Shown here piece after piece: positions 1 to 64,000 of a DNA stretch of 64,000 nucleotides. The DNA is from an uncultured bacterium. Its GTDB lineage: Bacteria; Fermentibacterota; Fermentibacteria; Fermentibacterales; JCC-6. The position numbers and the translations under genes were made by a program. The notes beneath the pieces are model-generated. The model was not told the origin of the DNA and searched no databases. It saw only the letters and a list, made by a program, of their open reading frames with translations. The stretch is taken from the NCBI GenBank assembly GCA_964426545.1, contig CAYRQP010000007.1, positions 36,534 through 100,533 on the forward strand, given 5' to 3'. Each line of letters starts with the position of its first letter. Positions within the stretch are counted from its first letter, which is position 1.

Positions 1-1237
1 CAAGAGCGAGTCCTGCTCCGGAAAGTCCCATGACGGGCATCAGAAGAATAAGCAGAGCAAAGGTCAGAACAAGTCCAAGTGCAGTGCAGATCGGGAACCA
101 GTAGGTTTTGCGTTTTAGCATAAGACCAATACTTGCATATCCCTGCAATCCAAAGACAATGATAGTCAGGCACATCCACGGGATAACAGGAATAGCGGAC
201 ATATAGGAAGGCTTGGCTATTATTGAAAGAACATCCCCGGAAAGAGCGACAATTCCGGAAGCAATGAAGCCGGAAAGCAGTAAATAGTATGTAATCAACT
301 TACTGTAGAATTCTCGGGCATTCGGATCCTTTTCTGCTTCGAACACTACGGCCGGCCTGATCTGTTTCATTGGCATTATGACTAGAGTCTGAATGACACG
401 GGCAAACCGGTCTGCAAGAGCGAAAATGCCCACAGCCGCCGGACCTGCAATTAACTTGATGATAATGCGAATTCCGGATCTTTCGATTAGAGTCAGTATA
501 TTCAGCGGTATGAACGGCAATCCGTATGAAATGATTTTTCTTACTTCGTTCAAATTAAAAACGGGTCGAAGCTCTTTTCTTATCATATGCAGGATTATGA
601 GAGATGTTAGCAACTTACCTGCCAGGCTTCCGTAGATTACTCCTGCAAAGCCTATGCGGCGGAAGGCAACAAGATAGATTGTAACTCCGAGAGTTACCAA
701 CAAACCAACTATATTTGTTATAGCAAATTTCCTTGAAAGCTGTTTTGCCCTAAAGACAGCCATTCCGACTGTTGTAACACTTTGAAGCGCCCCGGTGTAA
801 AGAACAAGACTGATAAGGAAGCCATTTTTAGCAGAACCGGTAAGCAGATCGGCCAGAATACCCGAAACCAGGTGGCCGGCAAGAAAAAGAGAGAAAGAGA
901 TAGATAGCGCAAGGTATAAGGCAGTGCTGACGACCATGGACCTGTCATCCTCATTGTCATAGTCATAATATGACCTGAAGAGCGAAGGTCCTATCATGGA
1001 TGAAGTAAGCATCGATATAGCAGGCTTTACGATGAGAACTAGGTTTAGTATCCCGTAATCGGCAACTGTAAGAAACCGTGTGTAGACAGGAAGCAGGAGG
1101 ATGCTAGCGCTTTGCTGCAGGACACCGCCTGCACCGAAAATTGCAGTGTGTTTTGCAGTGTTCTTGATTCTGCTGCCAAGACCCGGAAACTCTGTGTCTT
1201 CTGAAGGGTGTGTGGTTTTCCCGGAGTCTTTGGTCAT
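1..1237 (-). CDS. Wzx-like polysaccharide flippase (MOP superfamily membrane protein); partial, C-terminal portion lies beyond the window start
   Basis: Minus-strand frame is open from ATG at 1237-1235 to the window edge. It is not in the ORF track, presumably because it is truncated. N-terminus reads MTKDSGKTTHPSEDTEFPGLGSRIKNTAKHTAIFGAGGVLQQSASILLLPVYT. I translated hydrophobic helical stretches by hand at 118-2 (LKRKTYWFPICTALGLVLTFALLILLMPVMGLSGAGLAL) and 778-710 with no stops. Position at the head of a glycan locus supports the call. Confidence 0.55.
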   Translation of the reverse strand, partial: MTKDSGKTTHPSEDTEFPGLGSRIKNTAKHTAIFGAGGVLQQSASILLLPVYTRFLTVADYGILNLVLIVKPAISMLTSSMIGPSLFRSYYDYDNEDDRSMVVSTALYLALSISFSLFLAGHLVSGILADLLTGSAKNGFLISLVLYTGALQSVTTVGMAVFRAKQLSRKFAITNIVGLLVTLGVTIYLVAFRRIGFAGVIYGSLAGKLLTSLIILHMIRKELRPVFNLNEVRKIISYGLPFIPLNILTLIERSGIRIIIKLIAGPAAVGIFALADRFARVIQTLVIMPMKQIRPAVVFEAEKDPNAREFYSKLITYYLLLSGFIASGIVALSGDVLSIIAKPSYMSAIPVIPWMCLTIIVFGLQGYASIGLMLKRKTYWFPICTALGLVLTFALLILLMPVMGLSGAGLAL

Positions 1238-1451
1238 TTTATCCTTAACATCATGTAAGGCCGTATTCGGACTTTCCTGCAGGAGTAAATATACAACTTT
1301 CAGTCCGGCAGTTGTGTTCCTTCATGCGTGGGAATATGGTACGAAGCCCTGTATGATCAAAGTACAATACTTCTGTCAGAATGATGTTATATTTGTCTGT
1401 ATGTGTTTCAATGGAAACAGTATGAGCAAGTACATCAGACTGTGAAAATAT

Positions 1452-2177
1452 GTGGGTTACCATAATTCAAGGCAGGAAAAATTGAAGAGCTTCATAAAAA
1501 ATATTCCGTTGATTGGTTCGATTGTTACCCGACTGCGACGAATAACGAAGAAGAAATCGGTTCCAATAGACTTCTCCAATTCAGGTGAATACTGGGAGAA
1601 ACGGTATTCATCCGGAGACAATTCCGGAGCGGGGTCTTATTCGAAACTTGCCGAATTCAAGGCAGAAGTAGTTAATGAATTTGTATCAGAAAATAATGTC
1701 CTATCCGTGATTGACTTCGGCTGCGGAGACGGAAACCAGCTGATTTTATCCGAATATCCGAAATACGTAGGATTCGATGTAAGCGAAACAGCAGTTGTGC
1801 TATGCAGAAAGAAATTCAGATCAGACAATACAAAGCAGTTCAGAATGCTGAGCGAATATTCCGGGGAAACTGCAGAATTGACCCTGTCGATGGATATTAT
1901 ATTCCATCTCGTGGAAGATCCGGTATTCGAAGCACACATGACAATGCTGTTCGAAGCATCAACCCGATATGTCATCATTTACTCGAGCAACCGCAAATAT
2001 GATTCCATATCGGAAGGAGATCATGTCAGGCATAGAAAATTCACGGAATGGATTGACCGTAATGCTGAAAATTGGAAACTTCTGCAGCACATTCCCAACA
2101 GGTTTCCATATGAAGGTGATGACAGAAGCGGTTCATATTCCGATATTTTTGTCTATGAAAAATCCGCTGGGGAATAA
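1452..2177 (+). CDS. class I SAM-dependent methyltransferase
   Basis: Motif I VIDFGCGDGNQL follows EYWEKRY. GTG start in the track; the true start may be further downstream. Confidence 0.65.
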   Translation: MGYHNSRQEKLKSFIKNIPLIGSIVTRLRRITKKKSVPIDFSNSGEYWEKRYSSGDNSGAGSYSKLAEFKAEVVNEFVSENNVLSVIDFGCGDGNQLILSEYPKYVGFDVSETAVVLCRKKFRSDNTKQFRMLSEYSGETAELTLSMDIIFHLVEDPVFEAHMTMLFEASTRYVIIYSSNRKYDSISEGDHVRHRKFTEWIDRNAENWKLLQHIPNRFPYEGDDRSGSYSDIFVYEKSAGE

Positions 2178-2234
2178 CGGTAATTTTGCAGACCAATAAA
2201 TCAGTATGAACCGTAGACATAGTTTGGAGTTTTA

Positions 2235-3257
2235 GTGTCCACCGGAAAAGAGGACCCACCCAAATGGAAAAACAACGCCTGCTCACCGGTTCTGTTCTTT
2301 GTGGACGACTTGTCAAACAGATGGGTCGATGATAACAGAGACGGAATCATTCGGTCGGAGGGGGACTATGGTTTTCTGGGGAATGAACAGGATGGAGCAA
2401 TATCCTATCTGGAGAGGGAGATACTGTCTGAAAATCCTGCCGTAAAGGTTACATTCTTTGCTGTTGTGGATTCGATGTCCCCGCCTAATGAAACTGCCAG
2501 GGAGATATGTCATTCGTATCCAATGAACGAGAATGAGGAAAAAAGAGAATTCTTCCGGAACCTGCAAAGCAAACCCGAATATGAACTTGCATATCATGGA
2601 CTCAATCACGGTATGCCCGGCGAGACTACAGATGAATTTACTCACGAATGGGAAACTTTTCAATCAGCAGAAGAAGCAGTCGATAATATCGAGAAAGGAA
2701 TAAATATCTTCAAAGATACAGTTGGTACTGCTCCTTCCGGTGGAAAATACTGCGGCTATCGTTCGAATGATCTTTCGGATGAAAGTGTTGATGCGACAGG
2801 ATTCGACTGGTGGTGCAGGTTTTATAACAATGCTGCAGTCAATGGGTTTGCTGATGTCAATTACAGCGGAGAGGACAGCAATCCGACGACAGCATTCGAT
2901 ATTAAACATTTCGGGTTGAATGGTGTGATTGATATCCCTACTACGGTATCAGGCAGATTACTCTGCAATGTGCTGAAAAGACAGAATGGAATCAGGGGTT
3001 TCCTGAAGAGGTACTTTAAACCGCTTCTTCTATGGTGGAAACTTCGGGAGATAAGGTATCTGCTGAAACATAACCTGGTTATATCCATACAAGAACACAT
3101 AAGTCCGGTCAGGGGCGACGGGAAACGGCAGAGAATGAATATCCGTGATGACAGAGACAGCCTTCGAACTATTCTGAAATATTTGAAGAGAAAGAATGTC
3201 TGGTACTGCACAGGCTCTGAACTTGCCGAGTGGATAAACAAGAAGAGTAAACTATGA
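2235..3257 (+). CDS. polysaccharide deacetylase-like (CE4/DUF2334-like) protein
   Basis: LFFVDD...AYHGLNHG resembles the NodB/deacetylase-like metal-binding region. GTG start. Translationally coupled (ATGA overlap at 3254-3257) to the next gene. Confidence 0.45.
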   Translation: MSTGKEDPPKWKNNACSPVLFFVDDLSNRWVDDNRDGIIRSEGDYGFLGNEQDGAISYLEREILSENPAVKVTFFAVVDSMSPPNETAREICHSYPMNENEEKREFFRNLQSKPEYELAYHGLNHGMPGETTDEFTHEWETFQSAEEAVDNIEKGINIFKDTVGTAPSGGKYCGYRSNDLSDESVDATGFDWWCRFYNNAAVNGFADVNYSGEDSNPTTAFDIKHFGLNGVIDIPTTVSGRLLCNVLKRQNGIRGFLKRYFKPLLLWWKLREIRYLLKHNLVISIQEHISPVRGDGKRQRMNIRDDRDSLRTILKYLKRKNVWYCTGSELAEWINKKSKL

Positions 3258-4405
3258 GAGTAAGAGTCATCACATCACCTGAAGAATTCGACAGTGTGAA
3301 AAGCGAATGGATGCAATTCAAAAAAGAGACCGAAGATACAAATATCACATCTTCCTATATTTGGCAACGCACATGGTGGAAACATTTTAGCAGGCAGGAA
3401 ACACATAAGTTGGGATATGACAAGAAGTTGCGGATACTATTTATCTATGATGATACAGATTTTCTGCTTGCGATAATGCCGTTGTGCAGGGTCAGAAGAA
3501 GAATCAACAGACTGTTTCGATATACGGCAATCGAGTTCATTTCACAGCAGTGGGCAGGTAATTACATTGACTGCATATCAGCCGGGCTTACTCGCGAACA
3601 GGCGAAATGGCTGAGGAACTGGATGGAAGAACATCTGAATTATGACATACTCAATTTTCGCTACATCCCCGAAGACTCAAATTATTTTACTCCCGAGGGT
3701 GAAAAATACACTCAATATTCGGCATGCATGGAAATCGAAGGAACTGATTATGAAGGTGTTCGAAAGAAGTACTTTTCCAGAAACCTGAAACACAAACTGA
3801 ACAGAATTCACAATAAGATAGAGAGAAACAGCCTGAATATCGAATACAAAAGCAGAAGAGGAAGAGCCATACTCGAATATTTTGGAGAGATAGGAGAAGT
3901 TTCCATATCCAAGGAATATTCTGACAAGCAGTCCGTGTACCGGTCGAAGACAAAGACTGACTTCATTATGGATCTTATCTCGAACTTTGGAGAGAATTCC
4001 AAGTGCCTTTTCATGTACTTCGAAGGTGTTCTCTGTGCATATAACCTTGGGTTCTATCATGCCGGTAAGTACACCGCCATTGATGCCGCCTATAACCGGA
4101 ATATCCCGGAATTGAAGCAGTATTCTATCGGAAATCTGATTTATGACAAACTAATCGAGGATACAATTACATCCAAAACTCCGGAATTCAGTTTTGGAAC
4201 AGGTATCGATTCTTATAAACTGAGATTTACGAAACAGACCTGCCGGCTGTATTATCTCCTCGAGAAAAGAAACACTGTTAAGGGTAGGATTGCATTTGCA
4301 CGGCTCGATAGAGACCGGAGAATCGGAGAAAATGCCCTGCTTGAAGAACTGCATGAGAAACTTCCGGACCAGCACAGAGGTGCTAACAGCCGGAAAGGCA
4401 AATGA
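3254..4405 (+). CDS. FemAB/CelD-like GNAT acyltransferase (Acetyltransf_6-like)
   Basis: About 380 aa with the architecture typical of the BioF2-like/FemAB-like acetyltransferase family. It sits inside a glycan locus. Confidence 0.5.
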   Translation: MRVRVITSPEEFDSVKSEWMQFKKETEDTNITSSYIWQRTWWKHFSRQETHKLGYDKKLRILFIYDDTDFLLAIMPLCRVRRRINRLFRYTAIEFISQQWAGNYIDCISAGLTREQAKWLRNWMEEHLNYDILNFRYIPEDSNYFTPEGEKYTQYSACMEIEGTDYEGVRKKYFSRNLKHKLNRIHNKIERNSLNIEYKSRRGRAILEYFGEIGEVSISKEYSDKQSVYRSKTKTDFIMDLISNFGENSKCLFMYFEGVLCAYNLGFYHAGKYTAIDAAYNRNIPELKQYSIGNLIYDKLIEDTITSKTPEFSFGTGIDSYKLRFTKQTCRLYYLLEKRNTVKGRIAFARLDRDRRIGENALLEELHEKLPDQHRGANSRKGK

Positions 4406-4444
4406 TATGACCGCCCTTTTTATTATTCAGGAAACGATTCCCGA

Positions 4445-5539
4445 ATGAGATCAATGCCACAGCAAAATCCGCGTAAAGTCCTTCTTATTGGAACCGGCCC
4501 CCCGCCTCCGGGGGGAGTGACTGTTTATGTAAAGAGAATAACTGACAAACTCAGCAGTGAACCTTATTTCGATTTCATCGATACAAAATCAGCAGGGCGA
4601 CAACTAAAGGTGTTTTCATTGATTGCGTATGTAAGAAAGAATAATATAAAGGCTCTTCATCTGAACGGGATGATTAAGGGGAACGCTGCTTTCCGCTACC
4701 TCATGATAATGGCACTTTCCGGAGTCAGCATCATCATCACCTATCACAATGACAGGTTCGGGGAGATCTACAATAGAATGAACAGGTATGACCGGTTTTT
4801 CACACGGGCACTATACAGGAGAATTGACACTTTGATCTCCGCAAAGGAAGACGCTGAATACGTGTTTGTCGATAAAAGGAAGATAGCAAATGCAACTCCA
4901 TACATAGAACCGTCTGATGAAGAGATTAATGCAGAACTGCCTGAAATAGCATACGAAGCCAGAAAACAGCATAGAATACTGATTACGGCAAATGCTTCAA
5001 AGGTAGCTTTTCATAAAGGCACTGACCTTTACGGCATCGATATTTCAATAGAACTGACTAAGAGGCTGCTCGAAGCCGGTTATGAGAATATCGGATTTCT
5101 GTATGTAATCGGCCGCAGCAACGACGATGAGTACATTGCTGAAATGAGAGAACTGATAAGACAATATCAGATGGAAAAGAACTTCTGCATTCTCACAGAA
5201 GCGGTTCATTATGCAGGAATACTGAATCTGAGTGACATATTCATTCGGCCGACAAACACGGATTCTTTTGGCATTTCCGTTCAGGAAGCACTGTTTCTTG
5301 GCAAACCCGCGATTGTAAGTGATGTATGCTGCCGCTCGGAAGGGAGTACCCTGTTCGAGAACAGGAACATCGAAGACCTCTTTCAAAAAGTGAAATATAC
5401 AATAGACAATATCGATGGGGAAAGAGACAGGGTGTCCAAAGTGGTCTCTCGCGGGTGCATAGAAGATCTGTTGGATATATATGAAGCGACAGCGGGAATC
5501 TGTTTGCCTAATATCCGGAAAGATAATAGGGAAAAATAG
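4445..5539 (+). CDS. glycosyltransferase, GT-B fold (GT4-like)
   Basis: Gly/Pro-rich N-terminal GTGPPPPGG and a C-terminal GT-B region EALFLGKPAIVSDV. Confidence 0.55.
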   Translation: MRSMPQQNPRKVLLIGTGPPPPGGVTVYVKRITDKLSSEPYFDFIDTKSAGRQLKVFSLIAYVRKNNIKALHLNGMIKGNAAFRYLMIMALSGVSIIITYHNDRFGEIYNRMNRYDRFFTRALYRRIDTLISAKEDAEYVFVDKRKIANATPYIEPSDEEINAELPEIAYEARKQHRILITANASKVAFHKGTDLYGIDISIELTKRLLEAGYENIGFLYVIGRSNDDEYIAEMRELIRQYQMEKNFCILTEAVHYAGILNLSDIFIRPTNTDSFGISVQEALFLGKPAIVSDVCCRSEGSTLFENRNIEDLFQKVKYTIDNIDGERDRVSKVVSRGCIEDLLDIYEATAGICLPNIRKDNREK

Positions 5540-5540
5540 G

Positions 5541-6191
5541 ATGGGAAGAATAATCAACACTCTTTCGGAGGGGGGGATCCGCGGATTATTCCGAAAGGTC
5601 AGAGATTCGGTCTCCCTGCATGGAGTTATCTATGAATACAGGCTCGATGAGATGGAATCCGAGAAAGATACGGGAGTGCTTCCGGATGGATATACATTCA
5701 AACCGGCCGGAGAGGTGTCTCTGGAAGTCCTGAAGACTTTTTCGACATGTAACAGGGAACCTGGTCAGTTTGAACGCTCTATTCTCACAAATCTGAGTAC
5801 TCCCGACAGGGCAAAGGGGCTGTGTATTATGTTCGAAAACAGGGGAATTGTATCTCTTGGATGGGTATATTTCTTTCCGCCCGGTTCAAGCCGGGGAGAA
5901 AAGTATCCTTCGGGGCAAGATGTGTTTTATCCGATGGATGGATTTGTGGTGAAGGAACATAGAGGGAAAGGTCTGCATAGACAGTGTGTCAGGGAGAGAG
6001 TTCGTATTGCAGGACAAAATGGGAAAAAGACCGGATACAGTATTGTATATATTGACAATGTCCCTGCCCTTAAGGATAATGATAAACTCGGCAGGAGAAT
6101 AGGAAAAGTGTATAGAATAAAGTCAGCGGGGAAAACAGTTAACTTATATATTCCATCCAGATGGTATCTGTATTTCAGGAAACACATATAA
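5541..6191 (+). CDS. GNAT family N-acetyltransferase
   Basis: GNAT motif A-like GFVVKEHRGKGLHRQCVRERV. I chose the ATG at 5541, immediately after the upstream stop, rather than the overlapping track start at 5481. Confidence 0.5.
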   Translation: MGRIINTLSEGGIRGLFRKVRDSVSLHGVIYEYRLDEMESEKDTGVLPDGYTFKPAGEVSLEVLKTFSTCNREPGQFERSILTNLSTPDRAKGLCIMFENRGIVSLGWVYFFPPGSSRGEKYPSGQDVFYPMDGFVVKEHRGKGLHRQCVRERVRIAGQNGKKTGYSIVYIDNVPALKDNDKLGRRIGKVYRIKSAGKTVNLYIPSRWYLYFRKHI

Positions 6192-6206
6192 ATGAGGAGT
6201 GAGTAG

Positions 6207-7199
6207 ATGGAGCAGAAATGCCCGAAAATAGTCAGAATTACTGAATTGCTTCTGCGGGACGGTATCCAAAATGAAAAAAGGACGATATCTACAGATGCAA
6301 AACTGTTTTTTGCAAAGCAGTTTGCGAAAATCGGATTCGAAGAGATAGAGATAGGGTCATTTGCCCATCCCTATTACCTTCCACAATACAGGGACATAGA
6401 AGAATTGCTGAAGAGATTCAGCGAACTCGATTTGGAAAGAAAACCGAAGATTAAAGCTTTGACAACATCACTCAGGGCGGTCGAAAGGGCTGCAAAAACC
6501 AAAGAAAAAGGCTATCCGCCTGACAAGATTGCCTACATAATATCCTCAAGCGAAGATCATAACAGGGTCAATATCAGAAAAGACTGGGAATCCACTTTCG
6601 ATGAATTAGGAGAAATGATAAGAATATCCCGGGATTTTGAACTAGAAATAATAGTCGAATTGTGCACTGTATTCGGTTGTCCTGTGACAAAGAAGAAAGT
6701 TTCATTCGAAAATAGTTTCAATCTGATTGAAAGACTTCTGGATATGGGAATAACGGAAGTAATTCCCTGTGATACAACCGGCGAGGCCACACCGGAGATA
6801 GTGTACAATTACTATTCAGAATTGCGCAGGCGATTTCCCGTACAGAATGTTCATCATGCGCATTTTCACAATAACAGAGGCGTTGCGGCAGCAAATTTCT
6901 ATGCCGCGCTGCAGGCGGGTGTGGATCACATTGAAACAAGTCTTGGGGGCATTGGCGGGCAACCTGCGTTCATAGTTGATGGAATCCCGGGACTTGGTAC
7001 GGGTAAACGATATACATCGAGTGACTTCAACGGCAACACATCAACAGAAGACATGGTCGTGATGCTCGACGGAATGCAGATAGAAACAGGACTTGATATC
7101 GATTCTCTGCTCGAAACGGGAAATGTTCTTGAAGATGTACTCGACAGACAGCTGTACTCCTATTCGATCAAGACAGGGAGGTACTACCCTTCCGAATAA
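6207..7199 (+). CDS. DRE-TIM metallolyase superfamily protein (HMG-CoA lyase-like / pyruvate carboxyltransferase domain)
   Basis: N-terminal LLRDGIQ motif and metal-binding HAHFHNNRGVAAAN. At 330 aa there is no C-terminal regulatory domain. Confidence 0.6.
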   Translation: MEQKCPKIVRITELLLRDGIQNEKRTISTDAKLFFAKQFAKIGFEEIEIGSFAHPYYLPQYRDIEELLKRFSELDLERKPKIKALTTSLRAVERAAKTKEKGYPPDKIAYIISSSEDHNRVNIRKDWESTFDELGEMIRISRDFELEIIVELCTVFGCPVTKKKVSFENSFNLIERLLDMGITEVIPCDTTGEATPEIVYNYYSELRRRFPVQNVHHAHFHNNRGVAAANFYAALQAGVDHIETSLGGIGGQPAFIVDGIPGLGTGKRYTSSDFNGNTSTEDMVVMLDGMQIETGLDIDSLLETGNVLEDVLDRQLYSYSIKTGRYYPSE

Positions 7200-7204
7200 T
7201 AATA

Positions 7205-8431
7205 TTACTCCACAGTTATACTATTTAGAAGATTAAGGTACTTCAGAGCAAGGTTACTCCAACAGTAATCCTCCGCATTAAAAACGGAATCAACGATATT
7301 TCCGGAAAGCAATCGGAAAAGAGATTTCTCTATTTCATCCGGTTCATCGGCCGGAATACATTTCCCGCAGCCGGTTTCCTCTACGATATCATAAACTGCA
7401 GATTCCCGGGGGGATACTGCCAGTATGGGAACGCCGGACTGCAGATAATCGAAAAATTTGTATGGAATTGCATATGAATGCTGCTGTACAGAAGAGAGAT
7501 ACAGGACATCTGCACTTCCTATTTCCTGCTTTGCTCTGTCATAATCGAGCCATCCTAATTCGACAAGTTCTACATCCGGAGCAAGTTCAGTGAATTGCAT
7601 ATGTTCCGAACTCAGAAGATTCGGTCCAAGTACTTTCATAATCAGGGGCTTGTGCTGAACGGAATATTTCTGAAGTGCGGAAGCAATTGGATTAATAGAC
7701 CGGCCTCTATAAAATGAGCCGGCATAGAGTATTGTCTTAGTGTTGGCCAAAGGTGGTTTTGGTGCAGAGTGTTCAGGTAAGCCGGTAATACCGTTCGTAA
7801 TAGTACGCAAAGCTGAATGCGGTATGAAGTACCCGAATAAGTCCTGAAAAGAAATTTTCATGCGATCCGAACAAAAAACAGCTGCCGATGCCGTGCGAAG
7901 AATAAGTCTTTCCATCATTCCGGCCCCCGCCCTACCGGTCATAAGGGGGTAGGAAGTTCCCGTATTATTAGACCATGGGTCCCTGTAATCGAGAACAAGG
8001 GGCAGTCCGGTTATTTTTGCTGTAATTGCTGCCGAAACAAACCCGGAAAAGGGAGGACCTGATGCTATGATAACCTGAACGTCCCCTGAGTCTATAATTT
8101 CTATAGCTTTTATGAGAGAAGGAATTATCCAGCCTTCCCTGGAATCTATCATTCTAAAAAATCTGTACCAGATTCCACCCGGAATGTTAAACATGCGTGT
8201 ATTCCATCTTTTGGTAAGACTGTGCATCATGAAAGAAACTCTACTGACATTACCCGGAGCTTTAATTGAAAAATCCGGATTAGTGATATACCTATTTTTA
8301 GGTGTAATTATGTGGACTGTGTGACCTCTGCTCAAGAACTCCCGGGTAAGAAACATCCACCGTTTTGCCCCGACTGCACCCGTTGGTGGATAATGATAAC
8401 TGAAAAGCAGAATTTTCAAATGACATCCCAA
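7205..8431 (-). CDS. glycosyltransferase family 4
   Basis: N-terminal KILLFSYHYPPTGAVGAKR, a GT-B C-terminal domain and an EX7E-like region. Confidence 0.65.
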   Translation of the reverse strand: MGCHLKILLFSYHYPPTGAVGAKRWMFLTREFLSRGHTVHIITPKNRYITNPDFSIKAPGNVSRVSFMMHSLTKRWNTRMFNIPGGIWYRFFRMIDSREGWIIPSLIKAIEIIDSGDVQVIIASGPPFSGFVSAAITAKITGLPLVLDYRDPWSNNTGTSYPLMTGRAGAGMMERLILRTASAAVFCSDRMKISFQDLFGYFIPHSALRTITNGITGLPEHSAPKPPLANTKTILYAGSFYRGRSINPIASALQKYSVQHKPLIMKVLGPNLLSSEHMQFTELAPDVELVELGWLDYDRAKQEIGSADVLYLSSVQQHSYAIPYKFFDYLQSGVPILAVSPRESAVYDIVEETGCGKCIPADEPDEIEKSLFRLLSGNIVDSVFNAEDYCWSNLALKYLNLLNSITVE

Positions 8432-8465
8432 TCGCTAGTGTATCTGCACAAAAATACCTGCGAGA

Positions 8466-9581
8466 TTATAAGTCAGCGGAGTATATTCCGACAAGTTTAC
8501 CTATATACTCAGCAGGAGAGGTAAGCTCTCTCACGAATTCTTGTGCATTGTTTCCAACTTTCTTCCGAATCTCCGGAGAATTTGCTACCATCAACAAACG
8601 CCTGCCGTCATCAGTGCAATCCGTCATATCGAGGAAAAATCCCGTATATCCTTCTTTTATCAGTTCCGGAATTCCACCCGTCTTCGTACAGACAGGAACG
8701 ACTCCATGATGCATGGCTTCAGCAAGTGCAACCGGAAAACCCTCTACTTCCGATGTCATAACAAAGATATCAGAAACCTTGTAGTAGTCATCGAGTTCGA
8801 TCCTTGCCAGTTCGAAGTTTACGCATTTTTCTATTTCAAGGTGCTTTGCCAGTATAATGGAATCAGATAATTCGGGCCCGTCCCCCACAACTATCAGGTG
8901 AGAAGGCGGAGTCTCAGGGAGATTCACATAAGTTCCGAATGCTTTGAGCAGCCGTGTTATGTTCTTTACTTTGCGCAGTGCCCCGACAAAGAGAAATACA
9001 ACTGCCTCGGCAGGTATGCCAAGGGTTGCCCTGATCTTCTTTCTTTCCTCACTTCCTGTAAAATCAACTGACGGGACGGGGTTGAAGAGAACCTCCGATT
9101 GCCTGTTGCTGCAAATATTCCCATTCAGAAAGAGATCTTCGATATAACTGCAGACCATGATTCTGCGGTTAATGAAGCCCGAAAGAAACCTGTCGATAGT
9201 CTGCCGGACAGGAGTCGTCCAGGGAGAACCACTATGTTCAGTCGATATGATAAGGGGGACTCCGCAAATAACTCCGCAGATTGTACCTATCTGTTTTGGT
9301 AGCCAGAGATGAAGATGAAGAACATCCGGATTTATTTTGATAATAAGAGTACACAAACGGATAATTGTCCTGAGGTAATAACGCCTTCTGTGTGCAATCG
9401 GGGTGCAGATAGTCACACCTTCATGGATACGCGGCAGCATAGCCGTTCCCTCTTCCAGAGGGACAACACAGGTCTTCCAGTCCGGCAGTTTCTGCATTTC
9501 ATTGCATATATTGGCAATTACTGCCTGGGCTCCCCCAATCCCGAGATTGCTTATGACATGCAGAACCGTTTTCTTTTTCAT
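8466..9581 (-). CDS. glycosyltransferase family 4
   Basis: MKKKTVLHVISNLGIGGAQ N-terminus and C-terminal EGFPVALAEAMHHGVPVV. The track ORF extends to 9623; I prefer the internal ATG at 9581. Confidence 0.65.
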   Translation of the reverse strand: MKKKTVLHVISNLGIGGAQAVIANICNEMQKLPDWKTCVVPLEEGTAMLPRIHEGVTICTPIAHRRRYYLRTIIRLCTLIIKINPDVLHLHLWLPKQIGTICGVICGVPLIISTEHSGSPWTTPVRQTIDRFLSGFINRRIMVCSYIEDLFLNGNICSNRQSEVLFNPVPSVDFTGSEERKKIRATLGIPAEAVVFLFVGALRKVKNITRLLKAFGTYVNLPETPPSHLIVVGDGPELSDSIILAKHLEIEKCVNFELARIELDDYYKVSDIFVMTSEVEGFPVALAEAMHHGVVPVCTKTGGIPELIKEGYTGFFLDMTDCTDDGRRLLMVANSPEIRKKVGNNAQEFVRELTSPAEYIGKLVGIYSADL

Positions 9582-9823
9582 TGCCAATTGCGAATTATCC
9601 TTTGCTGCAGAGAAAAAATGCATATTGCCGAAAGTGCGGCAATTCTGTTTGATACAGGTACATTACTATATATAGCAGAAATCCGCCACTCCGCTGCAAA
9701 GAGAGATTTGCTATATTTGCAGGGTGACAGTTTTCGTTACAGTGCTGTTCTTCAAAAGTTAAACTACTGTTATATAGATAATTCGACAAAGGCTTTGTAA
9801 TGATAATGAAAGGACAAAGACAG

Positions 9824-10969
9824 ATGCGGAAAATCCGTGTTGGTTTCGTTATATCAACATTGAACAGGGGCGGGGCTGAAGGAAAACTGGTTGCTGTTGC
9901 AAACGGTCTCGACAGGGAAAGGTATGAAGCTGGTGTATATATCCTGAAGACAGGACCTTTGAAAGAACTACTCACAGTTCCGTACCGGGATAATCTGATT
10001 CCCAATAAATACAGCATAGCAGGATTTGCGGAACTCGTCCGGTCTTTCAAGAAGGACAAACTGGATATTGTCTGGCTGGTGGGGACCGGTGATACAGGTT
10101 TTTTTGGAAGGATTGCCGCGAAACTGGCGGGAGTTTCACATGTTATAGTTAGCCTTCATGCGACGGACAGGCCGGGAAAACCCACAATAGACACAACTAA
10201 CCGGTACTTGAATGAGATAAACTGCCTGACGGACAGGTTTGTTGCTGTTGCAGAAACTCACCGGACTCACCTGATACAAACAGAACACATAGATCCTGCT
10301 AAAATAATCTATATTCACAACGGAGTGGACGTTTCAGTATTTCATCCAACGATACCGGGCAAAGACAAAACAACAGAAGACGATTTTGGAGTTCCGGAGA
10401 ACGTTCCGGTTATTGGAATACTGGCACGATTCAAACCCGAAAAAAGACATGATGTCTTTCTAAAGGCGGGTAGAATCCTTCTGCAGACATATCCGGATCT
10501 TAAATTGATGATAGTGGGGGATGGGCTGAATAGGGAATCTGTTGAAAAGATGACAGATGATCTTGGTCTCAGGGACAATGTGATTTTTACAGGCGGACTC
10601 GATGATGTTCTTCCTGCAATTCACAGGATGACAGTATCTGTACTTTGTTCGGATACAGAGGCATTCCCGAACGCCGTGCTTGAATCTATGGCTGCCGGCG
10701 TACCTGTAGTAGCAACTGATGTGGGCTCTGTACGTGAAGCTGTAAAGAACAGGGAAAATGGAATGCTCATACAGAAAGGAAGTCCGGAACATGTGGCTGA
10801 GGCCGTTGCTCTGCTTCTTGAAAGTGATACTCTGCGGAAGTCCGTGATACATGAAGGACTGAAAACGGTATCGGACCGATTCTCACTAAGGCAGATGATT
10901 CGCAGGCGCGAAGAACTATTCGAAGAACTGCTTAACGGAGACAAGAGAAGATTGGATTCCTTTGAATAA
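9824..10969 (+). CDS. glycosyltransferase family 4
   Basis: MRKIRVGFVISTLNRGGAEG N-terminus and C-terminal EAFPNAVLESMAAGVPVVATDVG. Start chosen at the ATG with an aaagga RBS-like sequence. Confidence 0.65.
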   Translation: MRKIRVGFVISTLNRGGAEGKLVAVANGLDRERYEAGVYILKTGPLKELLTVPYRDNLIPNKYSIAGFAELVRSFKKDKLDIVWLVGTGDTGFFGRIAAKLAGVSHVIVSLHATDRPGKPTIDTTNRYLNEINCLTDRFVAVAETHRTHLIQTEHIDPAKIIYIHNGVDVSVFHPTIPGKDKTTEDDFGVPENVPVIGILARFKPEKRHDVFLKAGRILLQTYPDLKLMIVGDGLNRESVEKMTDDLGLRDNVIFTGGLDDVLPAIHRMTVSVLCSDTEAFPNAVLESMAAGVPVVATDVGSVREAVKNRENGMLIQKGSPEHVAEAVALLLESDTLRKSVIHEGLKTVSDRFSLRQMIRRREELFEELLNGDKRRLDSFE

Positions 10970-11918
10970 CATATGGAAAGGAAAACGGGTGCTTATAACA
11001 GGCGGAGCCGGTTTTATCGGGTTCCACCTGTTCCGTAAACTGATTGGAAAGGGTTCTCTTGTCGATATCATCGATAAGAGAATTCCGGCGTGGCCTGTAG
11101 ATGAGTTTGACGCTGATTACACTTTGTATTTCGCCATCGACATAATCGGTGAGGATTTTACAGCATATCTGCGAAAAACCGACTATGACTATATATTCCA
11201 TTTGGCGGGAAGTGCCTCTGTTCAACTCTCGGTGAAAAGACCATTTACTGATTTCGAAACCAATTTGAGGGGTACGCTTAATCTGCTCGAGACACTGCGG
11301 ACGGTAGATTATCTGCCTAAATTGATTTATCTGTCCTCCGCGGCAGTATACGGAAATCCTGTCAGGTCACCGATAAGTGAAGAAGATGCAACCGTGCCAA
11401 TTTCACCATATGGTATTAGTAAACTTGCAGCAGAACGGTATCTTCATGTTTACAGCGAGATTCATGGGCTGCCGGCTGTGTCAGTCAGACCTTTTTCAGT
11501 ATATGGGCCGGGGCAGGGAAAGCAGGTAGTTTTCGACATAATCAGGAAAATCGAAAACAATCCCAAAAAACTGGAGTTATTTGGAACAGGTATGGAAGCC
11601 CGGGATTTCATCTACATTTCCGATATTGTGGATGCTCTTCTAATAGTCGCTGAAAAGAGCAACATGACGGGTGAAGTCTATAATCTTGCATCCGGAAAAT
11701 CGGTAGAGATATCTGAAATAGCGGAAGAAATTTGTCGGATTACAGGTGTTTCTCCCCAAATGGAGTACAAGGGATCTGTACGTCCGGGAGTTCCACTCGT
11801 CTGGGAAGCGAATATTGGTAAACTCAAAGCACTGGGATTCCGGCCGGCTATAGAAATGCATGAAGGACTGAGAAAGACCATAGAGTGGTTCATCGAAACG
11901 AAGACAGACAGAAGATGA
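10962..11918 (+). CDS. NAD-dependent epimerase/dehydratase (SDR, UDP-sugar epimerase-like)
   Basis: Rossmann motif GGAGFIGFHL and catalytic YGISKLAAE (YxxxK). Confidence 0.75.
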   Translation: MNNIWKGKRVLITGGAGFIGFHLFRKLIGKGSLVDIIDKRIPAWPVDEFDADYTLYFAIDIIGEDFTAYLRKTDYDYIFHLAGSASVQLSVKRPFTDFETNLRGTLNLLETLRTVDYLPKLIYLSSAAVYGNPVRSPISEEDATVPISPYGISKLAAERYLHVYSEIHGLPAVSVRPFSVYGPGQGKQVVFDIIRKIENNPKKLELFGTGMEARDFIYISDIVDALLIVAEKSNMTGEVYNLASGKSVEISEIAEEICRITGVSPQMEYKGSVRPGVPLVWEANIGKLKALGFRPAIEMHEGLRKTIEWFIETKTDRR

Positions 11919-13021
11919 AAGTTCTCCTGGTAGGTCCCGTTCATAAATTCGGCGGAGTAACACGTTATGTAAAGGACCTTCTTGCGTCTTCTCCGGACTT
12001 TATCCCTTTCAATACCGGAAGACCCGAGAAGAAGAAAATTCGTGCAGGGACAGGATATGTCGAAGCATTCAACACAGATACTTCAAGGGTAGTTAAAGGC
12101 ATATTCGTGACTCTATGTAATTTTCTGAGATTTCCATTAGTTCTCTTAAATAGCGGTGCCGGAATTGTCCACATATGCGGAGTCAGTTTTTTTCCTTTCT
12201 GGGAAAATACCTATTACATGGCAGTGTCACGTATTTTAGATAAAAAAGTTACGTTGCATTATCTTGGAGCATTCGACCAGTTTTATGAACCGGCAGGCAA
12301 ATTTCACAAATATCTCATTCGTTCTGTTTTGCAGATTCCTGACAGAATTATGCTCCTTTCAGAAAAAGTGAAGAGATTATCAGCGGAATTCATTCCGGAA
12401 GACAGACTGAGTGTATTGCCCAGCTCGGTTGATACCGATAAATTCAATGCTCCTGACAGGCTTTTTCCGGCACCTCCTGCGAAAATCAGAATCTTGTTTG
12501 TAGGCGGACTCGATCCATTTAGAAAAGGTATCTATGATCTGCTTGAATCTGTCAGTATGGTCACAGAGAAATACCCTCATGTGAGATTAGTGCTTACGGG
12601 TGGTGGTAGTTTCGAAGAAATTGAAAAGAAGTGGGAAAAAATGGGTTTGGATGGATGTATAGAGTTCATCGGCTGGGTCGCTGATGAAAAACTGCCCGAA
12701 CTCTACGCGTCCTGTGATGTTCTGGCACTTCCTTCGTATAATGAGGGCCTTCCATATGTGATTATCGAAGCACTTTCATCCGGATTACCAATGATAGGCA
12801 GTAATGTGGGCGGAATACCGGAAGTCATAAGTGACGGAGAGAACGGTTACATAATAACACCCGGTGACGTAGAAATGCTGACTGAGAGACTGCTTGAACT
12901 TCTTAAAGACGCTGATATCAGAAAAAGAATGAGCGCGAACAATAGGAAAAGGGCAGTTCGATTTTATTCTATTGACCATGTAATGAAAGAATTGCAGAGA
13001 AATTTCTCAGAGATAGTATAA
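11915..13021 (+). CDS. glycosyltransferase family 4
   Basis: MKVLLVGPVHKFGGVTRY and C-terminal EGLPYVIIEALSSGLPMIGSNVGGIPEV. ATGA overlap with the upstream stop. Confidence 0.65.
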   Translation: MKVLLVGPVHKFGGVTRYVKDLLASSPDFIPFNTGRPEKKKIRAGTGYVEAFNTDTSRVVKGIFVTLCNFLRFPLVLLNSGAGIVHICGVSFFPFWENTYYMAVSRILDKKVTLHYLGAFDQFYEPAGKFHKYLIRSVLQIPDRIMLLSEKVKRLSAEFIPEDRLSVLPSSVDTDKFNAPDRLFPAPPAKIRILFVGGLDPFRKGIYDLLESVSMVTEKYPHVRLVLTGGGSFEEIEKKWEKMGLDGCIEFIGWVADEKLPELYASCDVLALPSYNEGLPYVIIEALSSGLPMIGSNVGGIPEVISDGENGYIITPGDVEMLTERLLELLKDADIRKRMSANNRKRAVRFYSIDHVMKELQRNFSEIV

Positions 13022-13060
13022 ACTGCAGACTTTCAGTTTTCTGAAAGTGGGGAGATGAAT

Positions 13061-14467
13061 ATGAGTAGCCCGGACAGATTCTACTCAGTTTACAAACATC
13101 TGCCGGTTTTTCTTCAAAATGCGATAGTGAGTATCAAAAGCGGTAGACGCTGGAAGCATGAAAACAGCAGACAGTTTCAATCTATTGTGGAAGAGCTGCT
13201 CAGAATTCAGTATGCATCGAGCGAAGAAATTCTCGAATACAGAAAAAACAAACTGGGTGCAGTTCTTAAAGCTGCGGCAAAAACAGAATATTACAGAAGA
13301 GAACTTCCCGAGGATGAGATAATAGAGAAAGAACCATTTGCTGTATTAGCGGATATTCCTGTGCTGGAACGTGAAGAGGTCAGAAACAACTTCAGAAAGT
13401 TCATCAACCCGCTGTACACAGACAAAATGATGAAACATGGAACAAGCGGGACAACAGGTACTCCTCTGCAGGTTATGTGGACAGAAGAGAGCATGGATAT
13501 GGAAAGAGCACTCATCTGGAGACAGAGAAGAGTCACAGGACTTTCTTTTGGAGAAGCCTGGAGGGGTATGCTCGGCGGTCATAAGATAGTACCGCTTAGT
13601 GTAACCGCTGCTCCTTTCTGGAGAACAAACAGGAAAGCAAAACAGGTATATTTTTCTACATTCCACATAAGCCCGGACGCAGCGGGGGACTACCGCGAAG
13701 GACTCGATAAATATGATATCGAATATCTCGAAGGTTATCCATCTGTTTTATATGCTCTGGCTCTTGCTCTTGATTCCGCAGATATCAGGTATAGACTCAA
13801 GGGAATCTATTATGGAGCCGAACCGCTCAGGGAATTCCAGAGAGAATTAATTGAAAAAGTATTTGAAACCTATGTCTGGGATTATTACGGATTGACTGAA
13901 AGGGTAGCCTCGGCAAGTGAATATGAATGCCGGAACGGACTTCATGAGAACTGGGAAAACTGCTTTCCGGAAGTGGTGGATAAAAAAGGTTGCCTTCTCG
14001 ATGACGGGCAATATGGAGAACTCGCAGGGACTTCTTTTTCAAATTTGGGGTTCCCGCTTCTCAGGTATAGAACAGGGGATATGACGCGGATCATTCCGGG
14101 AAAATGTACATGCCGGCGGGATTCGAGGAGAATAGCACCTATCGATACCAAACGGGAAGACCTTCTTATTATGCCGGACGGAAGTTATCTGTCAGCTTCC
14201 AACATGACCTATCCGTTTAAGGAAGTAGGACATATAAAGTTATCACAGATATATCAGGGACAGAGGAATCTCATAGAAGTCAGGGTCGTACCTGACAGTG
14301 ATTACAGAGAAGAGGATGGAATTGCTCTTGCCGGGAAACTTAAAAAGCTGCTTCCCGCTGAAGTAAGCGTAAAGATAGAACTTGTCGATGATATACCTAA
14401 AACAGCCTCAGGCAAATATGCGTTCTGTATATGCGCGATTAAAGAACTTCCCCCAGAAGAAGATTAG
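13061..14467 (+). CDS. CapK-like adenylate-forming enzyme (phenylacetate-CoA ligase / coenzyme F390 synthetase family)
   Basis: AMP-binding P-loop-like TSGTTGTP and the overall PaaK-like layout. Start chosen at the second ATG, which has a GGGGAG RBS. Confidence 0.6.
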   Translation: MSSPDRFYSVYKHLPVFLQNAIVSIKSGRRWKHENSRQFQSIVEELLRIQYASSEEILEYRKNKLGAVLKAAAKTEYYRRELPEDEIIEKEPFAVLADIPVLEREEVRNNFRKFINPLYTDKMMKHGTSGTTGTPLQVMWTEESMDMERALIWRQRRVTGLSFGEAWRGMLGGHKIVPLSVTAAPFWRTNRKAKQVYFSTFHISPDAAGDYREGLDKYDIEYLEGYPSVLYALALALDSADIRYRLKGIYYGAEPLREFQRELIEKVFETYVWDYYGLTERVASASEYECRNGLHENWENCFPEVVDKKGCLLDDGQYGELAGTSFSNLGFPLLRYRTGDMTRIIPGKCTCRRDSRRIAPIDTKREDLLIMPDGSYLSASNMTYPFKEVGHIKLSQIYQGQRNLIEVRVVPDSDYREEDGIALAGKLKKLLPAEVSVKIELVDDIPKTASGKYAFCICAIKELPPEED

Positions 14468-15464
14468 AAATAAAATTCAGAGTGCTTTCGGATTTACAAG
14501 AATCCCGCCTTTTCGTCCTCAGACCCGCAGAAAGCGTTTCTTCAACAGAGCCGGCATCCCGCATGAGAACAAGCCTTCCGTCTTTCTCGAGTTTTGAGTC
14601 AACCCGCCCCTGTTTCCCGCAGAAGAAGCTGATAGAGGGAATTCCCATAATAGCGGCTTCTCGGGTCATTGTACCGCCCCCGCCTATTACAAGGTCACAT
14701 AAGTCGATGAGCGTTGGTCCGGAGTATACTTTGGATGGGACAATGACATCAGCCTTTGAACCTCTTTCTATCAGACTGTTCTGTTGTTCGTTTCTCGGAA
14801 TCCAGATTATTTGAACATCGTCTCTTGCCAACAGCACCTTCAGAATTTCCCCGAGGACTGTATCTGCTTCCGGAAAATGATAATGAGCTGTTGCGGCAGG
14901 CGGTCTCAGCAGAATTTTCTTCTTATCTGCCTCCAGCCCCAATTCAGCAGCGACAGAAATATCTGTTTCGATGTTTCCGATGTAAAGATTTTCCTTATAA
15001 CCCGGATATTTAGACACTTTGGATAATGATATTCCGGCATCTTTGCATCTATTGTCGTCGATTGCGTCGGGAAGCAGAATCTTAGTGCAGAATCGATTGA
15101 AAAGATAAGGATTCACCCATTCATAATCGTACATTGTTATCGACGGAATGCCGAGTATCCGTGAAGCGATGGGGAGAGCCCGTGAACCGTGTCCAAAGGA
15201 GAGAACTACTTCACTACCGCGCATGGCAGCGGCAAGTTTTACGGCGCGCACTAATGTCCCGGAGACTTTTCCCAACATACCCGCGCCGTATACCCCGCCA
15301 ATCTTAATGTAGTTCAACCCGAACATATCCAGGAGTTCACAGGTGGAAGAACGGTCCCTGGCTGTAAAGATGACATCATGTCCGCGTTTCCTTATCTCTT
15401 CGGCAATTGGCTTCATTACAAGGATATGGGGAGCATTATCCGCATCAAACCAGATTTTCATCAT
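14439..15464 (-). CDS. DUF354-like GT-B fold protein (putative glycosyltransferase/epimerase-like)
   Basis: N-terminus MKIWFDADNAPHILVMKPIAEEIRKRGHDV is characteristic of DUF354. C-terminal GGGGTMTREAAIMGIPSI. Confidence 0.5.
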   Translation of the reverse strand: MMKIWFDADNAPHILVMKPIAEEIRKRGHDVIFTARDRSSTCELLDMFGLNYIKIGGVYGAGMLGKVSGTLVRAVKLAAAMRGSEVVLSFGHGSRALPIASRILGIPSITMYDYEWVNPYLFNRFCTKILLPDAIDDNRCKDAGISLSKVSKYPGYKENLYIGNIETDISVAAELGLEADKKKILLRPPAATAHYHFPEADTVLGEILKVLLARDDVQIIWIPRNEQQNSLIERGSKADVIVPSKVYSGPTLIDLCDLVIGGGGTMTREAAIMGIPSISFFCGKQGRVDSKLEKDGRLVLMRDAGSVEETLSAGLRTKRRDSCKSESTLNFISNLLLGEVL

Positions 15465-16683
15465 TACCCTTCAAATAAAGACAAAGAGCCCTGAACATCC
15501 ATGCCTGCGACCATCGCATATGAACTACCGGATTCTTGTGCCATCTATGCCTTTGAAAAATAAAGCCACTCTTTACTTCATCCCACAGGAAATCTATACC
15601 CTTATTCAGAATTCTTTTCGCCGTTTCTCTACCATCCGGATAATAGTCTGTGAGTTTCAGAAAGGTGATTGCTCCCTGCGCAAAAGAATGAGGATCCAGG
15701 GGATATTTTCTTGTTGCATAGTACTTTGCCGTTCCGTCAGGTTCGAAGAGAACATCCCGATAATAACTCAAGCCCGATGTAATACAGTCATCCCATTTGG
15801 AAGTGCCAAGGAGCTTTGAAATGTCGGCGAGTGATTCGAGAATAAATCCTGTATGCAGATTATCGATCCATTGCCAGTGTTCGTCTTCGCCGTAAAACCA
15901 GCTTCCGTCATCATTCTGTCTGGCAATGACATACTCTACTGCCTTCTGCGCAAGTGCAGTCCACTCTTTCCTGTTTTCTTCAGAATATTGTGCAGCATTG
16001 GCAAGTATTTTCGCCCCGAAGAGGGAAGCGTTGAAGACCCTTGTTCTGTCATCCGGTGAGTAACTGAAGCAGATTCCGGTATCATCTTCGTAACGTTTTA
16101 AAGAACGGGTAACGAATTGCGCCGAAGCCCCTGCAATAATTGAAACCGCAGGATTGGCTGAGTCTGATAATGAATCAAGAACAAAATTAGTGCAGACAAC
16201 AGTAGGGAACCATGCCGGCTGCAGAAATGCTCTGCTTTGCCAGGGAAAACTATAGCCCCAGCCCAGAGATAGGACACTGATGTTTTCTGCTATTCCTGCT
16301 ACAATACCGCTGATCGGCTTTCTGTTCTTTACAAAGGCGGCAGAACCATCCGTTTTAGAAGCCATCGAGAGAAGAGAATCTCCTAATACTTCTTTCAGTT
16401 CTCCTGACTTGTCTATTTCAGGGAAATCACTGATACCGGAGAGGAAGAGAGCAAGCCCTTTCGGGTTGGTTATGTCCCGTATGCGAAGGAATGGTCTTAA
16501 ATTCAGGGGACATCGTTTAACAAGCTGGATTAAAGCAAGGCGAAATAAGCGAGAGCGTCTTATGAAGGGAGAGAGCAGTTTACTGTTCAAGCCGTCGTAT
16601 GGATCACTTCCACGGAAATTATCGTGAATTGCGCTTTTTAGAATAACCCCGGCTATTGTCCGGAAACGCTTGCTGCTGTTCAC
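15445..16683 (-). CDS. hypothetical protein, possibly an (alpha/alpha)6 toroid-like domain (heparinase II/III- or C5-epimerase-like)
   Basis: QNDDGSWFYGEDEHWQWIDNLHTGFILESL resembles alpha/alpha-toroid carbohydrate-enzyme helices. No firm family assignment. Confidence 0.35.
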   Translation of the reverse strand: MNSSKRFRTIAGVILKSAIHDNFRGSDPYDGLNSKLLSPFIRRSRLFRLALIQLVKRCPLNLRPFLRIRDITNPKGLALFLSGISDFPEIDKSGELKEVLGDSLLSMASKTDGSAAFVKNRKPISGIVAGIAENISVLSLGWGYSFPWQSRAFLQPAWFPTVVCTNFVLDSLSDSANPAVSIIAGASAQFVTRSLKRYEDDTGICFSYSPDDRTRVFNASLFGAKILANAAQYSEENRKEWTALAQKAVEYVIARQNDDGSWFYGEDEHWQWIDNLHTGFILESLADISKLLGTSKWDDCITSGLSYYRDVLFEPDGTAKYYATRKYPLDPHSFAQGAITFLKLTDYYPDGRETAKRILNKGIDFLWDEVKSGFIFQRHRWHKNPVVHMRWSQAWMFRALCLYLKGNDENLV

Positions 16684-16686
16684 AGT

Positions 16687-18870
16687 TTAATCTCCAATGA
16701 ACTCCTTTATATCGATAACTTCAGGATTTCCGGACTCTAAACTTTTCAAGGTTATGAAAGTTGCCAGAGTTGTCGAAATCAGCGACTCCGGTGAAATGGG
16801 ACAATTACCGGAGGAAAGAGCTGAAATGAACGCTGACATTTCTTCCGCATGTCCCTTACCGGAGAACTTGCCTGTCCGTTTACGATTCCCATAGAATTCC
16901 AGACGGTTGAAATTATCGATTACCCCTGAATTACCTGCTCCCAGAACTTCGAAACGTTCTTTCGGCATGCTTTTGGAGCCTTCTGAAAAATAACTGACGG
17001 ATCCGATCGAACCATCGCTGAAACGCAATGTAATGATAACATTGTCCTCGTTCACGAGGGAACTGTCATCTGAAGAAATGCATTTCGCAAAAACCTCGAC
17101 CGGAAGTGCTTCACAGAAAAACTGCATCAGGTCGATGAAATGACAGACTTCACCGATTATCCTGCCGCCGCCTTCTTCAGAGCCCTGTATCCAGTGTTCT
17201 TTAGGTATATGTCCGGCGTTGACGCGGTACATCATACAGAGGGGAGCGGTCTTTACACCCATATATTTTTTTAACTTGACGGCAGCTTTCGAAAATCTTC
17301 GGTTGAAACCAACCTGAAGCAGAGGAGGTTTGTCAGCGGTTTTAAGAATAGAAGCTATCTCAGTCAGCTGTTCTGTCGTAAGACAAAGCGGCTTTTCAAC
17401 AAATACAGCCTTTCCGGCTTTTAAACACTCGATAACTGCCGGTGCATGCATATCATGTCTTGTGGAAACAACTATTGCATCTGTTTCTTTATCCGAAACA
17501 AGTTCGTCCAGTGTGGCAACAGCCCTGCAGGCATCCTGCTTTCTAGCGGTAGCTGCAGCAGTCAACCCGGATTGAGTGCAGATTGCGGAAAAGTAAGTTT
17601 TCTTGTTCTGTTTGAGAGGCGGGATGAGAAATGTCTGTGCGAAAGAACCCGCTCCAAAAAAACCTATTCCAATGCGTTCCTTCTTGATAGGAGACACTGT
17701 TGTTATGTCAACGGTCCGGATTCTCTCTATGGAATTCGGATAGGAAAGCAGCATACCGCAGTAATACTCTGCTCCGTTTCCTATCAATTCATAGAGTTCC
17801 GGAGCTTTATCGAATTCTCTTCTGTGGGTAATGAGTTTTAACGGGTCGACACCGCCTGATGCCATCAGATCGAGGATGGCTTCAAGGTTTCTTCCCTCAG
17901 TCCACCTTACATAAGCAGCCGGATAGTCATATCCGCCTTCCTCATAGAGCGGGTCATACCGGCCCGGACCATATGAGCACGAAACGGTAAAGGATATTTC
18001 CTTTCTGTAATACGGTTCTCTCGGAATATCCATGCCGACAGCACCGACGACAACGACACGTCCTTTCTTCCTGGTAATTCTACCTGCAAGTTCGATTGGC
18101 TGGTTACTTGAAGTTCCCGCACAGACAATAACCAGATCGGCACCCCGTCCTCTTGTAAAATCAGAAACACCGGCTTCAACACTATCACTGTCGGTTACAA
18201 AGGCAATGCCTGCACTTCCTGCCTTTAGAGCCAGGGCAGATGCTTCCCCTGAAATATCCACACCTGCTACTCTGCATCCATTCGACTTCAGTATCTGGCA
18301 GGCAAGTTGTCCAATTATCCCCAGACCTATTACTACAGCAGTTTCTCCTACTGTGGGAGCCGCTATTCTTATTCCCTGAAGTGCTATTGCTCCAAGGGTT
18401 GCAAAGGAAGCCGTATCAGGGCTTACCCCGGATGGAATCTTAACAGTGAGATTTACCGGAATTACTGTCTGGTCCGCATGATTCGCATATCCGCCGCCCG
18501 CACATGCCACTTGATCACCAATTTCAAAACCGGTGACATCATTACCGATCTCTATTATTTCTCCAGCTGTACTGTATCCAAGGGGCTGAGCACCCTCCAG
18601 TTTAGAACGGACTTTTCTTATTGTATTCTGAAGGCCGAGAGATTTTACCATCTGAATAGCCTGCATTGCCTGTTCAGGTTTTGCTTTTGCTTTACCAATC
18701 AGCGATTTTTTGCCCGTTATTATTTTTCCGCCTTCGGTACCGGGGCTAATGGCTGAGTATAAAGTTCTTACCCGAACACATTTAGCAGGGAGGTTTGGGT
18801 CGGGGGCTGTAATTATTTCAACAGAACCGTCACTTAATCTCTGTCCTAATATTTTCACTCGTTTCTCCAT
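16687..18870 (-). CDS. bi-domain oxidoreductase: N-terminal zinc-type alcohol dehydrogenase (MDR) fused to C-terminal Gfo/Idh/MocA NAD(P)-binding oxidoreductase
   Basis: MDR Rossmann GLGIIGQLACQ with Zn-ADH-like GDQVACAGGGYANHA, followed by Gfo/Idh/MocA IGIGFFGAGSFAQ and EKPLCLT. Confidence 0.7.
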   Translation of the reverse strand: MEKRVKILGQRLSDGSVEIITAPDPNLPAKCVRVRTLYSAISPGTEGGKIITGKKSLIGKAKAKPEQAMQAIQMVKSLGLQNTIRKVRSKLEGAQPLGYSTAGEIIEIGNDVTGFEIGDQVACAGGGYANHADQTVIPVNLTVKIPSGVSPDTASFATLGAIALQGIRIAAPTVGETAVVIGLGIIGQLACQILKSNGCRVAGVDISGEASALALKAGSAGIAFVTDSDSVEAGVSDFTRGRGADLVIVCAGTSSNQPIELAGRITRKKGRVVVVGAVGMDIPREPYYRKEISFTVSCSYGPGRYDPLYEEGGYDYPAAYVRWTEGRNLEAILDLMASGGVDPLKLITHRREFDKAPELYELIGNGAEYYCGMLLSYPNSIERIRTVDITTVSPIKKERIGIGFFGAGSFAQTFLIPPLKQNKKTYFSAICTQSGLTAAATARKQDACRAVATLDELVSDKETDAIVVSTRHDMHAPAVIECLKAGKAVFVEKPLCLTTEQLTEIASILKTADKPPLLQVGFNRRFSKAAVKLKKYMGVKTAPLCMMYRVNAGHIPKEHWIQGSEEGGGRIIGEVCHFIDLMQFFCEALPVEVFAKCISSDDSSLVNEDNVIITLRFSDGSIGSVSYFSEGSKSMPKERFEVLGAGNSGVIDNFNRLEFYGNRKRTGKFSGKGHAEEMSAFISALSSGNCPISPESLISTTLATFITLKSLESGNPEVIDIKEFIGD

Positions 18871-18983
18871 TCAATCTCAATTAGCAATCTTTTAGTATAT
18901 TTGAAAACTTTAACGAATATACTAAATGTGTCTGGCAATACTTATAGAAAATTAGACTCGTACGAAACAAGCCACGGAGTAGA

Positions 18984-20756
18984 ATGACATCTGATCAAAT
19001 AGTTGTTACAACTGTACTGGGACTGACTATCATAGCGCTTTATACCCACAGAGTATCAGCTCCGGTTGTATTTATGACTGCGGCAGTCATTCTCGCGTCA
19101 TTCGGAATCTTGTCTCCAACAGAAGCAATAGCCGGATTTGCCAATGAAGCTATAGCAGTAATGCTCATGCTGATTCTGCTAAGTGGAATTATTAGAAAAA
19201 CAGGAGTTCTCGAATGGCTGTTTTACAAAAAGATACCTCTTTCCACCGGGTACAGGGGATTCCTTGCTCAGATGATACCGTTCACTGCCGGAACATCAGC
19301 TTTCATGAATAACACCCCCATCGTTGCAATGCTTATTCCTTTCGTCCGAGACTGGGGGAAGAAACATGATATTCCTGTTTCAAAACTATTGCTGCCGCTC
19401 TCCTGGGCTGCCATTCTTGGTGGAATGATAACTCTAATTGGAACTTCCACAAACCTGATTGTAAACGGGATGATTGTAGGTACCGGTGGTGAAAGTCTGG
19501 CAATTCTGGATTTTGCCCCCGTAGGAATGATTATTCTTGTTGCAGGCATAACATACATTTTTCTCATTGGATACAAACTGCTTCCGGACAGACAGGACCC
19601 GGCCGAAAATGTTGCCGTACATCCGCGGGAATACATGGCGAATGTAGTAATCGAACCGAACTCACCCCTCGTCGGCAAGACAATAGAACAGGCACACCTT
19701 AGAAATCTCAAAGGGCTTTTTCTTGCGGAGATAATCCGGGAGGGAAGGACAATCGCGCCTGTAAAACCGGAAGATAGACTATCTGTAGGTGATAAACTCG
19801 TTCTTGTCGGTGCGACAGCAGGTATTGCTGAACTGATAGGAAAATTCAGGGGTTTGAAACCGACAGGCGGATTCGAACTTCCCGGAGAAGAGAAAATAAA
19901 AGTCATCGAGGCAGTTGTTTCCAGTCGGTCGTCACTTATTGGTACAATAGTAAAGAAAACGGGCTTTAGGGGAAACTTCGATGCCGCTATCCTAGCAGTT
20001 CACAGAAAGGGAGAAAAACTCAAAGGTAAGATTGGCAGTATCAAGCTGCACCCGGGCGATCTTCTGCTTCTTGTGACCGGGAGTGAATTCGGCAGAAGGG
20101 CAAATGAATCAGATGACCTTCATGTCATTTCGCTTGTAAAGGAACTTCACAATATAGATTTTCGCAAATCTGTTCTTATTGTAGGTACCAGTCTAATTTG
20201 TATTCTTCTGTCTGTATTTTCTCTTGTCCCACTATTTGTATCTCTCATTACCCTTCTGGCATTATTTATGATGCTTCGCATTACATCGCTTTCTGAGTTG
20301 AAAAGAAGCCTGAATATGAATCTTCTGATCACTGCAGCATTTGCATTAGCCGTAGGAAGCGCGGTTGAAAATACGGGACTCGGGGCATTAATGTCGCATT
20401 CTGTTGTATCTGCCTTTAAACCGCTTGGAGTACTTGGGCTTCTTGCCGCTGTATATATTATCACAAATATTCTGGCAGAATTCATTACAACTACAGCAGC
20501 TGCATGCATAGTTCTCCCTTTTGCAGCTTCGGTTGCAGCTGCCCAAACAGGCGTTCCGGCAACACCTTTCTACCTTGCCGTTGCCTACGGAGCAGCCGCC
20601 AACTTCATCACCCCTGTAGGATATCACACCAACCTGATGATATTTGGTCCCGGCGGATATCGTTTCTCTGACTATCTCAAGGCAGGATTCCCGCTTAAGA
20701 TGATCTGTGCTGTTGCGGCAATCTGCGGATTGGGACTGGTTTATGGGTTGTTCTAA
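18984..20756 (+). CDS. SLC13/DASS family anion permease with two central TrkA-C domains
   Basis: Polytopic N- and C-terminal halves flank soluble TrkA-C-like repeats (REYMANVVIEPNSPLVGKTI... and KVIEAVVSSRSSLIGTIV...). Confidence 0.7.
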   Translation: MTSDQIVVTTVLGLTIIALYTHRVSAPVVFMTAAVILASFGILSPTEAIAGFANEAIAVMLMLILLSGIIRKTGVLEWLFYKKIPLSTGYRGFLAQMIPFTAGTSAFMNNTPIVAMLIPFVRDWGKKHDIPVSKLLLPLSWAAILGGMITLIGTSTNLIVNGMIVGTGGESLAILDFAPVGMIILVAGITYIFLIGYKLLPDRQDPAENVAVHPREYMANVVIEPNSPLVGKTIEQAHLRNLKGLFLAEIIREGRTIAPVKPEDRLSVGDKLVLVGATAGIAELIGKFRGLKPTGGFELPGEEKIKVIEAVVSSRSSLIGTIVKKTGFRGNFDAAILAVHRKGEKLKGKIGSIKLHPGDLLLLVTGSEFGRRANESDDLHVISLVKELHNIDFRKSVLIVGTSLICILLSVFSLVPLFVSLITLLALFMMLRITSLSELKRSLNMNLLITAAFALAVGSAVENTGLGALMSHSVVSAFKPLGVLGLLAAVYIITNILAEFITTTAAACIVLPFAASVAAAQTGVPATPFYLAVAYGAAANFITPVGYHTNLMIFGPGGYRFSDYLKAGFPLKMICAVAAICGLGLVYGLF

Positions 20757-20758
20757 AA

Positions 20759-20809
20759 GGGGACATTCCTCTGCAGAAGAAGTTCCTGTCTTCAAAGAGG
20801 AGTGTCCCC
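20759..20809 (+). terminator. long imperfect hairpin GGGGACAttCCTCT-N23-AGAGGagTGTCCCC downstream of the SLC13 permease gene
   Basis: Inverted repeat read from the sequence. No U-tract. Confidence 0.3.
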
Positions 20810-20915
20810 CATAAGCACCTACCTAAATATCCCCAATAGTACGGTTGACAAGCATATATAATGTGTCTATGTAATAAGTAAGTGTGCTATTGTGATGTAC
20901 CATGTCGGAGGAAAA

Positions 20916-21509
20916 ATGTTTCATACAGTGTTGCTCATAGCCTTTTCTCTTTCACTGCCGCAGACAGGAGTTCTTTCGGGAGATGAAATTGTCTTCAATG
21001 AATTCATGCCTGACCCTGTTGCCAGCACAACCGAATCTGACGGAGAGTGGATTGAACTGTATAACCGTTCGGACAGCTATGTGAACCTTGGCGGATGGGA
21101 AATAGAGAACGAGGACGGTGAACGGATAGTCCTTCAAACATACTTACTGCCCCCCGGCGGGTATTATGTCATAGGAGCCTGCAGCGATATACAAAAAAAC
21201 GGCGGCTATGAACCCGATTGTATCTGGTCGAATTTCAGCATAGATAACAGCGGAGAGTTTTCCCTTTACGACAACTCAAAGACTTTAGTTGATGAAGTAA
21301 CCTACACTGAAGGTGAATGGTCTATTACTTCAGGATGTTCCTGTGAACGGATCAATCCGGGCTGGGTATCTTCACTTCCTTCAACATGGGACTTCTGTAC
21401 ATCCGTTTACGGCAATGGAGACCTTGGGTCCCCCGGAGAGATAAACAGCGTATACGAGAACTCATTTGCTCAGAACAGCTGGGCATTCATCAAGGCTTTT
21501 GTGAACTAG
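20916..21509 (+). CDS. secreted lamin-tail-domain (LTD) protein
   Basis: Signal peptide MFHTVLLIAFSLSL. LTD signature EFMPDP...EWIELYN...GGWEIENEDGE...FSLYD..LVDEV. Start chosen at the ATG with a GGAGG RBS. Confidence 0.55.
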   Translation: MFHTVLLIAFSLSLPQTGVLSGDEIVFNEFMPDPVASTTESDGEWIELYNRSDSYVNLGGWEIENEDGERIVLQTYLLPPGGYYVIGACSDIQKNGGYEPDCIWSNFSIDNSGEFSLYDNSKTLVDEVTYTEGEWSITSGCSCERINPGWVSSLPSTWDFCTSVYGNGDLGSPGEINSVYENSFAQNSWAFIKAFVN

Positions 21510-21524
21510 AAAGGTTGCTTTCCC

Positions 21525-22706
21525 ATGAAAACATCTCTCATTCTGCTGCTTTCTCTGTTTGCATTATTGTCTGCAACCGAGCCGCTGGTAGTATTCTTCA
21601 TAGATCCCACATCGACCCCGCAGGGATTTTCCGGTGATGCAATTCTGGTGTGTACTCCAGCCGGACGAAATTATCTCATTGACGGGGGCATGCTGTGGAA
21701 CGACTTCAGCGATCAAGGCTGGGACTGCGGCACCGAGACAATCCTACCTCTACTTGACAGTCTGGATATCACATATCTCGACGGTATTGTTGGAACCCAT
21801 CCGCATGCCGACCATATAGGTGGATTGATAGCGGTACTCAATAATATGCCTGTAACGACAGCTTATGATTCCGAATGGCCCTATGGCGGCACATGGACCT
21901 ATGAAGAATTTCTCGATGCAATCTACAGAAATGGATCCAACTCTGTTACGCCGCGAAGAGGAGATATCCTCAACTGGGGGTCGGAATTAACTGTTGAAGT
22001 TATCCATCCGGTTGATCCGCTTGCACAGCCGAACGAAAATAACGCTTCAATTACGATTAGATTGACCTATGGAGAAATTTCTTTTCTTTTCACCGGTGAC
22101 CTTGAAACAAGCGGCGGCGAAGATATCATTCTCGCTGCTCTTGCAAGCGGAGATATCGAGAATATTTCTGCAGATGTTCTTAAAGTCGGGCACCACGGTT
22201 CTTATACTTCAACATGCAACAGTTGGCTTGCTGCAGTAGATCCATCCATCGCTGCGATTTGTGTGGGACGGGGAAATGAGTATGGACACCCCCATGGAGA
22301 AGTCATAAACAGACTCAATATGTGGGATATAGACATTTACAGGACAGACGAAGACGGAACATTCTATATTTCCACAGACGGAGAAGATCTCTATTATGAT
22401 TCGATGCCGCCCGAGACCGGCGGCACAGAGCCGGATCCCCCAGCCGGATTTTCAGTATATCCCAGTCCCGCCACTGACGATGTTACATTTGCATGGGATG
22501 CAACCGATGGGGTAACAGCAGCTATTGTCATCTATAATTTGAATGGTGAGAAGGTCAAAGAAATAACGAATATATCATCAGGCATCTGGACATGGACAGA
22601 TATGCGTCTGGACAACAACAGTATTCTGTCTTCCGGACTCTATGCAGCAGTTTTCACGACGAGCGGGGGTGAAACATGGGTAGAATACTTTGCAGTCTCA
22701 CGCTGA
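21525..22706 (+). CDS. secreted MBL-fold metallohydrolase (ComEC/Rec2-type beta-lactamase domain) with T9SS-like C-terminal sorting domain
   Basis: Signal peptide, HPHADHIGG (HxHxDH) and GHHGS motifs. C-terminal YPSP...IYNLNGEKV...GLYAAV...FAVSR resembles a Por_Secre_tail/FlgD-Ig-like domain. Confidence 0.6.
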   Translation: MKTSLILLLSLFALLSATEPLVVFFIDPTSTPQGFSGDAILVCTPAGRNYLIDGGMLWNDFSDQGWDCGTETILPLLDSLDITYLDGIVGTHPHADHIGGLIAVLNNMPVTTAYDSEWPYGGTWTYEEFLDAIYRNGSNSVTPRRGDILNWGSELTVEVIHPVDPLAQPNENNASITIRLTYGEISFLFTGDLETSGGEDIILAALASGDIENISADVLKVGHHGSYTSTCNSWLAAVDPSIAAICVGRGNEYGHPHGEVINRLNMWDIDIYRTDEDGTFYISTDGEDLYYDSMPPETGGTEPDPPAGFSVYPSPATDDVTFAWDATDGVTAAIVIYNLNGEKVKEITNISSGIWTWTDMRLDNNSILSSGLYAAVFTTSGGETWVEYFAVSR

Positions 22707-23560
22707 TACCGATGTTTCTATCGCTTCCCGCCTATGCCGGCACCGGAGCAGCTGGTCTTCTGATGCTCTGTTCTCCGGGCTTTCCCGAACAGATGATGCT
22801 CGGTCCGGCAGGCATGTCTCTTGCAGCGGGACCAACTGCATTGACTTCGAACCCGGCTCTTCTGATATCCGGTTTTTCAGCAGCGGGTGGCAGATGGAAT
22901 CTCTCTACAACATCAGTTTCCTTTTCAGGTGCCTTCTCTTCAGGTAACCTGATATGTGCCGGCGGGCTGAGATATCTGGGTAAAACCGGATTGATTAGAA
23001 GGAATGCAAGCGGAGAAGCAATAGGAGAATATTCATTTTCTTCGGGTTTCGCAGGCGGTGGAGTTGCATTTCCCATTACTGATTATCTATCCGGCGGAAT
23101 TTCAGGCGGAGCAGTATGGGAATCTATTGCCGAAGAAGGCGGGACCGGCTTTGCAGCCAATGCAGGCCTGGCAATGAAATTATTTGATAATATTGATTTT
23201 GGACTGACTGTTAACGGATTTGGGCAGGCTCCTTCATGGGAAGGCATTCACAATGACATGCCGGTTGAAATCTCAGGCGGAATAGGCATTCCATTCGCAC
23301 AGGTGTGTTACGGTTTTGCAGGGGTAAGACAGGGATTCAGCACAGCAGATCTGTACGGCACCGGATTGATGTTTACGGTGTCAGGTGTATCCTGTTCGGG
23401 CGGGTATCAATACTCTACTCAGGACGGTCAATCGGGCATATTCGGTGGATTGAACTATTCGACGAAATCAGTCGGAGAAGAATATTCCATATCCATAGGT
23501 TTTGCTCAGAGTGATGAGTTCTCCTGGCCGGTTTTGGCCGGGCTGACGGTCAGCTTCTAA
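22676..23560 (+). CDS. outer-membrane beta-barrel protein, PorP/SprF-like (putative T9SS cargo partner)
   Basis: Gly/aromatic-rich, alternating amphipathic strands, C-terminal Phe (LTVSF). SLPAYAGTG resembles the NPAYAG motif of the PorP/SprF family. Lies directly downstream of a T9SS-CTD cargo gene. Confidence 0.4.
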   Translation: MGRILCSLTLIPMFLSLPAYAGTGAAGLLMLCSPGFPEQMMLGPAGMSLAAGPTALTSNPALLISGFSAAGGRWNLSTTSVSFSGAFSSGNLICAGGLRYLGKTGLIRRNASGEAIGEYSFSSGFAGGGVAFPITDYLSGGISGGAVWESIAEEGGTGFAANAGLAMKLFDNIDFGLTVNGFGQAPSWEGIHNDMPVEISGGIGIPFAQVCYGFAGVRQGFSTADLYGTGLMFTVSGVSCSGGYQYSTQDGQSGIFGGLNYSTKSVGEEYSISIGFAQSDEFSWPVLAGLTVSF

Positions 23561-23664
23561 CAAGGGGGACGGAGGAGCATGCCAACTCCTCAACAAGGGG
23601 GACGGAGGAGCATGCCAACTCCTCAACAAGGGGGACGGAGGAGCATGCCAACTCCTCCGTCCCC
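23561..23664. repeat. three tandem 33-nt direct repeats (CAAGGGGGACGGAGGAGCATGCCAACTCCTCAA), the last extended into a full GGGGACGGAGGAG/CTCCTCCGTCCCC hairpin
   Basis: Read directly from the sequence between convergent genes ending at 23560 (+) and 23666 (-). Confidence 0.8.
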
Positions 23665-23665
23665 A

Positions 23666-24142
23666 TTAGAACTTTGTTGCTGAGGAATAATCATCCATAT
23701 CATACTTGATGAGTATATCGGGCATGGGTAGTTTATCCAACTTCACCCCGGAATTTTCGAAAAATTCTTCGGCAAGAGAGTGCCCTGTATAGTCTGAAAA
23801 AATAACCACGCGGACTATTCCTGCCGCAAGCAGCGCTTTTGAACAGGTGGTACACGGCATATTCGTGATGTAGGCGGTAGAACCGTCAATAGAGACACCG
23901 TGCCGCGCTGCCTGGGCTATGGCATTCATTTCCGCATGATTCGTGCGTACGCAGTGTTCCTCGACTATCAGGCATCCGATGTCTTCACAGTGTTCGAGTC
24001 CGGGAAGTGAGCCGTTATAACCGGTTGAAAGTACATATTTGTCCTTGACCAGAACACAGCCGCAGTGCATTCTGGGGCAGGTTGCCCGTTCAGATGCAAG
24101 CATGGCAAGTTTTAGAAAGTACTTATCCCACGGAGGTCTCAA
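23666..24142 (-). CDS. dCMP deaminase (ComEB-like cytidine/deoxycytidylate deaminase)
   Basis: Zinc-binding HAEMNAI and PCTTC motifs; 158 aa. Confidence 0.75.
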   Translation of the reverse strand: MRPPWDKYFLKLAMLASERATCPRMHCGCVLVKDKYVLSTGYNGSLPGLEHCEDIGCLIVEEHCVRTNHAEMNAIAQAARHGVSIDGSTAYITNMPCTTCSKALLAAGIVRVVIFSDYTGHSLAEEFFENSGVKLDKLPMPDILIKYDMDDYSSATKF

Positions 24143-24185
24143 TTTATCCTCATTCCGTAATTTGTTTCATCGAATATGATTAAAT

Positions 24186-25703
24186 CTAATTGCCAAAGGA
24201 ATAGTCGACCTGAAGTCCTGCGCCATATCTTGAATTCCCGACGGTTTCCTCCCAGCCGCTGCCGATGACTTTCAGGTTTTCGAAATTCTTCCAGTATCCC
24301 CGTGCTGTCAGTTTGAAGCCGTTTGGAATTGACAGTGATACGGCTCCCTGAAGCATAAAACCGGAATCCCATAGAGAAACGGATCCAAATTCCCCCGGAA
24401 AAACAATCTCGGCAGCATAGATCCGTGAATTATATCCCCGGGTAGAAAAAGCAATAGCCCCTGCCCACAAACGCCATTGGGAGTTCAGGTCATACCGCAG
24501 CCTGAATTCTCCGCCAGTACCGGTTTCGGAAGAATCTGATTCGGAATCCTGCCAGCCGGTAGCCTGGACTTTTGCAGAAAGATGTATTTTCCTTCCGGGA
24601 TCCCATGTTGTTTTAAGCCATAAGCGATAGGAATTATCATCTTCACTTCCGGAATTTCTTCCCCCTAATGTGAAAAGCAGCCTTCCTTCAAGTCTCTGCT
24701 GTATTTCCCCTGAAAATTTCAGCAGATACTCATCATCGATGAATTGAGTCCTTACTCCTGCAGAGAAAGTAGTTCTTTCGAAGGGGCGGAAACGAAAACC
24801 GTATCCCGCCCCAAAGTCACAGGAAGTGCCTATTGGGAAAGAAGCCCGTGTCTCAGGAAAACCCTCAGGAAGACGGTAGATTGTGATGTTATGTTTGAAC
24901 AGGTCGAGATTTTGTGTAAGAGCAGCCCATCCGGCAAAAGACAGTACAGTATCTACGAAAAACTGCCCAATCCCTGCTTCTCCGGATATGAGGAAGTCCT
25001 CGAAATTCAACCTCCAGTCCACTCCGCCGCGATATACTAAAGATGTGGAATCATCTTCGAAGGCTCTTCTAATTACAGCTGCGGTGATTCCGGCTTCAGG
25101 GATGGAAAGACGGAAAACTCCCAGTAATTCAGTAATACTTACCCGATCCGCGATTTCGGAAGGGGTTCGGTGATACCCTTCGCCGGAGCCGTCTATTTTG
25201 GAATAAGCGCTCAGTACAGAGAGATTATATGTACCCACAGATAACTGTGTCCCTATTCCTGTCATGGGTTCGCCACGGATTCCCCAAGAAGATGTAGCCA
25301 GCCGGATGTAATCTCTTATACCCGGCGGTTTGCATAAGTTCAGATTATCGACACCTGTCCAGGAACCGGGATATGAAAAGATAACCCCTGACCCGAGTTT
25401 TGACTTAAGCCATCCTGCAGAGACTGATGTAAAAGGAGACGACGAAGAGTTCCATCTGCATCCGCCTGCAATGATATCCACCCAGTCTTCACCCCTGTTC
25501 TTGTCCATGAGAAGGGACAAGTCGAGACCACCGGCAGATATCCTTATACGGTTATATAAAGAATATTCATCCCCTGTATATTCTCCGCCAAGTGTACCGC
25601 GGCAATCCGGAAACCGCCGCCAAATTCTCGTTCGGATATCGCCCTCGATGCTGTAGGCGGCGGATACGGTAAGCATGAGAAGCAGGATTGAGAAATATTT
25701 CAC
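24186..25703 (-). CDS. outer-membrane beta-barrel protein of unknown function
   Basis: Signal peptide MKYFSILLLMLTVSAAYS. About 500 aa of alternating aromatic/Gly-rich strand-like segments. GTG start overlaps the upstream stop (GTGA). Confidence 0.45.
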   Translation of the reverse strand: MKYFSILLLMLTVSAAYSIEGDIRTRIWRRFPDCRGTLGGEYTGDEYSLYNRIRISAGGLDLSLLMDKNRGEDWVDIIAGGCRWNSSSSPFTSVSAGWLKSKLGSGVIFSYPGSWTGVDNLNLCKPPGIRDYIRLATSSWGIRGEPMTGIGTQLSVGTYNLSVLSAYSKIDGSGEGYHRTPSEIADRVSITELLGVFRLSIPEAGITAAVIRRAFEDDSTSLVYRGGVDWRLNFEDFLISGEAGIGQFFVDTVLSFAGWAALTQNLDLFKHNITIYRLPEGFPETRASFPIGTSCDFGAGYGFRFRPFERTTFSAGVRTQFIDDEYLLKFSGEIQQRLEGRLLFTLGGRNSGSEDDNSYRLWLKTTWDPGRKIHLSAKVQATGWQDSESDSSETGTGGEFRLRYDLNSQWRLWAGAIAFSTRGYNSRIYAAEIVFPGEFGSVSLWDSGFMLQGAVSLSIPNGFKLTARGYWKNFENLKVIGSGWEETVGNSRYGAGLQVDYSFGN

Positions 25704-26779
25704 TCAGTTACCAGATATTCCTGCAGGATTTCAAGCATGGCAGGACCTATGCCTGGACAATCATCCAGTGTGGCAACAGACCCGACAGGACCGTTCTCCT
25801 GCACCCATGCATGAATAGTACCGGCTTTCGACGGCCCGATTCCGGGAATGAACTCGAGTTCTTCTGCAGTTGCAGTGTTTATGTTAAGGGGGAAGGAAAC
25901 TGTCAGTTCCTCTTCCTGTTCGTCTTCCAGAATAAGCGGAGCAGGATCAGATGCACACCCGCCCCATGCAAGCGAAGCTACATGAGTGCCGGGAAGGGAC
26001 GCATGGTTACCGTATCCCCATGACAGGTCGAAGTCGGAGAGAGAGATAACAACAGCAAATGAAAGTCTGACCGGATTTGTGACGGCTCCTGTCTGAAGGG
26101 TAAGTTCTTCCACGGGAGACGCGGAAACATGGAAGGAATATTCAGACTCAAGCCCTTCATTCCTGCGGAAGCCGGCACTGAGAGTAACTCCATCAACGGG
26201 AACGATACCTGCTGCAAGGTCGAATCCGCGAGGCTGGGCAGGGTCGCCGGACACTCCGATTTCAGTACGCAGAACACCCCTTACCGCACCTGCAAAGTGA
26301 ATACCCTGAATTGGGATACAACTGAAGCCTACATCCAGTCCGGCTCCGCTTCCACTGCCGTATCCGCTGATAGCAAGCCGCCTGTAAGAACAGCCGATTC
26401 CGACAGCAATTCCATCTGTAATCTTCCGTGCAGCAGAAGCGAGAATAGTGCCCTCTGTGTACGAATGGTCTCCTGATAGAGAGAAAGCCCCGCCCACGAA
26501 CCAACTGTCGAACATCATTCCGCCGGAAAGCGAAGTTTTATCGAGTTCGCTTAGTCCATATGGTCTTGCACCTGATATTGCTATCCCCGAACTTTCGAGA
26601 AAAGAAGTAGCGGCAGGATTTTCCAGCATGACATGCGGGGAGCGTGGGAACAGTGAAGATGCCGGCCCGCAAAGAAGCCACGGAGATTCGGGCATTGGCT
26701 CGAAAGCCCCTTCTGAAATGGAAACACAGAAGAAGCAGGTAATCAGGTAGAACATCAAACGATTGTCTAAAATTGTCAT
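25700..26779 (-). CDS. ComEA-like helix-hairpin-helix DNA-binding protein with a large N-terminal beta-rich (barrel-like) domain
   Basis: C-terminal NINTATAEELEFIPGIGPSKAGTIHAWVQENGP...LDDCPGIGPAMLEILQEYL is a ComEA-type tandem HhH. The N-terminal ~270 aa is Gly/aromatic-rich with amphipathic strands and a signal peptide. Confidence 0.55.
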   Translation of the reverse strand: MTILDNRLMFYLITCFFCVSISEGAFEPMPESPWLLCGPASSLFPRSPHVMLENPAATSFLESSGIAISGARPYGLSELDKTSLSGGMMFDSWFVGGAFSLSGDHSYTEGTILASAARKITDGIAVGIGCSYRRLAISGYGSGSGAGLDVGFSCIPIQGIHFAGAVRGVLRTEIGVSGDPAQPRGFDLAAGIVPVDGVTLSAGFRRNEGLESEYSFHVSASPVEELTLQTGAVTNPVRLSFAVVISLSDFDLSWGYGNHASLPGTHVASLAWGGCASDPAPLILEDEQEEELTVSFPLNINTATAEELEFIPGIGPSKAGTIHAWVQENGPVGSVATLDDCPGIGPAMLEILQEYLVTE

Positions 26780-26937
26780 ACTATAGTGTACTTCATATTG
26801 AAGAGAATTTCAAGCCTCATCTATTTTGAATAAAACACCAGAACCTGACAGCAATATTGACGCTTGACAATAGGTAAGCAAGTCATCAGTCTATGCTGTT
26901 GAATAATTAATTAAATCGGTTAATCCGATAGACTTTT

Positions 26938-28419
26938 TTGGAGCTGATAATGGACCATGCATGTCCCGGATATTTCCGGCGGCAGGATGGCAGTGTACTA
27001 ACAGACATTGCATTGGAAGTTCTGCGGAAACGCTTTCCGCATTCTAATAATCCTGTACGAGACTGGCTTCCCGGCAGACCTGACTGGGAAGAGGGTCTGC
27101 CCGATATCGATATCCTTAAGCAGGAACTTACAGACCTCCGCAGCCGCGGGGGGAAAATAGTCATATATGGTCATGATGATATGGACGGCGTGACAGGGCT
27201 TTTCGTCGGAGTTACAATTCTCCGGGCTGAAGGTTATACCGTCATTCCAATAATCCCCCGCAGTTCTACAGACGATTACGGTATCCGTCCTGCAAGAATG
27301 GAAGGTATTCTGAATAGCGGAGACCTTCTTCTTACCGTGGACTACGGTTGCTCCGCCGTCCACGGAGTGAAGTGGGCTATTGAAAAGGGCGCGCGGGTGG
27401 TAATAACAGACCATCACTTACTTAATCCTCCGCTTCCGCCTGCACACGGATTAATCAACCCGCAATTCTTCGGATTGCCCGGGATAGTATTAGCCGGATG
27501 CGGCGTTCTATATGCATCACTTGTTTCTATATTTCCGCACTGGGAAAACAACGCTAACCTCCTTGCCGCCGTTGCTTTGGGAACAGTTGCCGACAGAGTC
27601 CCGCTCTCGGGATGGAATCGTTATCTGTTGTCCGAATTCAGTAGAGTCAACATTGAAAAGTTAAGCACCGGTTTAAGGATGTTCATCGATGAATGGCCCG
27701 CCCGTACATCTGCATGGACGGGACTTATGGTTCGTCAAAGGATAATATCTGTTATCGGCAAGGGTGAAAAATCAGAGATCGACAGATTGCTCGAGTTTAT
27801 GATGACCAATGATAAAGAAAGTGTTAGAAAGCAGTGGATCAATATGAGGGATACAAGCAGGAAAAGGTCCCGGGCACTCTCGAAGTACTTCACTCTGGCA
27901 ATGCAGAGCAGGGATGAGCAGGCAGCAGCTTACGGCATGACGCTTATCTATATGGATTCACTTCCGAGCGGAATGGGAGGGGCAATTGCCGGGCGCATAA
28001 CCAAGATTGACAAGAGAAGCGTAATAGTCGTTTCTCCGCGCGAAGATGGGACTCTGGGCGGAGAAGCAAGATCTGCCGGGGATTGGAATGTAGCAGGATT
28101 TCTTACGGGTATGAAGAATGTATTTGCCAGTGCCGGCGGTCATAAAATGGCGGCGGGATTCAGCTGCAGAGATAAATCATGGGAAGAACTGAGAGAAATC
28201 ATGCTGTCCAGAATGACTGAATATCCGGCAGAACCCTTACCGCAACCCCACATTGACCTTGAAGTAACCGAACTCCCCGATCCCAATGAATTCAAGTGCC
28301 TTGCACCCTTTGGTCCCGGTTTTCTTCCGCCTGCTGTAAAAAAAGACAACCTTCGTTATCTTCTGCAGGTTGGCGAAAATAACATTAACTGGAGAATTTC
28401 AGAAGAAGGCGGCGATTAA
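26938..28419 (+). CDS. DHH/DHHA1 phosphoesterase, RecJ-like core (no C-terminal OB domain)
   Basis: Motif I IYGHDDMDGVTG, motif III VVITDHH and DHHA1 GGHKMAAGF. Confidence 0.6.
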   Translation: MELIMDHACPGYFRRQDGSVLTDIALEVLRKRFPHSNNPVRDWLPGRPDWEEGLPDIDILKQELTDLRSRGGKIVIYGHDDMDGVTGLFVGVTILRAEGYTVIPIIPRSSTDDYGIRPARMEGILNSGDLLLTVDYGCSAVHGVKWAIEKGARVVITDHHLLNPPLPPAHGLINPQFFGLPGIVLAGCGVLYASLVSIFPHWENNANLLAAVALGTVADRVPLSGWNRYLLSEFSRVNIEKLSTGLRMFIDEWPARTSAWTGLMVRQRIISVIGKGEKSEIDRLLEFMMTNDKESVRKQWINMRDTSRKRSRALSKYFTLAMQSRDEQAAAYGMTLIYMDSLPSGMGGAIAGRITKIDKRSVIVVSPREDGTLGGEARSAGDWNVAGFLTGMKNVFASAGGHKMAAGFSCRDKSWEELREIMLSRMTEYPAEPLPQPHIDLEVTELPDPNEFKCLAPFGPGFLPPAVKKDNLRYLLQVGENNINWRISEEGGD

Positions 28420-29399
28420 TGCAGTACATAGTAACAGGTGCAGCAGGATTCATAGGGAGTAATCTTGTTAAGGAACTTCTGAGTCAGCGGAAAAAGGTAA
28501 TCGGGATAGATTGTTTCAGGGACTATTATTCACCGGAAATAAAGAGAAAGAACATCGCTTCATTCACATCTAACCAGTTATTTACACTGATAGAAGAGGA
28601 CCTGTCACAAAAAGGGACAGCCAGGTTGGAAGCCGTTTTAGTCGGCAAAGAGGAAGTGGTAATTTATCACCTTGCTGCTCAGGCAGGAGTTCGGAAAAGT
28701 TGGGGAAAAGCGTTCTCTCTATACACAGGTGATAATATTCTGGCTACTCAGAATCTTCTGGAATGGGCTTACCGCAGGGGTAATATCAACAACTTTATCT
28801 TTGCTTCATCATCTTCAGTTTACGGAAGGGTTACGGACCTTCCAATGGTTGAAGACACGACTGTTCCAACCCCGGATTCTCCCTATGGAGTAACTAAACT
28901 TGCCGCCGAAAATCTTGTTCGTCTATATACCCGCAACTATAACCTTCCGAGCGTATCACTGCGTTTCTTCACGGTGTACGGCGAAGGGCAGAGACCGGAT
29001 ATGGCTTTCAATATCTTCACAAAGGCAATCCTCTCCGGGGAACCCGTCAATATCTTCGGAGACGGGATGCAGACAAGGGATTTCACTTATATAGGGGATG
29101 TTGTCAAAGGTCTGATGCTGGCTGAAGAATGCATCGATGGCAGGATCATGAACCTCGGCGGGGGGAATACGCTTCCGCTTCTGGAAGCAATCAACATACT
29201 TGAAATGGTTATCGGGAAGAAGACTAATCTGAAATTTCACCCGGTACAGCCCGGTGATGTTCGGGACACACTTGCATCGACCGAATTGTTCAAACAGACA
29301 ACCGGGTGGAAACCATCCACTCCGCTTGGCGAAGGCCTTGCAAAAGAAGTCGACTGGATAAAGGGGGACACACCACACGCGGGGTCAAACCCCTTTTAG
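28419..29399 (+). CDS. NAD-dependent epimerase/dehydratase, UDP-glucuronate 4-epimerase-like
   Basis: GAAGFIGSNLVKELL, YGVTKLAAE and RFFTVYGEGQRPDMAF are typical of CapI/UDP-GlcA epimerases. TAATG overlap with the upstream gene. Confidence 0.7.
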   Translation: MQYIVTGAAGFIGSNLVKELLSQRKKVIGIDCFRDYYSPEIKRKNIASFTSNQLFTLIEEDLSQKGTARLEAVLVGKEEVVIYHLAAQAGVRKSWGKAFSLYTGDNILATQNLLEWAYRRGNINNFIFASSSSVYGRVTDLPMVEDTTVPTPDSPYGVTKLAAENLVRLYTRNYNLPSVSLRFFTVYGEGQRPDMAFNIFTKAILSGEPVNIFGDGMQTRDFTYIGDVVKGLMLAEECIDGRIMNLGGGNTLPLLEAINILEMVIGKKTNLKFHPVQPGDVRDTLASTELFKQTTGWKPSTPLGEGLAKEVDWIKGDTPHAGSNPF

Positions 29400-29464
29400 A
29401 ACAACGGCTCAAGCTATTGTCAGCGACACCTTAAGGGACATTGACAACTTCAAAACAATTAATG

Positions 29465-29511
29465 AGGGACACCATAGAATAGTCGCCTGTCACCATTTAC
29501 ATGGTGTCCCT
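29465..29511. terminator. hairpin AGGGACACCAT-N25-ATGGTGTCCCT between convergent genes
   Basis: 11-bp perfect inverted repeat read from the sequence. No strong U-run, so the function is uncertain. Confidence 0.35.
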
Positions 29512-29519
29512 AATTAAGT

Positions 29520-31100
29520 CTATTCGATAAGGTCACTGTCGTCGCGGGGTTCGATTTTCCAGTTGTCGTAGCTATACATGCACACACCTATGATTTCGCT
29601 GAAAGTATCACCGACAGTAGGCTCATATGTATAGTCTCCCAGATCATCGATTCTAATATCACCCGTACCGTCATCGACAGCCCATTCACCGTATCCAAGG
29701 TCATCTTCAGAAACTTCTACATCAGACACCGATACGAGAACGGATTCCCACTGTTCTTCAGCGACACTGCCCGTAGAGAGAGCTTCAGCAGCCGGAAGGG
29801 TGTGACCGGTCGAGTGAACATCGACAGCAGACGGATAAGAAAGTTCTGTGAAACTGTAGTATTCCTGGATTTCTCCTGTAATCGTGATACTGTCTCCTCT
29901 TGCAAGCCCTGCAACATCGGAACCGAAGAGAGTCAAGCCGGCCCACGCACCGCCGCCTTCGTCCATTATAACGGCATAGGCATACTGGCTGGAATAATAT
30001 TCATCGCCGCCGACAACTACGATTCCTGTCACACTGACAATCTGCCCTTCATAAGGCGAGGCTGACTGCTGTCCCTGTACTTCGTAGCAGGTGAGTGCAT
30101 CTCCGCCACTGCCGCCGGAAGAAACATCCAGGTCCGCATTGTCTCTCGGCTCGAGTTTCCATTCATTGTATGCATACCAGACTACGCCTGTTGCAGAAAA
30201 TACAGTATCTCCGAGCGCTGCCTGCCATGTAAATGTACCAAGGTCATCACCCATGCAGTCGCCGGTTCCGTCATCCATCAGCCACTGTCCGTATTCCTGT
30301 ACTTCGGTTACAATGGCATCGGTTACTGTAACAAGAACGGATTCGTATGCTTCAGGGTCTGCTGATTGTGAAATGTCAGCGGTTGTAACCGCAGTCGAAG
30401 GAGGTATAGGGTTTCCGGAAGAGACCACTTCTACAGAAGTAATGTATTTAACTTCTGTCATCTCCCAGAACTCTTCGACTGTTCCGGAGACGATGACACT
30501 GTCACCGCGTGCAAGATATGCAATGCTGTCACCGAAAAGAGTAAGTCCCGCCCATGCACCGCCTGAAGGGTCGGCGATTACAGCAACAGGATCACCATAG
30601 AAGCAATCGCCGGCAACTGTAACTATACCGGTAACTTCGACTTCCTGACCCGCATAAGGGGAAGTAGATGCCTGTCCCTGTATTTCATAGCAGGTGAGGT
30701 ATTCTCCACCGCCACTGCCGCCGGAATCGGGAGTTACAGATTCTTCATTGCTCCATGCATGAAGATCCTCTGTATCCGTTGTACGGAGAGCGTAGTAATA
30801 CTTGGTGCCCCATTCAAGATCCGGGTCGGTGAATGTAGTCTCATTAATATCATAAACAGGTCCCTTTACGAGGTCAGACGATGCAGATACTCCCTGAGAC
30901 GTATCTCTGTAAAGGTTATATTCCGCAAAGTCGTCATCAGGGCAAACTGTCCAGGATCCGGATGCTGTCGTATTGGTCACACTTACGCTTAGTGTAGAAG
31001 CAGTAGGGTTGCTGCTGGGTCCTGTCTCATCATCGCCGCAGGACATCATCAGCCCCATAGCAACGATTAAGACAACAAGAAACCATTTGTATTTAGTCAT
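29520..31100 (-). CDS. surface lipoprotein with FN3-like domain and two tandem duplicated OB-fold-like domains
   Basis: Lipobox MMSCGDD and an FN3-like N-terminal region. Two ~170-aa repeats (SGGSGGGEYLTCYEIQGQASTSPYAGQEVEVTGIVTV... / SGGSGGDALTCYEVQGQQSASPYEGQIVSVTGIVVV...) have an OB-fold (tRNA_anti-like) VxVxGxV...D.sG pattern. Confidence 0.5.
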   Translation of the reverse strand: MTKYKWFLVVLIVAMGLMMSCGDDETGPSSNPTASTLSVSVTNTTASGSWTVCPDDDFAEYNLYRDTSQGVSASSDLVKGPVYDINETTFTDPDLEWGTKYYYALRTTDTEDLHAWSNEESVTPDSGGSGGGEYLTCYEIQGQASTSPYAGQEVEVTGIVTVAGDCFYGDPVAVIADPSGGAWAGLTLFGDSIAYLARGDSVIVSGTVEEFWEMTEVKYITSVEVVSSGNPIPPSTAVTTADISQSADPEAYESVLVTVTDAIVTEVQEYGQWLMDDGTGDCMGDDLGTFTWQAALGDTVFSATGVVWYAYNEWKLEPRDNADLDVSSGGSGGDALTCYEVQGQQSASPYEGQIVSVTGIVVVGGDEYYSSQYAYAVIMDEGGGAWAGLTLFGSDVAGLARGDSITITGEIQEYYSFTELSYPSAVDVHSTGHTLPAAEALSTGSVAEEQWESVLVSVSDVEVSEDDLGYGEWAVDDGTGDIRIDDLGDYTYEPTVGDTFSEIIGVCMYSYDNWKIEPRDDSDLIE

Positions 31101-31135
31101 TTCATTCCTTTCACTTGAATAAAGACCAATTTCCT

Positions 31136-31855
31136 TTAGTTATTCTCATTCAGTTTTTTGTTTATCAGTACAAATAACTTCGATTTTAGATCAGGGTCAT
31201 CTTCGAGGTCGTCATCAATATCGATGCAGATAGATATCTTGATCTTCTTTTCAGTTGGAATATCAGCAGCTTCGGTTTCCTGTAAGGCCGGTGTCGATTC
31301 TGTTATTATTTCAGGTTCCACCTGTGGCTCAATTTCATCCGCGACTTCTTCCTCTTCTACCTCTTCAGCAATCTCAGTTATTGCTTCTTCTGTAATTTCA
31401 TCTACAGGTTCATGTTCTTCGAGTATCAGTTCTTCTTTTTCTTCAGGAAACTCAGCAAGGTCGCAAAGAACTTTGAAAGTAAGAGTGACATATGCTGCTT
31501 CCTGTCCGGTATCGTCAGAATTGTCTGTGAAATATACCATGAGATATTTGCTCTCAAGATCTGCGGCATCGGAATATTCTTTGAAAAGCGGTTCGTAGGC
31601 TGTCAATACTGCCTGTCCGAGAATCAACGGGTTGCCACCGGATTCGATGAAGTCATTCCAGATTTTGGCAGGAGTATTATCTTCACAGGTAAACCCAAGA
31701 AAGGCAAGCATATCAAGAAGACGAATGTCCACATCGCGCACAAACCCGATGTCTCTCAGATAAGCTTCATCGACAAGTTTGGGTACTTCTATGGATGAGA
31801 TTTTATTTAAAAGGGTTTCTATGCTGCCCGGATTGTGTATTCCCGGAAAATTCAT
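31136..31855 (-). CDS. hypothetical protein with acidic low-complexity C-terminal half
   Basis: ORF with E/D-rich tail (EEVEEEEVADEIEPQVEPE). No recognisable motif. Confidence 0.4.
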   Translation of the reverse strand: MNFPGIHNPGSIETLLNKISSIEVPKLVDEAYLRDIGFVRDVDIRLLDMLAFLGFTCEDNTPAKIWNDFIESGGNPLILGQAVLTAYEPLFKEYSDAADLESKYLMVYFTDNSDDTGQEAAYVTLTFKVLCDLAEFPEEKEELILEEHEPVDEITEEAITEIAEEVEEEEVADEIEPQVEPEIITESTPALQETEAADIPTEKKIKISICIDIDDDLEDDPDLKSKLFVLINKKLNENN

Positions 31856-31884
31856 TCTCAGTCCTTCTTTCCTATATAGTGTTG

Positions 31885-34278
31885 TTAATTTACTGCAATT
31901 GTCAGTTCAGCACCAATTGACCAGATTATTGTATCTGTTCTTGTTACATTCAGCAGGTCACTTTCGAATGTCCTGAGTACTTCCATGTCTTCCTCCGGGA
32001 CAGAAACCACTATTTTTTCAAGTTGTGTCGCCATGCTGAGGTCATTCTCACTTTTATATTTACGTGCTTCTTCGATTATCAGAAGAGCCATGTCTCCATA
32101 CTTTTCTGAAACTACATCGACAAAATCACTATTCGGCCAAGGGGTAATATGGATGCTGTCGAAACCTTCAAAATCCTTGAAGATTGCCTGATACAGTTCT
32201 TCTGTAATATGAACAAGAACGGGGGCAAAAAGTTGCAGAGAACCGTAAAGCACCTTGCATAATGCGTGTTGCGCAGCCTGTTTCAGTCTATCATCTTCTC
32301 CGTACAACCTTCCCTTGACAATTTCCAGATAATTATCGCACAGTTTTTTCCAGAAAAAAGTCTCCGCTTCCCGAACGCAGGTGGAATATTCATATATCTG
32401 CATTCCTGCAGTTGCCTTCTTTACGGCACCGGACAATTTAGAGAGAATCCATCTATCGAAAGGCAGGAGTTCTGCTTCGGGATCCCCTGTATATCCTTCC
32501 AGTCTTGAAGCAGCGAACTTTGTTGCGTTGAAGAGTTTATTGACAAGCCTTCTTCCATCACCTAATACATCCCTGCTGAATACAACATCAGTGCCGAGCT
32601 TACTGCTGCATGCCCAGTATCTCAATTCATCGGCTGAAAATTCTTTGAGGGCGGCAATCGGGTCCCCCGCAATATTTCCTTTGCTCTTCGACATTTTCTG
32701 GCGTGCGGGGTTGAGTGCATGTCCGCTTATCATTACATCATTCCAGGGGATATCATCTGAGTGGAGATGTGCTTTCGTAATGGTATAGAATGCCCATGTC
32801 CGGATTATATCATGTGCCTGCGGGCGAAGGGTCATCGGTAAGATGTCTCTCTCATCGGTTTCACCCCACTTCGCGTTTATCTGAGGGGTGAGAGAACTTG
32901 TTGCCCATGTATCCAGGACATCGGATTCCGGCCGAAAATTCGTCCCCCCGCAGTTACCGCAAGGTTCATTCGGGGATGTGTCGAGTGGATCGACAGGGAG
33001 GTCTTTCTCGTTCGCAAAGAAAGGTGTTTCGCAGTCGTTGCAAAACCAGACGGGAAAGGGAACTCCGTAAAAACGCTGTCTGCTTATGCACCAGTCCCAT
33101 TTCAAGTTCTTTACCCAGTGGTCGAAGCGGACTTTGAAGTGCGGCGGATACCAGTTAATCTGATTGCCCTTTTCTATCAGTTCTTCCTTCTTGTCGAGAA
33201 TTCTGATAAACCACTGCCTATTTACGAGGTATTCGAGCGGGGTTCCGCATCTTTCGTGAACATTAACAGCGTGGGTTATGTCTTTGCTGTCTGTCAGAAA
33301 TCCGTATTCATCCAGCTTATTGAGCAGGACTTTGCGGGCTTTCTTCCAGTACATTCCTTCCAGAAAATCGGTTTTGTCATTCATGTGCCCGCGTTCATCG
33401 AGTACTATACGAAGATTGAGAGAATAAGACTTCCACCACTCGATATCGGTAGTGTCTCCGAAAGTACAGCACATTACTATGCCGCTTCCCTTTTCCACAT
33501 CTACTTTGTCGTCTCCGAGTATCTCGACTTCGTGGTCGAAAACAGGTATGCGGGCTTTCCTACCGATAAGTGATTTCCAGCGGTCATCTTCCGGATTTAC
33601 GAACACTGCAACGCATGCAGGCAGCAATTCAGGGCGGGTTGTTGCTATGGAAATAAAACCGGAATCATCTGCAAGCGGGAATTGAAGGTCGTGAAACACA
33701 GATGGAAATTCTTTGTCTTCCGTCTCCGCCTGGGCAACAGCAGTCTGACATTCAGGACACCAAAGCGTTGGTGATTCTTTTCTGTAAATAAAACCCTTGT
33801 CCTGAAGGTCAAGAAAAGAACGCTGACTTATTCGCTGAACCCATGGGTCTATAGTTGTGTAGAGTAAATCCCAGTCGCAGGAAAAACCGAATCTTGTCCA
33901 GATATCCCGAAACATCTCCTCGGCACCTTTTGTAATTTCGAGACATAATTTTACAAACTCACTTCGCTTCATATCCTGGGCGCGTACTTTCTTTTCTTTC
34001 TCTGTGAAGCGTTCACTTGGCAGTCCATTGTCATCGAAGCAGAAAGGATAGAAGACTTCTTTCCCCAGCATTCTGTGATATCTCGCCATTACTTCAGCCT
34101 GCACATAGGAAAAAACATGTCCCATGTGAATCATACCGGACACGGTAGGGGGAGGAGTGTCTACACTATAAAGAGGTTTTCTCGAGTCCGGGTCAAACCT
34201 GAATATCCGGTTTTCCTGCCAGAACTCTTGCCAGTGTTGTTCGGAATTCCCTGCATTGTATCTTTTGGGCAAAGCCAT
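31885..34278 (-). CDS. valS: class I aminoacyl-tRNA synthetase of the Val/Ile/Leu subfamily, most consistent with a short (archaeal-type) valine--tRNA ligase
   Basis: PPPTVSGMIHMGH (cf. ValRS PPPNVTG...HxGH), a CP1-flanking DVLDTWATSS, a Cys4 zinc knuckle CNDCE...CGNCGG and KMSKSKGN. At 797 aa it lacks a C-terminal coiled coil. The FDDNGLP segment is LeuRS-like, so the assignment is not certain. Confidence 0.5.
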   Translation of the reverse strand: MALPKRYNAGNSEQHWQEFWQENRIFRFDPDSRKPLYSVDTPPPTVSGMIHMGHVFSYVQAEVMARYHRMLGKEVFYPFCFDDNGLPSERFTEKEKKVRAQDMKRSEFVKLCLEITKGAEEMFRDIWTRFGFSCDWDLLYTTIDPWVQRISQRSFLDLQDKGFIYRKESPTLWCPECQTAVAQAETEDKEFPSVFHDLQFPLADDSGFISIATTRPELLPACVAVFVNPEDDRWKSLIGRKARIPVFDHEVEILGDDKVDVEKGSGIVMCCTFGDTTDIEWWKSYSLNLRIVLDERGHMNDKTDFLEGMYWKKARKVLLNKLDEYGFLTDSKDITHAVNVHERCGTPLEYLVNRQWFIRILDKKEELIEKGNQINWYPPHFKVRFDHWVKNLKWDWCISRQRFYGVPFPVWFCNDCETPFFANEKDLPVDPLDTSPNEPCGNCGGTNFRPESDVLDTWATSSLTPQINAKWGETDERDILPMTLRPQAHDIIRTWAFYTITKAHLHSDDIPWNDVMISGHALNPARQKMSKSKGNIAGDPIAALKEFSADELRYWACSSKLGTDVVFSRDVLGDGRRLVNKLFNATKFAASRLEGYTGDPEAELLPFDRWILSKLSGAVKKATAGMQIYEYSTCVREAETFFWKKLCDNYLEIVKGRLYGEDDRLKQAAQHALCKVLYGSLQLFAPVLVHITEELYQAIFKDFEGFDSIHITPWPNSDFVDVVSEKYGDMALLIIEEARKYKSENDLSMATQLEKIVVSVPEEDMEVLRTFESDLLNVTRTDTIIWSIGAELTIAVN

Positions 34279-34414
34279 TGAAAGTCCTTTATCTCATAAT
34301 GTAGATAGTCTTTTACGGAAGAGAAAGATAACTTCAGAGCAGTTTAATAACAAGTCTTTAGGGAGTTGACTACAGATAAGAAATTTACAATTATGTATGT
34401 AATACTGACTACTC

Positions 34415-37400
34415 ATGTTTAGAATGGGGGAGGAGGGGTATTTGCAGTCGTCTTCTTCTGATAAAATGAATATTGGAACTTTGTCCGATGGAATCAAAGC
34501 ACTTCTTTCAGTTTTCCCTGGAGTAATAAGTCAATCTGCTATTGTTCAGACACTCGGAAGAGAATTATCCGAAGTCCGTGCAGCAATCAAAATTCTTTCA
34601 GATGCAAAGGTAATCGTAGAGCGGATAGAGCATCATTCCAACGGCTGGTCCCTGAAGAAAAAAGAGACTCTTGATGTTTCAGAAGAAGTACTCTTAAACT
34701 GGAAAAGAAAGTTCAATGAATATGCCCTTACTTTTCCGGGGGTCACTTTTTCGGAATTGCTGGCTGCACTGAAATTCTATCACGGTAAACCGCGGGGGAA
34801 AGCAATCCTACTGCACGCCGCCCTGAAAGCATCCCGGGAAAAAGGTGAGTTCCGGATGATCTCATATATCGTGCAGGATATAGTCAATCTGCCTGACGGA
34901 AATCTGTCTTTCTCAGAATTGCGGGATGTTCTTACAATTGCCGAGCCGATGAAAATTAAGGAACTTAACTATGTAATGACAAAGGAATTCATAAAGCAGA
35001 ACATAGATAATTCAAATTATCCATATGAGAGGATAACGGCATTCCTGCGCCTGGCAGAAGTGGAATTCAATAAGAATGAATATCTCATGACAAGAAAACA
35101 CCTCACTCTTGCACTTGAAATGAGCAAAGATGAATTAATTTTCGAATGGATTCCCGAAATTTTGGAGGTTCTTGCAAAATCGACACAGAATTATCAGGAA
35201 ATGAATGAAACAGATGAGGTAATCAATGCTGTAATTGCATGGCTTCCCGTCATCGAAGATGATGACAATGAAATTAAAATATTGGCAGGAGCTGCATTGT
35301 CATATGCGATAATTAAACGACACAAATCAGCAAGGAAAACAATTGAATCTGCTCTGGATCTGATTTCAACAGTTTCACCGGCGGCATTGCAGAAATTCGA
35401 GTGGTGCCGCGGCCGCGTTAATCTCGTTATTGGAAATCCGTCCCGTGCTCTGCAGTATTTAGAGAGGGCTCTACTTCTTGCAGAGAATCTGAATGATCAA
35501 ATGGCAGTTTCAGAAATACTTGACGCAATGGTTGAATGCATGGAAAAACAACCTGGTTTTACTGTCAGAAGTTTATCGAAAAGCCTCGAACAGGTGGAAA
35601 AAAGAGCTGCATCCGGTGGGAACATCTCCAATCAGATATATGCGATGATACAATTGACTGACATGTATTCGAGGACTCTTCAAGTGACCCGTGCACTTAA
35701 GAAAATCGACAAATGTGAGTTGCTGATAGAACAAGAAGAACTTACAAATACAGACCCTATGGTAGACTGGTACGACACTTTTCTGAAATATCAGATAAAT
35801 AGACCTTTCAGCAATACGAAAGCAAATTTGTTTATACCGGGCACATTTGACTTCCTGAAAGAAATAAGAGAGGGAGTTCATCCGGTCGAGGCAACAGAGA
35901 CCATCGTCAAGTACTTCGGCAAAGGTACATCTCAAAAAACTATACCGCAGGGATTGCTATTGGCTATGGAGGCGGCAGCGAGGGGTTTTACCGCGTCGGC
36001 CACTTCGATAGCATCTACCCTTCAGAGAATCTATCACCCGGCGGGAATGGAGGATATTCCGTCCTGGAATCTATGCATCAGCGGGATATTATCTCTCGAC
36101 ATGGAAGATTCAGATGATTTTTTCAGTTCAGCACAGGTGCTGGCAAGGCAAATGGATAGAATCATGCTAGTCTGGCTGATTCTGCAGGTAAGAATACTGA
36201 CCGAAAATCTATCGGCATTGGAAAGGGCAACAGTGCTTCTGATGATATGCGAACTTGATGAATACATAAAAGAACTGCTTCCACCGGAATTTGAAGATGA
36301 CTTTGGTGCTTTGTCGCATGTAAGTGCCCGGTTGAAAGAACTGCGGAAACTCGTAGGGGAAAACAAGACACTGAAGGAAAGCAGGGATATCCTGGAGAAG
36401 AAACCCGAACTGGAACAAAGGAATATCGACCGACTGGATGCTATGTCGAACAGACAGTTCTCTACACGTTCGGACATTAGTTGGAGTCTTGAAGCCCTTG
36501 GGGTGCTGACAGGCGCAGATAAGGTACAGGTGTTGAATGTCAATGAAGGAGAAATCAGAATAATAGAAGCATTCGGGCTTGGAAAAAACCGATTGCCGGG
36601 ACGTGAAACAGGAGTATATCTGCTTAAGACCGAAGCGAAAAGAGACCTTATCGATAATTACACATCCACTCCGTTTGGAAGCCGAAAGATACACATACTC
36701 CCACTTTCCGATTCGATGCCTGGCATAGAAGGAGCAAAGGATAGAAGGACAGAGGCTGTATTCACACAAAAGAACTTTATACTACTGGAAAAGGATTCAC
36801 CTTTTCTGTTGACAGAACTTCTCGATGAGATTCTCATCACGAGTTTTGTGAAACAGATAAATTCCGAATTGAAACTCAGAAACAGAGAACGTTTGTCATC
36901 CTATGATTCCATGACAGGGGCTGTCATAAGGTCTACCTGGATTAAAAAACTAAATATGGTTCTTCAGGGTGATATAAGCCCGATCAACCCTGTCTCCCTT
37001 CTTCTTTTCGATGTCGATTACTTCAAGTCGGTCAATGATACCTTCGGGCATAGAGAAGGAGACAGCATTTTAAGAAAAATCGTAAAAGAAGTGTCTTTTG
37101 CATTGCGACATCAGGACATCATAGGACGGATTGGCGGAGATGAATTTGGAGTAATATTACCTCGGGCTACAGAAGACAATATAGAAATGATTGCAAATCG
37201 CGTGTGCAGAAGGGTAGAGGAAAATGTTTACAGACCGGACCATATCCCGGTGACAATCAGTGCAGGATATACTACTGCCAGTTACAGCGGAGACCATTCT
37301 CTTCTCCTTATCAAACGGGCGGATGCCGCTCTTTATGAAAGCAAGAGAACCGGAAGAAACAGAGCCACAGTCTGGAACCAGTCGATCAAGCAGATAGAAC

Positions 37401-37819
37401 ATCTCAAGCAGAATATTCAAATTCTCGATACCGGAGATCCCGGATGGGATCACATGCTGGGGAGTACCGTACTGGAATTACTTGCCATGCAGGAGGTCAC
37501 CCTTGATATCCTTTCGGAGAAACTTCGCAATCTCCTGAGGTGTGAATTTATCTATTTAGAGGACACAAATGGGAAAAAGTCCGTAGTCGGTCCGCAATAT
37601 CCAAACAGAATTCTCGACACTCTTCCGGATAAGAAGATTGAAATAATGCATGAAATGAAAGATGTTCTTGACAGATACCTGGTGTTTTTCATTCAATTCG
37701 AATCCGGAATAAAAATAGTCACTGCATGGGAATCAGGAACTGCTCTCCCGCCCGGCATTAGAAAAGTATTTCTTTCTCTTGTAAATCTGACGGAGATGCT
37801 GCTTTTGCGGCATGGATAG
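34415..37819 (+). CDS. large (1134 aa) GGDEF-domain diguanylate cyclase with extensive N-terminal helical/regulatory region
   Basis: C-terminal DSMTGAVIR...RHQDIIGRIGGDEFGVILP shows an intact GGDEF active site with an RxxD I-site. A TTG at 34442 downstream of a GGGGGAGGAGGGG RBS may be the true start. Confidence 0.65.
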   Translation: MFRMGEEGYLQSSSSDKMNIGTLSDGIKALLSVFPGVISQSAIVQTLGRELSEVRAAIKILSDAKVIVERIEHHSNGWSLKKKETLDVSEEVLLNWKRKFNEYALTFPGVTFSELLAALKFYHGKPRGKAILLHAALKASREKGEFRMISYIVQDIVNLPDGNLSFSELRDVLTIAEPMKIKELNYVMTKEFIKQNIDNSNYPYERITAFLRLAEVEFNKNEYLMTRKHLTLALEMSKDELIFEWIPEILEVLAKSTQNYQEMNETDEVINAVIAWLPVIEDDDNEIKILAGAALSYAIIKRHKSARKTIESALDLISTVSPAALQKFEWCRGRVNLVIGNPSRALQYLERALLLAENLNDQMAVSEILDAMVECMEKQPGFTVRSLSKSLEQVEKRAASGGNISNQIYAMIQLTDMYSRTLQVTRALKKIDKCELLIEQEELTNTDPMVDWYDTFLKYQINRPFSNTKANLFIPGTFDFLKEIREGVHPVEATETIVKYFGKGTSQKTIPQGLLLAMEAAARGFTASATSIASTLQRIYHPAGMEDIPSWNLCISGILSLDMEDSDDFFSSAQVLARQMDRIMLVWLILQVRILTENLSALERATVLLMICELDEYIKELLPPEFEDDFGALSHVSARLKELRKLVGENKTLKESRDILEKKPELEQRNIDRLDAMSNRQFSTRSDISWSLEALGVLTGADKVQVLNVNEGEIRIIEAFGLGKNRLPGRETGVYLLKTEAKRDLIDNYTSTPFGSRKIHILPLSDSMPGIEGAKDRRTEAVFTQKNFILLEKDSPFLLTELLDEILITSFVKQINSELKLRNRERLSSYDSMTGAVIRSTWIKKLNMVLQGDISPINPVSLLLFDVDYFKSVNDTFGHREGDSILRKIVKEVSFALRHQDIIGRIGGDEFGVILPRATEDNIEMIANRVCRRVEENVYRPDHIPVTISAGYTTASYSGDHSLLLIKRADAALYESKRTGRNRATVWNQSIKQIEHLKQNIQILDTGDPGWDHMLGSTVLELLAMQEVTLDILSEKLRNLLRCEFIYLEDTNGKKSVVGPQYPNRILDTLPDKKIEIMHEMKDVLDRYLVFFIQFESGIKIVTAWESGTALPPGIRKVFLSLVNLTEMLLLRHG

Positions 37820-37910
37820 CAACAACGGGACATTTGCAAAAGCCACTGTGCAAACGGGAGTATCATAGCAATGCTCGTGAAACGAACACGAAGGAGCAAT
37901 ACAGAACAAC

Positions 37911-37934
37911 GGGACACGACTAAAGTCATGTCCC
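37911..37934. terminator. short hairpin GGGACA-N12-TGTCCC followed by T/A-rich run at convergent GGDEF/uvrA gene ends
   Basis: Inverted repeat read from the sequence. Confidence 0.3.
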
Positions 37935-40744
37935 TATATATTGTCTTTTAGGAATTTGCCGGTGAATGAATCCTTATTATTGGCAATGTCTTCAGGTGTT
38001 CCTGTTGCTATTACTTCGCCGCCTTCATCTCCGCCAAGGGGTCCAAGATCAATTATCCATCCTGCATTCTTGATGATGTCCAGATTGTGTTCGATGATAA
38101 CAACAGTGTTTCCTGCCCTGACCAGCCTGCCTAATACGTGAAGCAGTTTCTTTACATCGTGGAAATGCAGCCCTGTAGTTGGCTCGTCAAGCAGATAAAG
38201 AGTATGAGTTGACTGCGGTTTTGAGAGTTCCTTTGCAAGTTTTATCCTTTGAGCTTCCCCGCCTGACAGGGTTGTTGCAGATTGCCCGAGTTTTATATAT
38301 CCCAGTCCGACATCTTTCATTACCGACAGTATCCTGTAAACAGCCGGTATGCGTTCGAAGTGTTTGAGTGCCTGCATGACAGAGAGATCAAGCACTTCTG
38401 CTATATTGAGTCCGTTGAATGTTACTTTGAGAGTTTCGGTATTGAATCTCTTTCCCTGGCAGACTTCGCACTCGATGAATACATCAGCAAGAAAATGCAT
38501 CTCTATTCTCTTGGACCCGGCACCGCTGCATTCTTCACACCTTCCGCCTTTAATGTTAAAACTAAACCTGCCCGGCTTGTATCCCCTTATTCGGGAAAGC
38601 TGGACTTCAGCAAAGAGATTTCTAATATGATCGAAGACTTTAGTGTATGTTGCGGGATTGGAACGGGGAGTCCTCCCTATGGGGTCTTGTGAAATATTTA
38701 TAATTTTATTGATATCTCCGTCACCCTTCAGATGTTTGTATGGACCCGCGCGGAGTTTCATGCTGCCGCCTATTTTTGCAGCCAGAGCCGGATAAAGGGT
38801 CTGGGTAATCAGCGAACTCTTTCCGGAACCGGAAACACCGGTTATGCAAACGAATTTCTTCAACGGGATTCGGATAGTAATATCTTTGAGATTATGAAGG
38901 GATGCTCCTTCGAGAACCAGCCACCCGTCAGGTTTTCGCCCGGGTGGGAGTATTCTGTCTATAATTTTTCTTCCTGCCAGATAATCCCCGGTCAGGGATT
39001 CCCTGATTTTCATAATATCTGAAACGCTTCCTGCCGCAGTGATACTGCCCCCGAGTTCACCCGCACCCGGACCAAAATCGATAATGTAATCGGCACTTTG
39101 AATGGTATCCCTGTCGTGTTCTACTACAAGGACGGTGTTACCAAGGTCTCTCAATTGCTTCAGCGTTGAAAGAAGTCTCATGTTGTCTTTCTGGTGGAGT
39201 CCTATTGTAGGCTCATCGAGCACATAGAGTACACCTGTCAATCGGCTTCCAATCTGGCTGGCGAGTCTTATGCGCTGAGATTCTCCTCCGGAAAGAGTGG
39301 GAGCGCTTCTAAGCAGAGTGAGATAGTGCAGTCCTACATCTATCAGAAACTTCAATCTGTCAGTTATCTCGCGGATTAGTTCTTCAGCCAGAATCTTTTT
39401 TGCCGGACTGAGTTTCAGTTTACTGAAGAACGAATGAATCTCACTTATGTTCATTACACTGAGGTCACATATGTTGCTTCTGCTAATAGTTACAGCCCTT
39501 GCTTCCTTTCTCAGCCTCATTCCCCTGCAGGATTTACAGGGCGACTTGCTGAAGAATTTCTCATAGTATTTCCGGGCTTCCTGGCTGTTAGTTGTGGTAT
39601 ATAATCTTTCTATTCGCGGGATTACACCTTCCCATTCGGTTTCCCAGACTCCTTTGGTTTTCTTTCCCTTCCAGACAACTTCTATTCTGCGTCCTGCAGA
39701 GCCGTAAAGAAGGAAATCCTGCTGGGCTTCTGTATAGGATTTCCAGGCAGCACCGAGATTTATGTCAAGTTCCTTTGCCAGGGCTCTTATCATGTTCTTT
39801 GTATGTCCGGATGGAATACCCCATGGAACAACCGCTCCGCTATCGATAGAGAGAGCTGTTCTCGGAACGACTCTGAGCGGGTCCACTTTCATCTCAAAAC
39901 CGAGTCCTGAGCATTCAGGACACATACCGAGCGGATTGTTGAAACTGAACAACTGCGGAGATAATTCAGGAATACTGATACCGCAGTACACACAGGCATT
40001 GTGTTCGCTCATTAGTATCTCTTCGTCTGAATCAGGGCAGATGACGGATAAAATGCCATTTCCTTCTGTAAGAGCGGTTTCAACGGAGTTGAATAACCGT
40101 GCGCTGATGCTATCGGAGACAGCAAGCCTGTCAACCACAAGGAGAATGGTGTGTTTCTTTTTCGAATGCAGGGAAATTCCCGAATCCAGCAGATGTTCCT
40201 TCCCGTCAATCAATACCCGGACATATCCCTTTCTGCGAAGCTCTTTCAGCAAATCGGAAAAACTTCCTTTTCTGTTGCGGGCAAGCGGAGCTGTTATGAG
40301 AATCTTTATGTCTTTGTCCATCGATAGAATAATGTCAGTCATCTGCTGAGCAGACTGCCTTGTAACTTCTCTGTCGCATTCGGGACAGTGCGGGACTCCG
40401 GCTCTTGCGTAAAGCACACGAAGATAATCGGCGATTTCCGTAACTGTACCGACAGTAGAGCGCGGGTTGTGGCTTACAGATTTCTGTTCGATGGAAATAG
40501 CGGGAGAGAGTCCTTCAATACTCTCATACAGTGGTTTCTCCAACTGTCCCAAGAATTGCCGAGCATAGGCAGAAAGAGATTCGACATACCTTCGCTGCCC
40601 TTCAGCATATAAAGTGTCGAATGCGAGGGAGCTTTTTCCCGAACCTGAAACTCCGGTAAGAACAACCAGTTTATTCCTTGGAATCTCAACCGTGATATTC
40701 TTCAGGTTATGTTCCCGCGCTCCCCGGACGATAATACTTTTCAC
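37934..40744 (-). CDS. uvrA: excinuclease ABC subunit A
   Basis: N-terminus IIVRGAREHNLKNI..LTGVSGSGKSSLAFDTLYAEGQRRYVESLSAYARQFLG. Two ABC modules with Walker A GVSGSGKSSL and signature LSGGE; zinc-finger Cys pairs; 936 aa. Confidence 0.9.
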   Translation of the reverse strand: MKSIIVRGAREHNLKNITVEIPRNKLVVLTGVSGSGKSSLAFDTLYAEGQRRYVESLSAYARQFLGQLEKPLYESIEGLSPAISIEQKSVSHNPRSTVGTVTEIADYLRVLYARAGVPHCPECDREVTRQSAQQMTDIILSMDKDIKILITAPLARNRKGSFSDLLKELRRKGYVRVLIDGKEHLLDSGISLHSKKKHTILLVVDRLAVSDSISARLFNSVETALTEGNGILSVICPDSDEEILMSEHNACVYCGISIPELSPQLFSFNNPLGMCPECSGLGFEMKVDPLRVVPRTALSIDSGAVVPWGIPSGHTKNMIRALAKELDINLGAAWKSYTEAQQDFLLYGSAGRRIEVVWKGKKTKGVWETEWEGVIPRIERLYTTTNSQEARKYYEKFFSKSPCKSCRGMRLRKEARAVTISRSNICDLSVMNISEIHSFFSKLKLSPAKKILAEELIREITDRLKFLIDVGLHYLTLLRSAPTLSGGESQRIRLASQIGSRLTGVLYVLDEPTIGLHQKDNMRLLSTLKQLRDLGNTVLVVEHDRDTIQSADYIIDFGPGAGELGGSITAAGSVSDIMKIRESLTGDYLAGRKIIDRILPPGRKPDGWLVLEGASLHNLKDITIRIPLKKFVCITGVSGSGKSSLITQTLYPALAAKIGGSMKLRAGPYKHLKGDGDINKIINISQDPIGRTPRSNPATYTKVFDHIRNLFAEVQLSRIRGYKPGRFSFNIKGGRCEECSGAGSKRIEMHFLADVFIECEVCQGKRFNTETLKVTFNGLNIAEVLDLSVMQALKHFERIPAVYRILSVMKDVGLGYIKLGQSATTLSGGEAQRIKLAKELSKPQSTHTLYLLDEPTTGLHFHDVKKLLHVLGRLVRAGNTVVIIEHNLDIIKNAGWIIDLGPLGGDEGGEVIATGTPEDIANNKDSFTGKFLKDNI

Positions 40745-41006
40745 AACAGTTTCTCCCGACTATAGAGCCGAACAAGTCTCATACAATCGTTTAATATAAG
40801 AGAAAAACAGGCTAATGGAATGTGTCATAATTGCGCCAAATAAGTTGATGTGCTGAAATGTAGAACCAAAGCAATAGGTAAATTAATGTATATCAAGAAG
40901 ATACTGAAATTAGTGGTATTGGCATGTCGATTGCATTCTCAGGAGTGAGTACAAAATTCGGTAATAATAAAATTTCCCTAGTGGAAATATGAAAGAGAGG
41001 AAAATA

Positions 41007-42926
41007 ATGGGTAAAACAATAGGAATCGACCTGGGAACAACAAACTCCTGCGTAGCAGTAATGGAGGGCGGAGAACCTGTAGTAATTCCCAATGCAGAGG
41101 GAGCAAGAACAACTCCGTCAGTTGTTGGATTCAGCAAAGACGGAGAGCGTCTTGTCGGTGTTCTTGCCCGCCGTCAGGCTGTTGCCAATCCGGAAAACAC
41201 GATTTTCTCCATCAAGAGATTCATGGGAAGAAGATTCAGCGAAGCCGGAAATGACATCGAACGCGTGCCGTATAAGGTAATAGAAGGACCCAACGGGGAT
41301 GCTGTTGTCAAGATCAAAGACAAAGAGTACACACCGCCTGAAATATCAGCGATGATACTGCAGAAGATGAAGCAGACCGCAGAGGATTACCTTGGTGAAA
41401 AAGTAGAGAAAGCGGTAATTACAGTACCTGCCTATTTCAATGACAAGCAGAGACAGGCAACAAAGGACAGCGGCAAGATTGCCGGCCTCGAAGTCGAACG
41501 AATAGTTAATGAACCTACTGCAGCAGCACTGGCATACGGTCTCGACAAGGAATCAGAGAATAAAGTTATTGCAGTATTCGACCTCGGCGGCGGGACTTTC
41601 GACATCTCTATTCTCGAAATAGGTGATGGTGTGTTTGAGGTCAAGTCCACTAATGGCGACACACAGCTTGGCGGCGATGACTTCGACCAGAAAATCATAG
41701 ACTGGATGGTAGATGAATTTCTGAAAGAGAAAGGAATAGATCTCTCTCAGGACAAAATGGCTATCCAAAGGCTTAAGGAATCTGCTGAGAAAGCAAAGTG
41801 CGAACTTTCAACAACACAAAGTACCAATATCAACCTTCCGTTTGTGACGCTTGACAATTCCGGACCGCTGCATCTGGACATGACTCTCTCTCGTTCCCAA
41901 CTTGAACAACTGACATCTGACCTGATAGAAAGAACGGCAACCCCCTGCAAGAAGGCTCTTGCCGACGCACAGCTTAAACCTGAAGACATAGATGATGTCA
42001 TACTTGTAGGCGGGCAGACCAGGATGCCGCTTGTCCAGGAAAAAGTGAGTTCCATCTTTAAGAGAGAACCTCATAGAGGCGTTAACCCCGATGAAGTTGT
42101 TGCAATCGGCGCTGCCATTCAGGGCGGAGTCCTTTCCGGTGATGTACACGGAGTGGTTCTTCTCGATGTAACACCGCTTACTCTGGGTATAGAAACTCTT
42201 GGTGGTGTTTCAACACCGCTTATCGAAAGAAATTCGACAATCCCGACAAAGAAGAGTCAGATTTTTAGCACAGCAGCTGACAATCAGCCCGCAGTTGAAA
42301 TCAATGTTCTTCAGGGTGAGCGCAAAATGGCAGCAGACAACAAAACACTCGGAAGATTCAATCTCGATGGAATCCCCCCCGCTCCAAGGGGACTACCGCA
42401 GATAGAAGTTACATTCGATATAGATGCCAACGGAATTGTGCATGTTTCCGCAAAGGATAAGGCAACCGGCAAAGAACAGTCCATCAGAATTGAAGCATCG
42501 AGCGGCATCAGTGAAGAGGACATTGAAAAGATGGTGCAGGAGGCAGAAGCCAACGCTGAAGCGGATGAGAAGAAGAAAGAAACTGTGGAGAGACGTAACA
42601 CTGCGGATAGTATGGTTTTCCAAATAGAGAAGCAGTTGGAGGAGTACGGTGAAAAAATAGACCCGAGCCAGAGAGCAAAACTCGAAGAAGCTGTGAAAAA
42701 TATGAAAACAGCACTTGAAAGCAACGATGACGATGAAATCAAAGCCAAATTTGAATATCTTGACACAACCTGGAAAGAAGTAGGTGAAGAATTCTATAAA
42801 CAGGCTCAACAGGCAGATGCGGAAACAGCAGAAGCAACACCTTCCGAAGAAACAGATCAGGCATCGGAAGCCGCTTCTGACGATGACGATACAGTCGATG
42901 CAGACTTCGAAGTAGTGGATGACTAA
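41007..42926 (+). CDS. dnaK: molecular chaperone DnaK (Hsp70)
   Basis: [34 protein letters not shown] and a C-terminal acidic tail. Start chosen at the ATG after an AGAGAGG RBS. Confidence 0.95.
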
Positions 42927-43651
42927 TGTCAGATCCAAGGCGGAAAAACAAAAAGAACCCCGAAGATGAAACCCTGGAAGAAGGTCATCCCAAAGACCGC
43001 AGAATTCCCGCGAAGGCGGATGAGCAGGAAATTGAACTGATCGAAAATCCCGTATTCGATGATTATGTCATCGAGACAGTTCCAATGGATTCTGATGCAG
43101 ACGGAGAAGAGGATACCGAAGAAGTCGAAACAGTCGAAGAAGAACTTCCGGAGCCGACCCCTGAAGAAAAAAAGGCAGATGAAGTAATAGCAGAACTGCA
43201 CGACAGAAACATGAGGCTTCAGGCAGAATTCGACAATTTCAGGAAAAGGCAGGCACGGGAATTCAGCCGTCTTTGTAATCAGGGTAAGAAAGAACTGATG
43301 TCGAACCTTCTCGATGTACTGGATAATTTCGACCGGGCTTATAAGCATAAGGAAGACGACGAACACAAAATCGATGATATAGCCGAAGGTATGTTCCGGA
43401 CAATTGATCAACTAAAGGGAGTCATGGAGAGGGAAGGACTACAAATCCTCGAAATCAAGGAGAAAGAACCCTTCGACCCGGAAATCCACGATGCTCTGTA
43501 TGCTGAAGAAATAGAAGGTCTGGAAGAGGAAATCGTGTTGGAAGTTCTGCAGAACGGTTATATACTGAATGAAGAATTGCTTCGTCCGGCCAGGGTCAGG
43601 GTCGGTAAGGTGCCCGAAGTACAGAACGACGGAGAGGACACTCCTGAATAG
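42926..43651 (+). CDS. grpE: nucleotide exchange factor GrpE
   Basis: [16 protein letters not shown] and the C-terminal GrpE fold region. TAATG overlap with dnaK. Confidence 0.85.
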
Positions 43652-44670
43652 TGGAAAAGGACTTCTATAAGATTCTTGGAGTTGATGAAAAAGTAACTCA
43701 GAAGGAACTGAAACGAAGTTACAGGAAACTTGCAAAAAAATACCACCCTGATGCAAATCCCGGGGACGCAAAAGCTGAAGAAAAATTCAAGGAAATATCG
43801 GAAGCCTATGACATTCTAAGCGACCCACAGAAGCGGGAACAGTATGATGCTGTCAGGCGCGGTGGGGGAGATTTCTTCTCAGGCGGCATGCCGGGTGGAG
43901 CAGGAGGCGGCGGTTTCTCGGGGTCAGGACTCGATGACATCCTCCATTCCATGTTTGGCGGTAACTTCGATTTTGGCTCGGGGGGCAGAGGTTTTTCTCC
44001 CGATAGGCAGAAGCCTCCGGAAACACCGCAGACGACACTCCGAATATCATTCAAGACGGCAGTATCAGGTGGAAAAGTCAAAGCAGATATTCAGGTTCCT
44101 GCTCCGTGCTCGGACTGCATGGGAGCCGGCGGTTCCGGTAAGGAAACCTGCAATCAGTGTAATGGCGCAGGGAGAATACAGCAGGGGCAGATGGTCTTTG
44201 CCTGTCCATCATGTGGCGGCAAGGGAAGCAGAATTACAAATATCTGTACAGCATGTACCGGCACAGGTGAAGTTAGACGGAAAGAAGCAGTTGAAATCGC
44301 AATCCCTGCCGGTTCCGATGATGACACTGTATTGAGACTGCGAACCCCTTCTGGAACGACAGTCCTCGTAAAACTGAAAGTATCACCTGATAAGTTCTTC
44401 CGGAGAGAAGGAAGAAACATACACTGCACCGTAAAGATTTCAGCAACACAGGCAGTATTGGGAACGACTCTCAAAATAAGAACGCTCGATGGCAAAATAA
44501 AACTGAAGATTCACCCCGGCACGCAACCCGGAACCGTCCTTCGCATTCCCGGGAAAGGTGTTCTGCACCGCGGTACACGCGGAGATCAACTCGTGCATGT
44601 TGAAGTTATAATACCGAGTGATATATCAGATGATGAGAAGAAACTATGGGAGCAACTGAAGGAGGTCTGA
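43651..44670 (+). CDS. dnaJ: molecular chaperone DnaJ
   Basis: J-domain DFYKILGV...HPD, a G/F-rich linker and four CxxCxGxG zinc-finger repeats. GTG start. Confidence 0.9.
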
Positions 44671-44671
44671 A

Positions 44672-44848
44672 TTGAATTACAGTCACGTGGCGATTTTAGT
44701 TACCGGATTCGTACTCAGCGTTACCGGATTTGTGCTGCTCGGCAAGAAACTGCATCCCGTAATCACCGGATTGATATTTCTGTCAGGAATAATAGGGGTT
44801 GCTCTTGGAGTTCTTTTAATTTGTGTCACCGATTTCTTTTCGGGTTAA
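44672..44848 (+). CDS. small (58 aa) two-helix membrane protein, below ORF-track cutoff
   Basis: TTG (or in-frame GTG at 44687) start 6 nt after a GGAGG that overlaps the dnaJ stop. Translation (L/M)NYSHVAILVTGFVLSVTGFVLLGKKLHPVITGLIFLSGIIGVALGVLLICVTDFFSG shows two hydrophobic helices. Confidence 0.3.
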   Translation: MNYSHVAILVTGFVLSVTGFVLLGKKLHPVITGLIFLSGIIGVALGVLLICVTDFFSG

Positions 44849-44855
44849 GACAGAC

Positions 44856-46280
44856 CTATTTCTTTTTGCGTGCTGCACGGTAGCCCCTGATGTCATTCAG
44901 CAGTCCCCGAAACCCCTTCAGCACGAAATGCCTGAAAAGCAAGGCAGGTATACGCGTAAGCGGTTTCCGCATAAGGTAGTTTCTGCCGATGGTTCCCTGT
45001 GCCAAGTCTCTTAAGCGAAAAAGTTCTTCATCAGACATATCAGTCAGATTTATGAGTAGTTCGTCTGCTGCATTCATGCTTTCGAGAAAAATCTCCACAT
45101 CTTCGATGCGCTTCTCTTCTACTGCCTGATTGAATATTTCGACTCCGGGATAAGGTGTAACAAAGAGCATTGGTGCGGTTATATCGGCTTTACGGCAGAA
45201 CTCGACAGTATTTTCTACAGACTTTCGGGTCTCTCCGAACATACCGATCATGAAACTTCCTTCAGGATGAATACCCACTGAACGGGTAAGCTGCATTGCC
45301 CTTAAACACTCTTCAGCTGTAACACCGCGTTTCATTCGTTTAAGCATCTCATCATCACCGGATTCAATCCCGTAAGAAATCCAGTCGCATCCTGCATCTT
45401 TCATCGTTTCAAGCATCTCTTTGTCCACGGTATTGACGCGTCCCAGACACGACCAGTTAATTCCGGGAACTCTTTCCTTAAGCAAACGGCATACCTCCAT
45501 CACAAATTCCCTGTTGCTTGTGAAAAGGTCATCCGGAAAACCGGTGTATTCAATATGGTATCTGTTCACAAGAATCTCTATTTCAGCGACAATGGACTCC
45601 GGTGAACGCCTTCGCAGGGTTCTCCCATAGATGCGGTAGCAGTAAACACAGTTAAAAGGGCATCCCCTGCTTGCAACAACTTCAAGATGCCGTACGGACT
45701 TCTGCCTGTGATCGTAACTGGCGATGTAGTTCTCCACCGGAAACAAATCCCACGCAGGCATCGGAATCGAATCGAGGTCAGATATCAATTTCCGAGGGGG
45801 AGATGTCCGAAAAACACCTTCTTCATTCAGAAATGCCAGTCCCTGAACGGACTTCCAGTCTCCGCCGGACTGCAAAGCAGCACAAAGTTCCAATGTCGTA
45901 TTTTCACCTTCGCCGAGAACTACAGCATCGAGCAGACAGTTCTTCAGGTACAGTTCAGGAACAGTAGTAGCCCCGCTGTTCCCGGCAATCATGAATACAT
46001 CCGGCAACGCGGAGCGAAGTCCGGTTGCAATATCTTTAACAATTCTGTAGCGCGTTACCATTCCGCCAAAACCGGCAATATCCGGTTTTATATCGACTAT
46101 CTGTTCAACAGCATCCCGAACAGAAAGATCATTCCCTTCCATATCGACAATATGAATATCGTGTCCGGCATCACGAAGAACCGAAGCTATATAAGCGAGT
46201 CCAAACGGAAAATACCGGGACCGCTTCCCGGTGCCATAAAACGGATAAACAAGAACGATTTTCAAGTAATCACTCTCCAA
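44856..46280 (-). CDS. B12-binding domain-containing radical SAM protein
   Basis: N-terminal cobalamin-binding-like Rossmann region (IVLVYPFYG...FGLAYIASVLRDAGHDIHIVDM) and radical SAM Cys triad CPFNCVYC. Confidence 0.75.
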   Translation of the reverse strand: MESDYLKIVLVYPFYGTGKRSRYFPFGLAYIASVLRDAGHDIHIVDMEGNDLSVRDAVEQIVDIKPDIAGFGGMVTRYRIVKDIATGLRSALPDVFMIAGNSGATTVPELYLKNCLLDAVVLGEGENTTLELCAALQSGGDWKSVQGLAFLNEEGVFRTSPPRKLISDLDSIPMPAWDLFPVENYIASYDHRQKSVRHLEVVASRGCPFNCVYCYRIYGRTLRRRSPESIVAEIEILVNRYHIEYTGFPDDLFTSNREFVMEVCRLLKERVPGINWSCLGRVNTVDKEMLETMKDAGCDWISYGIESGDDEMLKRMKRGVTAEECLRAMQLTRSVGIHPEGSFMIGMFGETRKSVENTVEFCRKADITAPMLFVTPYPGVEIFNQAVEEKRIEDVEIFLESMNAADELLINLTDMSDEELFRLRDLAQGTIGRNYLMRKPLTRIPALLFRHFVLKGFRGLLNDIRGYRAARKKK

Positions 46281-46608
46281 TGCTGATATTCAAGCAGTTT
46301 TACAGTTTTCCTACTATCCCGAAAATACTTCATTGATGGATATTTACCAAAATACTACTTTGCATGTGTGAATTTTGCAGGGCAGCTTCCGGTGTTCTGA
46401 TTCAAGATGGAAAAGTTGATTCAGATATGTATATTCGGATTGTTTCAGCATGAGGATCTTGATATGTCCAATAGTGACACTATAGTATCATGACTACGAA
46501 AACAGAAATTGTGACAAGAAGAAAAGAGAAGCAACTAAGACCCTTACTGATTTGTATGAAACACAAAGAGACAGGTGAATAATGAAATACTGAGACTATG
46601 TTGAGAGG

Positions 46609-47433
46609 ATGCGGCAGTCGAAGAGTACTGCTCCTGTTGAAGACTTTGATGGTCTTTCTGTCGCACAGATGCATTATATGGTCTATGAGCCTTATGGTGC
46701 TTCATGTCCGGTTCAGTTCAAGAAGAACATGAGCGATGAGATGTTGGATGCCATTCCGGTATTCTGCAATGTCAAAGACCTTTTGTGCATAATCAATGAC
46801 GCAGAAGGACTGAAGCAAACGGCAGCAGGTTATATTCCTCCCAAGGTAGTCAGGGAATGGTATGAGAAAAAGAACCTATCGAGTTTTTGGATTGAAAAGG
46901 GCTATGCAAAAACACGAACCGAGAACGACTGGATTGTTATCGCTACGATAAATCTGGTTTTAGAACTGGCAGGGATAATCAGAGTCTATAAAAAGAAACT
47001 GGTTCTGATCAAGAAGTGGCAGAAGGCTGTGGAACAACAGGAATTCTCAGAGCTGTTTCATGTATTTCTGGAGGCTTTTACAAACTGCTTTAACTGGGCG
47101 TATAATGATAGATATTCGAATGAATTCAGCGGTCAATCCGGATTTATGTACCTTCTGTATCTTCTACATAGATACGGTGAACAGACCAGAAACCTGAATT
47201 TTTATACCGACCTGTATTACAAAGCGTTCCCCAATCTCCATTTTGCGGGTATGTATGATTATGATGAAGGATACAAGGTCTGTGAGAATGCAGTGTACCT
47301 TCGGTTTTTTGAGAGGTTTGCGGTTTGGTTCGGCCTTGTTGAAATAGAAGATGACAGACGCACTCGCTATAGAAAAAGCGAGGCAGAAATCACAGCAACG
47401 GATACTTTCAGAAGTCTGTTAAGCAGACTATAG
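46609..47433 (+). CDS. hypothetical protein
   Basis: 274-aa ORF divergent from the radical SAM gene. No recognisable motif. Confidence 0.4.
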   Translation: MRQSKSTAPVEDFDGLSVAQMHYMVYEPYGASCPVQFKKNMSDEMLDAIPVFCNVKDLLCIINDAEGLKQTAAGYIPPKVVREWYEKKNLSSFWIEKGYAKTRTENDWIVIATINLVLELAGIIRVYKKKLVLIKKWQKAVEQQEFSELFHVFLEAFTNCFNWAYNDRYSNEFSGQSGFMYLLYLLHRYGEQTRNLNFYTDLYYKAFPNLHFAGMYDYDEGYKVCENAVYLRFFERFAVWFGLVEIEDDRRTRYRKSEAEITATDTFRSLLSRL

Positions 47434-47645
47434 AACCGGTTAGCTTATCGCCCCTTCCCGGTTAGTGCTATGAATTGGTCTTTGCATGGAAAGCGTTATC
47501 ATTTGAAAAGCAGGATACAGGGATATGCGACTTCCTGATGTAATTGACGAAATAGGTTTATTTTTGTAGATTTGAAATGTGGATTGATTTGGGGCATATT
47601 GCAACCACAGTAAAAAAAGCGCTAAAAAGCCGAAGCTAGCCTCAG

Positions 47646-47670
47646 GCCGCCGGACAGGCGGCATTTTTTT
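47646..47670 (+). terminator. intrinsic-terminator-like hairpin GCCGCC-GGACA-GGCGGC followed by T7, in the metK leader
   Basis: Stem-loop plus U-tract read from the sequence 28 nt upstream of the metK start. It could terminate the upstream gene or act as a leader attenuator. Confidence 0.45.
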
Positions 47671-47697
47671 ATCGGCACAGATAGAAAGGTACTCATC

Positions 47698-48849
47698 ATG
47701 AAAAGAATGTTTACAAGCGAATCCGTGTCCGATGGACATCCGGATAAAATCTGCGACCAGATATCGGATGCTGTACTGGATGCACGATTAGCTATTGATC
47801 CCGATGCACATGTAGCGTGTGAAACTCTCGTAACCACAAACTACTGTCTCCTTGCGGGAGAAGTAAAAGGCAAAGGTACTGTGGATTATGAACAGATCGC
47901 TCGGGAGACAATCAAGTCTATTGGATATGACCTGCCTGATATAGGTTTTCATTACGATGAGAATCAATACCATATCAAAATACACTCCCAGTCCGCAGAT
48001 ATCAACCACGGGGTCATCGATAACGAAGGTGCGGGAGACCAGGGAATCATGTTCGGTTTTGCATGCAGTGAAACTGAAGAACTCATGCCTTACCCGATTC
48101 AGGTTGCTCATCGCCTGCTCGAAGAGCTCAGGTCAGCAAGAAAAAGCGGCAAACTTCCATGGGCACGGCCTGATGCGAAAAGCCAGGTTACTGTCATGTA
48201 TGATGGATTTACTCCGGTTTCAATAGATGAGATACTTATTTCTGTTCATCATGCTCCGGATATGAAAAATGATGATATGAAAGATGAAGTAAAGGAACAC
48301 GTAGTAAAGCCCGTACTCGAACTTTGCCGGCCACAGCTTGAATGGAGTGACCGTTTTCAGTTCAATCCATCGGGGAAATTTGCAATAGGCGGACCCCACG
48401 GTGATGCCGGACTCACAGGAAGAAAAATTATTGTAGATACATATGGGGGTGCAGGTCGTCACGGCGGCGGTGCCTTCTCAGGCAAGGATTCGACAAAGGT
48501 CGATCGGTCCGCGGCATATATGGCGCGTTACATCGCTAAGAACATTGTTGCTGCGGGTATTGCAGCCCGATGCGAAATCCAGTTAGCCTATGCTATCGGA
48601 GACCCGGAGCCTGTCTCTGTGATGATTGAAACATTCGGCACGGGGAAAGTAGATGCCACCCATATTGAAGCAGCAGTCATAAAACTGTTCCCGCTCCGTC
48701 CATATGACATCATAAATTATCTGGGACTGAAAAAGCCTATATTCAGTAAGACATCAGCATTCGGTCATTTCGGCAGGAAACCCGAAAACGGCACATTCGG
48801 ATGGGAAAAAACTGATAAAGCAGAAGAACTTCAATCTGAATTGCTCTAA
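47698..48849 (+). CDS. metK: S-adenosylmethionine synthetase
   Basis: FTSESVSDGHPDKICDQISDAVLDA, GAGDQGIMFGFA and the C-terminal GGGAFSGKDSTKVDRSAAY signature. Confidence 0.9.
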   Translation: MKRMFTSESVSDGHPDKICDQISDAVLDARLAIDPDAHVACETLVTTNYCLLAGEVKGKGTVDYEQIARETIKSIGYDLPDIGFHYDENQYHIKIHSQSADINHGVIDNEGAGDQGIMFGFACSETEELMPYPIQVAHRLLEELRSARKSGKLPWARPDAKSQVTVMYDGFTPVSIDEILISVHHAPDMKNDDMKDEVKEHVVKPVLELCRPQLEWSDRFQFNPSGKFAIGGPHGDAGLTGRKIIVDTYGGAGRHGGGAFSGKDSTKVDRSAAYMARYIAKNIVAAGIAARCEIQLAYAIGDPEPVSVMIETFGTGKVDATHIEAAVIKLFPLRPYDIINYLGLKKPIFSKTSAFGHFGRKPENGTFGWEKTDKAEELQSELL

Positions 48850-48900
48850 GTCGACTGAACTGACTGTAGAAGTAAAGTTCTATCTCAGAGGAAAAACAGA

Positions 48901-50007
48901 ATGAAATACTGTATTTCGATATTTCTGCTAACTGCGTTTGTTTTTGCAGATAATCTCGATACACAACTCAGTGATACGCATGAAATCATAGCACAGCTTC
49001 GGGAAGATGAGGCAGCTGTAGAAGACATTCTCTCAGCTATCCATGATTATCTTGCTGCTGCAAGGGAGCAGTACAACGAACTTGCTCTCGAAGAGACATC
49101 TCTCTTGCGCGAGTTAAGTACCCTTGAGGATAGAATCTATGCAGAGAATTCTTTGAAGGACGAACTGATTGAAAGCATATCTACTTACATGATTTATCTT
49201 TACTCTCACAGGAATCTCAGCGGGTTTGCTACCTTTTTTGTCGATGGCGGTTTCAGCACGATGCTGCGGAGACAGGCATATATAGACTACCTTGTCGGAA
49301 AAGCAGGGGGTGAGGTACTGCTTCTCTCTATGAGTCAGGATTCTCTTGAAATATATACCGACAGTCTCGTTAGAATGCTGAATGATGTTCAGGTATGCAG
49401 GAATGAGATGGAGGGGATACAGGAGAGTTTCTATGTTGAGGAGGAAATACAGGCGGAATTGATGCTTGAACTGGAGGAGAGAATAGCATGCGCCGAAGAC
49501 TCCATAAAGAGACTTGAAGACCGGCAAAGCAGGTCTAGTTTTGTTACCAGTGTGAGTAGTTCTGGGTCAAGCAGTAGTGCTTTTACTGTGCATCCGTCAG
49601 CGGACAGTTGGTTGGAGAATAATAAAGGAAATGTATCCTGGCCGGCCGGTGGTACGGTAATAAAACATTTCGGAGTGTACGAGCATCCTGAATATGGAAC
49701 AGAGTTATCGAACGATGGAATAACGGTCGCAACCAATAATGATAGTCAGGTCTGTTCGGTAGCAGGTGGAATTGTGCTGTATGCCAGTGAGTTTCTCAAT
49801 ATGGGAAAGATGGTTATTGTAGACCATGTGGATGGTTTATATACAGTTTATGGTTATCTTGGAAGTTTACAGGTCAGCCTGGGCGAAGAAATAGAAACAG
49901 GGGAAGTACTGGGAGCCCCGGGGACACTGCCTGGGAGAAGAACAGGATACTATTTTGAAATACGTCAGGGCGGTACTCCCGTTAATCCGGAGGGATATTT
50001 AAGATAA
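48901..50007 (+). CDS. M23 family metallopeptidase with N-terminal coiled-coil (EnvC-like murein hydrolase activator/peptidase)
   Basis: Signal peptide and a long coiled coil. C-terminal LytM-type region with HxxxD- and HxH-like motifs (IVDHVDGLYTVYGYL...GYYFEIRQGG). Confidence 0.65.
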   Translation: MKYCISIFLLTAFVFADNLDTQLSDTHEIIAQLREDEAAVEDILSAIHDYLAAAREQYNELALEETSLLRELSTLEDRIYAENSLKDELIESISTYMIYLYSHRNLSGFATFFVDGGFSTMLRRQAYIDYLVGKAGGEVLLLSMSQDSLEIYTDSLVRMLNDVQVCRNEMEGIQESFYVEEEIQAELMLELEERIACAEDSIKRLEDRQSRSSFVTSVSSSGSSSSAFTVHPSADSWLENNKGNVSWPAGGTVIKHFGVYEHPEYGTELSNDGITVATNNDSQVCSVAGGIVLYASEFLNMGKMVIVDHVDGLYTVYGYLGSLQVSLGEEIETGEVLGAPGTLPGRRTGYYFEIRQGGTPVNPEGYLR

Positions 50008-51105
50008 ATGCAGGTATTCAAGAAACTCACAGGGCAGAAGAAAGCACTGGGTCTTCTAGATGCAACCTATACAGCAGGCAGACTGGCGCATGCTTATCTC
50101 TTTGCCGGCATATCAGGAACAGGCAGACTGACAGCAGCACTTGAACTGGCAGCATCAAGAATGTGTGTGGAGACAGATCAGGGATATTGCGGAGAGTGTA
50201 GGGATTGCACGAGAGTATTTTCATTCGAGCATCCAGATGTACATCTGACATTTCCGAAAATCGGCAAAACCACTCCCGAGGAAATACAGATATTAATCTC
50301 CCAACGTATTACAGATGGAATATCACCAATCAGGATCGAGGGGAATGCTGCGATTCGAATAGATCAAATCCGGGAGATAGAACACAGACTCAGTCGAAAA
50401 GCATTTGAAGGAAACGGTCATTTCGAGATTATTTCCGAGGCTGACAGAATGACGCACGAAGCAGCAAATGCCCTCTTGAAAACACTCGAAGAACCTCCCA
50501 ATGATACTATCATCATACTCATAAGTTCAACATGGACACACCTGTTGTCTACTGTCAGGTCGAGAGCTCATCTCATTAGATTCAATAGATTGAATTCAAA
50601 GCAGATAGAAGACGAATTGATGAGAAGGAATGACCTAACCCGGGACGAAGCGGCAGCCTTTGCGGTAAGAGCGGACGGCAGTATCGGTAAAGCTCTTCTG
50701 CTTGCAGGCGGAATATCAGCGCAGAAGAGTGACATGCACCCTGAAGATATCCTGAAGCGGATAATGCGGTGTAAGAGCCCTGCAGGAGTATTGTCCCTTG
50801 GACAGGAAATATCGAGCAAACTGGGTAGGGAGGGAGCATTGATTCTCTCAGGGGAAGTCCAGTCCTTCCTTCACGACGTAAAGAGAGTTAATCTTGGGCT
50901 TGAACCGATCTCATTTTCGGCAGCTGTAATCAAAAAGGCCGCTAAGATTCCCTGCGAAGTTGCATCGGAAGGCATAAAACTATTTCTATCGGCATATTAC
51001 AGGCTTAAGAGAAATGCAGTCGCCGGGATGGTTCTCTCAGCAGCATTTCTTGGATTTTGGACAGATATGAAGGAGAATGCGGGAAAGGAAAACCGGGTTG
51101 AATAA
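50008..51105 (+). CDS. holB: DNA polymerase III subunit delta-prime
   Basis: AHAYLFAGISGTGR (AAA+ with degenerate Walker A), zinc module CGECRDC and sensor motifs (T/SRA). Confidence 0.75.
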   Translation: MQVFKKLTGQKKALGLLDATYTAGRLAHAYLFAGISGTGRLTAALELAASRMCVETDQGYCGECRDCTRVFSFEHPDVHLTFPKIGKTTPEEIQILISQRITDGISPIRIEGNAAIRIDQIREIEHRLSRKAFEGNGHFEIISEADRMTHEAANALLKTLEEPPNDTIIILISSTWTHLLSTVRSRAHLIRFNRLNSKQIEDELMRRNDLTRDEAAAFAVRADGSIGKALLLAGGISAQKSDMHPEDILKRIMRCKSPAGVLSLGQEISSKLGREGALILSGEVQSFLHDVKRVNLGLEPISFSAAVIKKAAKIPCEVASEGIKLFLSAYYRLKRNAVAGMVLSAAFLGFWTDMKENAGKENRVE

Positions 51106-51130
51106 GAAGGAGAATCGAAACAACCATGAT

Positions 51131-52006
51131 ATGCGATATAATGCAATAGAGTATTTCCAACTGATATTCAGTGCAAAAAGACTGGAAATATTTGCCAATT
51201 GTTCGAAGTCTCCTGTAAACATTGGTGAAATGGTGGTAGTTTCCGTTGACAGGGGCGAAGACATGGGAAGAGTACTGCAAAAATACGATCTGTTGACTCC
51301 TGTGGGTCCTGTTATCGGAGAACTGGTGCGAGTTGCAGAACAGGAAGATACCGATCAGTTCGAACAGAACAGAGTCTATGAAGACAAGGTTCTGGAGTTC
51401 TGCAAAGAGAGGGTTAAAACCAGGAAGCTTGACATGCGTTTATCCTGTTGTGAAGCGCAGCTGGACAGAAGAAAAATCAGAATATACTTTACGGCAGACC
51501 ATCGCATGGACTTTCGAGGTCTTGTGAGGGATCTTGCAAGCCGATTTCATGCACGGATAGAAATGCGTCAAATAGGGGTCAGGGATGATGCCAGAAAGAA
51601 AGGCGGACTCGGTCCCTGCGGCAGGCAGTTCTGCTGTGCATCACACCTGTGTAAATTCAAAACTATTAGCCTGAAGAATGTAAGAGACCAGAATCTTCCG
51701 CAGAATCCATACAAAGTATCCGGAGTCTGCAGTAGATTACTGTGCTGCCTTGATTATGAAATGGAATTCTACCGCAGGGCTGATAAATTCTATCCCCAAA
51801 TCGGTTCTGAAGTAAGAATAGGGAACCATAACGGTAAAGTAATCTCGATAGATATCTTTAATGAGACCGTCTTACTCACGATGGATGATGACAGCGAAAA
51901 GGAAATGGACATAGAAGATTATCACCGCAGGAAAAAACCGGTCAAGACCCTGAAAGAGAAACAGTCCACACCATCTCCTAAAGAAGATAAACGGAGAAAA
52001 CAATGA
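51131..52006 (+). CDS. PSP1 C-terminal domain protein (YaaT/RicT-like)
   Basis: Conserved PSP1 region with a Cys cluster (GPCGRQFCCASHL...CSRLLCCL). holB-yaaT-like synteny. Start chosen at the internal ATG at 51131 to avoid overlap with holB. Confidence 0.6.
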   Translation: MRYNAIEYFQLIFSAKRLEIFANCSKSPVNIGEMVVVSVDRGEDMGRVLQKYDLLTPVGPVIGELVRVAEQEDTDQFEQNRVYEDKVLEFCKERVKTRKLDMRLSCCEAQLDRRKIRIYFTADHRMDFRGLVRDLASRFHARIEMRQIGVRDDARKKGGLGPCGRQFCCASHLCKFKTISLKNVRDQNLPQNPYKVSGVCSRLLCCLDYEMEFYRRADKFYPQIGSEVRIGNHNGKVISIDIFNETVLLTMDDDSEKEMDIEDYHRRKKPVKTLKEKQSTPSPKEDKRRKQ

Positions 52007-54000
52007 CAAGATATCTCGTAACGAGTGCATTGCCTTACGCAAACGGTCCTCTGCACCTGGGACATCTTGCCGGAGCCTATCTGCCTGCGGACATATATGT
52101 ACGGTTCCTTCGAATCAATGATGAAGATGTTCTATATATCTGCGGAACGGATGAACACGGGGTTCCCATAACAATAACGGCGGAGAAAATGGGAATTACG
52201 CCAAGAGAAGTAGTAGATAAGTATCACGAGATAATCAAGGACAACTTTGCAGAATTTGGAATTTCCTTTGATAATTTTTCGAGGACTGAGAAACCGGAAC
52301 ACTATGTATTTGCGCAGGAAGTATTTCTTAAACTACTGGACAGGGGATATATTGAAAAGAAACCCACTAAACAGTTTTTTTGCAGCAAATGTGACCGTTA
52401 TCTTCCCGATAGATATGTGGGCGGGACATGTCCGGAGTGCGATACAGAAGGTGCAAAGGGTGATCAGTGTGAGAGCTGCGGAAGCTGGTTGAATGCACTC
52501 GAATTGAAGGAACCTGAATGTGCTTTGTGCGGTTCTTCTCCGGAAATACGGGAGACAATCCATTACTTCCTTAAACTCGATGAGTTTCAAAGCTGGCTGG
52601 AAGAGTGGTTCGAAGGTCATGGAGACTGGAAGAATAATGTCCTGAATTACTGCAAAGGGTGGCTGAAAGACGGGCTCAGGGAAAGGGCGATTACAAGAGA
52701 CCTAAGTTGGGGGGTTCCCGTCCCTGTGGAAGGGGCTGAAGGAAAAGTCCTTTATGTCTGGTTCGAAGCACTCCTCGGATATGTAAGCAGTACTATCGAA
52801 TATTTCAGGGATAAGAAAGAACAGTCCGACTGGGAAAAGTACTGGAAGGATAAGGATACCCGTATTGTCCACTTCATCGGAAAGGACAATATAGTATTTC
52901 ATGCGGTGATAGAACCCGCAGTATTGCACGGATTAGGTGACTATATACTTCCCTGGAATGTACCTGCAAACGAATATCTGAACATTGCGGGAGAAAAGTT
53001 TTCTACCAGTCGCGGCAGGGCAATCTGGATGAAGGATTATCTCGAACATTTCCCGCCAGACCCCATGAGATACGCTCTCGCAATAAATGCACCTGAAAGC
53101 CGTGATACTGATTTCTCATGGGATGAGTTCCGGGTACGGAACAATGAGCTTGCTGATGTTTTTGGCAACTTCGTAAACAGGACGCTTAAGTTTGCACAGT
53201 CTTTCTTCGACGGGAAGGTACCCGATAATATTAATTTGGGAAAGGCGGAAAAGGATCTGCTTAATCTGGCTGTGAATACGCGGAATGAGATATCTGAACT
53301 CATTCGGAATTTCAAGTTGAAGAAAGCCTGTCTTTCTGCAATGGACCTGGCACGTACCGGGAATAGATATTTCGATTCTGCTCAGCCGTGGAAGACAGCA
53401 AAAACCAATCAGCAGGCATGTGCAAATACGATCTATACCTGTATTCAACTTGCGGATACGCTTCGAATCCTGTTATACCCTTTCATTCCTTTTACCTGTG
53501 AGAGAACGGCCAGGATGCTCAGTCGGACAACGGTGAAATGGGACGAAGCAGGACTTGAAAACCTGGAATCCGGACATAAACTCGGCAAACCGGAAATACT
53601 GCTTGAAAAACTCAAAAAGGGATTTGAAAAGATCTTTGAAGAAAAGAAGGTTAGAGTGGAACAGAAAGAAGAAACAGCATCAATCACTTATGATGACTTC
53701 ATGAAGACAGATCTGCGGGTGGGCATCATCGAAGAAGTTTCAGACATAGAGGGAGCGGATAAGTTATACAAATTAGTTGTTTCCCTCGGTGACGAAACAA
53801 GGGAACTCGTTGCGGGAATTAAACAACATTACTCCCGACAGGATTTGGTTGGCAGAAAAGTTGTGGTAGTCTCCAATCTTGCACCGGCAAAGATAAGGGG
53901 AGTGGTAAGCTGCGGAATGATTCTTGCCGCAGACGGACCCGGTGGAGTCAGGCTTGTTGAACCGGCATCTGATTCAGAACTGGGTGATAGAGTTCGCTGA
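52003..54000 (+). CDS. metG: methionine--tRNA ligase with C-terminal tRNA-binding (EMAP-like) domain
   Basis: LPYANGPLHLGHLAG, GTDEHG and zinc knuckles CSKCDR...CPECD...CESCGS. Also the C-terminal OB-fold region. ATGA overlap with the upstream gene. Confidence 0.9.
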   Translation: MTRYLVTSALPYANGPLHLGHLAGAYLPADIYVRFLRINDEDVLYICGTDEHGVPITITAEKMGITPREVVDKYHEIIKDNFAEFGISFDNFSRTEKPEHYVFAQEVFLKLLDRGYIEKKPTKQFFCSKCDRYLPDRYVGGTCPECDTEGAKGDQCESCGSWLNALELKEPECALCGSSPEIRETIHYFLKLDEFQSWLEEWFEGHGDWKNNVLNYCKGWLKDGLRERAITRDLSWGVPVPVEGAEGKVLYVWFEALLGYVSSTIEYFRDKKEQSDWEKYWKDKDTRIVHFIGKDNIVFHAVIEPAVLHGLGDYILPWNVPANEYLNIAGEKFSTSRGRAIWMKDYLEHFPPDPMRYALAINAPESRDTDFSWDEFRVRNNELADVFGNFVNRTLKFAQSFFDGKVPDNINLGKAEKDLLNLAVNTRNEISELIRNFKLKKACLSAMDLARTGNRYFDSAQPWKTAKTNQQACANTIYTCIQLADTLRILLYPFIPFTCERTARMLSRTTVKWDEAGLENLESGHKLGKPEILLEKLKKGFEKIFEEKKVRVEQKEETASITYDDFMKTDLRVGIIEEVSDIEGADKLYKLVVSLGDETRELVAGIKQHYSRQDLVGRKVVVVSNLAPAKIRGVVSCGMILAADGPGGVRLVEPASDSELGDRVR

Positions 54001-54031
54001 TTTCTTCCAGCGAATGTAAATTGGAGTCCAA

Positions 54032-55237
54032 TTGCGTATATGCGATATAAATGACCAGTATTCCCCTACAGGCGGCGGAATACGCACCTATCATCTCAAA
54101 AAACTGGAGTATTTCAAATCAAATCCGAATCACGAAGCCGCGCTGGTAATACCCGGAGACTGCTGCAGCAGGAAAACTGACGGTAATACTTCCATCTATA
54201 AGATTGATTCTATTCCTATGGCCGGATCAGGTTATCGGCTGGTTGTGGAAGACAGCGGTATCGACTCAATGCTGACAGATTTCCAGCCTGACATAATCGA
54301 GATTGGAAGCCCTTATCTGCTGCCATGGTTGACAAAAAGGGCACTTGGTGGATTGAATATACCGACAGTCGGGTTCTATCACTGTGATTTTCCTGACTGT
54401 TATGTCAGACCGATAGTAGAAACAGTGTTGCCGGGGAAGGCCGCAGACTTATCGGTCAGGGTTGCTTCAGGTTATGCGGGATTAGTCTATTCGCAAATGA
54501 CGGCAGTATTCGGTGCCACCCGTGTTGTACTCCGAAAACTCAGGAAGGCCGGAGTGAAGCGGTTGTTTCTCACACCTCTCGGAGTCGATACGGAATTATT
54601 CACCCCCAATGCAGCATCTGAGTTGCTCCGCCGTGACCTCGGGATTACGGGCGGAAAAAAACTGCTTCTCTACATGGCACGGATACAAAAAGAAAAAGGG
54701 ATTGACCAATTGATGAGGGTATATCCGCTTATCAGACGTCCTGCGGCATTCACTCTTGTCATTGCAGGACGCGGGCCGCTCAGCAGTAGAGTAGACAGTT
54801 TTGTCGAAAAATACCCGGAGGTAAAACGCCTGCAGTACATTTCAAGCAGGGAGGATGCAGCTGAACTTATGGCTTCGGCGGATGTATACCTTTCGCTGGG
54901 ACATGCAGAGTCATTCGGTCTTGCAGGTCTCGAGGCAATCTCATCAGGCACGCTTCCCGTATTCACCGATTCCGGCGGAGCCTGCGAAATGGCAGAAGAC
55001 CTGGGAATGCTCTCTCCTTATGAAAATGCGGATATAGTGTCTCTTGCATCATCTATCGGGAAAGCATTTGCCACATTGGACGGAACCACAGTGAGTAAAT
55101 TACGAGCTTATGCAGAACCCCGGGGCTGGAAGGGTGTATTCCAAAGAATGGAACTATTTTACAGCAGAATCATTGAAGCGCATAGAAAAGGTGATATCGA
55201 ATCACTGGAATCTCCCGACGGCTGGTGGGAAGTATAA
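54032..55237 (+). CDS. glycosyltransferase family 4
   Basis: MRICDINDQYSPTGGGIRTY N-terminus (TTG start in the track). C-terminal GT-B domain with ESFGLAGLEAISSGTLPV. Confidence 0.6.
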   Translation: MRICDINDQYSPTGGGIRTYHLKKLEYFKSNPNHEAALVIPGDCCSRKTDGNTSIYKIDSIPMAGSGYRLVVEDSGIDSMLTDFQPDIIEIGSPYLLPWLTKRALGGLNIPTVGFYHCDFPDCYVRPIVETVLPGKAADLSVRVASGYAGLVYSQMTAVFGATRVVLRKLRKAGVKRLFLTPLGVDTELFTPNAASELLRRDLGITGGKKLLLYMARIQKEKGIDQLMRVYPLIRRPAAFTLVIAGRGPLSSRVDSFVEKYPEVKRLQYISSREDAAELMASADVYLSLGHAESFGLAGLEAISSGTLPVFTDSGGACEMAEDLGMLSPYENADIVSLASSIGKAFATLDGTTVSKLRAYAEPRGWKGVFQRMELFYSRIIEAHRKGDIESLESPDGWWEV

Positions 55238-55435
55238 ATTTAGGAACAAAAGGGAAAGATAGTATATTCCTGTATGAGATTGGAATGTTACATAGATGGA
55301 TAAACCAACTAAACTAAGCGAAAAAATAATGATATTTAACCTGATAGAATTTGATTACGGAACGATAACAATACTGGCGGCACTTGCATTCCTCGGACAG
55401 ATGCTCCGGCTGCTTCTTACAGGGGGGCATCGCTG

Positions 55436-56071
55436 ATGGGACCGGAAACACCTTTTATAATAATCGTTGTCTTTTTTAGTGTTGTCTGTCACGAGATTGC
55501 TCATGGTTATGTTGCTCTTCGACTGGGCGACCCTACTGCTTATAATGCCGGACGGTTGTCCTTCAACCCAATTCCGCATATCGACATCTTCGGGACGATT
55601 ATTCTGCCGATAATGTTCATAGTTATGAACAGCCCTGTAATGCTGGCATGGGCAAAACCGGTACCGGTCAACCCCGCTTATTTCAGGGATCCTAAGAAAG
55701 GGATGATGTGGGTTGCAATAGCAGGACCCGCAACAAATCTTCTGATAGCCATGCTGCTTACGGGAATACTCCACCTTACCCGCATCTTCAGTATTGCCCT
55801 GCCCGAAATAATCATATCTGTATTGGTGTACGGTGCAATAATCAACCTATTATTAATGGTTTTTAACCTTGTACCCGTACCGCCGCTTGACGGAAGCAGA
55901 ATCGTTGCTAATTTTCTTAGCGGAAAAGCACTCTGGAATTACAGACGGCTGGAACGCTACGGCTTATTCATAGTATTCGGACTCTTATGGCTCGGATTGT
56001 TCCGTTTTCTCCTTCCTATTATAGGTGTTATTGCATCGATACTCGGACTCACGCACTGGATTGGAATTTAA
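55436..56071 (+). CDS. site-2 protease family zinc metalloprotease (SpoIVFB-like, stand-alone)
   Basis: HEIAHGYVA (HExxH) inside TM1, plus a PxxP/LDG region (LVPVPPLDGSRI). Confidence 0.65.
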   Translation: MGPETPFIIIVVFFSVVCHEIAHGYVALRLGDPTAYNAGRLSFNPIPHIDIFGTIILPIMFIVMNSPVMLAWAKPVPVNPAYFRDPKKGMMWVAIAGPATNLLIAMLLTGILHLTRIFSIALPEIIISVLVYGAIINLLLMVFNLVPVPPLDGSRIVANFLSGKALWNYRRLERYGLFIVFGLLWLGLFRFLLPIIGVIASILGLTHWIGI

Positions 56072-57589
56072 ATGTATAGAATCATGTTACTTATCATTGC
56101 AGCTTTGACTTTTGCAGGCACAGTTTATGACTACACTCCGGTAACCACCAACACTGACCCTGGTTATGTTCCCAGTACATATCAGGAGTGGCTGGACGGA
56201 CAGCCTGTTCCTGTCCCGCTTGAAGTAACTTCCATAGCGAAGACCGCTACCCGCGGAACTGAGTTCGTGATAGTATGTGAAGTGGGAATAACAGACAGCA
56301 TCGGCACCGAACTGCTGGAGCAGTGGATGGCCGATATTGCGAATCAGGGGCTTTCAGTCGAAGCGGTCGAAGTCACATACAGTACCCATGTCGAGATGAA
56401 AGACTATCTGACAGAATTATGGGAAAACGGGCTTAAAGGTGCGGTTCTTGTAGGAAATCTCCCTGCTGCGTGGGGTGCACTCGGAGATCAGTTCCTCGAT
56501 TCGGACGAGACGTTCCCAAGCGATTATTACTATATGGACCTCGATGGAATCTGGGAGGACAACTGGGTGGGCTATCCTTCTGCCGGAATTCCAGGAACGG
56601 ATGGAATATTCGACACATGGTCGGGAAATCTGGAGCCTGAAATCTATGTCGGAAGAATAAAAGTAGATAACATGACGGCATATTTTCCCGATCCGATGGA
56701 CCTTCTTCGTGATTATCTCGAACGGAATCATCAGTGGCGGGTTGAAGGTGATCCTGAACCCCTGACAGCCCTTTGTTATGTAGACAACGACTGGTCATAC
56801 TGGGGACCCGGGTATCAGGGTGCAATGGAGTACCTTTATCAGAACACAGTTCTTGTGTCACAGGTAGATTCAACCAACGGAACGGATTATCTCGAAAATC
56901 GTCTTCCTGACAATTATGTCTGGATAAGTCCTTTTGTTCATTCCGGCCCCACTGTTCATCAATGGAATCCGGGACCTTATACATACTGGGACGATATTGT
57001 GCCGGCACAGCCGCAGGCGCATTTCTATAATCTCTTTGCCTGTTCCAATTCCCGTTTCACGACCCAGCGGAATATGGGGGCCGTTTATACATTTTGCACA
57101 GATACGGGGCTTGCTTCGATTGGAAGCACAAAGAGCGGTTCGATGCTTCAGTTTACAATGTTCTACCTTCCGCTTGGTATAGGACGCTCTCTTGGTGAGT
57201 CCTATCAGGAATGGTGGGACTACATAGCCATCGATGGTCTTAACTTTGACGAGAAGTCCTGGCACCTTGGAATGGTACTGCTTGGTGATCCGACGCTTAT
57301 ACCGGCTATGCATATGCTTGGAATAGAAGAAGGTGATGTTAGCCCGCACAACCCTGAAATCCTTCTCACAATTGAAGGCAATCCCTGCAGGTCAACGGCT
57401 GTCATCGCTACAAATATTCAATCAGGTACTGTCGAAGTGCATGACACTTCGGGAAGGCTTGTTTACACCGACGAACTCTCAGACGGCAGAGCCACTATTT
57501 ACGCCGAAGATCTGAATACGGGAATGTACTTTGTTCGCGTCGTATCAGGCGTGTCAGAAGCAACAGAATCATTACTTGTCCTGCGGTAG
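56072..57589 (+). CDS. putative clan-CD (gingipain/C25-like) cysteine peptidase with T9SS type-A C-terminal sorting domain
   Basis: Candidate catalytic dyad in FVHSGP...LFACSNS (His then Ala-Cys). C-terminal GRLVYT...GMYFVRVVSG...SLLVLR matches the Por_Secre_tail pattern. The peptidase assignment is tentative. Confidence 0.4.
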   Translation: MYRIMLLIIAALTFAGTVYDYTPVTTNTDPGYVPSTYQEWLDGQPVPVPLEVTSIAKTATRGTEFVIVCEVGITDSIGTELLEQWMADIANQGLSVEAVEVTYSTHVEMKDYLTELWENGLKGAVLVGNLPAAWGALGDQFLDSDETFPSDYYYMDLDGIWEDNWVGYPSAGIPGTDGIFDTWSGNLEPEIYVGRIKVDNMTAYFPDPMDLLRDYLERNHQWRVEGDPEPLTALCYVDNDWSYWGPGYQGAMEYLYQNTVLVSQVDSTNGTDYLENRLPDNYVWISPFVHSGPTVHQWNPGPYTYWDDIVPAQPQAHFYNLFACSNSRFTTQRNMGAVYTFCTDTGLASIGSTKSGSMLQFTMFYLPLGIGRSLGESYQEWWDYIAIDGLNFDEKSWHLGMVLLGDPTLIPAMHMLGIEEGDVSPHNPEILLTIEGNPCRSTAVIATNIQSGTVEVHDTSGRLVYTDELSDGRATIYAEDLNTGMYFVRVVSGVSEATESLLVLR

Positions 57590-57596
57590 ATACCGC

Positions 57597-57639
57597 GGGG
57601 ACGGAGGAGTGTCTCGGATAGAACACTCCTCCGTCCCCA
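57597..57639. repeat. palindromic element GGGGACGGAGGAGTG-N12-CACTCCTCCGTCCCC at convergent gene ends
   Basis: 15-bp perfect stem read from the sequence. Same stem sequence as at 23561-23664 and 58387-58429. Confidence 0.8.
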
Positions 57640-57643
57640 ATTT

Positions 57644-58309
57644 TTAGAACTCAGATTTAATCTCTCCCCATGTACTTGGTGTAAGCCCGGCATCACCATA
57701 GAGATTGAAAAAACATTCGAAGGCGACTGAATTCCAGGTCGCACCATTGTCATTGCTCCAGCATGAAGCCTCTGCCCATAACTGGTCTGCAACGACCCAA
57801 TTTACATGCTCGGAAGCGGAAACGGCCTGAACACCGAGCCAGAATGTTTCTCCTGCAACAACAGAAAAGCCATCTCCCAGGTCTACTGTAACGGCAAAGA
57901 TGTCATTCCCGGCGAGGTCGTCTCCCGTATCCACCTCGGCAATCTGGGATGAAGGAATTGTTTCATTCCATACAATAGTTCCCGGGCACGGGGTATCCGC
58001 TGTATCATTTGTATAAACAAACAAATTAAGGTCAAGCGGGTGGGTTGTCCCGAAATAAACAAGCCAGAGTTCAAGCTGATTGACGGTACCGCCTGACGAA
58101 AGAACGAAATCATCAGCCCCCAGATAGGTTCCCCCGCTGGCAATTTGAAAAGCATCCTTGGCATTTGCAAAGTCATATGGCTGTGAGTAGAGAGTACCGT
58201 CTGCGAGTGGAGGGGGTGTCACGGGAGATTGCGGTGTAGTATCAATCATAATTGTGGCAAATGCTGCAACGGTAAAGAATATCAGTACAAAAGTTGACCA
58301 GCGTTTCAT
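57644..58309 (-). CDS. small secreted protein, paralog A (unknown function)
   Basis: Signal peptide MKRWSTFVLIFFTVAAFA. About 60% identical by eye to the adjacent paralog. Conserved LYSQPYDF, VDTGDD, GETxWxGVQ, CWSxDNGATW and a C-terminal GLTPSTWGxIKSEF. Confidence 0.45.
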   Translation of the reverse strand: MKRWSTFVLIFFTVAAFATIMIDTTPQSPVTPPPLADGTLYSQPYDFANAKDAFQIASGGTYLGADDFVLSSGGTVNQLELWLVYFGTTHPLDLNLFVYTNDTADTPCPGTIVWNETIPSSQIAEVDTGDDLAGNDIFAVTVDLGDGFSVVAGETFWLGVQAVSASEHVNWVVADQLWAEASCWSNDNGATWNSVAFECFFNLYGDAGLTPSTWGEIKSEF

Positions 58310-58386
58310 AAAGAACCTCCTGTTATAGTTTAAAGTCTATGATACAATTCCGAAATGTCATTGCTATGTCAAGGAAGGTAAGGAAT

Positions 58387-58429
58387 GGGGACGGAGGAGT
58401 GTTTTATACGGCACACTCCTCCGTCCCCA
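58387..58429. repeat. palindromic element GGGGACGGAGGAGTG-N12-CACTCCTCCGTCCCC
   Basis: Second copy of the same 15-bp stem, immediately 3' of paralog B. Confidence 0.8.
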
Positions 58430-58434
58430 ATGAC

Positions 58435-59133
58435 TTAGAACTCAGATTTGATATGTCCCCATGTGCTGGGTGTAAGTCCTGTTTTCTGATTTAGGTTGAA
58501 GAAGCACTCGTAGGTATCAGAGCCAAGCCCATCCCAGGTAGCACCATTATCAGCACTCCAACAGGCATTCATTGCCCAGAGTGGGTCGGCAACGAGCCAA
58601 TATACAGCATCGCTTCCAACTGACTGTACTCCGAACCAGTGAGTTTCACCTGCAGGAATGGCAAAACCGTTGCCGAGATCTACAGTGACATGATAAATGT
58701 CATATCCCCACTGGTCATCACCTGTATCTACATCTGTAATCTGTGCTGCAGGAATTGTAGCACTCCATGCGGTACCTCCGGGACGAGGCCCCGTGTCACT
58801 TTCATCGTTGGTATAGACATACATATTGAGGTCGACAGGGTGTGAAACGGCATAGATTAGCCATAGTTCGACCTGATCTACATGCCCGTCAGAAGTTAGG
58901 GCGAAATCATCTGCGCCGATATACTGATCTCCGCTTGCTACGCTGATACCGTTTACAAGGTTGGAAAAGTCGTAGGGCTGTGAATAGAGTGAACCATCTG
59001 CAGGTGGTGGCGGTTCGCTGCTGTGTGACGGTATTCTTCCGAGTTCGAAGCCGGATGAACGATGAATGCCGACAATCGTGGCAAAAGCCGCGAAAGTAAA
59101 GAAGACGATAACAAAAATGGACCAAAGTTTCAT
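58435..59133 (-). CDS. small secreted protein, paralog B (unknown function)
   Basis: Signal peptide MKLWSIFVIVFFTFAAFA. Tandem paralog of 57644-58309. Confidence 0.45.
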   Translation of the reverse strand: MKLWSIFVIVFFTFAAFATIVGIHRSSGFELGRIPSHSSEPPPPADGSLYSQPYDFSNLVNGISVASGDQYIGADDFALTSDGHVDQVELWLIYAVSHPVDLNMYVYTNDESDTGPRPGGTAWSATIPAAQITDVDTGDDQWGYDIYHVTVDLGNGFAIPAGETHWFGVQSVGSDAVYWLVADPLWAMNACWSADNGATWDGLGSDTYECFFNLNQKTGLTPSTWGHIKSEF

Positions 59134-59322
59134 AAAAACCTCCTAATAAGAAATAAACATAACTCTACATATTAAGCATTATTGTATGATATGTTAAGTG
59201 TGTCAAGTAAGAAGAAAGACGGGATATATTCAATCAGGTATATTGCAGGATGGAATTGATATTCATTAGATTTTAAGTGGTATGAGAAAAAATAACAGCA
59301 TGAAAATTGAAAGCACTGCAAA

Positions 59323-60873
59323 ATGACAAACAATCGCTTCTTCGGCGGACACGGCGGGAAAATTGCGCTGTTTCTCATAACTGTCTATTCCGTTCTTATC
59401 TGCTTCTCAGTTATCATGTCGCAAACTTACATACACGATGACAATATGTATGTAGCTGCAGGTATCCTTCTGGCAGAGAAACAGATCTATTCTGATTTCA
59501 CATATCTTCAGACACCTTATATGCCCTATCTGTACAATCTGGTCTTTAGACTCAATGACTATTCACGGCCCCTTCTTGTAGGGAAACTGTTCAAGTTCTT
59601 TCTGTCGGTAATCGAATTAGCATTGATCTACCTTCTGTTCAGACTTCTTTCGGGAAACAAGTGGCTGAGTGCGTCCTTCCTGCTGATTCTTGTGAACAAC
59701 AGGATATTCCGAAGCATTATACCATACATTCGAAATTACGACCTTGCATTGATATTGGCTCTTGGTGCTTTCCTGTTCTATTTTTACAGGCGGAGGAAGT
59801 CACAGGGCAGACTCTTGGTAACATATTTAATAACGGGGGTGCTCTCAGGAGCAGCCATTGGCGTAAAACTGACTTACGGTCTTATACCGCTCTGCTTTCT
59901 TATACCGCTGTTTATCGAATACCGGTTTTCTTCGAAGAGTTGGCGGCTTTTTGCATCATTCATTTCAGGCATGATCATGACTCTTATTCCTGCTATTGTT
60001 CTGACTCTCAGACCCGGGCCGGATGTAGGTTATTTTAATAACATCGGATACCATTCCCTAAATGTATCCTGGGTGATGACTGAAGTTACTGAATCGAGCG
60101 TGTATTTCCACGAAAAACTGCTTTACTTCCTTAACATATTCACCTGTGTCCAGTCTAATATTTTTGTTCTTTTGATTTTCATTTATGCGATATTCGTATC
60201 AGTCAAAGAGAAAATCTCCGTGAGATACAGCAATTCACCATATCCGGTCATACTCCTGTTTCTGTTTGCCGGTCTGTTGATGTTCTTCCTGCCGACTCCC
60301 TCGGGAGACGGGTATCTATATGCAGCCATACCTGCAACTCTCATGTTCATCTGTGTTCTTCATGGAAAATTTAGCGAAACAGGGAAGAAGAGGGTGTTGA
60401 TGTTATCCTGGACAGTTGCCGCTGTTCTTGTGCTTGGCAATGGAGCCCTCGACCATAAAATGATGAACACAGCTTTTATTCCTTCTGCATGGGGGCCGAA
60501 CAAGATGCATGAGTCGATACAGACTCTTGCTGATTATATTCCCGAAGAGCAGAGAGAGCAGCCCGTGGCAACGCTGCATTCCGCAGTTCCCCTCGAAATA
60601 GGAATGAACATATACACGGAATTTTCAAGCGGTGAATTCACCTGCAGGATTGCACACATTCTGTCGAAAACTGAACTCGACAGATATGGAATAACCGCTC
60701 CACGCTACATCTTATCTCTGCTCGGAGCAGATCCCCCATCCGCCATTATTGTCAATGCTGATATATCCAGATGGGAAGAGACTTTCATGGAGTATGCAGA
60801 AACGCATGGTTATGATGACTTCTACACACTCGACGGATATATATTCTACATAAGGACAGGGGAGCAGGAATGA
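59323..60873 (+). CDS. GT-C fold membrane glycosyltransferase-like protein (ArnT/PMT-like), paralog 1
   Basis: Polytopic, with a DD motif (IHDDNMY) in the first extracytoplasmic loop directly after TM1. C-terminal soluble domain of ~150 aa. Paralogous to the downstream gene. Confidence 0.45.
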   Translation: MTNNRFFGGHGGKIALFLITVYSVLICFSVIMSQTYIHDDNMYVAAGILLAEKQIYSDFTYLQTPYMPYLYNLVFRLNDYSRPLLVGKLFKFFLSVIELALIYLLFRLLSGNKWLSASFLLILVNNRIFRSIIPYIRNYDLALILALGAFLFYFYRRRKSQGRLLVTYLITGVLSGAAIGVKLTYGLIPLCFLIPLFIEYRFSSKSWRLFASFISGMIMTLIPAIVLTLRPGPDVGYFNNIGYHSLNVSWVMTEVTESSVYFHEKLLYFLNIFTCVQSNIFVLLIFIYAIFVSVKEKISVRYSNSPYPVILLFLFAGLLMFFLPTPSGDGYLYAAIPATLMFICVLHGKFSETGKKRVLMLSWTVAAVLVLGNGALDHKMMNTAFIPSAWGPNKMHESIQTLADYIPEEQREQPVATLHSAVPLEIGMNIYTEFSSGEFTCRIAHILSKTELDRYGITAPRYILSLLGADPPSAIIVNADISRWEETFMEYAETHGYDDFYTLDGYIFYIRTGEQE

Positions 60874-60898
60874 ACCAGCATTACTGCCGGAGGGGAAG

Positions 60899-62467
60899 AT
60901 GAAAATGACCGGCTTTGTAGAGACCTTCAGGGGAAATAGACTCCGCAGATTCGGAGTAACCCTTGCTGTTGTCTACTGTGTACTGATGTGCTTCACTACA
61001 GTAAGCAAAGTCATTCCTGTCCGCGATGACAATATGTACATTTCGTCGGCAGTTCTTCTCGAAGAGTACACCCTCTATGATGAATTTGCATATCTGCAAA
61101 CACCTTACATGCCGTATATCTACAATGCCATGTTCAAACCGTTCGGTTATGGCAGACCGCTTCTCATCGGGAAGATATTCAAGTTTCTGCTTGCAATGGG
61201 TATTCTCGGACTAACCTATGTCCTGATAAAGAAACTGTCAGGAAGCAGGGGTATTTCACTGGCGTTCATACTTATTATGGTTAACAACCAGATATTCCAG
61301 TTCAACATACTCTTTGTGCGGAATTATGATCTTCCGCTGCTGCTTACACTTGGTGCGTTCGTTTACCTTCTCTCGGGTCGTGCTTCACCTGTGTGGAGTA
61401 TAAGGAAGGCAATCGTCACGGGTGTTCTGTGCGGATTTTGCATTGGGATAAAACTCACATATGCACCGCTTCCCCTGGTTCTTCTCGTATCGATGGTACA
61501 CGAAAACGGAATATCGAAAGCACTTCTGCGGTATTTTGTCGCCTTCAGTATCAGCATGATCGTTGTTCTCATTCCTGCAATAGTAATTCTCATCCGGGTA
61601 GGATGGGACATTACATACTACAACAACCTGGGCTTCCACCTGCTGAACGCCGAGTGGTTCCGCGAACTTGCAGGAGACGAAGTAATAGCAACGAATGCTG
61701 CAATTACAGTATGGGAGAAAATAGAGTATTTCATATTTGTGCTGTTTCGAGAGTTTTCGAATGCGCTGCTAATGTTCCCGCTTCTTTTTGGAGCAGTGCT
61801 TCACAGGAAGCGATTAGGCGTGCTTCTACATAGCAGAGGAACTCACTTCTCGATGTTCCTGATGTTGTTCTTCATAGGGTTGCTGATGTTTTTTGCGGCT
61901 ACACCGTCCTGGCACTGGTATCTCTATCTGGTTACATTTTCTGCTGTCATCCTCGCATCTGTCATTTGCGGTGATATGTCCATTGAATTGAAACGGGTCA
62001 TGAAAGTAATAATCTGGTCTATTGCCATCATTCTGATATGCTCACACATAGAAGCAGATATCAAAATTCTTGGGAATGCATTCAAACCTTCCAAATGGGC
62101 GACAACTCAGGTTTATGATGACATGACAGCACTGAAGGAATTAGTACCGGATTCCGTCAGCATGCTTCCTATGGCAACTGTTCATACAGCCCTGGCACTC
62201 GAAGTCGGAATGGACATCTATCCTGAACTTGCCTGCGGTGACTTTACCTGCAGGACATCAGGTATGCTTACAGCGGAACAAAGGAGGAAATACAGTATTA
62301 TCGACCCGACCGAATTCGATTCCCTGTTCGCAAAAAGACCGCCGTGTGCTATCCTTATCAACGAGCAACCCTGCGGGTGGGAGGTTCCATTGGAACGCTA
62401 TGCAATCGAAAACGGATTCGAGAAGTACAGGTGGATGGATGGGTATAAGTTCTACGTAGCGAATTAA
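60899..62467 (+). CDS. GT-C fold membrane glycosyltransferase-like protein (ArnT/PMT-like), paralog 2
   Basis: Same architecture; VRDDNMY after TM1. Shares YLQTPYMPY, NYDL and a C-terminal FTCR..G...DGYxFY block with paralog 1. Confidence 0.45.
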   Translation: MKMTGFVETFRGNRLRRFGVTLAVVYCVLMCFTTVSKVIPVRDDNMYISSAVLLEEYTLYDEFAYLQTPYMPYIYNAMFKPFGYGRPLLIGKIFKFLLAMGILGLTYVLIKKLSGSRGISLAFILIMVNNQIFQFNILFVRNYDLPLLLTLGAFVYLLSGRASPVWSIRKAIVTGVLCGFCIGIKLTYAPLPLVLLVSMVHENGISKALLRYFVAFSISMIVVLIPAIVILIRVGWDITYYNNLGFHLLNAEWFRELAGDEVIATNAAITVWEKIEYFIFVLFREFSNALLMFPLLFGAVLHRKRLGVLLHSRGTHFSMFLMLFFIGLLMFFAATPSWHWYLYLVTFSAVILASVICGDMSIELKRVMKVIIWSIAIILICSHIEADIKILGNAFKPSKWATTQVYDDMTALKELVPDSVSMLPMATVHTALALEVGMDIYPELACGDFTCRTSGMLTAEQRRKYSIIDPTEFDSLFAKRPPCAILINEQPCGWEVPLERYAIENGFEKYRWMDGYKFYVAN

Positions 62468-62672
62468 AGGGACAGTATACTTAATTATGCATTTCGTACC
62501 CGACTTCACTTTTCCGCTTAAGACCTGACTGATTTACCAAATTCCTTTGTGGAATAAGTAACGTGTACAAGCATAGTGAAGTACAGTACTGGTTCATTAC
62601 AGAACCATAATTAAGTATACTGTCCCTTTAATTCTCTGTAAAACACCAATTAAGTATACTGTCCCTTTAATT
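62463..62672. repeat. 27-bp perfect inverted repeats (AATTAAAGGGACAGTATACTTAATTAT / ATAATTAAGTATACTGTCCCTTTAATT) flanking 117 nt, plus a third near-identical copy of the right arm 14 nt downstream
   Basis: Read from the sequence. IR-L at 62463-62489, IR-R at 62607-62633 and a third copy at 62648-62672. The arms overlap the stop codons of both convergent genes. Confidence 0.8.
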
Positions 62673-62677
62673 CGTTA

Positions 62678-64000
62678 TTACCAGAGCGCAGGATCACCCG
62701 GCAAATCCGTAAGAGCCTCTTCGTTGATTTGCAGGTGATACTTCAATTCAAGTTCCTGCAGCCATTCCATCAAAGCAAGTTCTTCAAGGCGGACTCTTGC
62801 ATTCTGTTCAAGAATCGGATAGCATTCTTCGAAAGAGGAAACTCTTTCAGGGATGACTTCCACCAACCTGAAAAGAGCACTTCCCTGAGATTCAGACAAT
62901 GGGAAGGGGCCTATCCATTTGGATGTGTTGTCCGGATCAATATCGAATACATGTTCACCATATCCGCCCGGTACTTCTGCAATTCCGACAGGGCGTGTAA
63001 TACGGCTTCCGGATTCATCCGCAAGCAGATAATCATATCCCGGAAGGTCAGCAATAATATCAGTGTGGTCTCCAGCGGAAACGGCTTCGTTGTATTCATC
63101 CTCACGCTCAAAAGGGAGCAGTGCTATTTCAATAATACGCCTTTCTTCGATTAGAGTGGGTGCGGTCATGTTCTCATATTCATATTCTATATCCGCATCG
63201 GTTATTTCAACTCGTTCGTCCAGTATCTGTCCAACCAATTCTTCAGCGACCATCTCGAGTATCCATGATTCCGATTCCACATAAAGTGAATCGACGATTT
63301 CAGGAGCTTCTTCTGTAAGCACATCATTGAGAATCTGATGGAGGAGCATATTGTCTATAAGAAAGTAAAGCCATTGCGGGGTTGACGGCTGAGTAGGCAT
63401 TCGTGTTTCTGCAAACTCGATTTCGTACCTGAAGTTGCCGGCGGTCCAGTTCTGGAAATCCGACTCTATGATTACGGTATTGTCATCGATATCACAGTTG
63501 CCCGCATAGTATTCAGCCAGAGTAAGAACAGCTGCAGAGTCAATTACAATGCTGTAATCAGCGAACATCGATTCCTGCCAGTCGATATATTGCCGTCTCA
63601 CACGTCCCTGTGAGATTTTAGAGACAGCCATGTTCTCGAAAGATATGGTATCGGCAATTGCTTCCGCTACCAGAGCAGGAGAGGTAACCACGATTGAGTC
63701 AAGCCTGACTGTTATACCGTCTGTAGTTTCTCCGGTGTCTCCAACCGCAAGTGAGTCAAGACAGAATGCGAGTTCGAAGGGCAGTTCTGCAAGATGGTCC
63801 GGTCCTTCTTCAATAGCAATTTGTCCATTTGGATTTAAGGTATACCAGACAGATGTCCCCACGAGCATCCGGTAGTTGTCGAGGTCTTCATCTGTCACAT
63901 TTTCAACTGCAATCGATGAGAGAACTTCCCTGCAGGCTATAGCACCTTCAATTCGTCGCCAGAGATTTCCGAATGCTATTATGCGTTCATCATCGAAATT
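62678..64000 (-). CDS. periplasmic SurA/PpiD-like chaperone-like protein; partial, N-terminus beyond window end
   Basis: Minus-strand frame stays open past the track start (GTG at 63898) to the window edge, by hand translation. C-terminal LALMEWLQELELKYHLQIN resembles SurA-family C-termini. Weak call. Confidence 0.3.
   Translation of the reverse strand, partial: NFDDERIIAFGNLWRRIEGAIACREVLSSIAVENVTDEDLDNYRMLVGTSVWYTLNPNGQIAIEEGPDHLAELPFELAFCLDSLAVGDTGETTDGITVRLDSIVVTSPALVAEAIADTISFENMAVSKISQGRVRRQYIDWQESMFADYSIVIDSAAVLTLAEYYAGNCDIDDNTVIIESDFQNWTAGNFRYEIEFAETRMPTQPSTPQWLYFLIDNMLLHQILNDVLTEEAPEIVDSLYVESESWILEMVAEELVGQILDERVEITDADIEYEYENMTAPTLIEERRIIEIALLPFEREDEYNEAVSAGDHTDIIADLPGYDYLLADESGSRITRPVGIAEVPGGYGEHVFDIDPDNTSKWIGPFPLSESQGSALFRLVEVIPERVSSFEECYPILEQNARVRLEELALMEWLQELELKYHLQINEEALTDLPGDPALW

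Follow-up and report, generated by a model that had tools for sequence, protein, structure and literature searches.

A lyase-bearing tailoring cassette in a modular Wzx/Wzy-type surface-glycan locus of an uncultured Fermentibacteria bacterium

The HMGL-like family of DRE-TIM metallolyases has no other known link to sugar decoration, which raises the question of what one of its members does within the surface-glycan locus that lies at the start of the 64,000-nucleotide stretch of DNA analyzed here (the window; Table 1). The initial annotation had described an atypical set of tailoring genes in a glycan locus, and this is supported by profile searches and by comparison with relatives. The genes make up a modular surface-glycan locus of the Wzx/Wzy type, and the bacterium falls in the FCB group, with Candidatus Aegiribacteria and Fermentibacter as its closest named relatives. 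Which of its modules, then, does the lyase belong to, and what could it contribute there?

Table 1. Features of the locus, in window coordinates, with the matches on which each assignment is based.
Feature	Coordinates	Strand	Evidence
Wzx-type flippase, partial	1237..1	-	Polysacc_synt 72.9 bits, Polysacc_synt_3 68.8 bits
Class I SAM methyltransferase	1452..2177	+	Methyltransf_31/25/23/12, E 1e-5 to 8e-4, all below cut-off
DUF2334/CE4-like putative de-N-acetylase	2235..3257	+	DUF2334 22.8 bits (cut-off 26)
FemAB/CelD-like Acetyltransf_6 acyl- or aminoacyl-transferase	3254..4405	+	PF13480 46.4 bits (cut-off 22)
GT4 glycosyltransferase GT4a	4445..5539	+	Glyco_trans_1_4 39 bits, Glycos_transf_1 36.7 bits
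Divergent GNAT-fold acyltransferase, 216 aa	5541..6191	+	Remote homology and AF2 model
Gln-type HMGL-like DRE-TIM metallolyase, 330 aa	6207..7199	+	PF00682 124.8 bits (cut-off 29)
GT4 glycosyltransferase GT4b	7205..8431	-	Glyco_transf_4 39 bits
GT4 glycosyltransferase GT4c	8466..9623	-	Glycos_transf_1 113 bits
GT4 glycosyltransferase GT4d	9800..10969	+	Glycos_transf_1 134.8 bits
SDR NAD-dependent sugar epimerase/dehydratase	10962..11918	+	Epimerase 179 bits
GT4 glycosyltransferase GT4e	11915..13021	+	Glycos_transf_1 134 bits
CapK/PaaK-like adenylate-forming ligase	13055..14467	+	AMP-binding 32.3 bits; precomputed CapK_C match
DUF354 protein (GT-B/epimerase-like)	14439..15464	-	PF04007 139.4 bits
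412-aa protein without family assignment	15445..16683	-	Weak GH88, pectate-lyase and squalene-cyclase repeat matches
727-aa two-domain oxidoreductase (MDR/ADH_zinc_N + GFO_IDH_MocA)	16687..18870	-	Profile search

Layout of the locus and its conserved right half

Profile searches recovered most of the gene content first listed for the locus (Wzx, methyltransferase, Acetyltransf_6, GT4, SDR, HMGL-like and CapK/PaaK-like proteins), whereas the DUF2334/CE4-like deacetylase is a weak match that scores under its Pfam cut-off. The arrangement differs from the one originally proposed. Five GT4 genes rather than six were counted in 1–14467, and two of these (GT4b and GT4c) lie on the minus strand, as does Wzx; the locus must therefore comprise at least four transcription units and not a single plus-strand operon. 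Nor does it end at 14467, since its right edge lies at ~18870, and to the left it continues past the window start, where genes for Wzy, for a sulfotransferase and for a heparinase II/III-like protein also belong to it. The Wzx gene itself runs off the window start with ~412 of its 514 residues inside, and the gene is complete, at 514 aa, in L001 and L002. The ATGA overlaps at 3254 (FemAB-like start, DUF2334-like stop) and 11915 (GT4e start, SDR stop) are real in the sequence, and the motifs LRDGIQ (residue 16) and HAHFHNNRG (217) of the lyase and TSGTTGTP (130) of the CapK-like ligase were found where they had been placed. The reported 8-nt overlap at 10962, however, needs a TTG start, and one gene caller begins this gene 27 nt downstream. 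The start of GT4b is also uncertain (383 or 329 aa depending on the gene caller); its homologue in L003 is 49% identical and occupies the matching position relative to the lyase.

The right half of the locus (9800–18870) is conserved among relatives and includes a fixed four-gene block consisting of the CapK-like ligase, the DUF354 protein, the 412-aa protein, which is possibly an alpha/alpha toroid, and the 727-aa oxidoreductase. The block is found in unchanged order in L019, L020 and L021 at 49–75% identity (49–59%, 52–60%, 49–66% and 54–75%, respectively), with the ligase in an equivalent position. L020 additionally carries homologues of GT4d (74%), which is the first gene of this semi-conserved half, of the SDR epimerase (71%), which scores below every equivalog cut-off among the NCBIfam models, and of GT4e (67%). 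The oxidoreductase gene forms the right edge of the locus, and past it the same unrelated CitMHS, LTD and Lactamase_B genes follow in the window and in L020 alike. The DNA upstream is wholly different, with Asn synthases and PGA_cap in L019 and DUF362 in L021, and no lyase, GNAT, FemAB-like or DUF2334-like gene was found in L019, L020 or L021 within the fetched ±10 kb.

This distribution bears on whether the lyase and the ligase act in one pathway, in which the HMGL-like enzyme would form a carboxylic acid through Claisen or aldol chemistry, after which the CapK-like enzyme would adenylate this acid or turn it into its CoA ester, and either the FemAB-like enzyme or the GNAT would pass it to the sugar. 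Such a pathway would fit the presence of all these genes in one locus and the similarity of the CapK-like protein, which is greatest to PaaK acid-CoA ligases (E 1.7e-27 against PaaK structures); moreover, because the wider subfamily of the lyase pairs with CoA-transferases, some CoA-activating partner would be expected. However, the CapK gene is inherited with a separate block that occupies the same chromosomal site in L019–L021 without the cassette (±10 kb), which argues against the functional link to the lyase that had been proposed, and ~50 CapK relatives at 47–62% identity occur among the best 120 matches as compared with nine other lyase-clade clusters. Genetic work on the CapK/PaaK-like VpsH of V. 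cholerae points to a different role as well, as VpsH does not activate a free acid but is required for glycine amidation of a uronic acid, the L-GulNAcA of VPS, in the lipid-linked repeat unit (PMC13463779). A single pathway is thus unlikely. VpsH resembles the window enzyme in being a PaaK-like adenylate-forming enzyme that is encoded in a Wzx/Wzy glycan locus and serves in tailoring, not in backbone assembly; the two are compared by description alone, and the window locus is without recognized uronic-acid pathway genes. By this analogy, the CapK-like enzyme would most likely couple an amino acid or amine to the growing lipid-linked glycan after adenylating one of its carboxylates. Its substrate is a guess, since neither a uronic-acid-forming dehydrogenase nor an initiating phosphoglycosyltransferase was seen within 1–19 kb.

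A Gln-type relative of HMG-CoA lyase

What kind of enzyme is the lyase itself? Its best PDB matches are HMG-CoA lyases, among them B. subtilis YngG (1ydo) at E 2.8e-40, and it has in common with HMG-CoA lyase (EC 4.1.3.4; human HMGCL) the full-length HMGL-like TIM barrel, the Arg-Asp pair, the Glu, the HxH motif and the Asn. In contrast to that enzyme, it carries Q252 in place of the catalytic Cys in the GLGGCP loop, has ~17 extra residues directly after it, and scores only 187 bits on the HMG-CoA lyase model PRK05692 (cut-off 246); its scores on synthase models are no higher than 73 bits. The lyase falls in a monophyletic glycan clade of ten members, which occur only in glycan contexts where their flanks are readable, and R17, D18, E48, H219, H221, N277 and Q252 are invariant across this clade. 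Judged from these residues, it is an intact, constrained protein. HMG-CoA lyase belongs to leucine and ketone-body metabolism, whereas this protein is found in the context of glycan assembly. Its sub-cut-off scores and its own clade place it apart from housekeeping HMG-CoA lyase and isopropylmalate synthase, with which a tight grouping would have counted against the initial annotation, and by its sequence the protein is no housekeeping HMG-CoA lyase.

The glycan clade is nested inside a Gln-type 'pyruvate carboxyltransferase' HMGL-like subfamily from Desulfobacterota, Bacteroidota and uncultured lineages, for which no characterized member was found, and its sister is a group of ~400-aa proteins. 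The GGIGGQPA loop and the insertion are common to this subfamily and the lyase, and all of the 120 best matches carry the Gln. Subfamily members beyond the glycan clade are, however, only 38–46% identical to the lyase, and in most of them Leu stands at the position of the metal-ligand Asn of the glycan clade, with HADHDG at the position of its PCDTTG. Genes for family I or family III CoA-transferases adjoin these wider members (as in L004, L005 and L006), which points to acyl-CoA substrates, and the window locus is without such genes.

An alternative hypothesis is that the enzyme acts on sugars directly. Pyruvate aldolases, 4-hydroxy-2-oxovalerate aldolase among them, also belong to the DRE-TIM superfamily, and the HMGL-like protein might be a metal-dependent aldolase that joins a two- or three-carbon unit, e.g. 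from pyruvate, to a sugar with a keto or aldehydo group to give a branched or higher sugar. The weak and partial match of the lyase to the 4-hydroxy-2-oxovalerate aldolase model (43 bits) is in keeping with this, as are the loss of the catalytic Cys of HMG-CoA lyases, the enlarged loop beside the active site, and the variability of position 24 within the glycan clade (K, N, S, C or R), a position that we equate with Lys48, a CoA contact in human HMG-CoA lyase. However, over its full length the protein most resembles HMG-CoA lyases, the Gln and the insertion are also present in subfamily members paired with CoA-transferases, and the conserved neighbor of the lyase is a GNAT, typically an acyl-CoA user. 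For these reasons, a direct sugar aldolase is very unlikely.

A cassette that travels with the lyase

The left half of the locus (1–9623) is a serotype-like variable region with a rare, co-inherited tailoring cassette. The methyltransferase, its first gene, weakly matches TIGR03587, a pseudaminic-acid-associated methylase; in L016 a 239-aa Methyltransf_23 gene adjoins the DUF2334-like and FemAB-like homologues, and a tblastn comparison of the window methyltransferase with L016 gave no match at E 1e-5. The DUF2334-like protein has a PuuE-like match at E 0.004 and shares FFxDD and HGxxH motifs with its 52% identical L016 homologue. The FemAB/CelD-like acyltransferase assignment is confirmed by an Acetyltransf_6 score well above cut-off, and homologues of this gene adjoin the lyase in L014, L016 and L023/L024. 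The GNAT gene starts 1 nt past the GT4a stop and lies directly upstream of the lyase. It has no Pfam or NCBIfam match, and the call made for it is instead supported by remote matches to Acetyltransf_1 GNATs and by an AF2 model of moderate confidence (pLDDT 64.6), whose top 50 PDB matches in Foldseek are all GNATs. When 1.84 billion representatives were searched with its profile, only three matched at E<1e-30.

The lyase is present at 66–76% identity in seven lineages, and the order of the genes around it is shuffled. In the window the order is methyltransferase, DUF2334, FemAB, GT, GNAT, HMGL, as compared with GNAT, HMGL, GT4b in L003; FemAB, Wzx, GNAT, HMGL in L014; GNAT, HMGL, heparinase II/III in L018; GT, GT, GNAT, HMGL in L022; and DUF2334, GNAT, HMGL, FemAB in L023. 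In L016, the FemAB, DUF2334 and methyltransferase genes are divergent from HMGL. The GNAT and HMGL genes are thus adjacent in six of the seven lineages, with FemAB-like and DUF2334-like genes next to them on every contig that extends far enough; most related contigs are short (1.4–6.4 kb), so the absence of a cassette gene from one of them has little meaning. The DUF2334-like, FemAB-like, divergent GNAT and HMGL-like genes travel together in these seven lineages, and the local organization is conserved.

Could the lyase nevertheless be a passenger, an ordinary acyl-CoA lyase of the HMG-CoA or citramalyl-CoA type that entered a recombination-prone locus and has no glycan role? It retains all metal-binding and Arg/Asp/Glu residues, and its nearest non-glycan relatives (41–46% identity) lie beside CoA-transferases in catabolic-looking contexts. 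However, the lyase lies among glycan genes in all seven lineages with readable flanks, in six lineages it comes straight after the same rare GNAT despite the shuffled order, and the window locus holds no CoA-transferase or other catabolic partner. Moreover, the family of the partner GNAT is tiny, which suggests that the GNAT and the lyase evolved as a pair. A passenger is therefore highly improbable.

Precedents and a model for the cassette

Part of this toolkit has been seen before. Adjacent deacetylase and FemAB pairs, together with CapK, are a recurring set in PEP-CTERM/environmental EPS loci (PMC3684757), so this part of the toolkit is not unusual, and in the Caulobacter holdfast the FemX-like acyltransferase HfsK occurs with the deacetylase HfsH (PMC5362036). 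The likeness lies in a translationally coupled, adjacent pair of a putative deacetylase and a FemX-like transferase of the double-GNAT family, with CapK in the cluster. The window deacetylase is, however, DUF2334-like rather than Polysacc_deac_1, no exosortase was seen, and the window proteins have no match to PEP-CTERM-specific NCBIfam models or to Pfam FemAB. Relative to these sets, the GNAT-lyase pair is an addition of the window locus. The borrowing of acyl-CoA metabolism for glycan N-acyl tailoring is itself familiar from the ant operon for anthrose in B. anthracis and the tetronate genes of V. cholerae O1. The idea in common, likened here by description, is that an acyl-CoA enzyme encoded in the locus provides a dedicated N-acyltransferase with a short hydroxyacyl donor of an unusual kind, although the enzymes enlisted there are an enoyl-CoA hydratase, or else ACP, ligase and reductase proteins, rather than a DRE-TIM lyase.

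We hypothesize that the cassette works by deacetylation followed by reacylation. The DUF2334-like enzyme would strip the N-acetyl group from an amino sugar, and the freed amine would be re-acylated by the FemAB-like enzyme, with an amino acid or acyl group, and/or by the GNAT, from an acyl-CoA. The methyltransferase may add an O- or N-methyl group. Enzymes of the HMGL family reversibly interconvert a 3-hydroxy-3-substituted acyl-CoA with acetyl-CoA and a ketone or 2-oxo acid, and the lyase could in this way supply the adjacent GNAT with a short hydroxyacyl-CoA, which it would either make or trim. HMG-CoA-lyase-type reactions normally favor cleavage, and for this reason the transferase would have to draw the reaction toward condensation in a biosynthetic role; that a Claisen or aldol reaction builds the substituent is a plausible hypothesis. 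We regard it as an even call that this modular locus carries a deacetylate-then-reacylate cassette in which the lyase would make or trim the acyl-CoA donor.

Composition and extent of the glycan locus

The locus was mapped from the ORF listing and six-frame translation, followed by Pfam and NCBIfam scans. The motifs quoted in the initial annotation and its two ATGA overlaps, at 3254 and 11915, were recovered where it had placed them. Its picture of a single-strand operon with six GT4 genes had to be revised, since the flippase and two GT4 genes lie on the minus strand and five GT4 genes were found. The 8-nt overlap that it described at 10962 exists if a TTG start is used, and depends on that start. 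At 14439-14467 the CapK-like and DUF354 genes, which converge, share 29 nt at their 3' ends.

Features of the glycan locus, with positions in the window and selected scores
Feature	Position	Strand	Remark
Wzx-type flippase	1237 down to 1	-	runs off window start
Class I methyltransferase	1452-2177	+	weak matches only
DUF2334-like protein	2235-3257	+	22.8 bits vs cut-off 26
Acetyltransf_6 protein (FemAB/CelD-like)	3254-4405	+	46.4 bits vs cut-off 22
GT4 glycosyltransferase	4445-5539	+	
216-aa ORF	5541-6191	+	no family match
HMGL-like protein	6207-7199	+	124.8 bits
GT4	7205-8431	-	
GT4	8466-9623	-	
GT4	9800-10969	+	
SDR epimerase	10962-11918	+	
GT4	11915-13021	+	
CapK/PaaK-like ligase	13055-14467	+	
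DUF354	14439-15464	-	
412-aa protein	15445-16683	-	no clear family
ADH_zinc_N + GFO_IDH_MocA fusion, 727 aa	16687-18870	-	

The locus is also larger than the interval 1-14467 first assigned to it. On the right it extends to ~18870, beyond which a CitMHS transporter and unrelated genes are encountered. On the left, two related contigs that carry the identical genes and reach further upstream (L001 and L002) encode, at their positions 1-3512 and directly before the window start, a Wzy polymerase (Wzy_C), a Sulfotransfer_3 sulfotransferase and a heparinase II/III-like protein. The assembly genes are probably of Wzx/Wzy type, with Wzx and the five GT4 genes in the window and Wzy_C just upstream. 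Because the locus continues upstream with the polymerase, sulfotransferase and heparinase-like genes, the data suggest a polymer that is sulfated and possibly contains uronic acid. No uronic-acid pathway gene was recognised in the locus, and no initiating phosphoglycosyltransferase was recognised in 1-19 kb. A heparinase II/III-like gene is also found downstream of the lyase in another related locus (L018). A PEP-CTERM/exosortase EPS system was considered as the identity of the locus and rejected, as the specific models give no match. Promoter and terminator scans performed at chance level (37 versus 32.7 expected, and 20 versus 17.9 expected, respectively).

Beyond the locus the window is ordinary chromosome, encoding LeuRS, UvrA, DnaK, GrpE, DnaJ, MetK and MetRS; a tRNA scan of the whole window was negative. 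Two proteins (21525-22706 and 56072-57589), one with a metallo-beta-lactamase fold and one peptidase-C25-like, carry type IX secretion C-terminal sorting domains (Por_Secre_tail), as would suit an organism of the FCB group. At 20892-21509 lies the gene of a lamin-tail-domain protein. A DUF5343 protein adjoins a 526-aa protein with a tRNA_anti-like OB-fold match only (29520-31855, minus strand), and the sole recognised domain of a 1134-aa protein (34415-37819) is a C-terminal GGDEF diguanylate cyclase, the N-terminal part of ~800 residues having no family match. The gene of a B12-binding radical SAM enzyme (44856-46280, minus strand) separates the dnaK-grpE-dnaJ operon from metK. Several long ORFs of 406-522 aa, at 24186-25703 (minus), 59323-62467 (plus) and 62678-63898 (minus), gave no Pfam match at E<=1e-4. 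Among housekeeping genes, at a distance from the main glycan locus, are another SDR sugar epimerase/dehydratase and an additional GT4 (28419-29399 and 54032-55237).

A Gln-type branch of HMGL-like proteins

The lyase matches PF00682 over residues 9-307 with 124.8 bits, and R17, D18 and E48, characteristic of the DRE-TIM metallolyases and their HMGL-like TIM-barrel domain, are conserved. Its closest solved structures are HMG-CoA lyases (B. subtilis 1ydo, E 2.8e-40; human 2cw6, E 2.3e-31). The metal ligands and catalytic arginine (D18, H219, H221, N277 and R17) align with those of the PDB lyases and are invariant in the clade to which the protein belongs, and E48 is likewise kept in the alignments. 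On these sequence features the protein is placed in the DRE-TIM/HMGL-like superfamily.

Is the protein, then, a bona fide HMG-CoA lyase (EC 4.1.3.4)? This identity was rejected on two features. The first is the score against the curated HMG-CoA lyase model (NCBIfam PRK05692), which at 187.2 bits does not reach the cut-off of 246. The second is the replacement of the catalytically important cysteine of the GLGGCP motif (human C266) by glutamine, Q252 in the sequence GIGGQP, which is invariant in the clade and is followed by ~17 extra residues relative to the PDB HMG-CoA lyases. Position 24, which aligns with Lys48 of the human enzyme, a putative CoA contact, varies within the clade. Isopropylmalate, homocitrate and citramalate synthases, for which membership was judged by the family cut-off score together with a C-terminal regulatory/LeuA dimer domain, were also rejected, as the protein reaches no more than 73.5 bits where 413-748 are required and is only 330 aa long. 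Tight clustering with housekeeping orthologues, which the initial annotation had named among the grounds for refuting its reading, was looked for and not seen: the protein falls in a clade of its own, below the HMG-CoA lyase cut-off and far from the synthase models.

Glutamine occupies the cysteine position in all of the best 120 database matches, so the lyase is a member of a large Gln-type branch, whose source labels read 'pyruvate carboxyltransferase' or 'HMG-CoA lyase'. No characterised member of the branch was found, and the literature yielded no characterised citramalyl-CoA-lyase-type relative of this subfamily. Ten protein clusters (P0001-P0010, 65-76% identity) form the glycan-locus clade, which is monophyletic within the branch. 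Its sister is a group of ~400-aa proteins (43-46% identity) that adjoin family III CoA-transferase genes. The bulk of the branch shows 37-41% identity to the lyase and differs from the clade at several pocket positions, including Leu for N277; one of its members adjoins a family I CoA-transferase pair. In a metagenome contig (L010, 3195-5243) the gene of a canonical Cys-type HMG-CoA lyase stands in tandem with a Gln-type paralogue, which implies that the two types differ in function. The clade is rare: its profile recovered only 2 loci from the GTDB species genomes and 5 from the JGI metagenomes, almost all of them distant, the window's source genome being absent from the species representatives scanned.

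Co-inheritance of the lyase with glycan-tailoring genes

Flanks were readable for seven lineages of the clade (66-76% identity), and neighbours were compared by tblastn, most comparison contigs being short. The lyase lies among glycan genes in all seven, and a homologue of the 216-aa ORF lies directly upstream of it in six. The window, L014, L016 and L023/L024 have FemAB-like homologues, and the window, L016 and L023 have DUF2334-like ones. Gene order in L023 is DUF2334, GNAT, lyase, FemAB. In L016 it is FemAB, DUF2334, methyltransferase, with the methyltransferase gene adjoining the other two and the set divergent from the lyase. Across seven lineages the lyase and its private GNAT are inherited together with genes for a FemAB-like transferase and a deacetylase-like protein, and such retention of members under a shuffled order is what a functional module would be expected to show. 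Full-text searches of a limited literature returned no account of a glycan tailoring cassette that has an HMGL-like DRE-TIM enzyme among its conserved members, a negative that falls short of proof, and no relevant precedent was found there for linking HMG-CoA lyase or HMGL-like proteins to O-antigen, capsule or glycosyltransferases.

For the 216-aa ORF, Pfam and NCBIfam gave no match and the PDB no convincing one by sequence. Its family is tiny, with four clusters in 5.8 billion sequences and only three sequences below E 1e-30 when 1.84 billion representatives were searched exhaustively with a profile. Weaker profile matches are Acetyltransf_1 GNATs, and HRGKGLH at residue 140 resembles the R/Q-x-x-G-x-G/A acyl-CoA loop. 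A four-sequence AlphaFold model of moderate quality (pLDDT 64.6) retrieved GNATs as all top 50 Foldseek PDB matches (TM ~0.5), including glucosamine N-acetyltransferase and WecD. By combining the remote profile matches, the loop motif and the moderate model, we accept the ORF as a divergent GNAT. Two of its remote relatives (P0147 and P0148, ~660 aa) are GNATs fused to the C-terminus of a Wzx-type flippase (Polysacc_synt + GNAT).

The FemAB-like protein matches Acetyltransf_6 (PF13480; CelD/BioF2/FemX-like GNAT clan) over residues 225-322. Membership of the FemAB aminoacyl-tRNA transferases was rejected, as neither Pfam FemAB (PF02388) nor any NCBIfam model at E<=0.01, the PEP-CTERM FemAB models included, gives a match; no PDB structure matched it either, whether by sequence or by profile. 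The DUF2334-like protein carries FFVDD and HGLNH, both kept in the L016 homologue, and its family score lies below the cut-off; its single-sequence structure model (pLDDT 33) was unusable for fold comparison. The two genes are translationally coupled. The pair resembles those of PEP-CTERM EPS clusters, where polysaccharide-deacetylase and FemAB-related genes are adjacent and CapK is also present (PMC3684757), and that of Caulobacter, where the FemX-like HfsK acts alongside the deacetylase HfsH (PMC5362036).

The CapK-like ligase belongs elsewhere in the locus. It shows a PF00501 AMP-binding match of 32.3 bits, a precomputed PF27533 CapK_C match, the T-S-G-T-T-G-x-P motif at residue 130 and similarity to the PaaK structure 4r1l (E 1.7e-27), features that place it among CapK/PaaK-like proteins. 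Identity with phenylacetate-CoA ligase PaaK was rejected, the scores being 91.6 bits versus 646 (TIGR02155) and 111 versus 700 (NF041878). Its best 120 matches include ~50 relatives that are 47-62% identical to it, and some of these bear the names Candidatus Aegiribacteria or Fermentibacter. The block of CapK, DUF354, 412-aa protein and 727-aa oxidoreductase retains its arrangement in three long contigs (L019, L020 and L021; 49-75% identity), and L020 additionally carries the three genes that precede the ligase (GT4, SDR, GT4) and the same downstream neighbours as the window. The DNA to the left of these shared genes is wholly different from the window in all three, and the lyase, GNAT, FemAB-like and DUF2334-like genes are absent from them within the fetched ±10 kb. 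Since the block is kept while the DNA further left differs, the locus resembles serotype loci in joining a conserved to a hypervariable side; CapK lies on the former and the lyase cassette on the latter.

In V. cholerae, the glycine amide that L-GulNAcA bears in the lipid-linked VPS disaccharide requires the PaaK-like VpsH (PMC13463779). By analogy, this precedent would better explain the CapK-like ligase, which probably works with its conserved neighbours and not with the lyase. Among these neighbours, the 412-aa protein gave weak squalene-cyclase repeat matches only in a PDB search; it may form an alpha/alpha toroid, and VpsJ, for which a C5 epimerase role is proposed in V. cholerae, might be a counterpart. 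Literature searches for DUF354 returned unrelated word matches only.

Candidate chemistry and significance of the cassette

From the family assignments and the co-inheritance of the cassette, both observed here, we infer a chemistry in which the DUF2334-like and FemAB-like proteins would remove an N-acetyl group and then re-acylate or aminoacylate the sugar, as is suggested by the fit of the coupled pair to the PEP-CTERM and Caulobacter pattern. The GNAT would use a CoA thioester as its acyl donor. CoA-transferases are neighbours of the wider lyase subfamily, and the lyase may make or trim that acyl-CoA through the reversible reaction of its family, in which a 3-hydroxy-3-substituted acyl-CoA is interconverted with acetyl-CoA and a carbonyl compound. 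Two points weaken this scheme: the equilibria of lyases favour cleavage, and the putative CoA-contact position 24 varies in the clade. One hypothesis, which we consider rather unlikely, is that the lyase clade and its private GNAT were recruited for biosynthetic C-C bond formation, giving a branched 3-hydroxyacyl-CoA that the GNAT installs on the glycan. By this hypothesis acetyl-CoA would be joined to a ketone or 2-oxo acid to yield an acyl-CoA of the 3-hydroxy-3-methylbutyryl, citramalyl or HMG type, and the acceptor would be a sugar amine, or an amino acid set by the FemAB-like enzyme, after DUF2334-type de-N-acetylation. If true, glycans would acquire hydroxyacyl or N-acyl-aminoacyl decorations by a route not described before, and the Gln-type HMGL-like subfamily would gain its first function.

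The Wzx/Wzy glycan locus, GT4 set, SDR, CapK-like ligase, and deacetylase and FemAB-like pair are all of known kinds, and odd enzymes are common in variable glycan loci; the cassette itself is rare, coherent and testable. Surface-glycan decorations govern recognition by phages and by the immune system, as well as the matrix's physical properties, and to our knowledge the enzymes behind unusual N-acyl groups are mostly unknown. Separation of the CapK-like ligase from the cassette, and its link to the conserved four-gene block, alters the choice of genes to be tested as a set. With the organism uncultured, practical impact will be modest until biochemistry is done. The cassette is a concrete, clonable gene set in which to seek a new acyl decoration, and it offers a way to a first function for the large, uncharacterised Gln-type branch of HMGL-like proteins.

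Follow-up and report, generated by a model that had tools for sequence, protein, structure and literature searches.

A predicted exported ComEC-type MBL protein encoded with a lamin-tail-domain protein and a PorV/PorQ-family barrel beside a comEA-like operon in Fermentibacterota

Three genes in the 64,000-nucleotide stretch of Fermentibacterota DNA analysed here (the window) form one operon that encodes a lamin-tail-domain (LTD) protein, an MBL protein and an outer-membrane barrel. As judged by sequence comparison, the MBL protein is not a ComEC but a free-standing version of the nuclease domain of ComEC that has a signal peptide, and the barrel is a divergent 14-strand member of the PorV/PorQ family (FadL fold). 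The reading preferred here, to which we give an even chance, is that the MBL protein is a DNase anchored in the envelope, that it has a PorV-like carrier to itself and that it belongs to an island for the capture or utilisation of extracellular DNA. The features of the locus are listed in Table 1.

Table 1. Positions of genes, domains and repeats in the window (nt, nucleotides; aa, residues)
Feature	Position	Strand	Remarks
LTD gene	20916-21509	+	ATG at 20916 preceded by GGAGG; 197 aa
LTD protein C-terminal tail	21447-21506	+	20 aa, NSVYENSFAQNSWAFIKAFVN; near-invariant in orthologues
MBL gene (predicted exported stand-alone ComEC-type MBL phosphodiesterase/nuclease)	21525-22706	+	393 aa; signal peptide, MBL domain, C-terminal sorting domain
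MBL domain	aa 35-290, nt 21627-22394	+	ComEC-type
Type-A T9SS-like C-terminal sorting domain	aa 306-393, nt 22440-22703	+	just below the PF18962 and TIGR04183 cut-offs
Barrel gene	22676-23560	+	294 aa; protein ends ...LTVSF
Three exact 33-nt tandem repeats	23559-23657		end in a palindrome (13-bp stem) reaching 23664; between the convergent operons
dCMP deaminase, ComEB-like	23666-24142	-	PF00383 87.6 bits; TIGR02571 (ComEB) 155.7, below cut-off 219
OM505, orphan large outer-membrane beta-barrel	24186-25703	-	505 aa; ~24-26 strands; no separate plug domain
PorV-like barrel + ComEA-type HhH fusion	25700-26779	-	359 aa; barrel aa 38-273 (nt 25961-26668)
ComEA-type helix-hairpin-helix (HhH) DNA-binding domain of the fusion	aa 292-356, nt 25712-25906	-	C-terminal
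RecJ-like DHH/DHHA1 exonuclease, cytoplasmic	26938-28419	+	TIGR00644 183 bits, under cut-off
Lipoprotein, fn3-like domain and two OB-fold repeats	29520-31100	-	lipobox ..LMMSC

The three co-oriented genes, with 15 nt between the LTD and MBL genes and a 31-nt overlap of the MBL and barrel genes, were confirmed on the sequence exactly as the preliminary description had placed them, as was the terminal Phe of the barrel protein. A hydrophobic Sec-type signal peptide can be read directly from the sequence of each product (MKTSLILLLSLFALLSA followed by TE in the MBL protein). With relatives numbering in the thousands for the MBL protein and 18 orthologues for the barrel, neither is a chance ORF, and by these comparisons all three are real genes. 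The repeats and palindrome behind the barrel gene are probably a bidirectional terminator or a REP-like element; a scan for promoter and terminator consensus sequences gave matches at chance level only and is thus uninformative. A polysaccharide-synthesis cluster lies upstream.

The assignment of the secreted MBL protein to the ComEC type was borne out by its match to TIGR00361 (model positions 451-663, 126 bits) and by its similarity to the MBL domains of ComEC/Rec2 proteins (Moorella and Bacillus ComEC; E ~1e-40), with which it shares fold and family (PDB 9ic4 and 30bt, E 8e-40 and 5e-39, respectively); the more general Pfam Lactamase_B model gave 58.3 bits. Both of the motifs expected from the preliminary description, HxHxDH and GHHGS, are present, as THPHADH and VGHHGS. 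Orthologues are 50-82% identical to it over the full length. The catalytic residues are complete and are conserved in 29 orthologues, where H92, D96, H97, N172, D192, H223 and H255 are invariant and position 94 is either H or D. As described for the ComEC type (PMC8579336), motif III has an Asn and motif II alternates between H and D, and the motif III Asn, the bridging Asp, GHHGS and GHPH are all shared with the ComEC domain, which in ComEC is a Mn2+-dependent endo/exonuclease. The two differ in motif II, the canonical HxHxDH being found in 21 of the 29 orthologues in place of the HxDxDH of ComEC. They also differ in architecture: no Competence or DUF4131 match was found in the MBL protein, and its TIGR00361 score lies below the cut-off of 190, so that it lacks the transmembrane Competence channel and the DUF4131/OB part of ComEC and instead has a signal peptide of its own and a T9SS-like C-terminal sorting domain (CTD).

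This CTD, which had been described as T9SS-like, looks like type A. Its scores fall just below the curated cut-offs, being 25.6 bits with PF18962 (cut-off 27) and 21.8 with TIGR04183 (cut-off 23), which counts against the preferred reading, and are higher in orthologues, 11 of the 29 matching PF18962 at E<1e-3 (best 1.2e-9); a precomputed domain table assigns PF18962 to many of them. Furthermore, the CTD aligns with CTDs that pass the cut-offs. A second protein of the window (56072-57589) and the product of 4560-5546 on contig L010 also carry CTDs that pass, and such proteins in this window and phylum lend indirect support to a T9SS. No T9SS core genes were seen among the ~48 window genes scanned, which counts against the preferred reading, and a literature search found no report of a T9SS in Fermentibacterota (Hyd24-12). 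A window protein that combines a C25 domain with a CTD was considered as a PorU sortase and rejected, as it matched neither a PorU model nor a PDB sequence.

The barrel had been taken for a PorP/SprF-like protein, and this identity did not hold. PF11751 and TIGR03519 gave no match at E<=0.1 in either library, and the PAYAG sequence proposed as a PorP/SprF motif occupies residues 19-23, the signal-peptide cleavage region, and is not conserved in orthologues. The precedent for cargo-specific PorP/SprF partners, moreover, concerns type-B CTDs, and the CTD of the MBL protein looks like type A. The protein is instead homologous to PorV/PorQ members and has the 14-strand FadL/PorV fold and an N-terminal NPA(G/L)L segment; its 18 orthologues keep the long N-terminal start. 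Among its 40 nearest distant relatives, all 40 are of the PorV/PorQ family, while 15 match Toluene_X and three PorP/SprF. The direct match to PorV_fam (NF033709) is far below the cut-off (26.8 bits against 90, E 3.7e-6), Pfam PorV (PF19572) does not match, and a search of the barrel profile against PDB sequences returned no match. The low PorV_fam score counts against the preferred reading, as does the match of 21 of the 40 relatives to Pfam UPF0164 as well, a family from spirochaetes, which are not known to have a T9SS. Further near relatives occur on contigs L089, L090 and L092, which are too short or uninformative.

Although the PorP/SprF identity was lost, the idea of a cargo-specific outer-membrane partner gained from the recurrence of gene pairs in which a CTD-bearing cargo precedes a PorV-like barrel. 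On contigs L088 and L091, the genes for CTD-bearing proteins (a PLD protein and proteins of 329 aa and 959 aa) each have a gene for a PorV-like barrel 0-11 nt behind them. A lipoprotein paralogue of the MBL protein with the architecture fn3-fn3-MBL and no CTD, on the other hand, has no neighbouring barrel. The pairing is therefore specific to the CTD and not to the MBL domain. SprB/SprF-type pairs, in which a type-B CTD cargo is followed by its cognate PorP/SprF-like protein, follow the same gene logic of cargo and then outer-membrane partner, but differ in CTD type and in the models that their barrel matches.

The closest known export systems are the T9SS type-A/PorV assemblies (SprA-PorV of F. 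johnsoniae, PDB 6h3i; PorQ-PorZ; PorV-PorU), which combine a C-terminal beta-sandwich sorting domain, of the kind that the CTD here resembles, with a 14-strand FadL-fold PorV/PorQ barrel, and for which a nuclease, NucA, is a known type-A cargo. They differ in that Fermentibacterota lies outside Bacteroidota, and in that the canonical PorV is common to many cargos, whereas the barrel here is a divergent paralogue whose gene overlaps that of one cargo. A barrel encoded directly behind, and overlapping, a single cargo gene implies a private carrier or anchor. On the preferred reading, the MBL protein would cross the inner membrane by Sec, given its signal peptide, and its type-A T9SS-like CTD would take it to the cell surface, where the co-translated PorV/PorQ-family barrel, by its fold, family and recurrent pairing, may serve as its private carrier or anchor. 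The barrel would act like PorV, a type-A carrier that binds CTDs via its extracellular loops (PMC10994853), or hold its partner as in PorQ-PorZ and PorV-PorU. The cargo would be a metal-dependent phosphodiesterase/nuclease, its type being given by homology to ComEC and by the intact ligands and its activity being predicted from them.

The MBL domain of ComEC usually acts on the periplasmic side, so that the surface is not the default location for the MBL protein. A periplasmic enzyme could supply in trans the nuclease domain that is usually missing from ComEC in the FCB group and degrade the non-transforming strand, with the apparent CTD docking on the periplasmic face of the barrel. ComEC of Bacteroidetes mostly consists of DUF4131 and Competence with no Lactamase_B domain (PMC6299819), and the strand-degrading nuclease of Riemerella transformation is unidentified. 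In the genome scan, taking its 80 best loci, the Fermentibacterota matches are, where examined, of the CTD form or of a ~530-aa MBL-only form, with none identified as an MBL-bearing ComEC, and the neighbouring genes encode ComEA-HhH, ComEB-like and RecJ-like proteins. However, the CTD matches an outer-membrane export signal that other, unrelated proteins of these genomes carry, and PorV grips CTDs by its extracellular loops and not by its periplasmic face. This split-ComEC arrangement is considered unlikely, though it is the most probable of the alternatives.

Of the parts of the preliminary description, the LTD protein, the secreted ComEC-type MBL protein, the look of the CTD and the convergence on a comEA-like operon were retained, and the PorP/SprF identity of the barrel was not. 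The LTD domain is solid (PF00932, residues 23-131, 66.7 bits, cut-off 34.3) and is a single lamin-tail (Ig-like) domain behind a signal peptide, weakly similar to the structures of lamin A/C tails. In all orthologous loci, its gene directly precedes that of the MBL protein. The LTD protein has no T9SS CTD, which counts against the preferred reading. Its C-terminal tail is almost identical across 10 orthologues, the rest of the protein being ~50% identical, and since synonymous sites vary freely, the constraint acts on the peptide. The tail resembles a C-terminal tag, [ST]WGxIKxxF, that ends other exported proteins of the same lineage, and [ST]W[AG]xIKxxF (or [ST]WGxIKxxF) is possibly a new sorting tag of this uncultured phylum. 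The LTD protein would then be a putative accessory subunit, its tail being used for docking or sorting. LTD domains are likewise linked with exported nucleases in Vibrio Xds, Shewanella ExeM/NucH and the haloarchaeal LTD-MBL 'ComA' Hlac_1867. In archaea, LTD and a ComEC-type MBL domain form one polypeptide, whereas the present LTD makes up a small protein of its own that ends in an invariant tail; the Xds/ExeM-type nuclease is of the EEP type, and the one here of the MBL type. Xds needs its LTD neither for activity nor for localisation.

The triad converges, as proposed, on a comEA-like operon on the minus strand that encodes the ComEB-like deaminase, the 505-aa barrel and the HhH protein. The HhH part of the last was identified with HHH_3 (50.2 bits, cut-off 27) and TIGR01259 (E 1.4e-12), the TIGR00426 score of 42 being below the cut-off of 53.1. 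Unlike ComEA, the 359-aa protein has an N-terminal part that is a PorV-like barrel (E 1.9e-11 with the PorV-like profile; hhalign 95.8%), and nothing relevant was found in a search for literature linking ComEA with PorV. Direct paralogy of the two PorV-like barrels of the window was rejected, BLASTP giving only E 0.038 and their kinship being visible through profiles alone. OM505 is restricted to Fermentibacterota and has only generic barrel matches; no homology to the 695-aa HhH-barrel protein of contig L088 was found (hhalign 0.2%; jackhmmer). An apparent fusion of OM505 with the ComEA-barrel in contigs L012 and L025 was rejected, since it arose from stop-to-stop ORFs read in another frame and the two genes are in fact distinct. 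The deaminase gene is missing from the corresponding position in the Fermentibacter clade. The RecJ-like gene is divergent from the ComEA-barrel gene, and this adjacency is kept even where the block is inverted. The lipoprotein beyond it matches NF033681 at positions 42-122 only (E 9e-19) and PF12869 (29.2 bits); its OB-fold repeats resemble the N-region of the extracellular nucleases ExeM/NucH, and it has no nuclease domain. It is a possible surface DNA binder and is assigned to the island tentatively.

The triad was found in Fermentibacterota only, where it is always intact and always adjoins the PorV-like barrel-ComEA HhH fusion, OM505 and the RecJ-like gene. Across 10 distinct loci the whole arrangement persists, through a change of flank and an inversion of the block, though in a single small phylum synteny can reflect inheritance and not selection. 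On the unrelated contig L088 the same set of domains recurs, as a PorV-like barrel, a ComEC-type MBL protein, an LTD, a barrel-HhH fusion and a fusion of HhH with a big barrel.

In the second half of the island, a ComEA DNA-binding domain is tethered to a second PorV-like barrel beside a large plugless one. Under the preferred reading, the island as a whole most likely catches DNA from outside at the outer membrane and, once it is cut, moves it inward, where it would enter nucleotide salvage (dCMP deaminase) and/or serve transformation. Another scheme, rated slightly below the periplasmic one, is that a soluble secreted DNase digests environmental DNA as food and that the 294-aa barrel is a FadL-type channel for the products and no part of a T9SS. 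The adjoining deaminase gene and the Bacteroides ddb locus, a precedent for DNA as a nutrient, are in its favour. It is countered by the relatives of the barrel, in which the PorV/PorQ family predominates over Toluene_X, and by the fact that barrel genes track CTD cargo of unrelated enzymology (the PLD, 959-aa and 329-aa proteins), which fits a carrier and not a substrate-specific channel.

Least probable of all is a function outside DNA metabolism, in which the enzyme cleaves another phosphodiester (phosphorylcholine of a surface polymer, as CbpE/Pce do, or cyclic nucleotides) and the comEA linkage is inherited gene order: the weak matches to CbpE (E 0.0066) and to Avs1a-type, 6A-MBL and Apyc1-type proteins and the polysaccharide-synthesis cluster are outweighed by ComEC matches tens of orders of magnitude stronger, by the fusion or adjacency of the same MBL type to the DNA-binding modules HhH and LTD in other lineages (LTD-MBL and MBL-HhH as single ORFs), and by contig L088, on which, independently, four HhH units and a PLD nuclease accompany it.

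Returning to DNA capture, other FCB-group loci are comparable. The ddbABCDEF genes of Bacteroidales, with which DNA is converted to deaminated nucleobases, and the uptake genes of Riemerella anatipestifer likewise encode nucleases for export together with a barrel in the outer membrane and a partner that binds DNA, independently of type IV pili. An HhH protein, RA0C_RS02645, is essential for transformation in Riemerella. In contrast to both sets of genes, none of the genes of the cluster showed a TonB-dependent DdbC-like barrel, a DUF5689 lid or a CarboxypepD_reg domain; the cluster has instead PorV-like barrels, HhH, an LTD, an orphan plugless barrel and a ComEC-type MBL protein. On the broadest view, which we regard as doubtful, Fermentibacterota and at least one other lineage (that of contig L088) would possess an undescribed pilus-independent machine for DNA intake across the outer membrane, in which ComEC-type MBL and PLD nucleases reach private PorV-like carriers by means of type-A CTDs, ComEA domains are tethered to PorV-like barrels, the plugless ~24-26-strand barrel is the DNA conduit and the new tag [ST]W[AG]xIKxxF sorts accessory proteins, the LTD protein among them.

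How DNA crosses the outer membrane of the FCB group with no type IV pilus is only beginning to be understood, the evidence being the Riemerella transformation genes and Bacteroides ddb. Fermentibacterota, an uncultured phylum, abounds in anaerobic digesters, and its locus would represent a second, differently built route. It points to an independent life of the ComEC nuclease domain as an exported enzyme, and to PorV-family barrels both as private partners of single cargos and as bearers of a ComEA DNA-binding domain. The DNA-cutting or strand-degrading nuclease missing from an MBL-less ComEC may be encoded in trans.

The ORFs read from the sequence reproduce exactly the coordinates and gene geometry that the preliminary description assigned to the LTD, MBL and barrel genes (table below), and a Sec-type signal peptide is predicted, by reading the sequence, at the N-terminus of all three proteins. 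Orthologues of the MBL protein align over its full length at 50-82% identity. The barrel protein has 18 orthologues, and since these keep the long N-terminal start, the overlapping start codon of its gene is supported. As judged by sequence, the three ORFs are real genes. All named relatives are from Candidatus Aegiribacteria or Fermentibacteria, i.e. Fermentibacterota (formerly Hyd24-12) of the FCB group.

Features of the window and of the comparison loci (L numbers)
Feature	Coordinates	Strand	Remarks
LTD gene (protein 1)	20916-21509	+	ATG at 20916 preceded by GGAGG
MBL gene (protein 2)	21525-22706	+	393 aa; 15-nt gap after LTD gene
Barrel gene (protein 3)	22676-23560	+	294 aa; overlaps MBL gene by 31 nt; C-terminus ...LTVSF
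Convergent operon		-	ComEB-like dCMP deaminase; OM505; 359-aa protein
Lipoprotein	29520-31100	-	lipobox LMMSC; fn3-like domain; two genes beyond RecJ-like gene
C25-like peptidase with CTD	56072-57589	+	505 aa; Peptidase_C25-like region 28.1 bits (cut-off 23)
C-terminal motif, window	21447-21506; 57644-58309(-); 58435-59133(-)		
C-terminal motif, other loci	L004 6463-7266; L010 8232-9170; L011 1581-2402		
Palindrome	23559-23664; 57597-57638; 58387-58428		intergenic, past gene ends
Polysaccharide cluster	1452-16683		upstream half of window
Further GT genes	54032-55237		
Membrane paralogues	59323-62467		two in tandem, 516 and 522 aa
Single-ORF fusions	L027 3393-4583; L062 9857-10999; L077 1319-2794		
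Lipoprotein MBL paralogue	L007 8001-9584		also P0075-P0116
L088 gene set	L088 1-10052		in order: PLD nuclease with CTD; PorV-like barrel; ComEC-type MBL; LTD protein; PorV-like barrel + 2 HhH; 2 HhH + large barrel; FadL-like barrel; CTD protein; another PorV-like barrel

Protein 2 is, as proposed, of the ComEC type: it scores 126 bits against TIGR00361 (positions 451-663) and hits ComEC MBL domains of known structure with E 8e-40 and 5e-39. Its active site is complete: H92, D96, H97, N172, D192, H223 and H255 are invariant among 29 orthologues, in which residue 94 alternates between H and D, paralleling the HxDxDH of ComEC. Asn172 (NNxS) is the ComEC-specific substitute for the motif III histidine, and the MBL domain of Moorella ComEC is a nuclease that depends on Mn2+ (PMC8579336). 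Domain identity and an intact active site are established at the sequence level, and DNase activity is predicted. The protein is not itself a ComEC, a candidate ruled out because the Competence channel is missing. Another exported ComEC-type MBL occurs in Fermentibacterota. It is a lipoprotein of the order fn3-fn3-MBL, with two fn3-like domains and no CTD, shares ~60% identity in the MBL part and is encoded elsewhere, with neither a barrel nor an LTD gene adjoining.

The proposed T9SS-like CTD held in part. Its type-A resemblance stands, with a PF18962 match at E<1e-3 in 11 of the 29 orthologues (best 1.2e-9) and alignment to CTDs scoring above the cut-offs, but the last 88 residues of protein 2 itself score just under both (PF18962, 25.6 vs 27; TIGR04183, 21.8 vs 23). 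Among the best 80 loci of the genome-collection scan, CTD-bearing full-length MBL orthologues were confined to Fermentibacterota. Scanning of roughly 48 genes of the window revealed no T9SS core gene. The C25-like peptidase, for which neither the PorU models nor the PDB sequences gave a match, has a type-A CTD above both cut-offs (PF18962, 27.6; TIGR04183, 32.8), and the CTD signal therefore appears to be in use in this organism. Export of protein 2 through its CTD is predicted.

Protein 3 had been taken for PorP/SprF-like, an assignment that has to be abandoned: it has no PorP/SprF match and weakly matches PorV_fam (E 4e-6) and PorQ (E 6e-6). Among the 881 relatives recovered by exhaustive profile searching, NF033709 (PorV/PorQ) was matched by 40/40 of the nearest non-orthologous ones, and PorP by 3/40. 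Comparison of two alignments, protein 3 against the PorV/PorQ type, gave 99.9% probability in hhalign (E 6e-32). By these sequence criteria, protein 3 is a barrel of the PorV/PorQ family. PorV is a carrier for type-A cargo (PMC10994853), and protein 3 may, by analogy, be the carrier or anchor of the MBL protein. At locus L091, a PorV-like barrel gene likewise overlaps that of a 959-aa CTD protein. Other CTD proteins of Fermentibacterota loci lack such a neighbour, which suggests that the barrel serves certain cargos only, as their private partner.

As described, protein 1 consists of one lamin-tail domain (PF00932, 66.7 bits). Its last 20 residues are near-invariant phylum-wide while synonymous sites vary, and fit the motif [ST]W[AGS]x[IVL]Kxx[FV]. 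In 8185 scanned ORFs, 19 of 20 matches lie 0-1 residues before the stop codon (~0.02 C-terminal matches expected by chance). These 19 carriers are signal-peptide proteins of Fermentibacterota from three unrelated families: LTD, DUF7901/choice-of-anchor-R-like, and a ~270-aa protein whose gene immediately precedes the LTD gene in three loci. The motif may be a C-terminal tag, so far undescribed, for sorting or docking, and it may account for the envelope placement of the CTD-less LTD protein.

In the convergent operon, the 359-aa protein (ComEA-barrel) carries a C-terminal ComEA-type HhH, and its N-terminal 240 residues form another PorV-like barrel, matching a profile built from PorV-like relatives at E 1.9e-11 and giving 95.8% in hhalign. 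The orphan OM505 (505 aa), found in Fermentibacterota only, is modelled as a large barrel of ~24-26 strands without a separate plug (pLDDT 91), with only generic likeness to ushers, TonB-dependent receptors and MtrB. A RecJ-like gene is divergent from the operon. The lipoprotein beyond it has a pair of OB-fold repeats resembling those at the N-terminus of the extracellular nucleases ExeM/NucH, lacks a nuclease domain, and from its sequence may be a surface DNA binder; in locus L005 the corresponding position is taken by a gene of comparable length (529 aa).

A palindrome, GGGGACGGAGGAG...CTCCTCCGTCCCC, recurs at three sites (8 arm matches vs 0.05 expected); at 23559-23657 its left arm is part of a 33-nt unit present in three exact tandem copies. 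The palindrome resembles a REP-like element or a hairpin terminator that lacks a T-run. The polysaccharide cluster, for surface-polysaccharide biosynthesis, includes several GT4 glycosyltransferases, epimerases, GNAT and a DUF354 protein. The tandem polytopic membrane paralogues had no family match.

Linkage of the triad with the ComEA-barrel, OM505 and RecJ genes is conserved. In 10 of the 10 distinct orthologous loci of sufficient length, LTD-MBL-barrel is intact and the other three genes lie within a few kb. Locus L004 keeps the triad linkage although its upstream flank differs, as does the Fermentibacter clade although the second block is inverted and the deaminase missing there. The nearest non-orthologous barrel (P0147) comes from another assembly (GCA_012511615.1, JAAZFS010000010.1), where the genes of contig L088 appear to have come together independently around the same functional theme; the LTD protein of this contig has a weak CTD-like C-terminal region. 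Elsewhere, single ORFs encode LTD-MBL-TM anchor (Nitrososphaera MAG) and signal peptide-MBL-ComEA HhH (Bacteroidota and Bacilli MAGs), and these fusions tie the LTD, MBL and HhH modules together.

Association of LTD with nucleases is already known from Xds, ExeM and haloarchaeal LTD-MBL proteins, as is a nuclease as T9SS cargo (NucA); Bacteroidota DNA-utilisation/uptake loci are also based on outer-membrane barrels, but of other protein families. The literature search found no description of a stand-alone ComEC-type MBL with a type-A CTD, of a dedicated PorV-like partner for one, or of a PorV-like barrel fused to ComEA. A serious alternative is a 'split ComEC', with the MBL protein acting in the periplasm; it is favoured by the usual lack of the MBL domain in Bacteroidetes ComEC proteins (PMC6299819) and by the absence of a known strand-degrading nuclease in Riemerella. 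In the export reading, the MBL protein would be exported by its CTD, with the barrel as its PorV-like carrier or anchor, and the triad would cooperate with the ComEA-barrel and OM505 half in DNA capture and import.

Follow-up and report, generated by a model that had tools for sequence, protein, structure and literature searches.

Two adjacent genes of an uncultured Fermentibacterota bacterium, here called P1 and P2, encode predicted outer-membrane beta-barrels of 14 and 24 strands, the smaller of which carries a C-terminal ComEA-type HhH domain, and they are followed by a dCMP deaminase gene, P3. Judged by homology, this pair is the local form of a two-barrel module distributed across the FCB superphylum, and not a quirk of one genome. 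The P1-P2 pair may constitute an outer-membrane DNA receptor or import module, a reading that we favour tentatively and hold with somewhat less than even confidence. The window referred to below is the whole 64-kb stretch of DNA that was analysed. The operon within it has the following features.

25700-26779, minus strand: P1, 359 aa, signal peptide, FadL/PorV-like 14-strand barrel (predicted), acidic linker and ComEA-type (HhH)2
25964-26707, minus strand: P1 residues 25-272, N-terminal hatch-like segment, then 14 beta-strands (DSSP, predicted model)
25703-25891, minus strand: P1 residues 297-359, ComEA-type (HhH)2 DNA-binding domain (profile and alignment matches)
24186-25703, minus strand: P2, 505 aa, GTG start, signal peptide and predicted 24-strand outer-membrane barrel
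23666-24142, minus strand: P3, dCMP deaminase, 158 aa, TTG start, HAE and PCxxC zinc motifs (PCTTC here)

Structure of the encoded proteins

The three genes are co-directional on the minus strand, with the stop codon of P1 and the start codon of P2 overlapping at GTGA (25700-25703) and a 43-nt gap (24143-24185) separating P2 from P3, exactly as an initial annotation of this DNA had described. Public gene calls start P1 8 codons further downstream (351 aa). The same annotation had taken the N-terminal domain of P1 and the whole of P2 to be outer-membrane barrels, had called the HhH region ComEA-type and had called the third gene a ComEB-type dCMP deaminase, and on each of these points the present analysis agrees with it. 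In the predicted model of P1, the hatch-like segment preceding the strands consists of short helices with a conserved NPA motif (N54-P55-A56), and A25, F26, E27 and P28, together with N54 and P55, are invariant or near-invariant columns of the barrel domain in the family alignment. A 14-strand outer-membrane barrel with an N-terminal segment in its lumen, as this model predicts, is the architecture that characterises FadL, PorV and PorQ; the domain gave no match at E <= 0.1 to the PorV, PorQ or PorP models or to Pfam Toluene_X. As the N-terminal 270 residues form a beta-barrel, P1 is unlike full-length ComEA, in which the HhH accompanies an N-terminal anchor or SLBB domain.

The C-terminal region of P1 matches Pfam HHH_3 over residues 298-356 with 50.2 bits against a cut-off of 27, and the P1 family profile matches the solved ComEA structure 8dss at 8.5e-20. 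It aligns end to end with Geobacillus ComEA's DNA-binding domain at 41% identity with both GIG hairpins retained; within the family both PGIG hairpins are conserved, and K318, which follows the first hairpin, is K or R throughout. TIGR00426 scores 42 bits on this region, under its cut-off of 53.1, and TIGR01259, which models ComEA in full, reaches 47.7 bits of the 152.35 required and aligns at profile positions 54-118 only. From these similarities the domain probably binds DNA, and because the barrel that precedes it is even-stranded it would face the periplasm.

P2 is predicted to be a large barrel (pLDDT 91.3, pTM 0.84) whose strands are amphipathic and alternate cleanly, with 4 charged residues among the 147 lipid-facing positions of the model. 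Its signal peptide runs straight into strand 1, the HhH being encoded on P1 instead, and this signal peptide, the amphipathic strands and an aromatic, beta-signal-like C-terminal end place P2 in the outer membrane. Positions facing the lumen include 29 K/R and 16 D/E, giving a polar, net-basic interior, and the loops and the protein as a whole are acidic. The protein also carries a 43-residue loop L3 and a conserved GYHRTxSE loop, either of which might plug the lumen. By our own geometric estimate, and from knowledge of usher pores, a 24-strand barrel, if unplugged, would be wide enough to admit dsDNA. Among solved structures and curated families no relative of P2 was found, Pfam gave no match to TonB_dep_Rec, plug or CarboxypepD_reg domains, and neither P1 nor P2 has an equivalog-level match to any named Por/Spr protein from a type IX secretion system (T9SS). 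P3 matches Pfam dCMP_cyt_deam_1 at 5.8e-25 (87.6 bits, cut-off 25); its best NCBIfam model is ComEB TIGR02571, at 155.7 bits and as such under the equivalog cut-off of 219.45, and the closest solved structure is the dCMP deaminase of S. mutans (2hvv, 1.1e-33).

Operon organisation and genomic neighbourhood

P2 lies next to P1 on the same strand and in the same order at all 50 Fermentibacterota species loci with enough flanking DNA, and P3 follows P2 directly at 47 of these 50, so that the gene order singled out by the initial annotation is conserved in relatives. The P1-P2-P3 arrangement is not due to chance. P3 is the least tightly linked of the three genes, since it adjoins leuS instead in three Fermentibacterota genomes. 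Synteny in Fermentibacterota extends phylum-wide from leuS to a CitMHS transporter; as leuS and other housekeeping genes are included, some of this conservation may come from infrequent rearrangement and not from a functional tie. Among the ORFs of 150 aa or more in the 64-kb window none matches Competence or DUF4131, and hence there is no comEC in it. The operon is flanked by the following features.

20892-21509, plus strand: secreted lamin-tail-domain (LTD) protein, Pfam LTD 3.1e-18
21525-22706, plus strand: secreted MBL-fold protein, ComEC C-terminal nuclease type, with HxHxDH motif and T9SS C-terminal sorting domain
22676-23560, plus strand: 294-aa protein with weak PorV/PorQ similarity, overlapping the end of the MBL gene
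23559-23657, no strand assigned: 33-bp hairpin unit in three identical tandem copies (TRF score 198, 100% matches)
26785-26813, minus strand: candidate sigma-70-like promoter 5' of P1, 9/12 consensus matches
26938-28419, plus strand: RecJ-like DHH/DHHA1 protein, 493 aa, no signal peptide, divergent from P1
29520-31100, minus strand: predicted lipoprotein with FN3 and two OB-fold modules, LMMSC lipobox (read from the sequence) followed by an acidic stretch

The MBL protein is a stand-alone domain that matches TIGR00361 ComEC_Rec2 at 1e-36 over profile positions 451-663 only, Lactamase_B at 1.3e-15 and Por_Secre_tail at 1.6e-5, the last slightly under the cut-off. Its gene lies 1 kb from the operon and occurs together with both flanking genes at about 24 of the 52 Fermentibacterota loci, and the LTD gene is near the operon in almost every locus. 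This secreted ComEC-type MBL protein with its T9SS tail and the FCB-wide two-barrel module both go beyond what the initial annotation had described. The 294-aa protein matches NF033709 (3.7e-6) and NF033711 (6.1e-6) well under both cut-offs, has no detectable homology to the N-terminal domain of P1, and may be an anchor barrel for T9SS cargo. The hairpin array separates its convergent end from that of P3, occurs once in the window and folds at -62.7 kcal/mol (z -7.5); it may act as a terminator in both directions or represent a repeat element.

On the other side of the operon, the RecJ-like protein matches DHH (1.8e-15), DHHA1 (3.7e-8) and TIGR00644 recJ (183 bits, cut-off 397), and in nearly every Fermentibacterota locus its gene adjoins P1 divergently. 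The two divergent genes share a 158-bp intergenic region, which contains the promoter listed above; we regard this promoter as only a candidate because such sites are no more numerous there than expected after shuffling. The predicted lipoprotein resembles the non-catalytic part of ExeM/NucH extracellular nucleases (NF033681 ExeM_NucH_DNase, 9.2e-19, partial) and matches tRNA_anti-like at 7.8e-7, with no match to DUF5689. Its gene is still close to P1-P2 in two rearranged genomes (L037 and L050), in which the DNA-related neighbourhood remains clustered with the pair.

A two-barrel family across the FCB superphylum

An hmmsearch with the P2 profile retrieved 3339 cluster representatives at E <= 1e-3. 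Among the matches listed, those other than Fermentibacterota-like proteins are 550-740 aa long (the family is typically ~670 aa), and in 7 of 10 scanned matches a ComEA-like HHH_3 lies N-terminal to the P2-type barrel on the same polypeptide. The P2 family aligns with this FCB HhH-barrel family over 471 columns (hhalign probability 100%, E 2.6e-45), and P2 itself has the full-length homology and the motifs KDxGE, G(L/Y)HRTxSE and GSGx(D/E)E that mark the family, but not the N-terminal HhH on the same polypeptide. A PorV/PorQ-like small barrel is encoded upstream of the HhH-barrel gene, on the same strand, at 67 of 80 Bacteroidota-type metagenome loci and at 5 of the 7 individually inspected loci with upstream DNA, the two genes often overlapping by 4 nt. 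The N-terminal domain of P1 is homologous to these small barrels (hhalign 97.9%, E 6e-13; tblastn E 3.5e-16). The pairing, with the HhH between the barrels, persists at 20-25% identity in Fermentibacterota, Bacteroidota, Ignavibacteria and Rhodothermota. Because a homologous small barrel precedes HhH-barrel genes across FCB loci, the DNA order small barrel-HhH-large barrel is ancient and the three parts have been selected together; Fermentibacterota differ merely by a shifted gene boundary, which lies after the HhH and not before it.

In Sphingobacterium haloxyli the gene for the P2 homologue runs into the beginning of a canonical ComEC gene (DUF4131 plus Competence), with recQ coming after, so that a P2-type barrel and ComEC coexist in this organism. 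DprA, RecJ or dCMP deaminase genes lie <=6 kb from the HhH-barrel gene in three other lineages. Within 8 kb in the 80 Bacteroidota-type loci none of ComEC, DprA, RecJ, RecQ or dCMP deaminase was found, and the recurrent neighbours there are Lgt, a short BamA-like Omp85 paralogue, NadE, RNase III and FabF. The initial annotation had not recognised the P1-P2 arrangement as a described system, and our literature search likewise found no paper that describes it.

Possible function

If the pair does take up DNA, the translationally coupled P1 and P2 would act as one outer-membrane complex, in which the small barrel might dock on the wall of P2 by analogy with PorV on SprA and BamG on BamA. Such docking would position the ComEA domain of P1 beneath the periplasmic mouth of P2, where it would capture DNA arriving through P2 and block its back-sliding, much as soluble ComEA below the PilQ secretin captures DNA and prevents back-sliding in proteobacteria. 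Outside the cell, the T9SS-exported ComEC-type MBL nuclease, the LTD protein and the OB-fold surface lipoprotein would feed this route, and inside it the RecJ-like ssDNA exonuclease and the co-transcribed dCMP deaminase could convert imported DNA to dNMPs and dUMP. In this scheme we infer a physical contact between P1 and P2, passage of DNA through P2 and a salvage role for the deaminase. It is conceivable, though rather unlikely, that the FCB superphylum as a whole imports DNA across the outer membrane with a machine of its own, one that depends on neither secretins nor TonB and is made up of a monomeric 24-strand conduit, a PorV-like partner and a built-in ComEA ratchet. Were this so, a DNA-import gene pair would be present superphylum-wide, in more than 3000 cluster representatives, and its function would be most readily seen in Fermentibacterota, where the ComEA domain is canonical and genes for a nuclease, an OB-fold protein, a RecJ-like protein and a deaminase lie nearby.

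For DNA import we counted the canonical HhH of P1, the HhH-barrel fusions, the conserved small-barrel pairing, the P1-P2 codon overlap, the Sphingobacterium comEC overlap, the DNA-related neighbours, the basic lumen of P2 and the FCB precedents. Against it we counted the Bacteroidota neighbourhoods lacking a DNA link, the PorD neighbours, the degenerate Bacteroidota HhH, the HHH_3-like domains that do not bind DNA, the housekeeping synteny and the type IV pilin genes.

We consider it unlikely that the barrels merely anchor a periplasmic ComEA receptor, with DNA entering via a pilus/secretin or a TonB-dependent Ddb-like transporter and P2 having an unrelated or structural role. Such an arrangement would not account for the thousands of FCB proteins that have the HhH fused to their large barrel, nor for the invariant 24-strand partner with its polar, net-basic lumen. 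It does accord with the solid ComEA-type domain of P1 and with Gram-positive ComEA, which is also membrane-tethered. Type IV pilin genes have moreover been reported in Hyd24-12 (Fermentibacterota) genomes (PMC5030696), and as such a pilus route for DNA may exist in this phylum.

It is similarly doubtful that the pair belongs to an envelope or T9SS-related outer-membrane complex, in which a PorV/PorQ-like carrier or anchor would work with a partner barrel and the HhH would bind protein or another polyanion, the DNA-related Fermentibacterota neighbours being T9SS cargo and coincidental synteny. The FCB small barrels do match PorV/PorQ families at E 1e-6 to 4e-16, all sub-threshold (21-69 bits for PorV_fam against a cut-off of 90), but P1 itself lacks any PorV, PorQ or PorP match. 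A bona fide PorD gene is divergently adjacent in two loci (L087 and L170), each with a HEAT-cyclophilin PPIase gene next to it, and a PorD-like gene in a third (L086), the three representing non-Bacteroidota lineages; in contrast, no PorD homologue was found in the window or among the 52 Fermentibacterota loci, and the 80 Bacteroidota loci have neither PorD nor the PPIase. The BamA-like paralogue and Lgt are the commonest Bacteroidota neighbours, and a T9SS-tailed protein and a second PorV/Q-like gene adjoin the operon studied here. In the Bacteroidota branch the hairpin glycines of the HhH are degenerate and many members fall below the Pfam HHH_3 threshold, and HHH_3-like domains without DNA binding do exist (PsbU, GspK). 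The Fermentibacterota HhH is, however, a canonical ComEA domain by the identity given above, with both hairpins under purifying selection, and the Sphingobacterium overlap is one direct link to comEC.

That P1 and P2 are simply porin-like proteins beside a housekeeping dCMP deaminase, sharing no function and held together by a slowly rearranging region, is very improbable: P3 is a normal dCMP deaminase and the entire leuS-to-CitMHS region is syntenic across the phylum, but the P1 stop codon overlaps the P2 start codon, and the partnership of the two genes with the HhH between them persists across phyla despite the low identity. The proposal of the initial annotation, that this is a comEA-comEB-comEC-like competence operon with a beta-barrel in the place and role of the ComEC channel, has next to no likelihood, because although one operon encodes both a ComEA-type domain and a ComEB-like deaminase and comEC is absent from the 64-kb window, the sole region searched, the signal peptide, amphipathic strands and aromatic C-terminal end of P2 are those of an outer-membrane barrel, which cannot substitute for a polytopic inner-membrane channel, the actual order (comEA-like, barrel, deaminase) does not mirror that of comEA-comEB-comEC, the Sphingobacterium P2 homologue adjoins a canonical ComEC, and the deaminase is separate from P1-P2 in three Fermentibacterota genomes.

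Comparison with known systems

The likeness of P1 to ComEA (V. cholerae, B. subtilis, Geobacillus 8dss/8dfk, Thermus 2duy) lies in its C-terminal 63 residues, a canonical (HhH)2, and diderm ComEA works in the periplasm, the compartment that we infer for the HhH of P1. P1 differs from ComEA in having no SLBB, oligomerisation domain or transmembrane helix, its HhH hanging from a 14-strand outer-membrane barrel. This HhH is far closer to true ComEA than are those of Bacteroidota family members. P2 is homologous along its whole length to the FCB HhH-barrel family (Rufibacter hautae, Sphingobacterium haloxyli, Rubrivirga, Ignavibacteriaceae), from which it differs in that the HhH is on the small barrel P1, since the Fermentibacterota gene boundary falls after it, and in that a separate signal peptide immediately precedes the barrel of P2.

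FadL-family barrels are known to partner larger barrels in FCB bacteria, as PorV does SprA (PDB 6h3i; PMC10994853) and BamG does BamA (PDB 9n2d; PMC12611786). Compared with PorV and BamG, P1 is shorter (~250 aa barrel), lies outside PorV/PorQ model membership and bears a ComEA-type domain, and its putative partner has 24 strands as against 36 in SprA and 16 in BamA. A pilus-independent DNA route through an outer-membrane barrel has been proposed for R. anatipestifer (RA0C_RS04915/04920/02645; PMC8459023) and for B. thetaiotaomicron (ddbABCDEF; PMC12478041), the end products of the ddb pathway being deaminated bases (PMC12478041). The P1-P2 locus resembles these systems in combining nucleases that are secreted with a DNA-binding lipoprotein at the surface and an HhH protein in the periplasm, whereas their transporters are of the TonB-dependent type and have CarboxypepD_reg and plug domains as well as a DUF5689 partner, none of which P2 has.

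With comEA-comEB-comEC of Bacillus subtilis, the locus has in common a ComEA-type domain co-transcribed with a ComEB-like dCMP deaminase. It differs in having no ComEC in the operon or window, in gene order, in a deaminase that falls under the ComEB cut-off, and in its two outer-membrane barrels, which have no counterpart in Bacillus. The PilQ secretin with soluble ComEA in Vibrio, Neisseria and Thermus follows the same logic as that proposed here, an outer-membrane conduit above a ComEA ratchet. In contrast to those systems, the P1-P2 locus lacks pilus genes, and the conduit would be a monomeric 24-strand barrel with a partner barrel rather than a multimeric secretin.

A predicted barrel pair with a ComEA-type domain

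The three co-directional genes of the initial annotation were confirmed in the sequence, together with their coordinates, the GTGA at 25700-25703 that is common to the P1 stop and the P2 start, and the 43-nt gap between P2 and P3:

25700-26779, minus strand: P1, 359 aa, predicted small barrel with a C-terminal ComEA-type DNA-binding domain (HhH)
24186-25703, minus strand: P2, 505 aa, GTG start, predicted large barrel
23666-24142, minus strand: P3, 158 aa, TTG start, dCMP deaminase

The stretch is chromosomal, with a G+C content of 42-49% in the window, and the locus is surrounded by housekeeping genes (leuS, uvrA, dnaK-grpE-dnaJ, metK, metG and a glycosyltransferase cluster). The deaminase gene and a PorV/Q-like ORF converge on an array of a 33-bp GC-rich hairpin unit, repeated three times in tandem without a mismatch (23559-23657). 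Its predicted RNA fold is -62.7 kcal/mol (z -7.5), the unit occurs nowhere else in the window, and the array could act as a bidirectional terminator or be a small repeat element.

P1 begins with a signal peptide, after which the mature protein starts with the invariant residues AFEP. Its AlphaFold2 model (pLDDT 87.2, 41-sequence alignment) shows short helices (aa 38-60), 14 beta-strands (aa 65-272), an acidic linker at low confidence and then a helical domain (aa 298-356), in agreement with the earlier suggestion that the N-terminal domain is a barrel, here a predicted one. Comparison of P1 with known barrels gave 26.4 for E. coli FadL, 26.2 for T9SS PorV, 24.5 for F. johnsoniae BamG and 24.4 for TodX, and the barrel matched none of the PorV, PorQ and FadL sequence models; the modelled barrel is FadL/PorV-like by fold only. 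The HhH, judged by its sequence, belongs to the ComEA DNA-binding domain family, but the full-length ComEA model does not recognise P1 as a ComEA protein. Because both ends of a 14-strand outer-membrane barrel face the periplasm, we infer that the HhH of P1 is periplasmic.

P2 matched nothing in Pfam, NCBIfam or PDB sequences, and is a member of an unnamed family of the FCB (Fibrobacterota-Chlorobiota-Bacteroidota) superphylum without a curated model. Its structure model is a very confident prediction (pLDDT 91.3, pTM 0.84) of 24 long strands, read from the DSSP string, and is consistent with the outer-membrane barrel proposed initially. The strands alternate cleanly, with 4 K/R and 0 D/E at lipid-facing positions (n=147) and 29 K/R and 16 D/E at lumen-facing positions (n=141; family median net charge ~+4.5), and the periplasmic turns of 2-5 residues are shorter than the external loops (43 residues in loop L3, 19 in L4 and 25 in L11). 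The loops and the whole mature protein of P2 are acidic. An unobstructed 24-strand barrel would have a C-alpha diameter of ~44 Å, estimated from strand count and geometry only, and would be wide enough for B-DNA unless loops fold in.

P3 is a dCMP deaminase with HAE and PCxxC motifs, and its nearest solved structure is the S. mutans dCMP deaminase. It had been called ComEB-type: ComEB is indeed the closest NCBIfam model, but the score falls under the equivalog cut-off.

Conservation and gene neighbourhood in the Fermentibacterota

All of the closest P1 and P2 homologues that have a name belong to Candidatus Fermentibacteria or Aegiribacteria, a group of the FCB superphylum once listed as candidate phylum Hyd24-12. 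The Fermentibacterota scan took one genome per species, and the full-length P1 fusion was found at 52 loci, every named one of which is from the Fermentibacterota (Aegiribacteria, Fermentibacteraceae, Sabulitectum and Hyd24-12), the rest being listed as 'uncultured bacterium'; outside this group the HhH alone matches. The gene order is kept in these relatives. P2 follows P1 on the same strand at 50 of the 50 loci where the contig continues, and the deaminase lies directly after P2 at 47; at L037, L050 and L052 the deaminase adjoins leuS instead. The constant core is therefore P1-P2, which the deaminase often accompanies without being essential to it.

The neighbouring genes in the window include:

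20892-21509: secreted LTD protein
21525-22706: secreted MBL protein, matching the ComEC C-terminal nuclease domain only (1e-36), with a T9SS sorting domain at its end
22676-23560: weak PorV/PorQ-like ORF, overlapping the end of the MBL gene
26938-28419: cytoplasmic RecJ-like protein
29520-31100: predicted lipoprotein; its FN3 and two OB-fold modules resemble the non-catalytic part of ExeM/NucH nucleases

Nearly all Fermentibacterota loci have the RecJ-like DHH/DHHA1 gene divergent from P1 and the LTD gene downstream and convergent. The LTD, MBL and PorV/Q-like trio is present at only about half of the loci and moves as a block; in the rearranged genomes L037 and L050 these genes stay clustered with P1-P2, and the deaminase does not. 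The MBL protein is a stand-alone ComEC-type nuclease domain with its own signal peptide. The 294-aa PorV/Q-like ORF and the N-domain of P1 were considered as internal duplicates, and this was rejected (BLASTP E 0.04, hhalign probability 0.7%). The RecJ-like protein (493 aa) consists of DHH and DHHA1 only, scores well under the RecJ equivalog cut-offs and does not have the RecJ OB domain that is present in Mangrovibacterium RecJ; this may be a paralogue with a specialised role and not the housekeeping RecJ. The lipoprotein has an acidic stretch after the lipobox cysteine (CGDDETG), OB-folds resembling the DNA-binding part of ExeM/NucH and no nuclease domain, and is a candidate surface DNA-binding protein.

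A conserved secreted protein of ~300 aa without a family match is encoded between the RecJ-like gene and P1 at 27 loci (including L001:8986-9900 and L003:8947-9924). It is typical of the Fermentibacteraceae/Sabulitectum half of the phylum, adjoins the LTD gene in L037 and L050, is absent from the window, and in Fermentibacteraceae matched neither PorD nor a P1-like barrel. Elsewhere in the window are two tandem paralogue pairs without a Pfam match, one of secreted ~225-aa proteins with 57% identity (57644-58309 and 58435-59133) and one of ~520-aa proteins with hydrophobic N-termini and 37% identity (59323-60873 and 60899-62467), as well as an ORF of 505 aa (56072-57589) that is unrelated to P2, has no match and ends in a T9SS-like C-terminus.

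A shifted gene boundary across the FCB superphylum

A search of 1.84 billion representatives with the P2 profile found 3339 proteins at E <= 1e-3 and 1407 at E <= 1e-10. Among the matches listed, those beyond Fermentibacterota-like sequences have 550-740 aa, of which the profile covers approximately residues 130-660, and the extra N-terminal region is an HHH_3/ComEA-like domain in 7 of 10 scanned (E down to 1e-15). Such HhH-barrel proteins were found in Chlorobi/Ignavibacteria, many Bacteroidota and Rhodothermota, and profile-profile comparison of their family with P2 gave a probability of 100% (E 2.6e-45, 471 columns) with shared motifs. At five loci (Rufibacter, an Ignavibacteria-like contig, Rubrivirga, Mangrovibacterium and a further MAG) a gene for a 274-315-aa protein with sub-threshold PorV/PorQ-family matches lies directly upstream on the same strand, often overlapping the HhH-barrel gene by 4 nt. 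In the three of these five that were compared, this small barrel is homologous to the P1 N-domain (hhalign 97.9%, E 6e-13; 92%; 62%; tblastn E 3.5e-16). A metagenome scan with the Bacteroidota subset of the family as query placed a small barrel directly upstream at 67 of 80 Bacteroidota-branch loci.

Based on these sequence comparisons, the DNA order of small barrel, HhH and large barrel is conserved across the superphylum. In most phyla the HhH is carried by the large barrel, whereas in the Fermentibacterota the stop and start codons fall after the HhH, not before it, and it is carried by the small barrel. Since the order is constant while the gene boundary shifts past the HhH, a natural Rosetta-stone argument can be made that the three modules would act together.

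Recurrent neighbours at the 80 Bacteroidota-type loci are Lgt, a short BamA-like single-POTRA paralogue, NadE, RNase III and FabF. The BamA-like (Omp85) paralogue, of 484 aa (L151:5354-6808), is directly upstream of the pair at ~30 of the 80 loci (L090-L169), usually beside lgt, and may serve the pair as its own assembly factor or join it as a third barrel.

Proposed mechanism and alternatives

We propose that the small barrel docks on the large barrel; FadL-type barrels do likewise in the FCB group, PorV on SprA (PMC10994853) and BamG on BamA (PMC12611786). In that position the ComEA domain would face the periplasmic mouth of the 24-strand barrel from below and catch DNA as it enters. On the outside, binding and cutting of DNA would fall to the T9SS-exported MBL nuclease, the LTD protein and the OB-fold lipoprotein; inside the cell, the imported DNA would be processed by the RecJ-like protein and the dCMP deaminase. 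In Sphingobacterium haloxyli (L088:7001-13043), the HhH-barrel gene is followed on the same strand by comEC and recQ in one overlapping run, which is one direct link to canonical machinery; at this locus there is no small barrel upstream of the HhH-barrel gene, and a tRNA-like sequence is found there instead.

Against a DNA conduit, no competence or DNA-metabolism gene (ComEC, DprA, RecJ, RecQ or dCMP deaminase) was found within 8 kb of the pair at the 80 Bacteroidota-type loci, nor was PorD; this makes the DNA reading weaker, but it still stands. In the Bacteroidota branch the HhH is degenerate, having lost its hairpin glycines, and many members fall under the Pfam threshold. PorD, a T9SS extended-translocon protein, is divergently adjacent to the pair in L087 (4960-5925) and L170 (4177-5079), with a PorD-like protein in L086 (5079-6002), all three being FCB lineages outside the Bacteroidota; in L087 and L170 a HEAT-repeat cyclophilin PPIase adjoins PorD, and neither neighbour occurs at the Fermentibacterota loci. 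Furthermore, Hyd24-12 genomes have been reported with type IV pilin genes (PMC5030696); the 64-kb window contains no pilus gene. Given these points, we favour the DNA-conduit model while stopping just short of calling it probable. The variant in which DNA is still the ligand and the barrels are an anchor only seems unlikely to us, and a non-DNA envelope or T9SS role of the pair is similarly improbable.

Comparison with known systems

For the FCB group, which includes Bacteroides, Porphyromonas, Riemerella and Flavobacterium, a TonB-type candidate is to our knowledge the sole proposal so far for DNA entry across the outer membrane that does not depend on a type IV pilus and secretin. The present locus suggests a second one that is very widespread, namely a barrel pair with a ComEA domain; the shift of a gene boundary at constant DNA order is a simple evolutionary argument that its three parts belong together, and the idea is directly testable in tractable Bacteroidota with a homologous pair. 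Should the DNA link fail, the pair would still be a large, uncharacterised two-barrel complex of the FCB outer membrane.

In the open-access literature covered, no description of a ComEA domain borne by outer-membrane barrels was found, nor anything relevant on ComEA in connection with PorV, FadL, beta-barrels, Bacteroidota or Fermentibacteria. Tethering of ComEA by an outer-membrane barrel would appear to be new; that P1-P2 is a categorically new outer-membrane DNA-import machine is more doubtful. The parallel initially drawn with the Bacillus comE operon fails on its defining member, as there is no ComEC channel in the 64-kb window. The proposed logic of P1-P2 is analogous to that of PilQ and ComEA, with ComEA beneath PilQ. 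A pilus-independent barrel route for DNA in the FCB group is plausible, since transformation of R. anatipestifer needs an outer-membrane barrel, a surface protein and a periplasmic HhH protein (RA0C_RS02645, with an HhH at aa 236-301 and mention of 'three HhH domains'; PMC8459023), and the Bacteroides ddb locus imports DNA with deaminated bases as the yield (PMC12478041). Unlike these two systems, which use TonB-type barrels, P2 is not of the TonB type.
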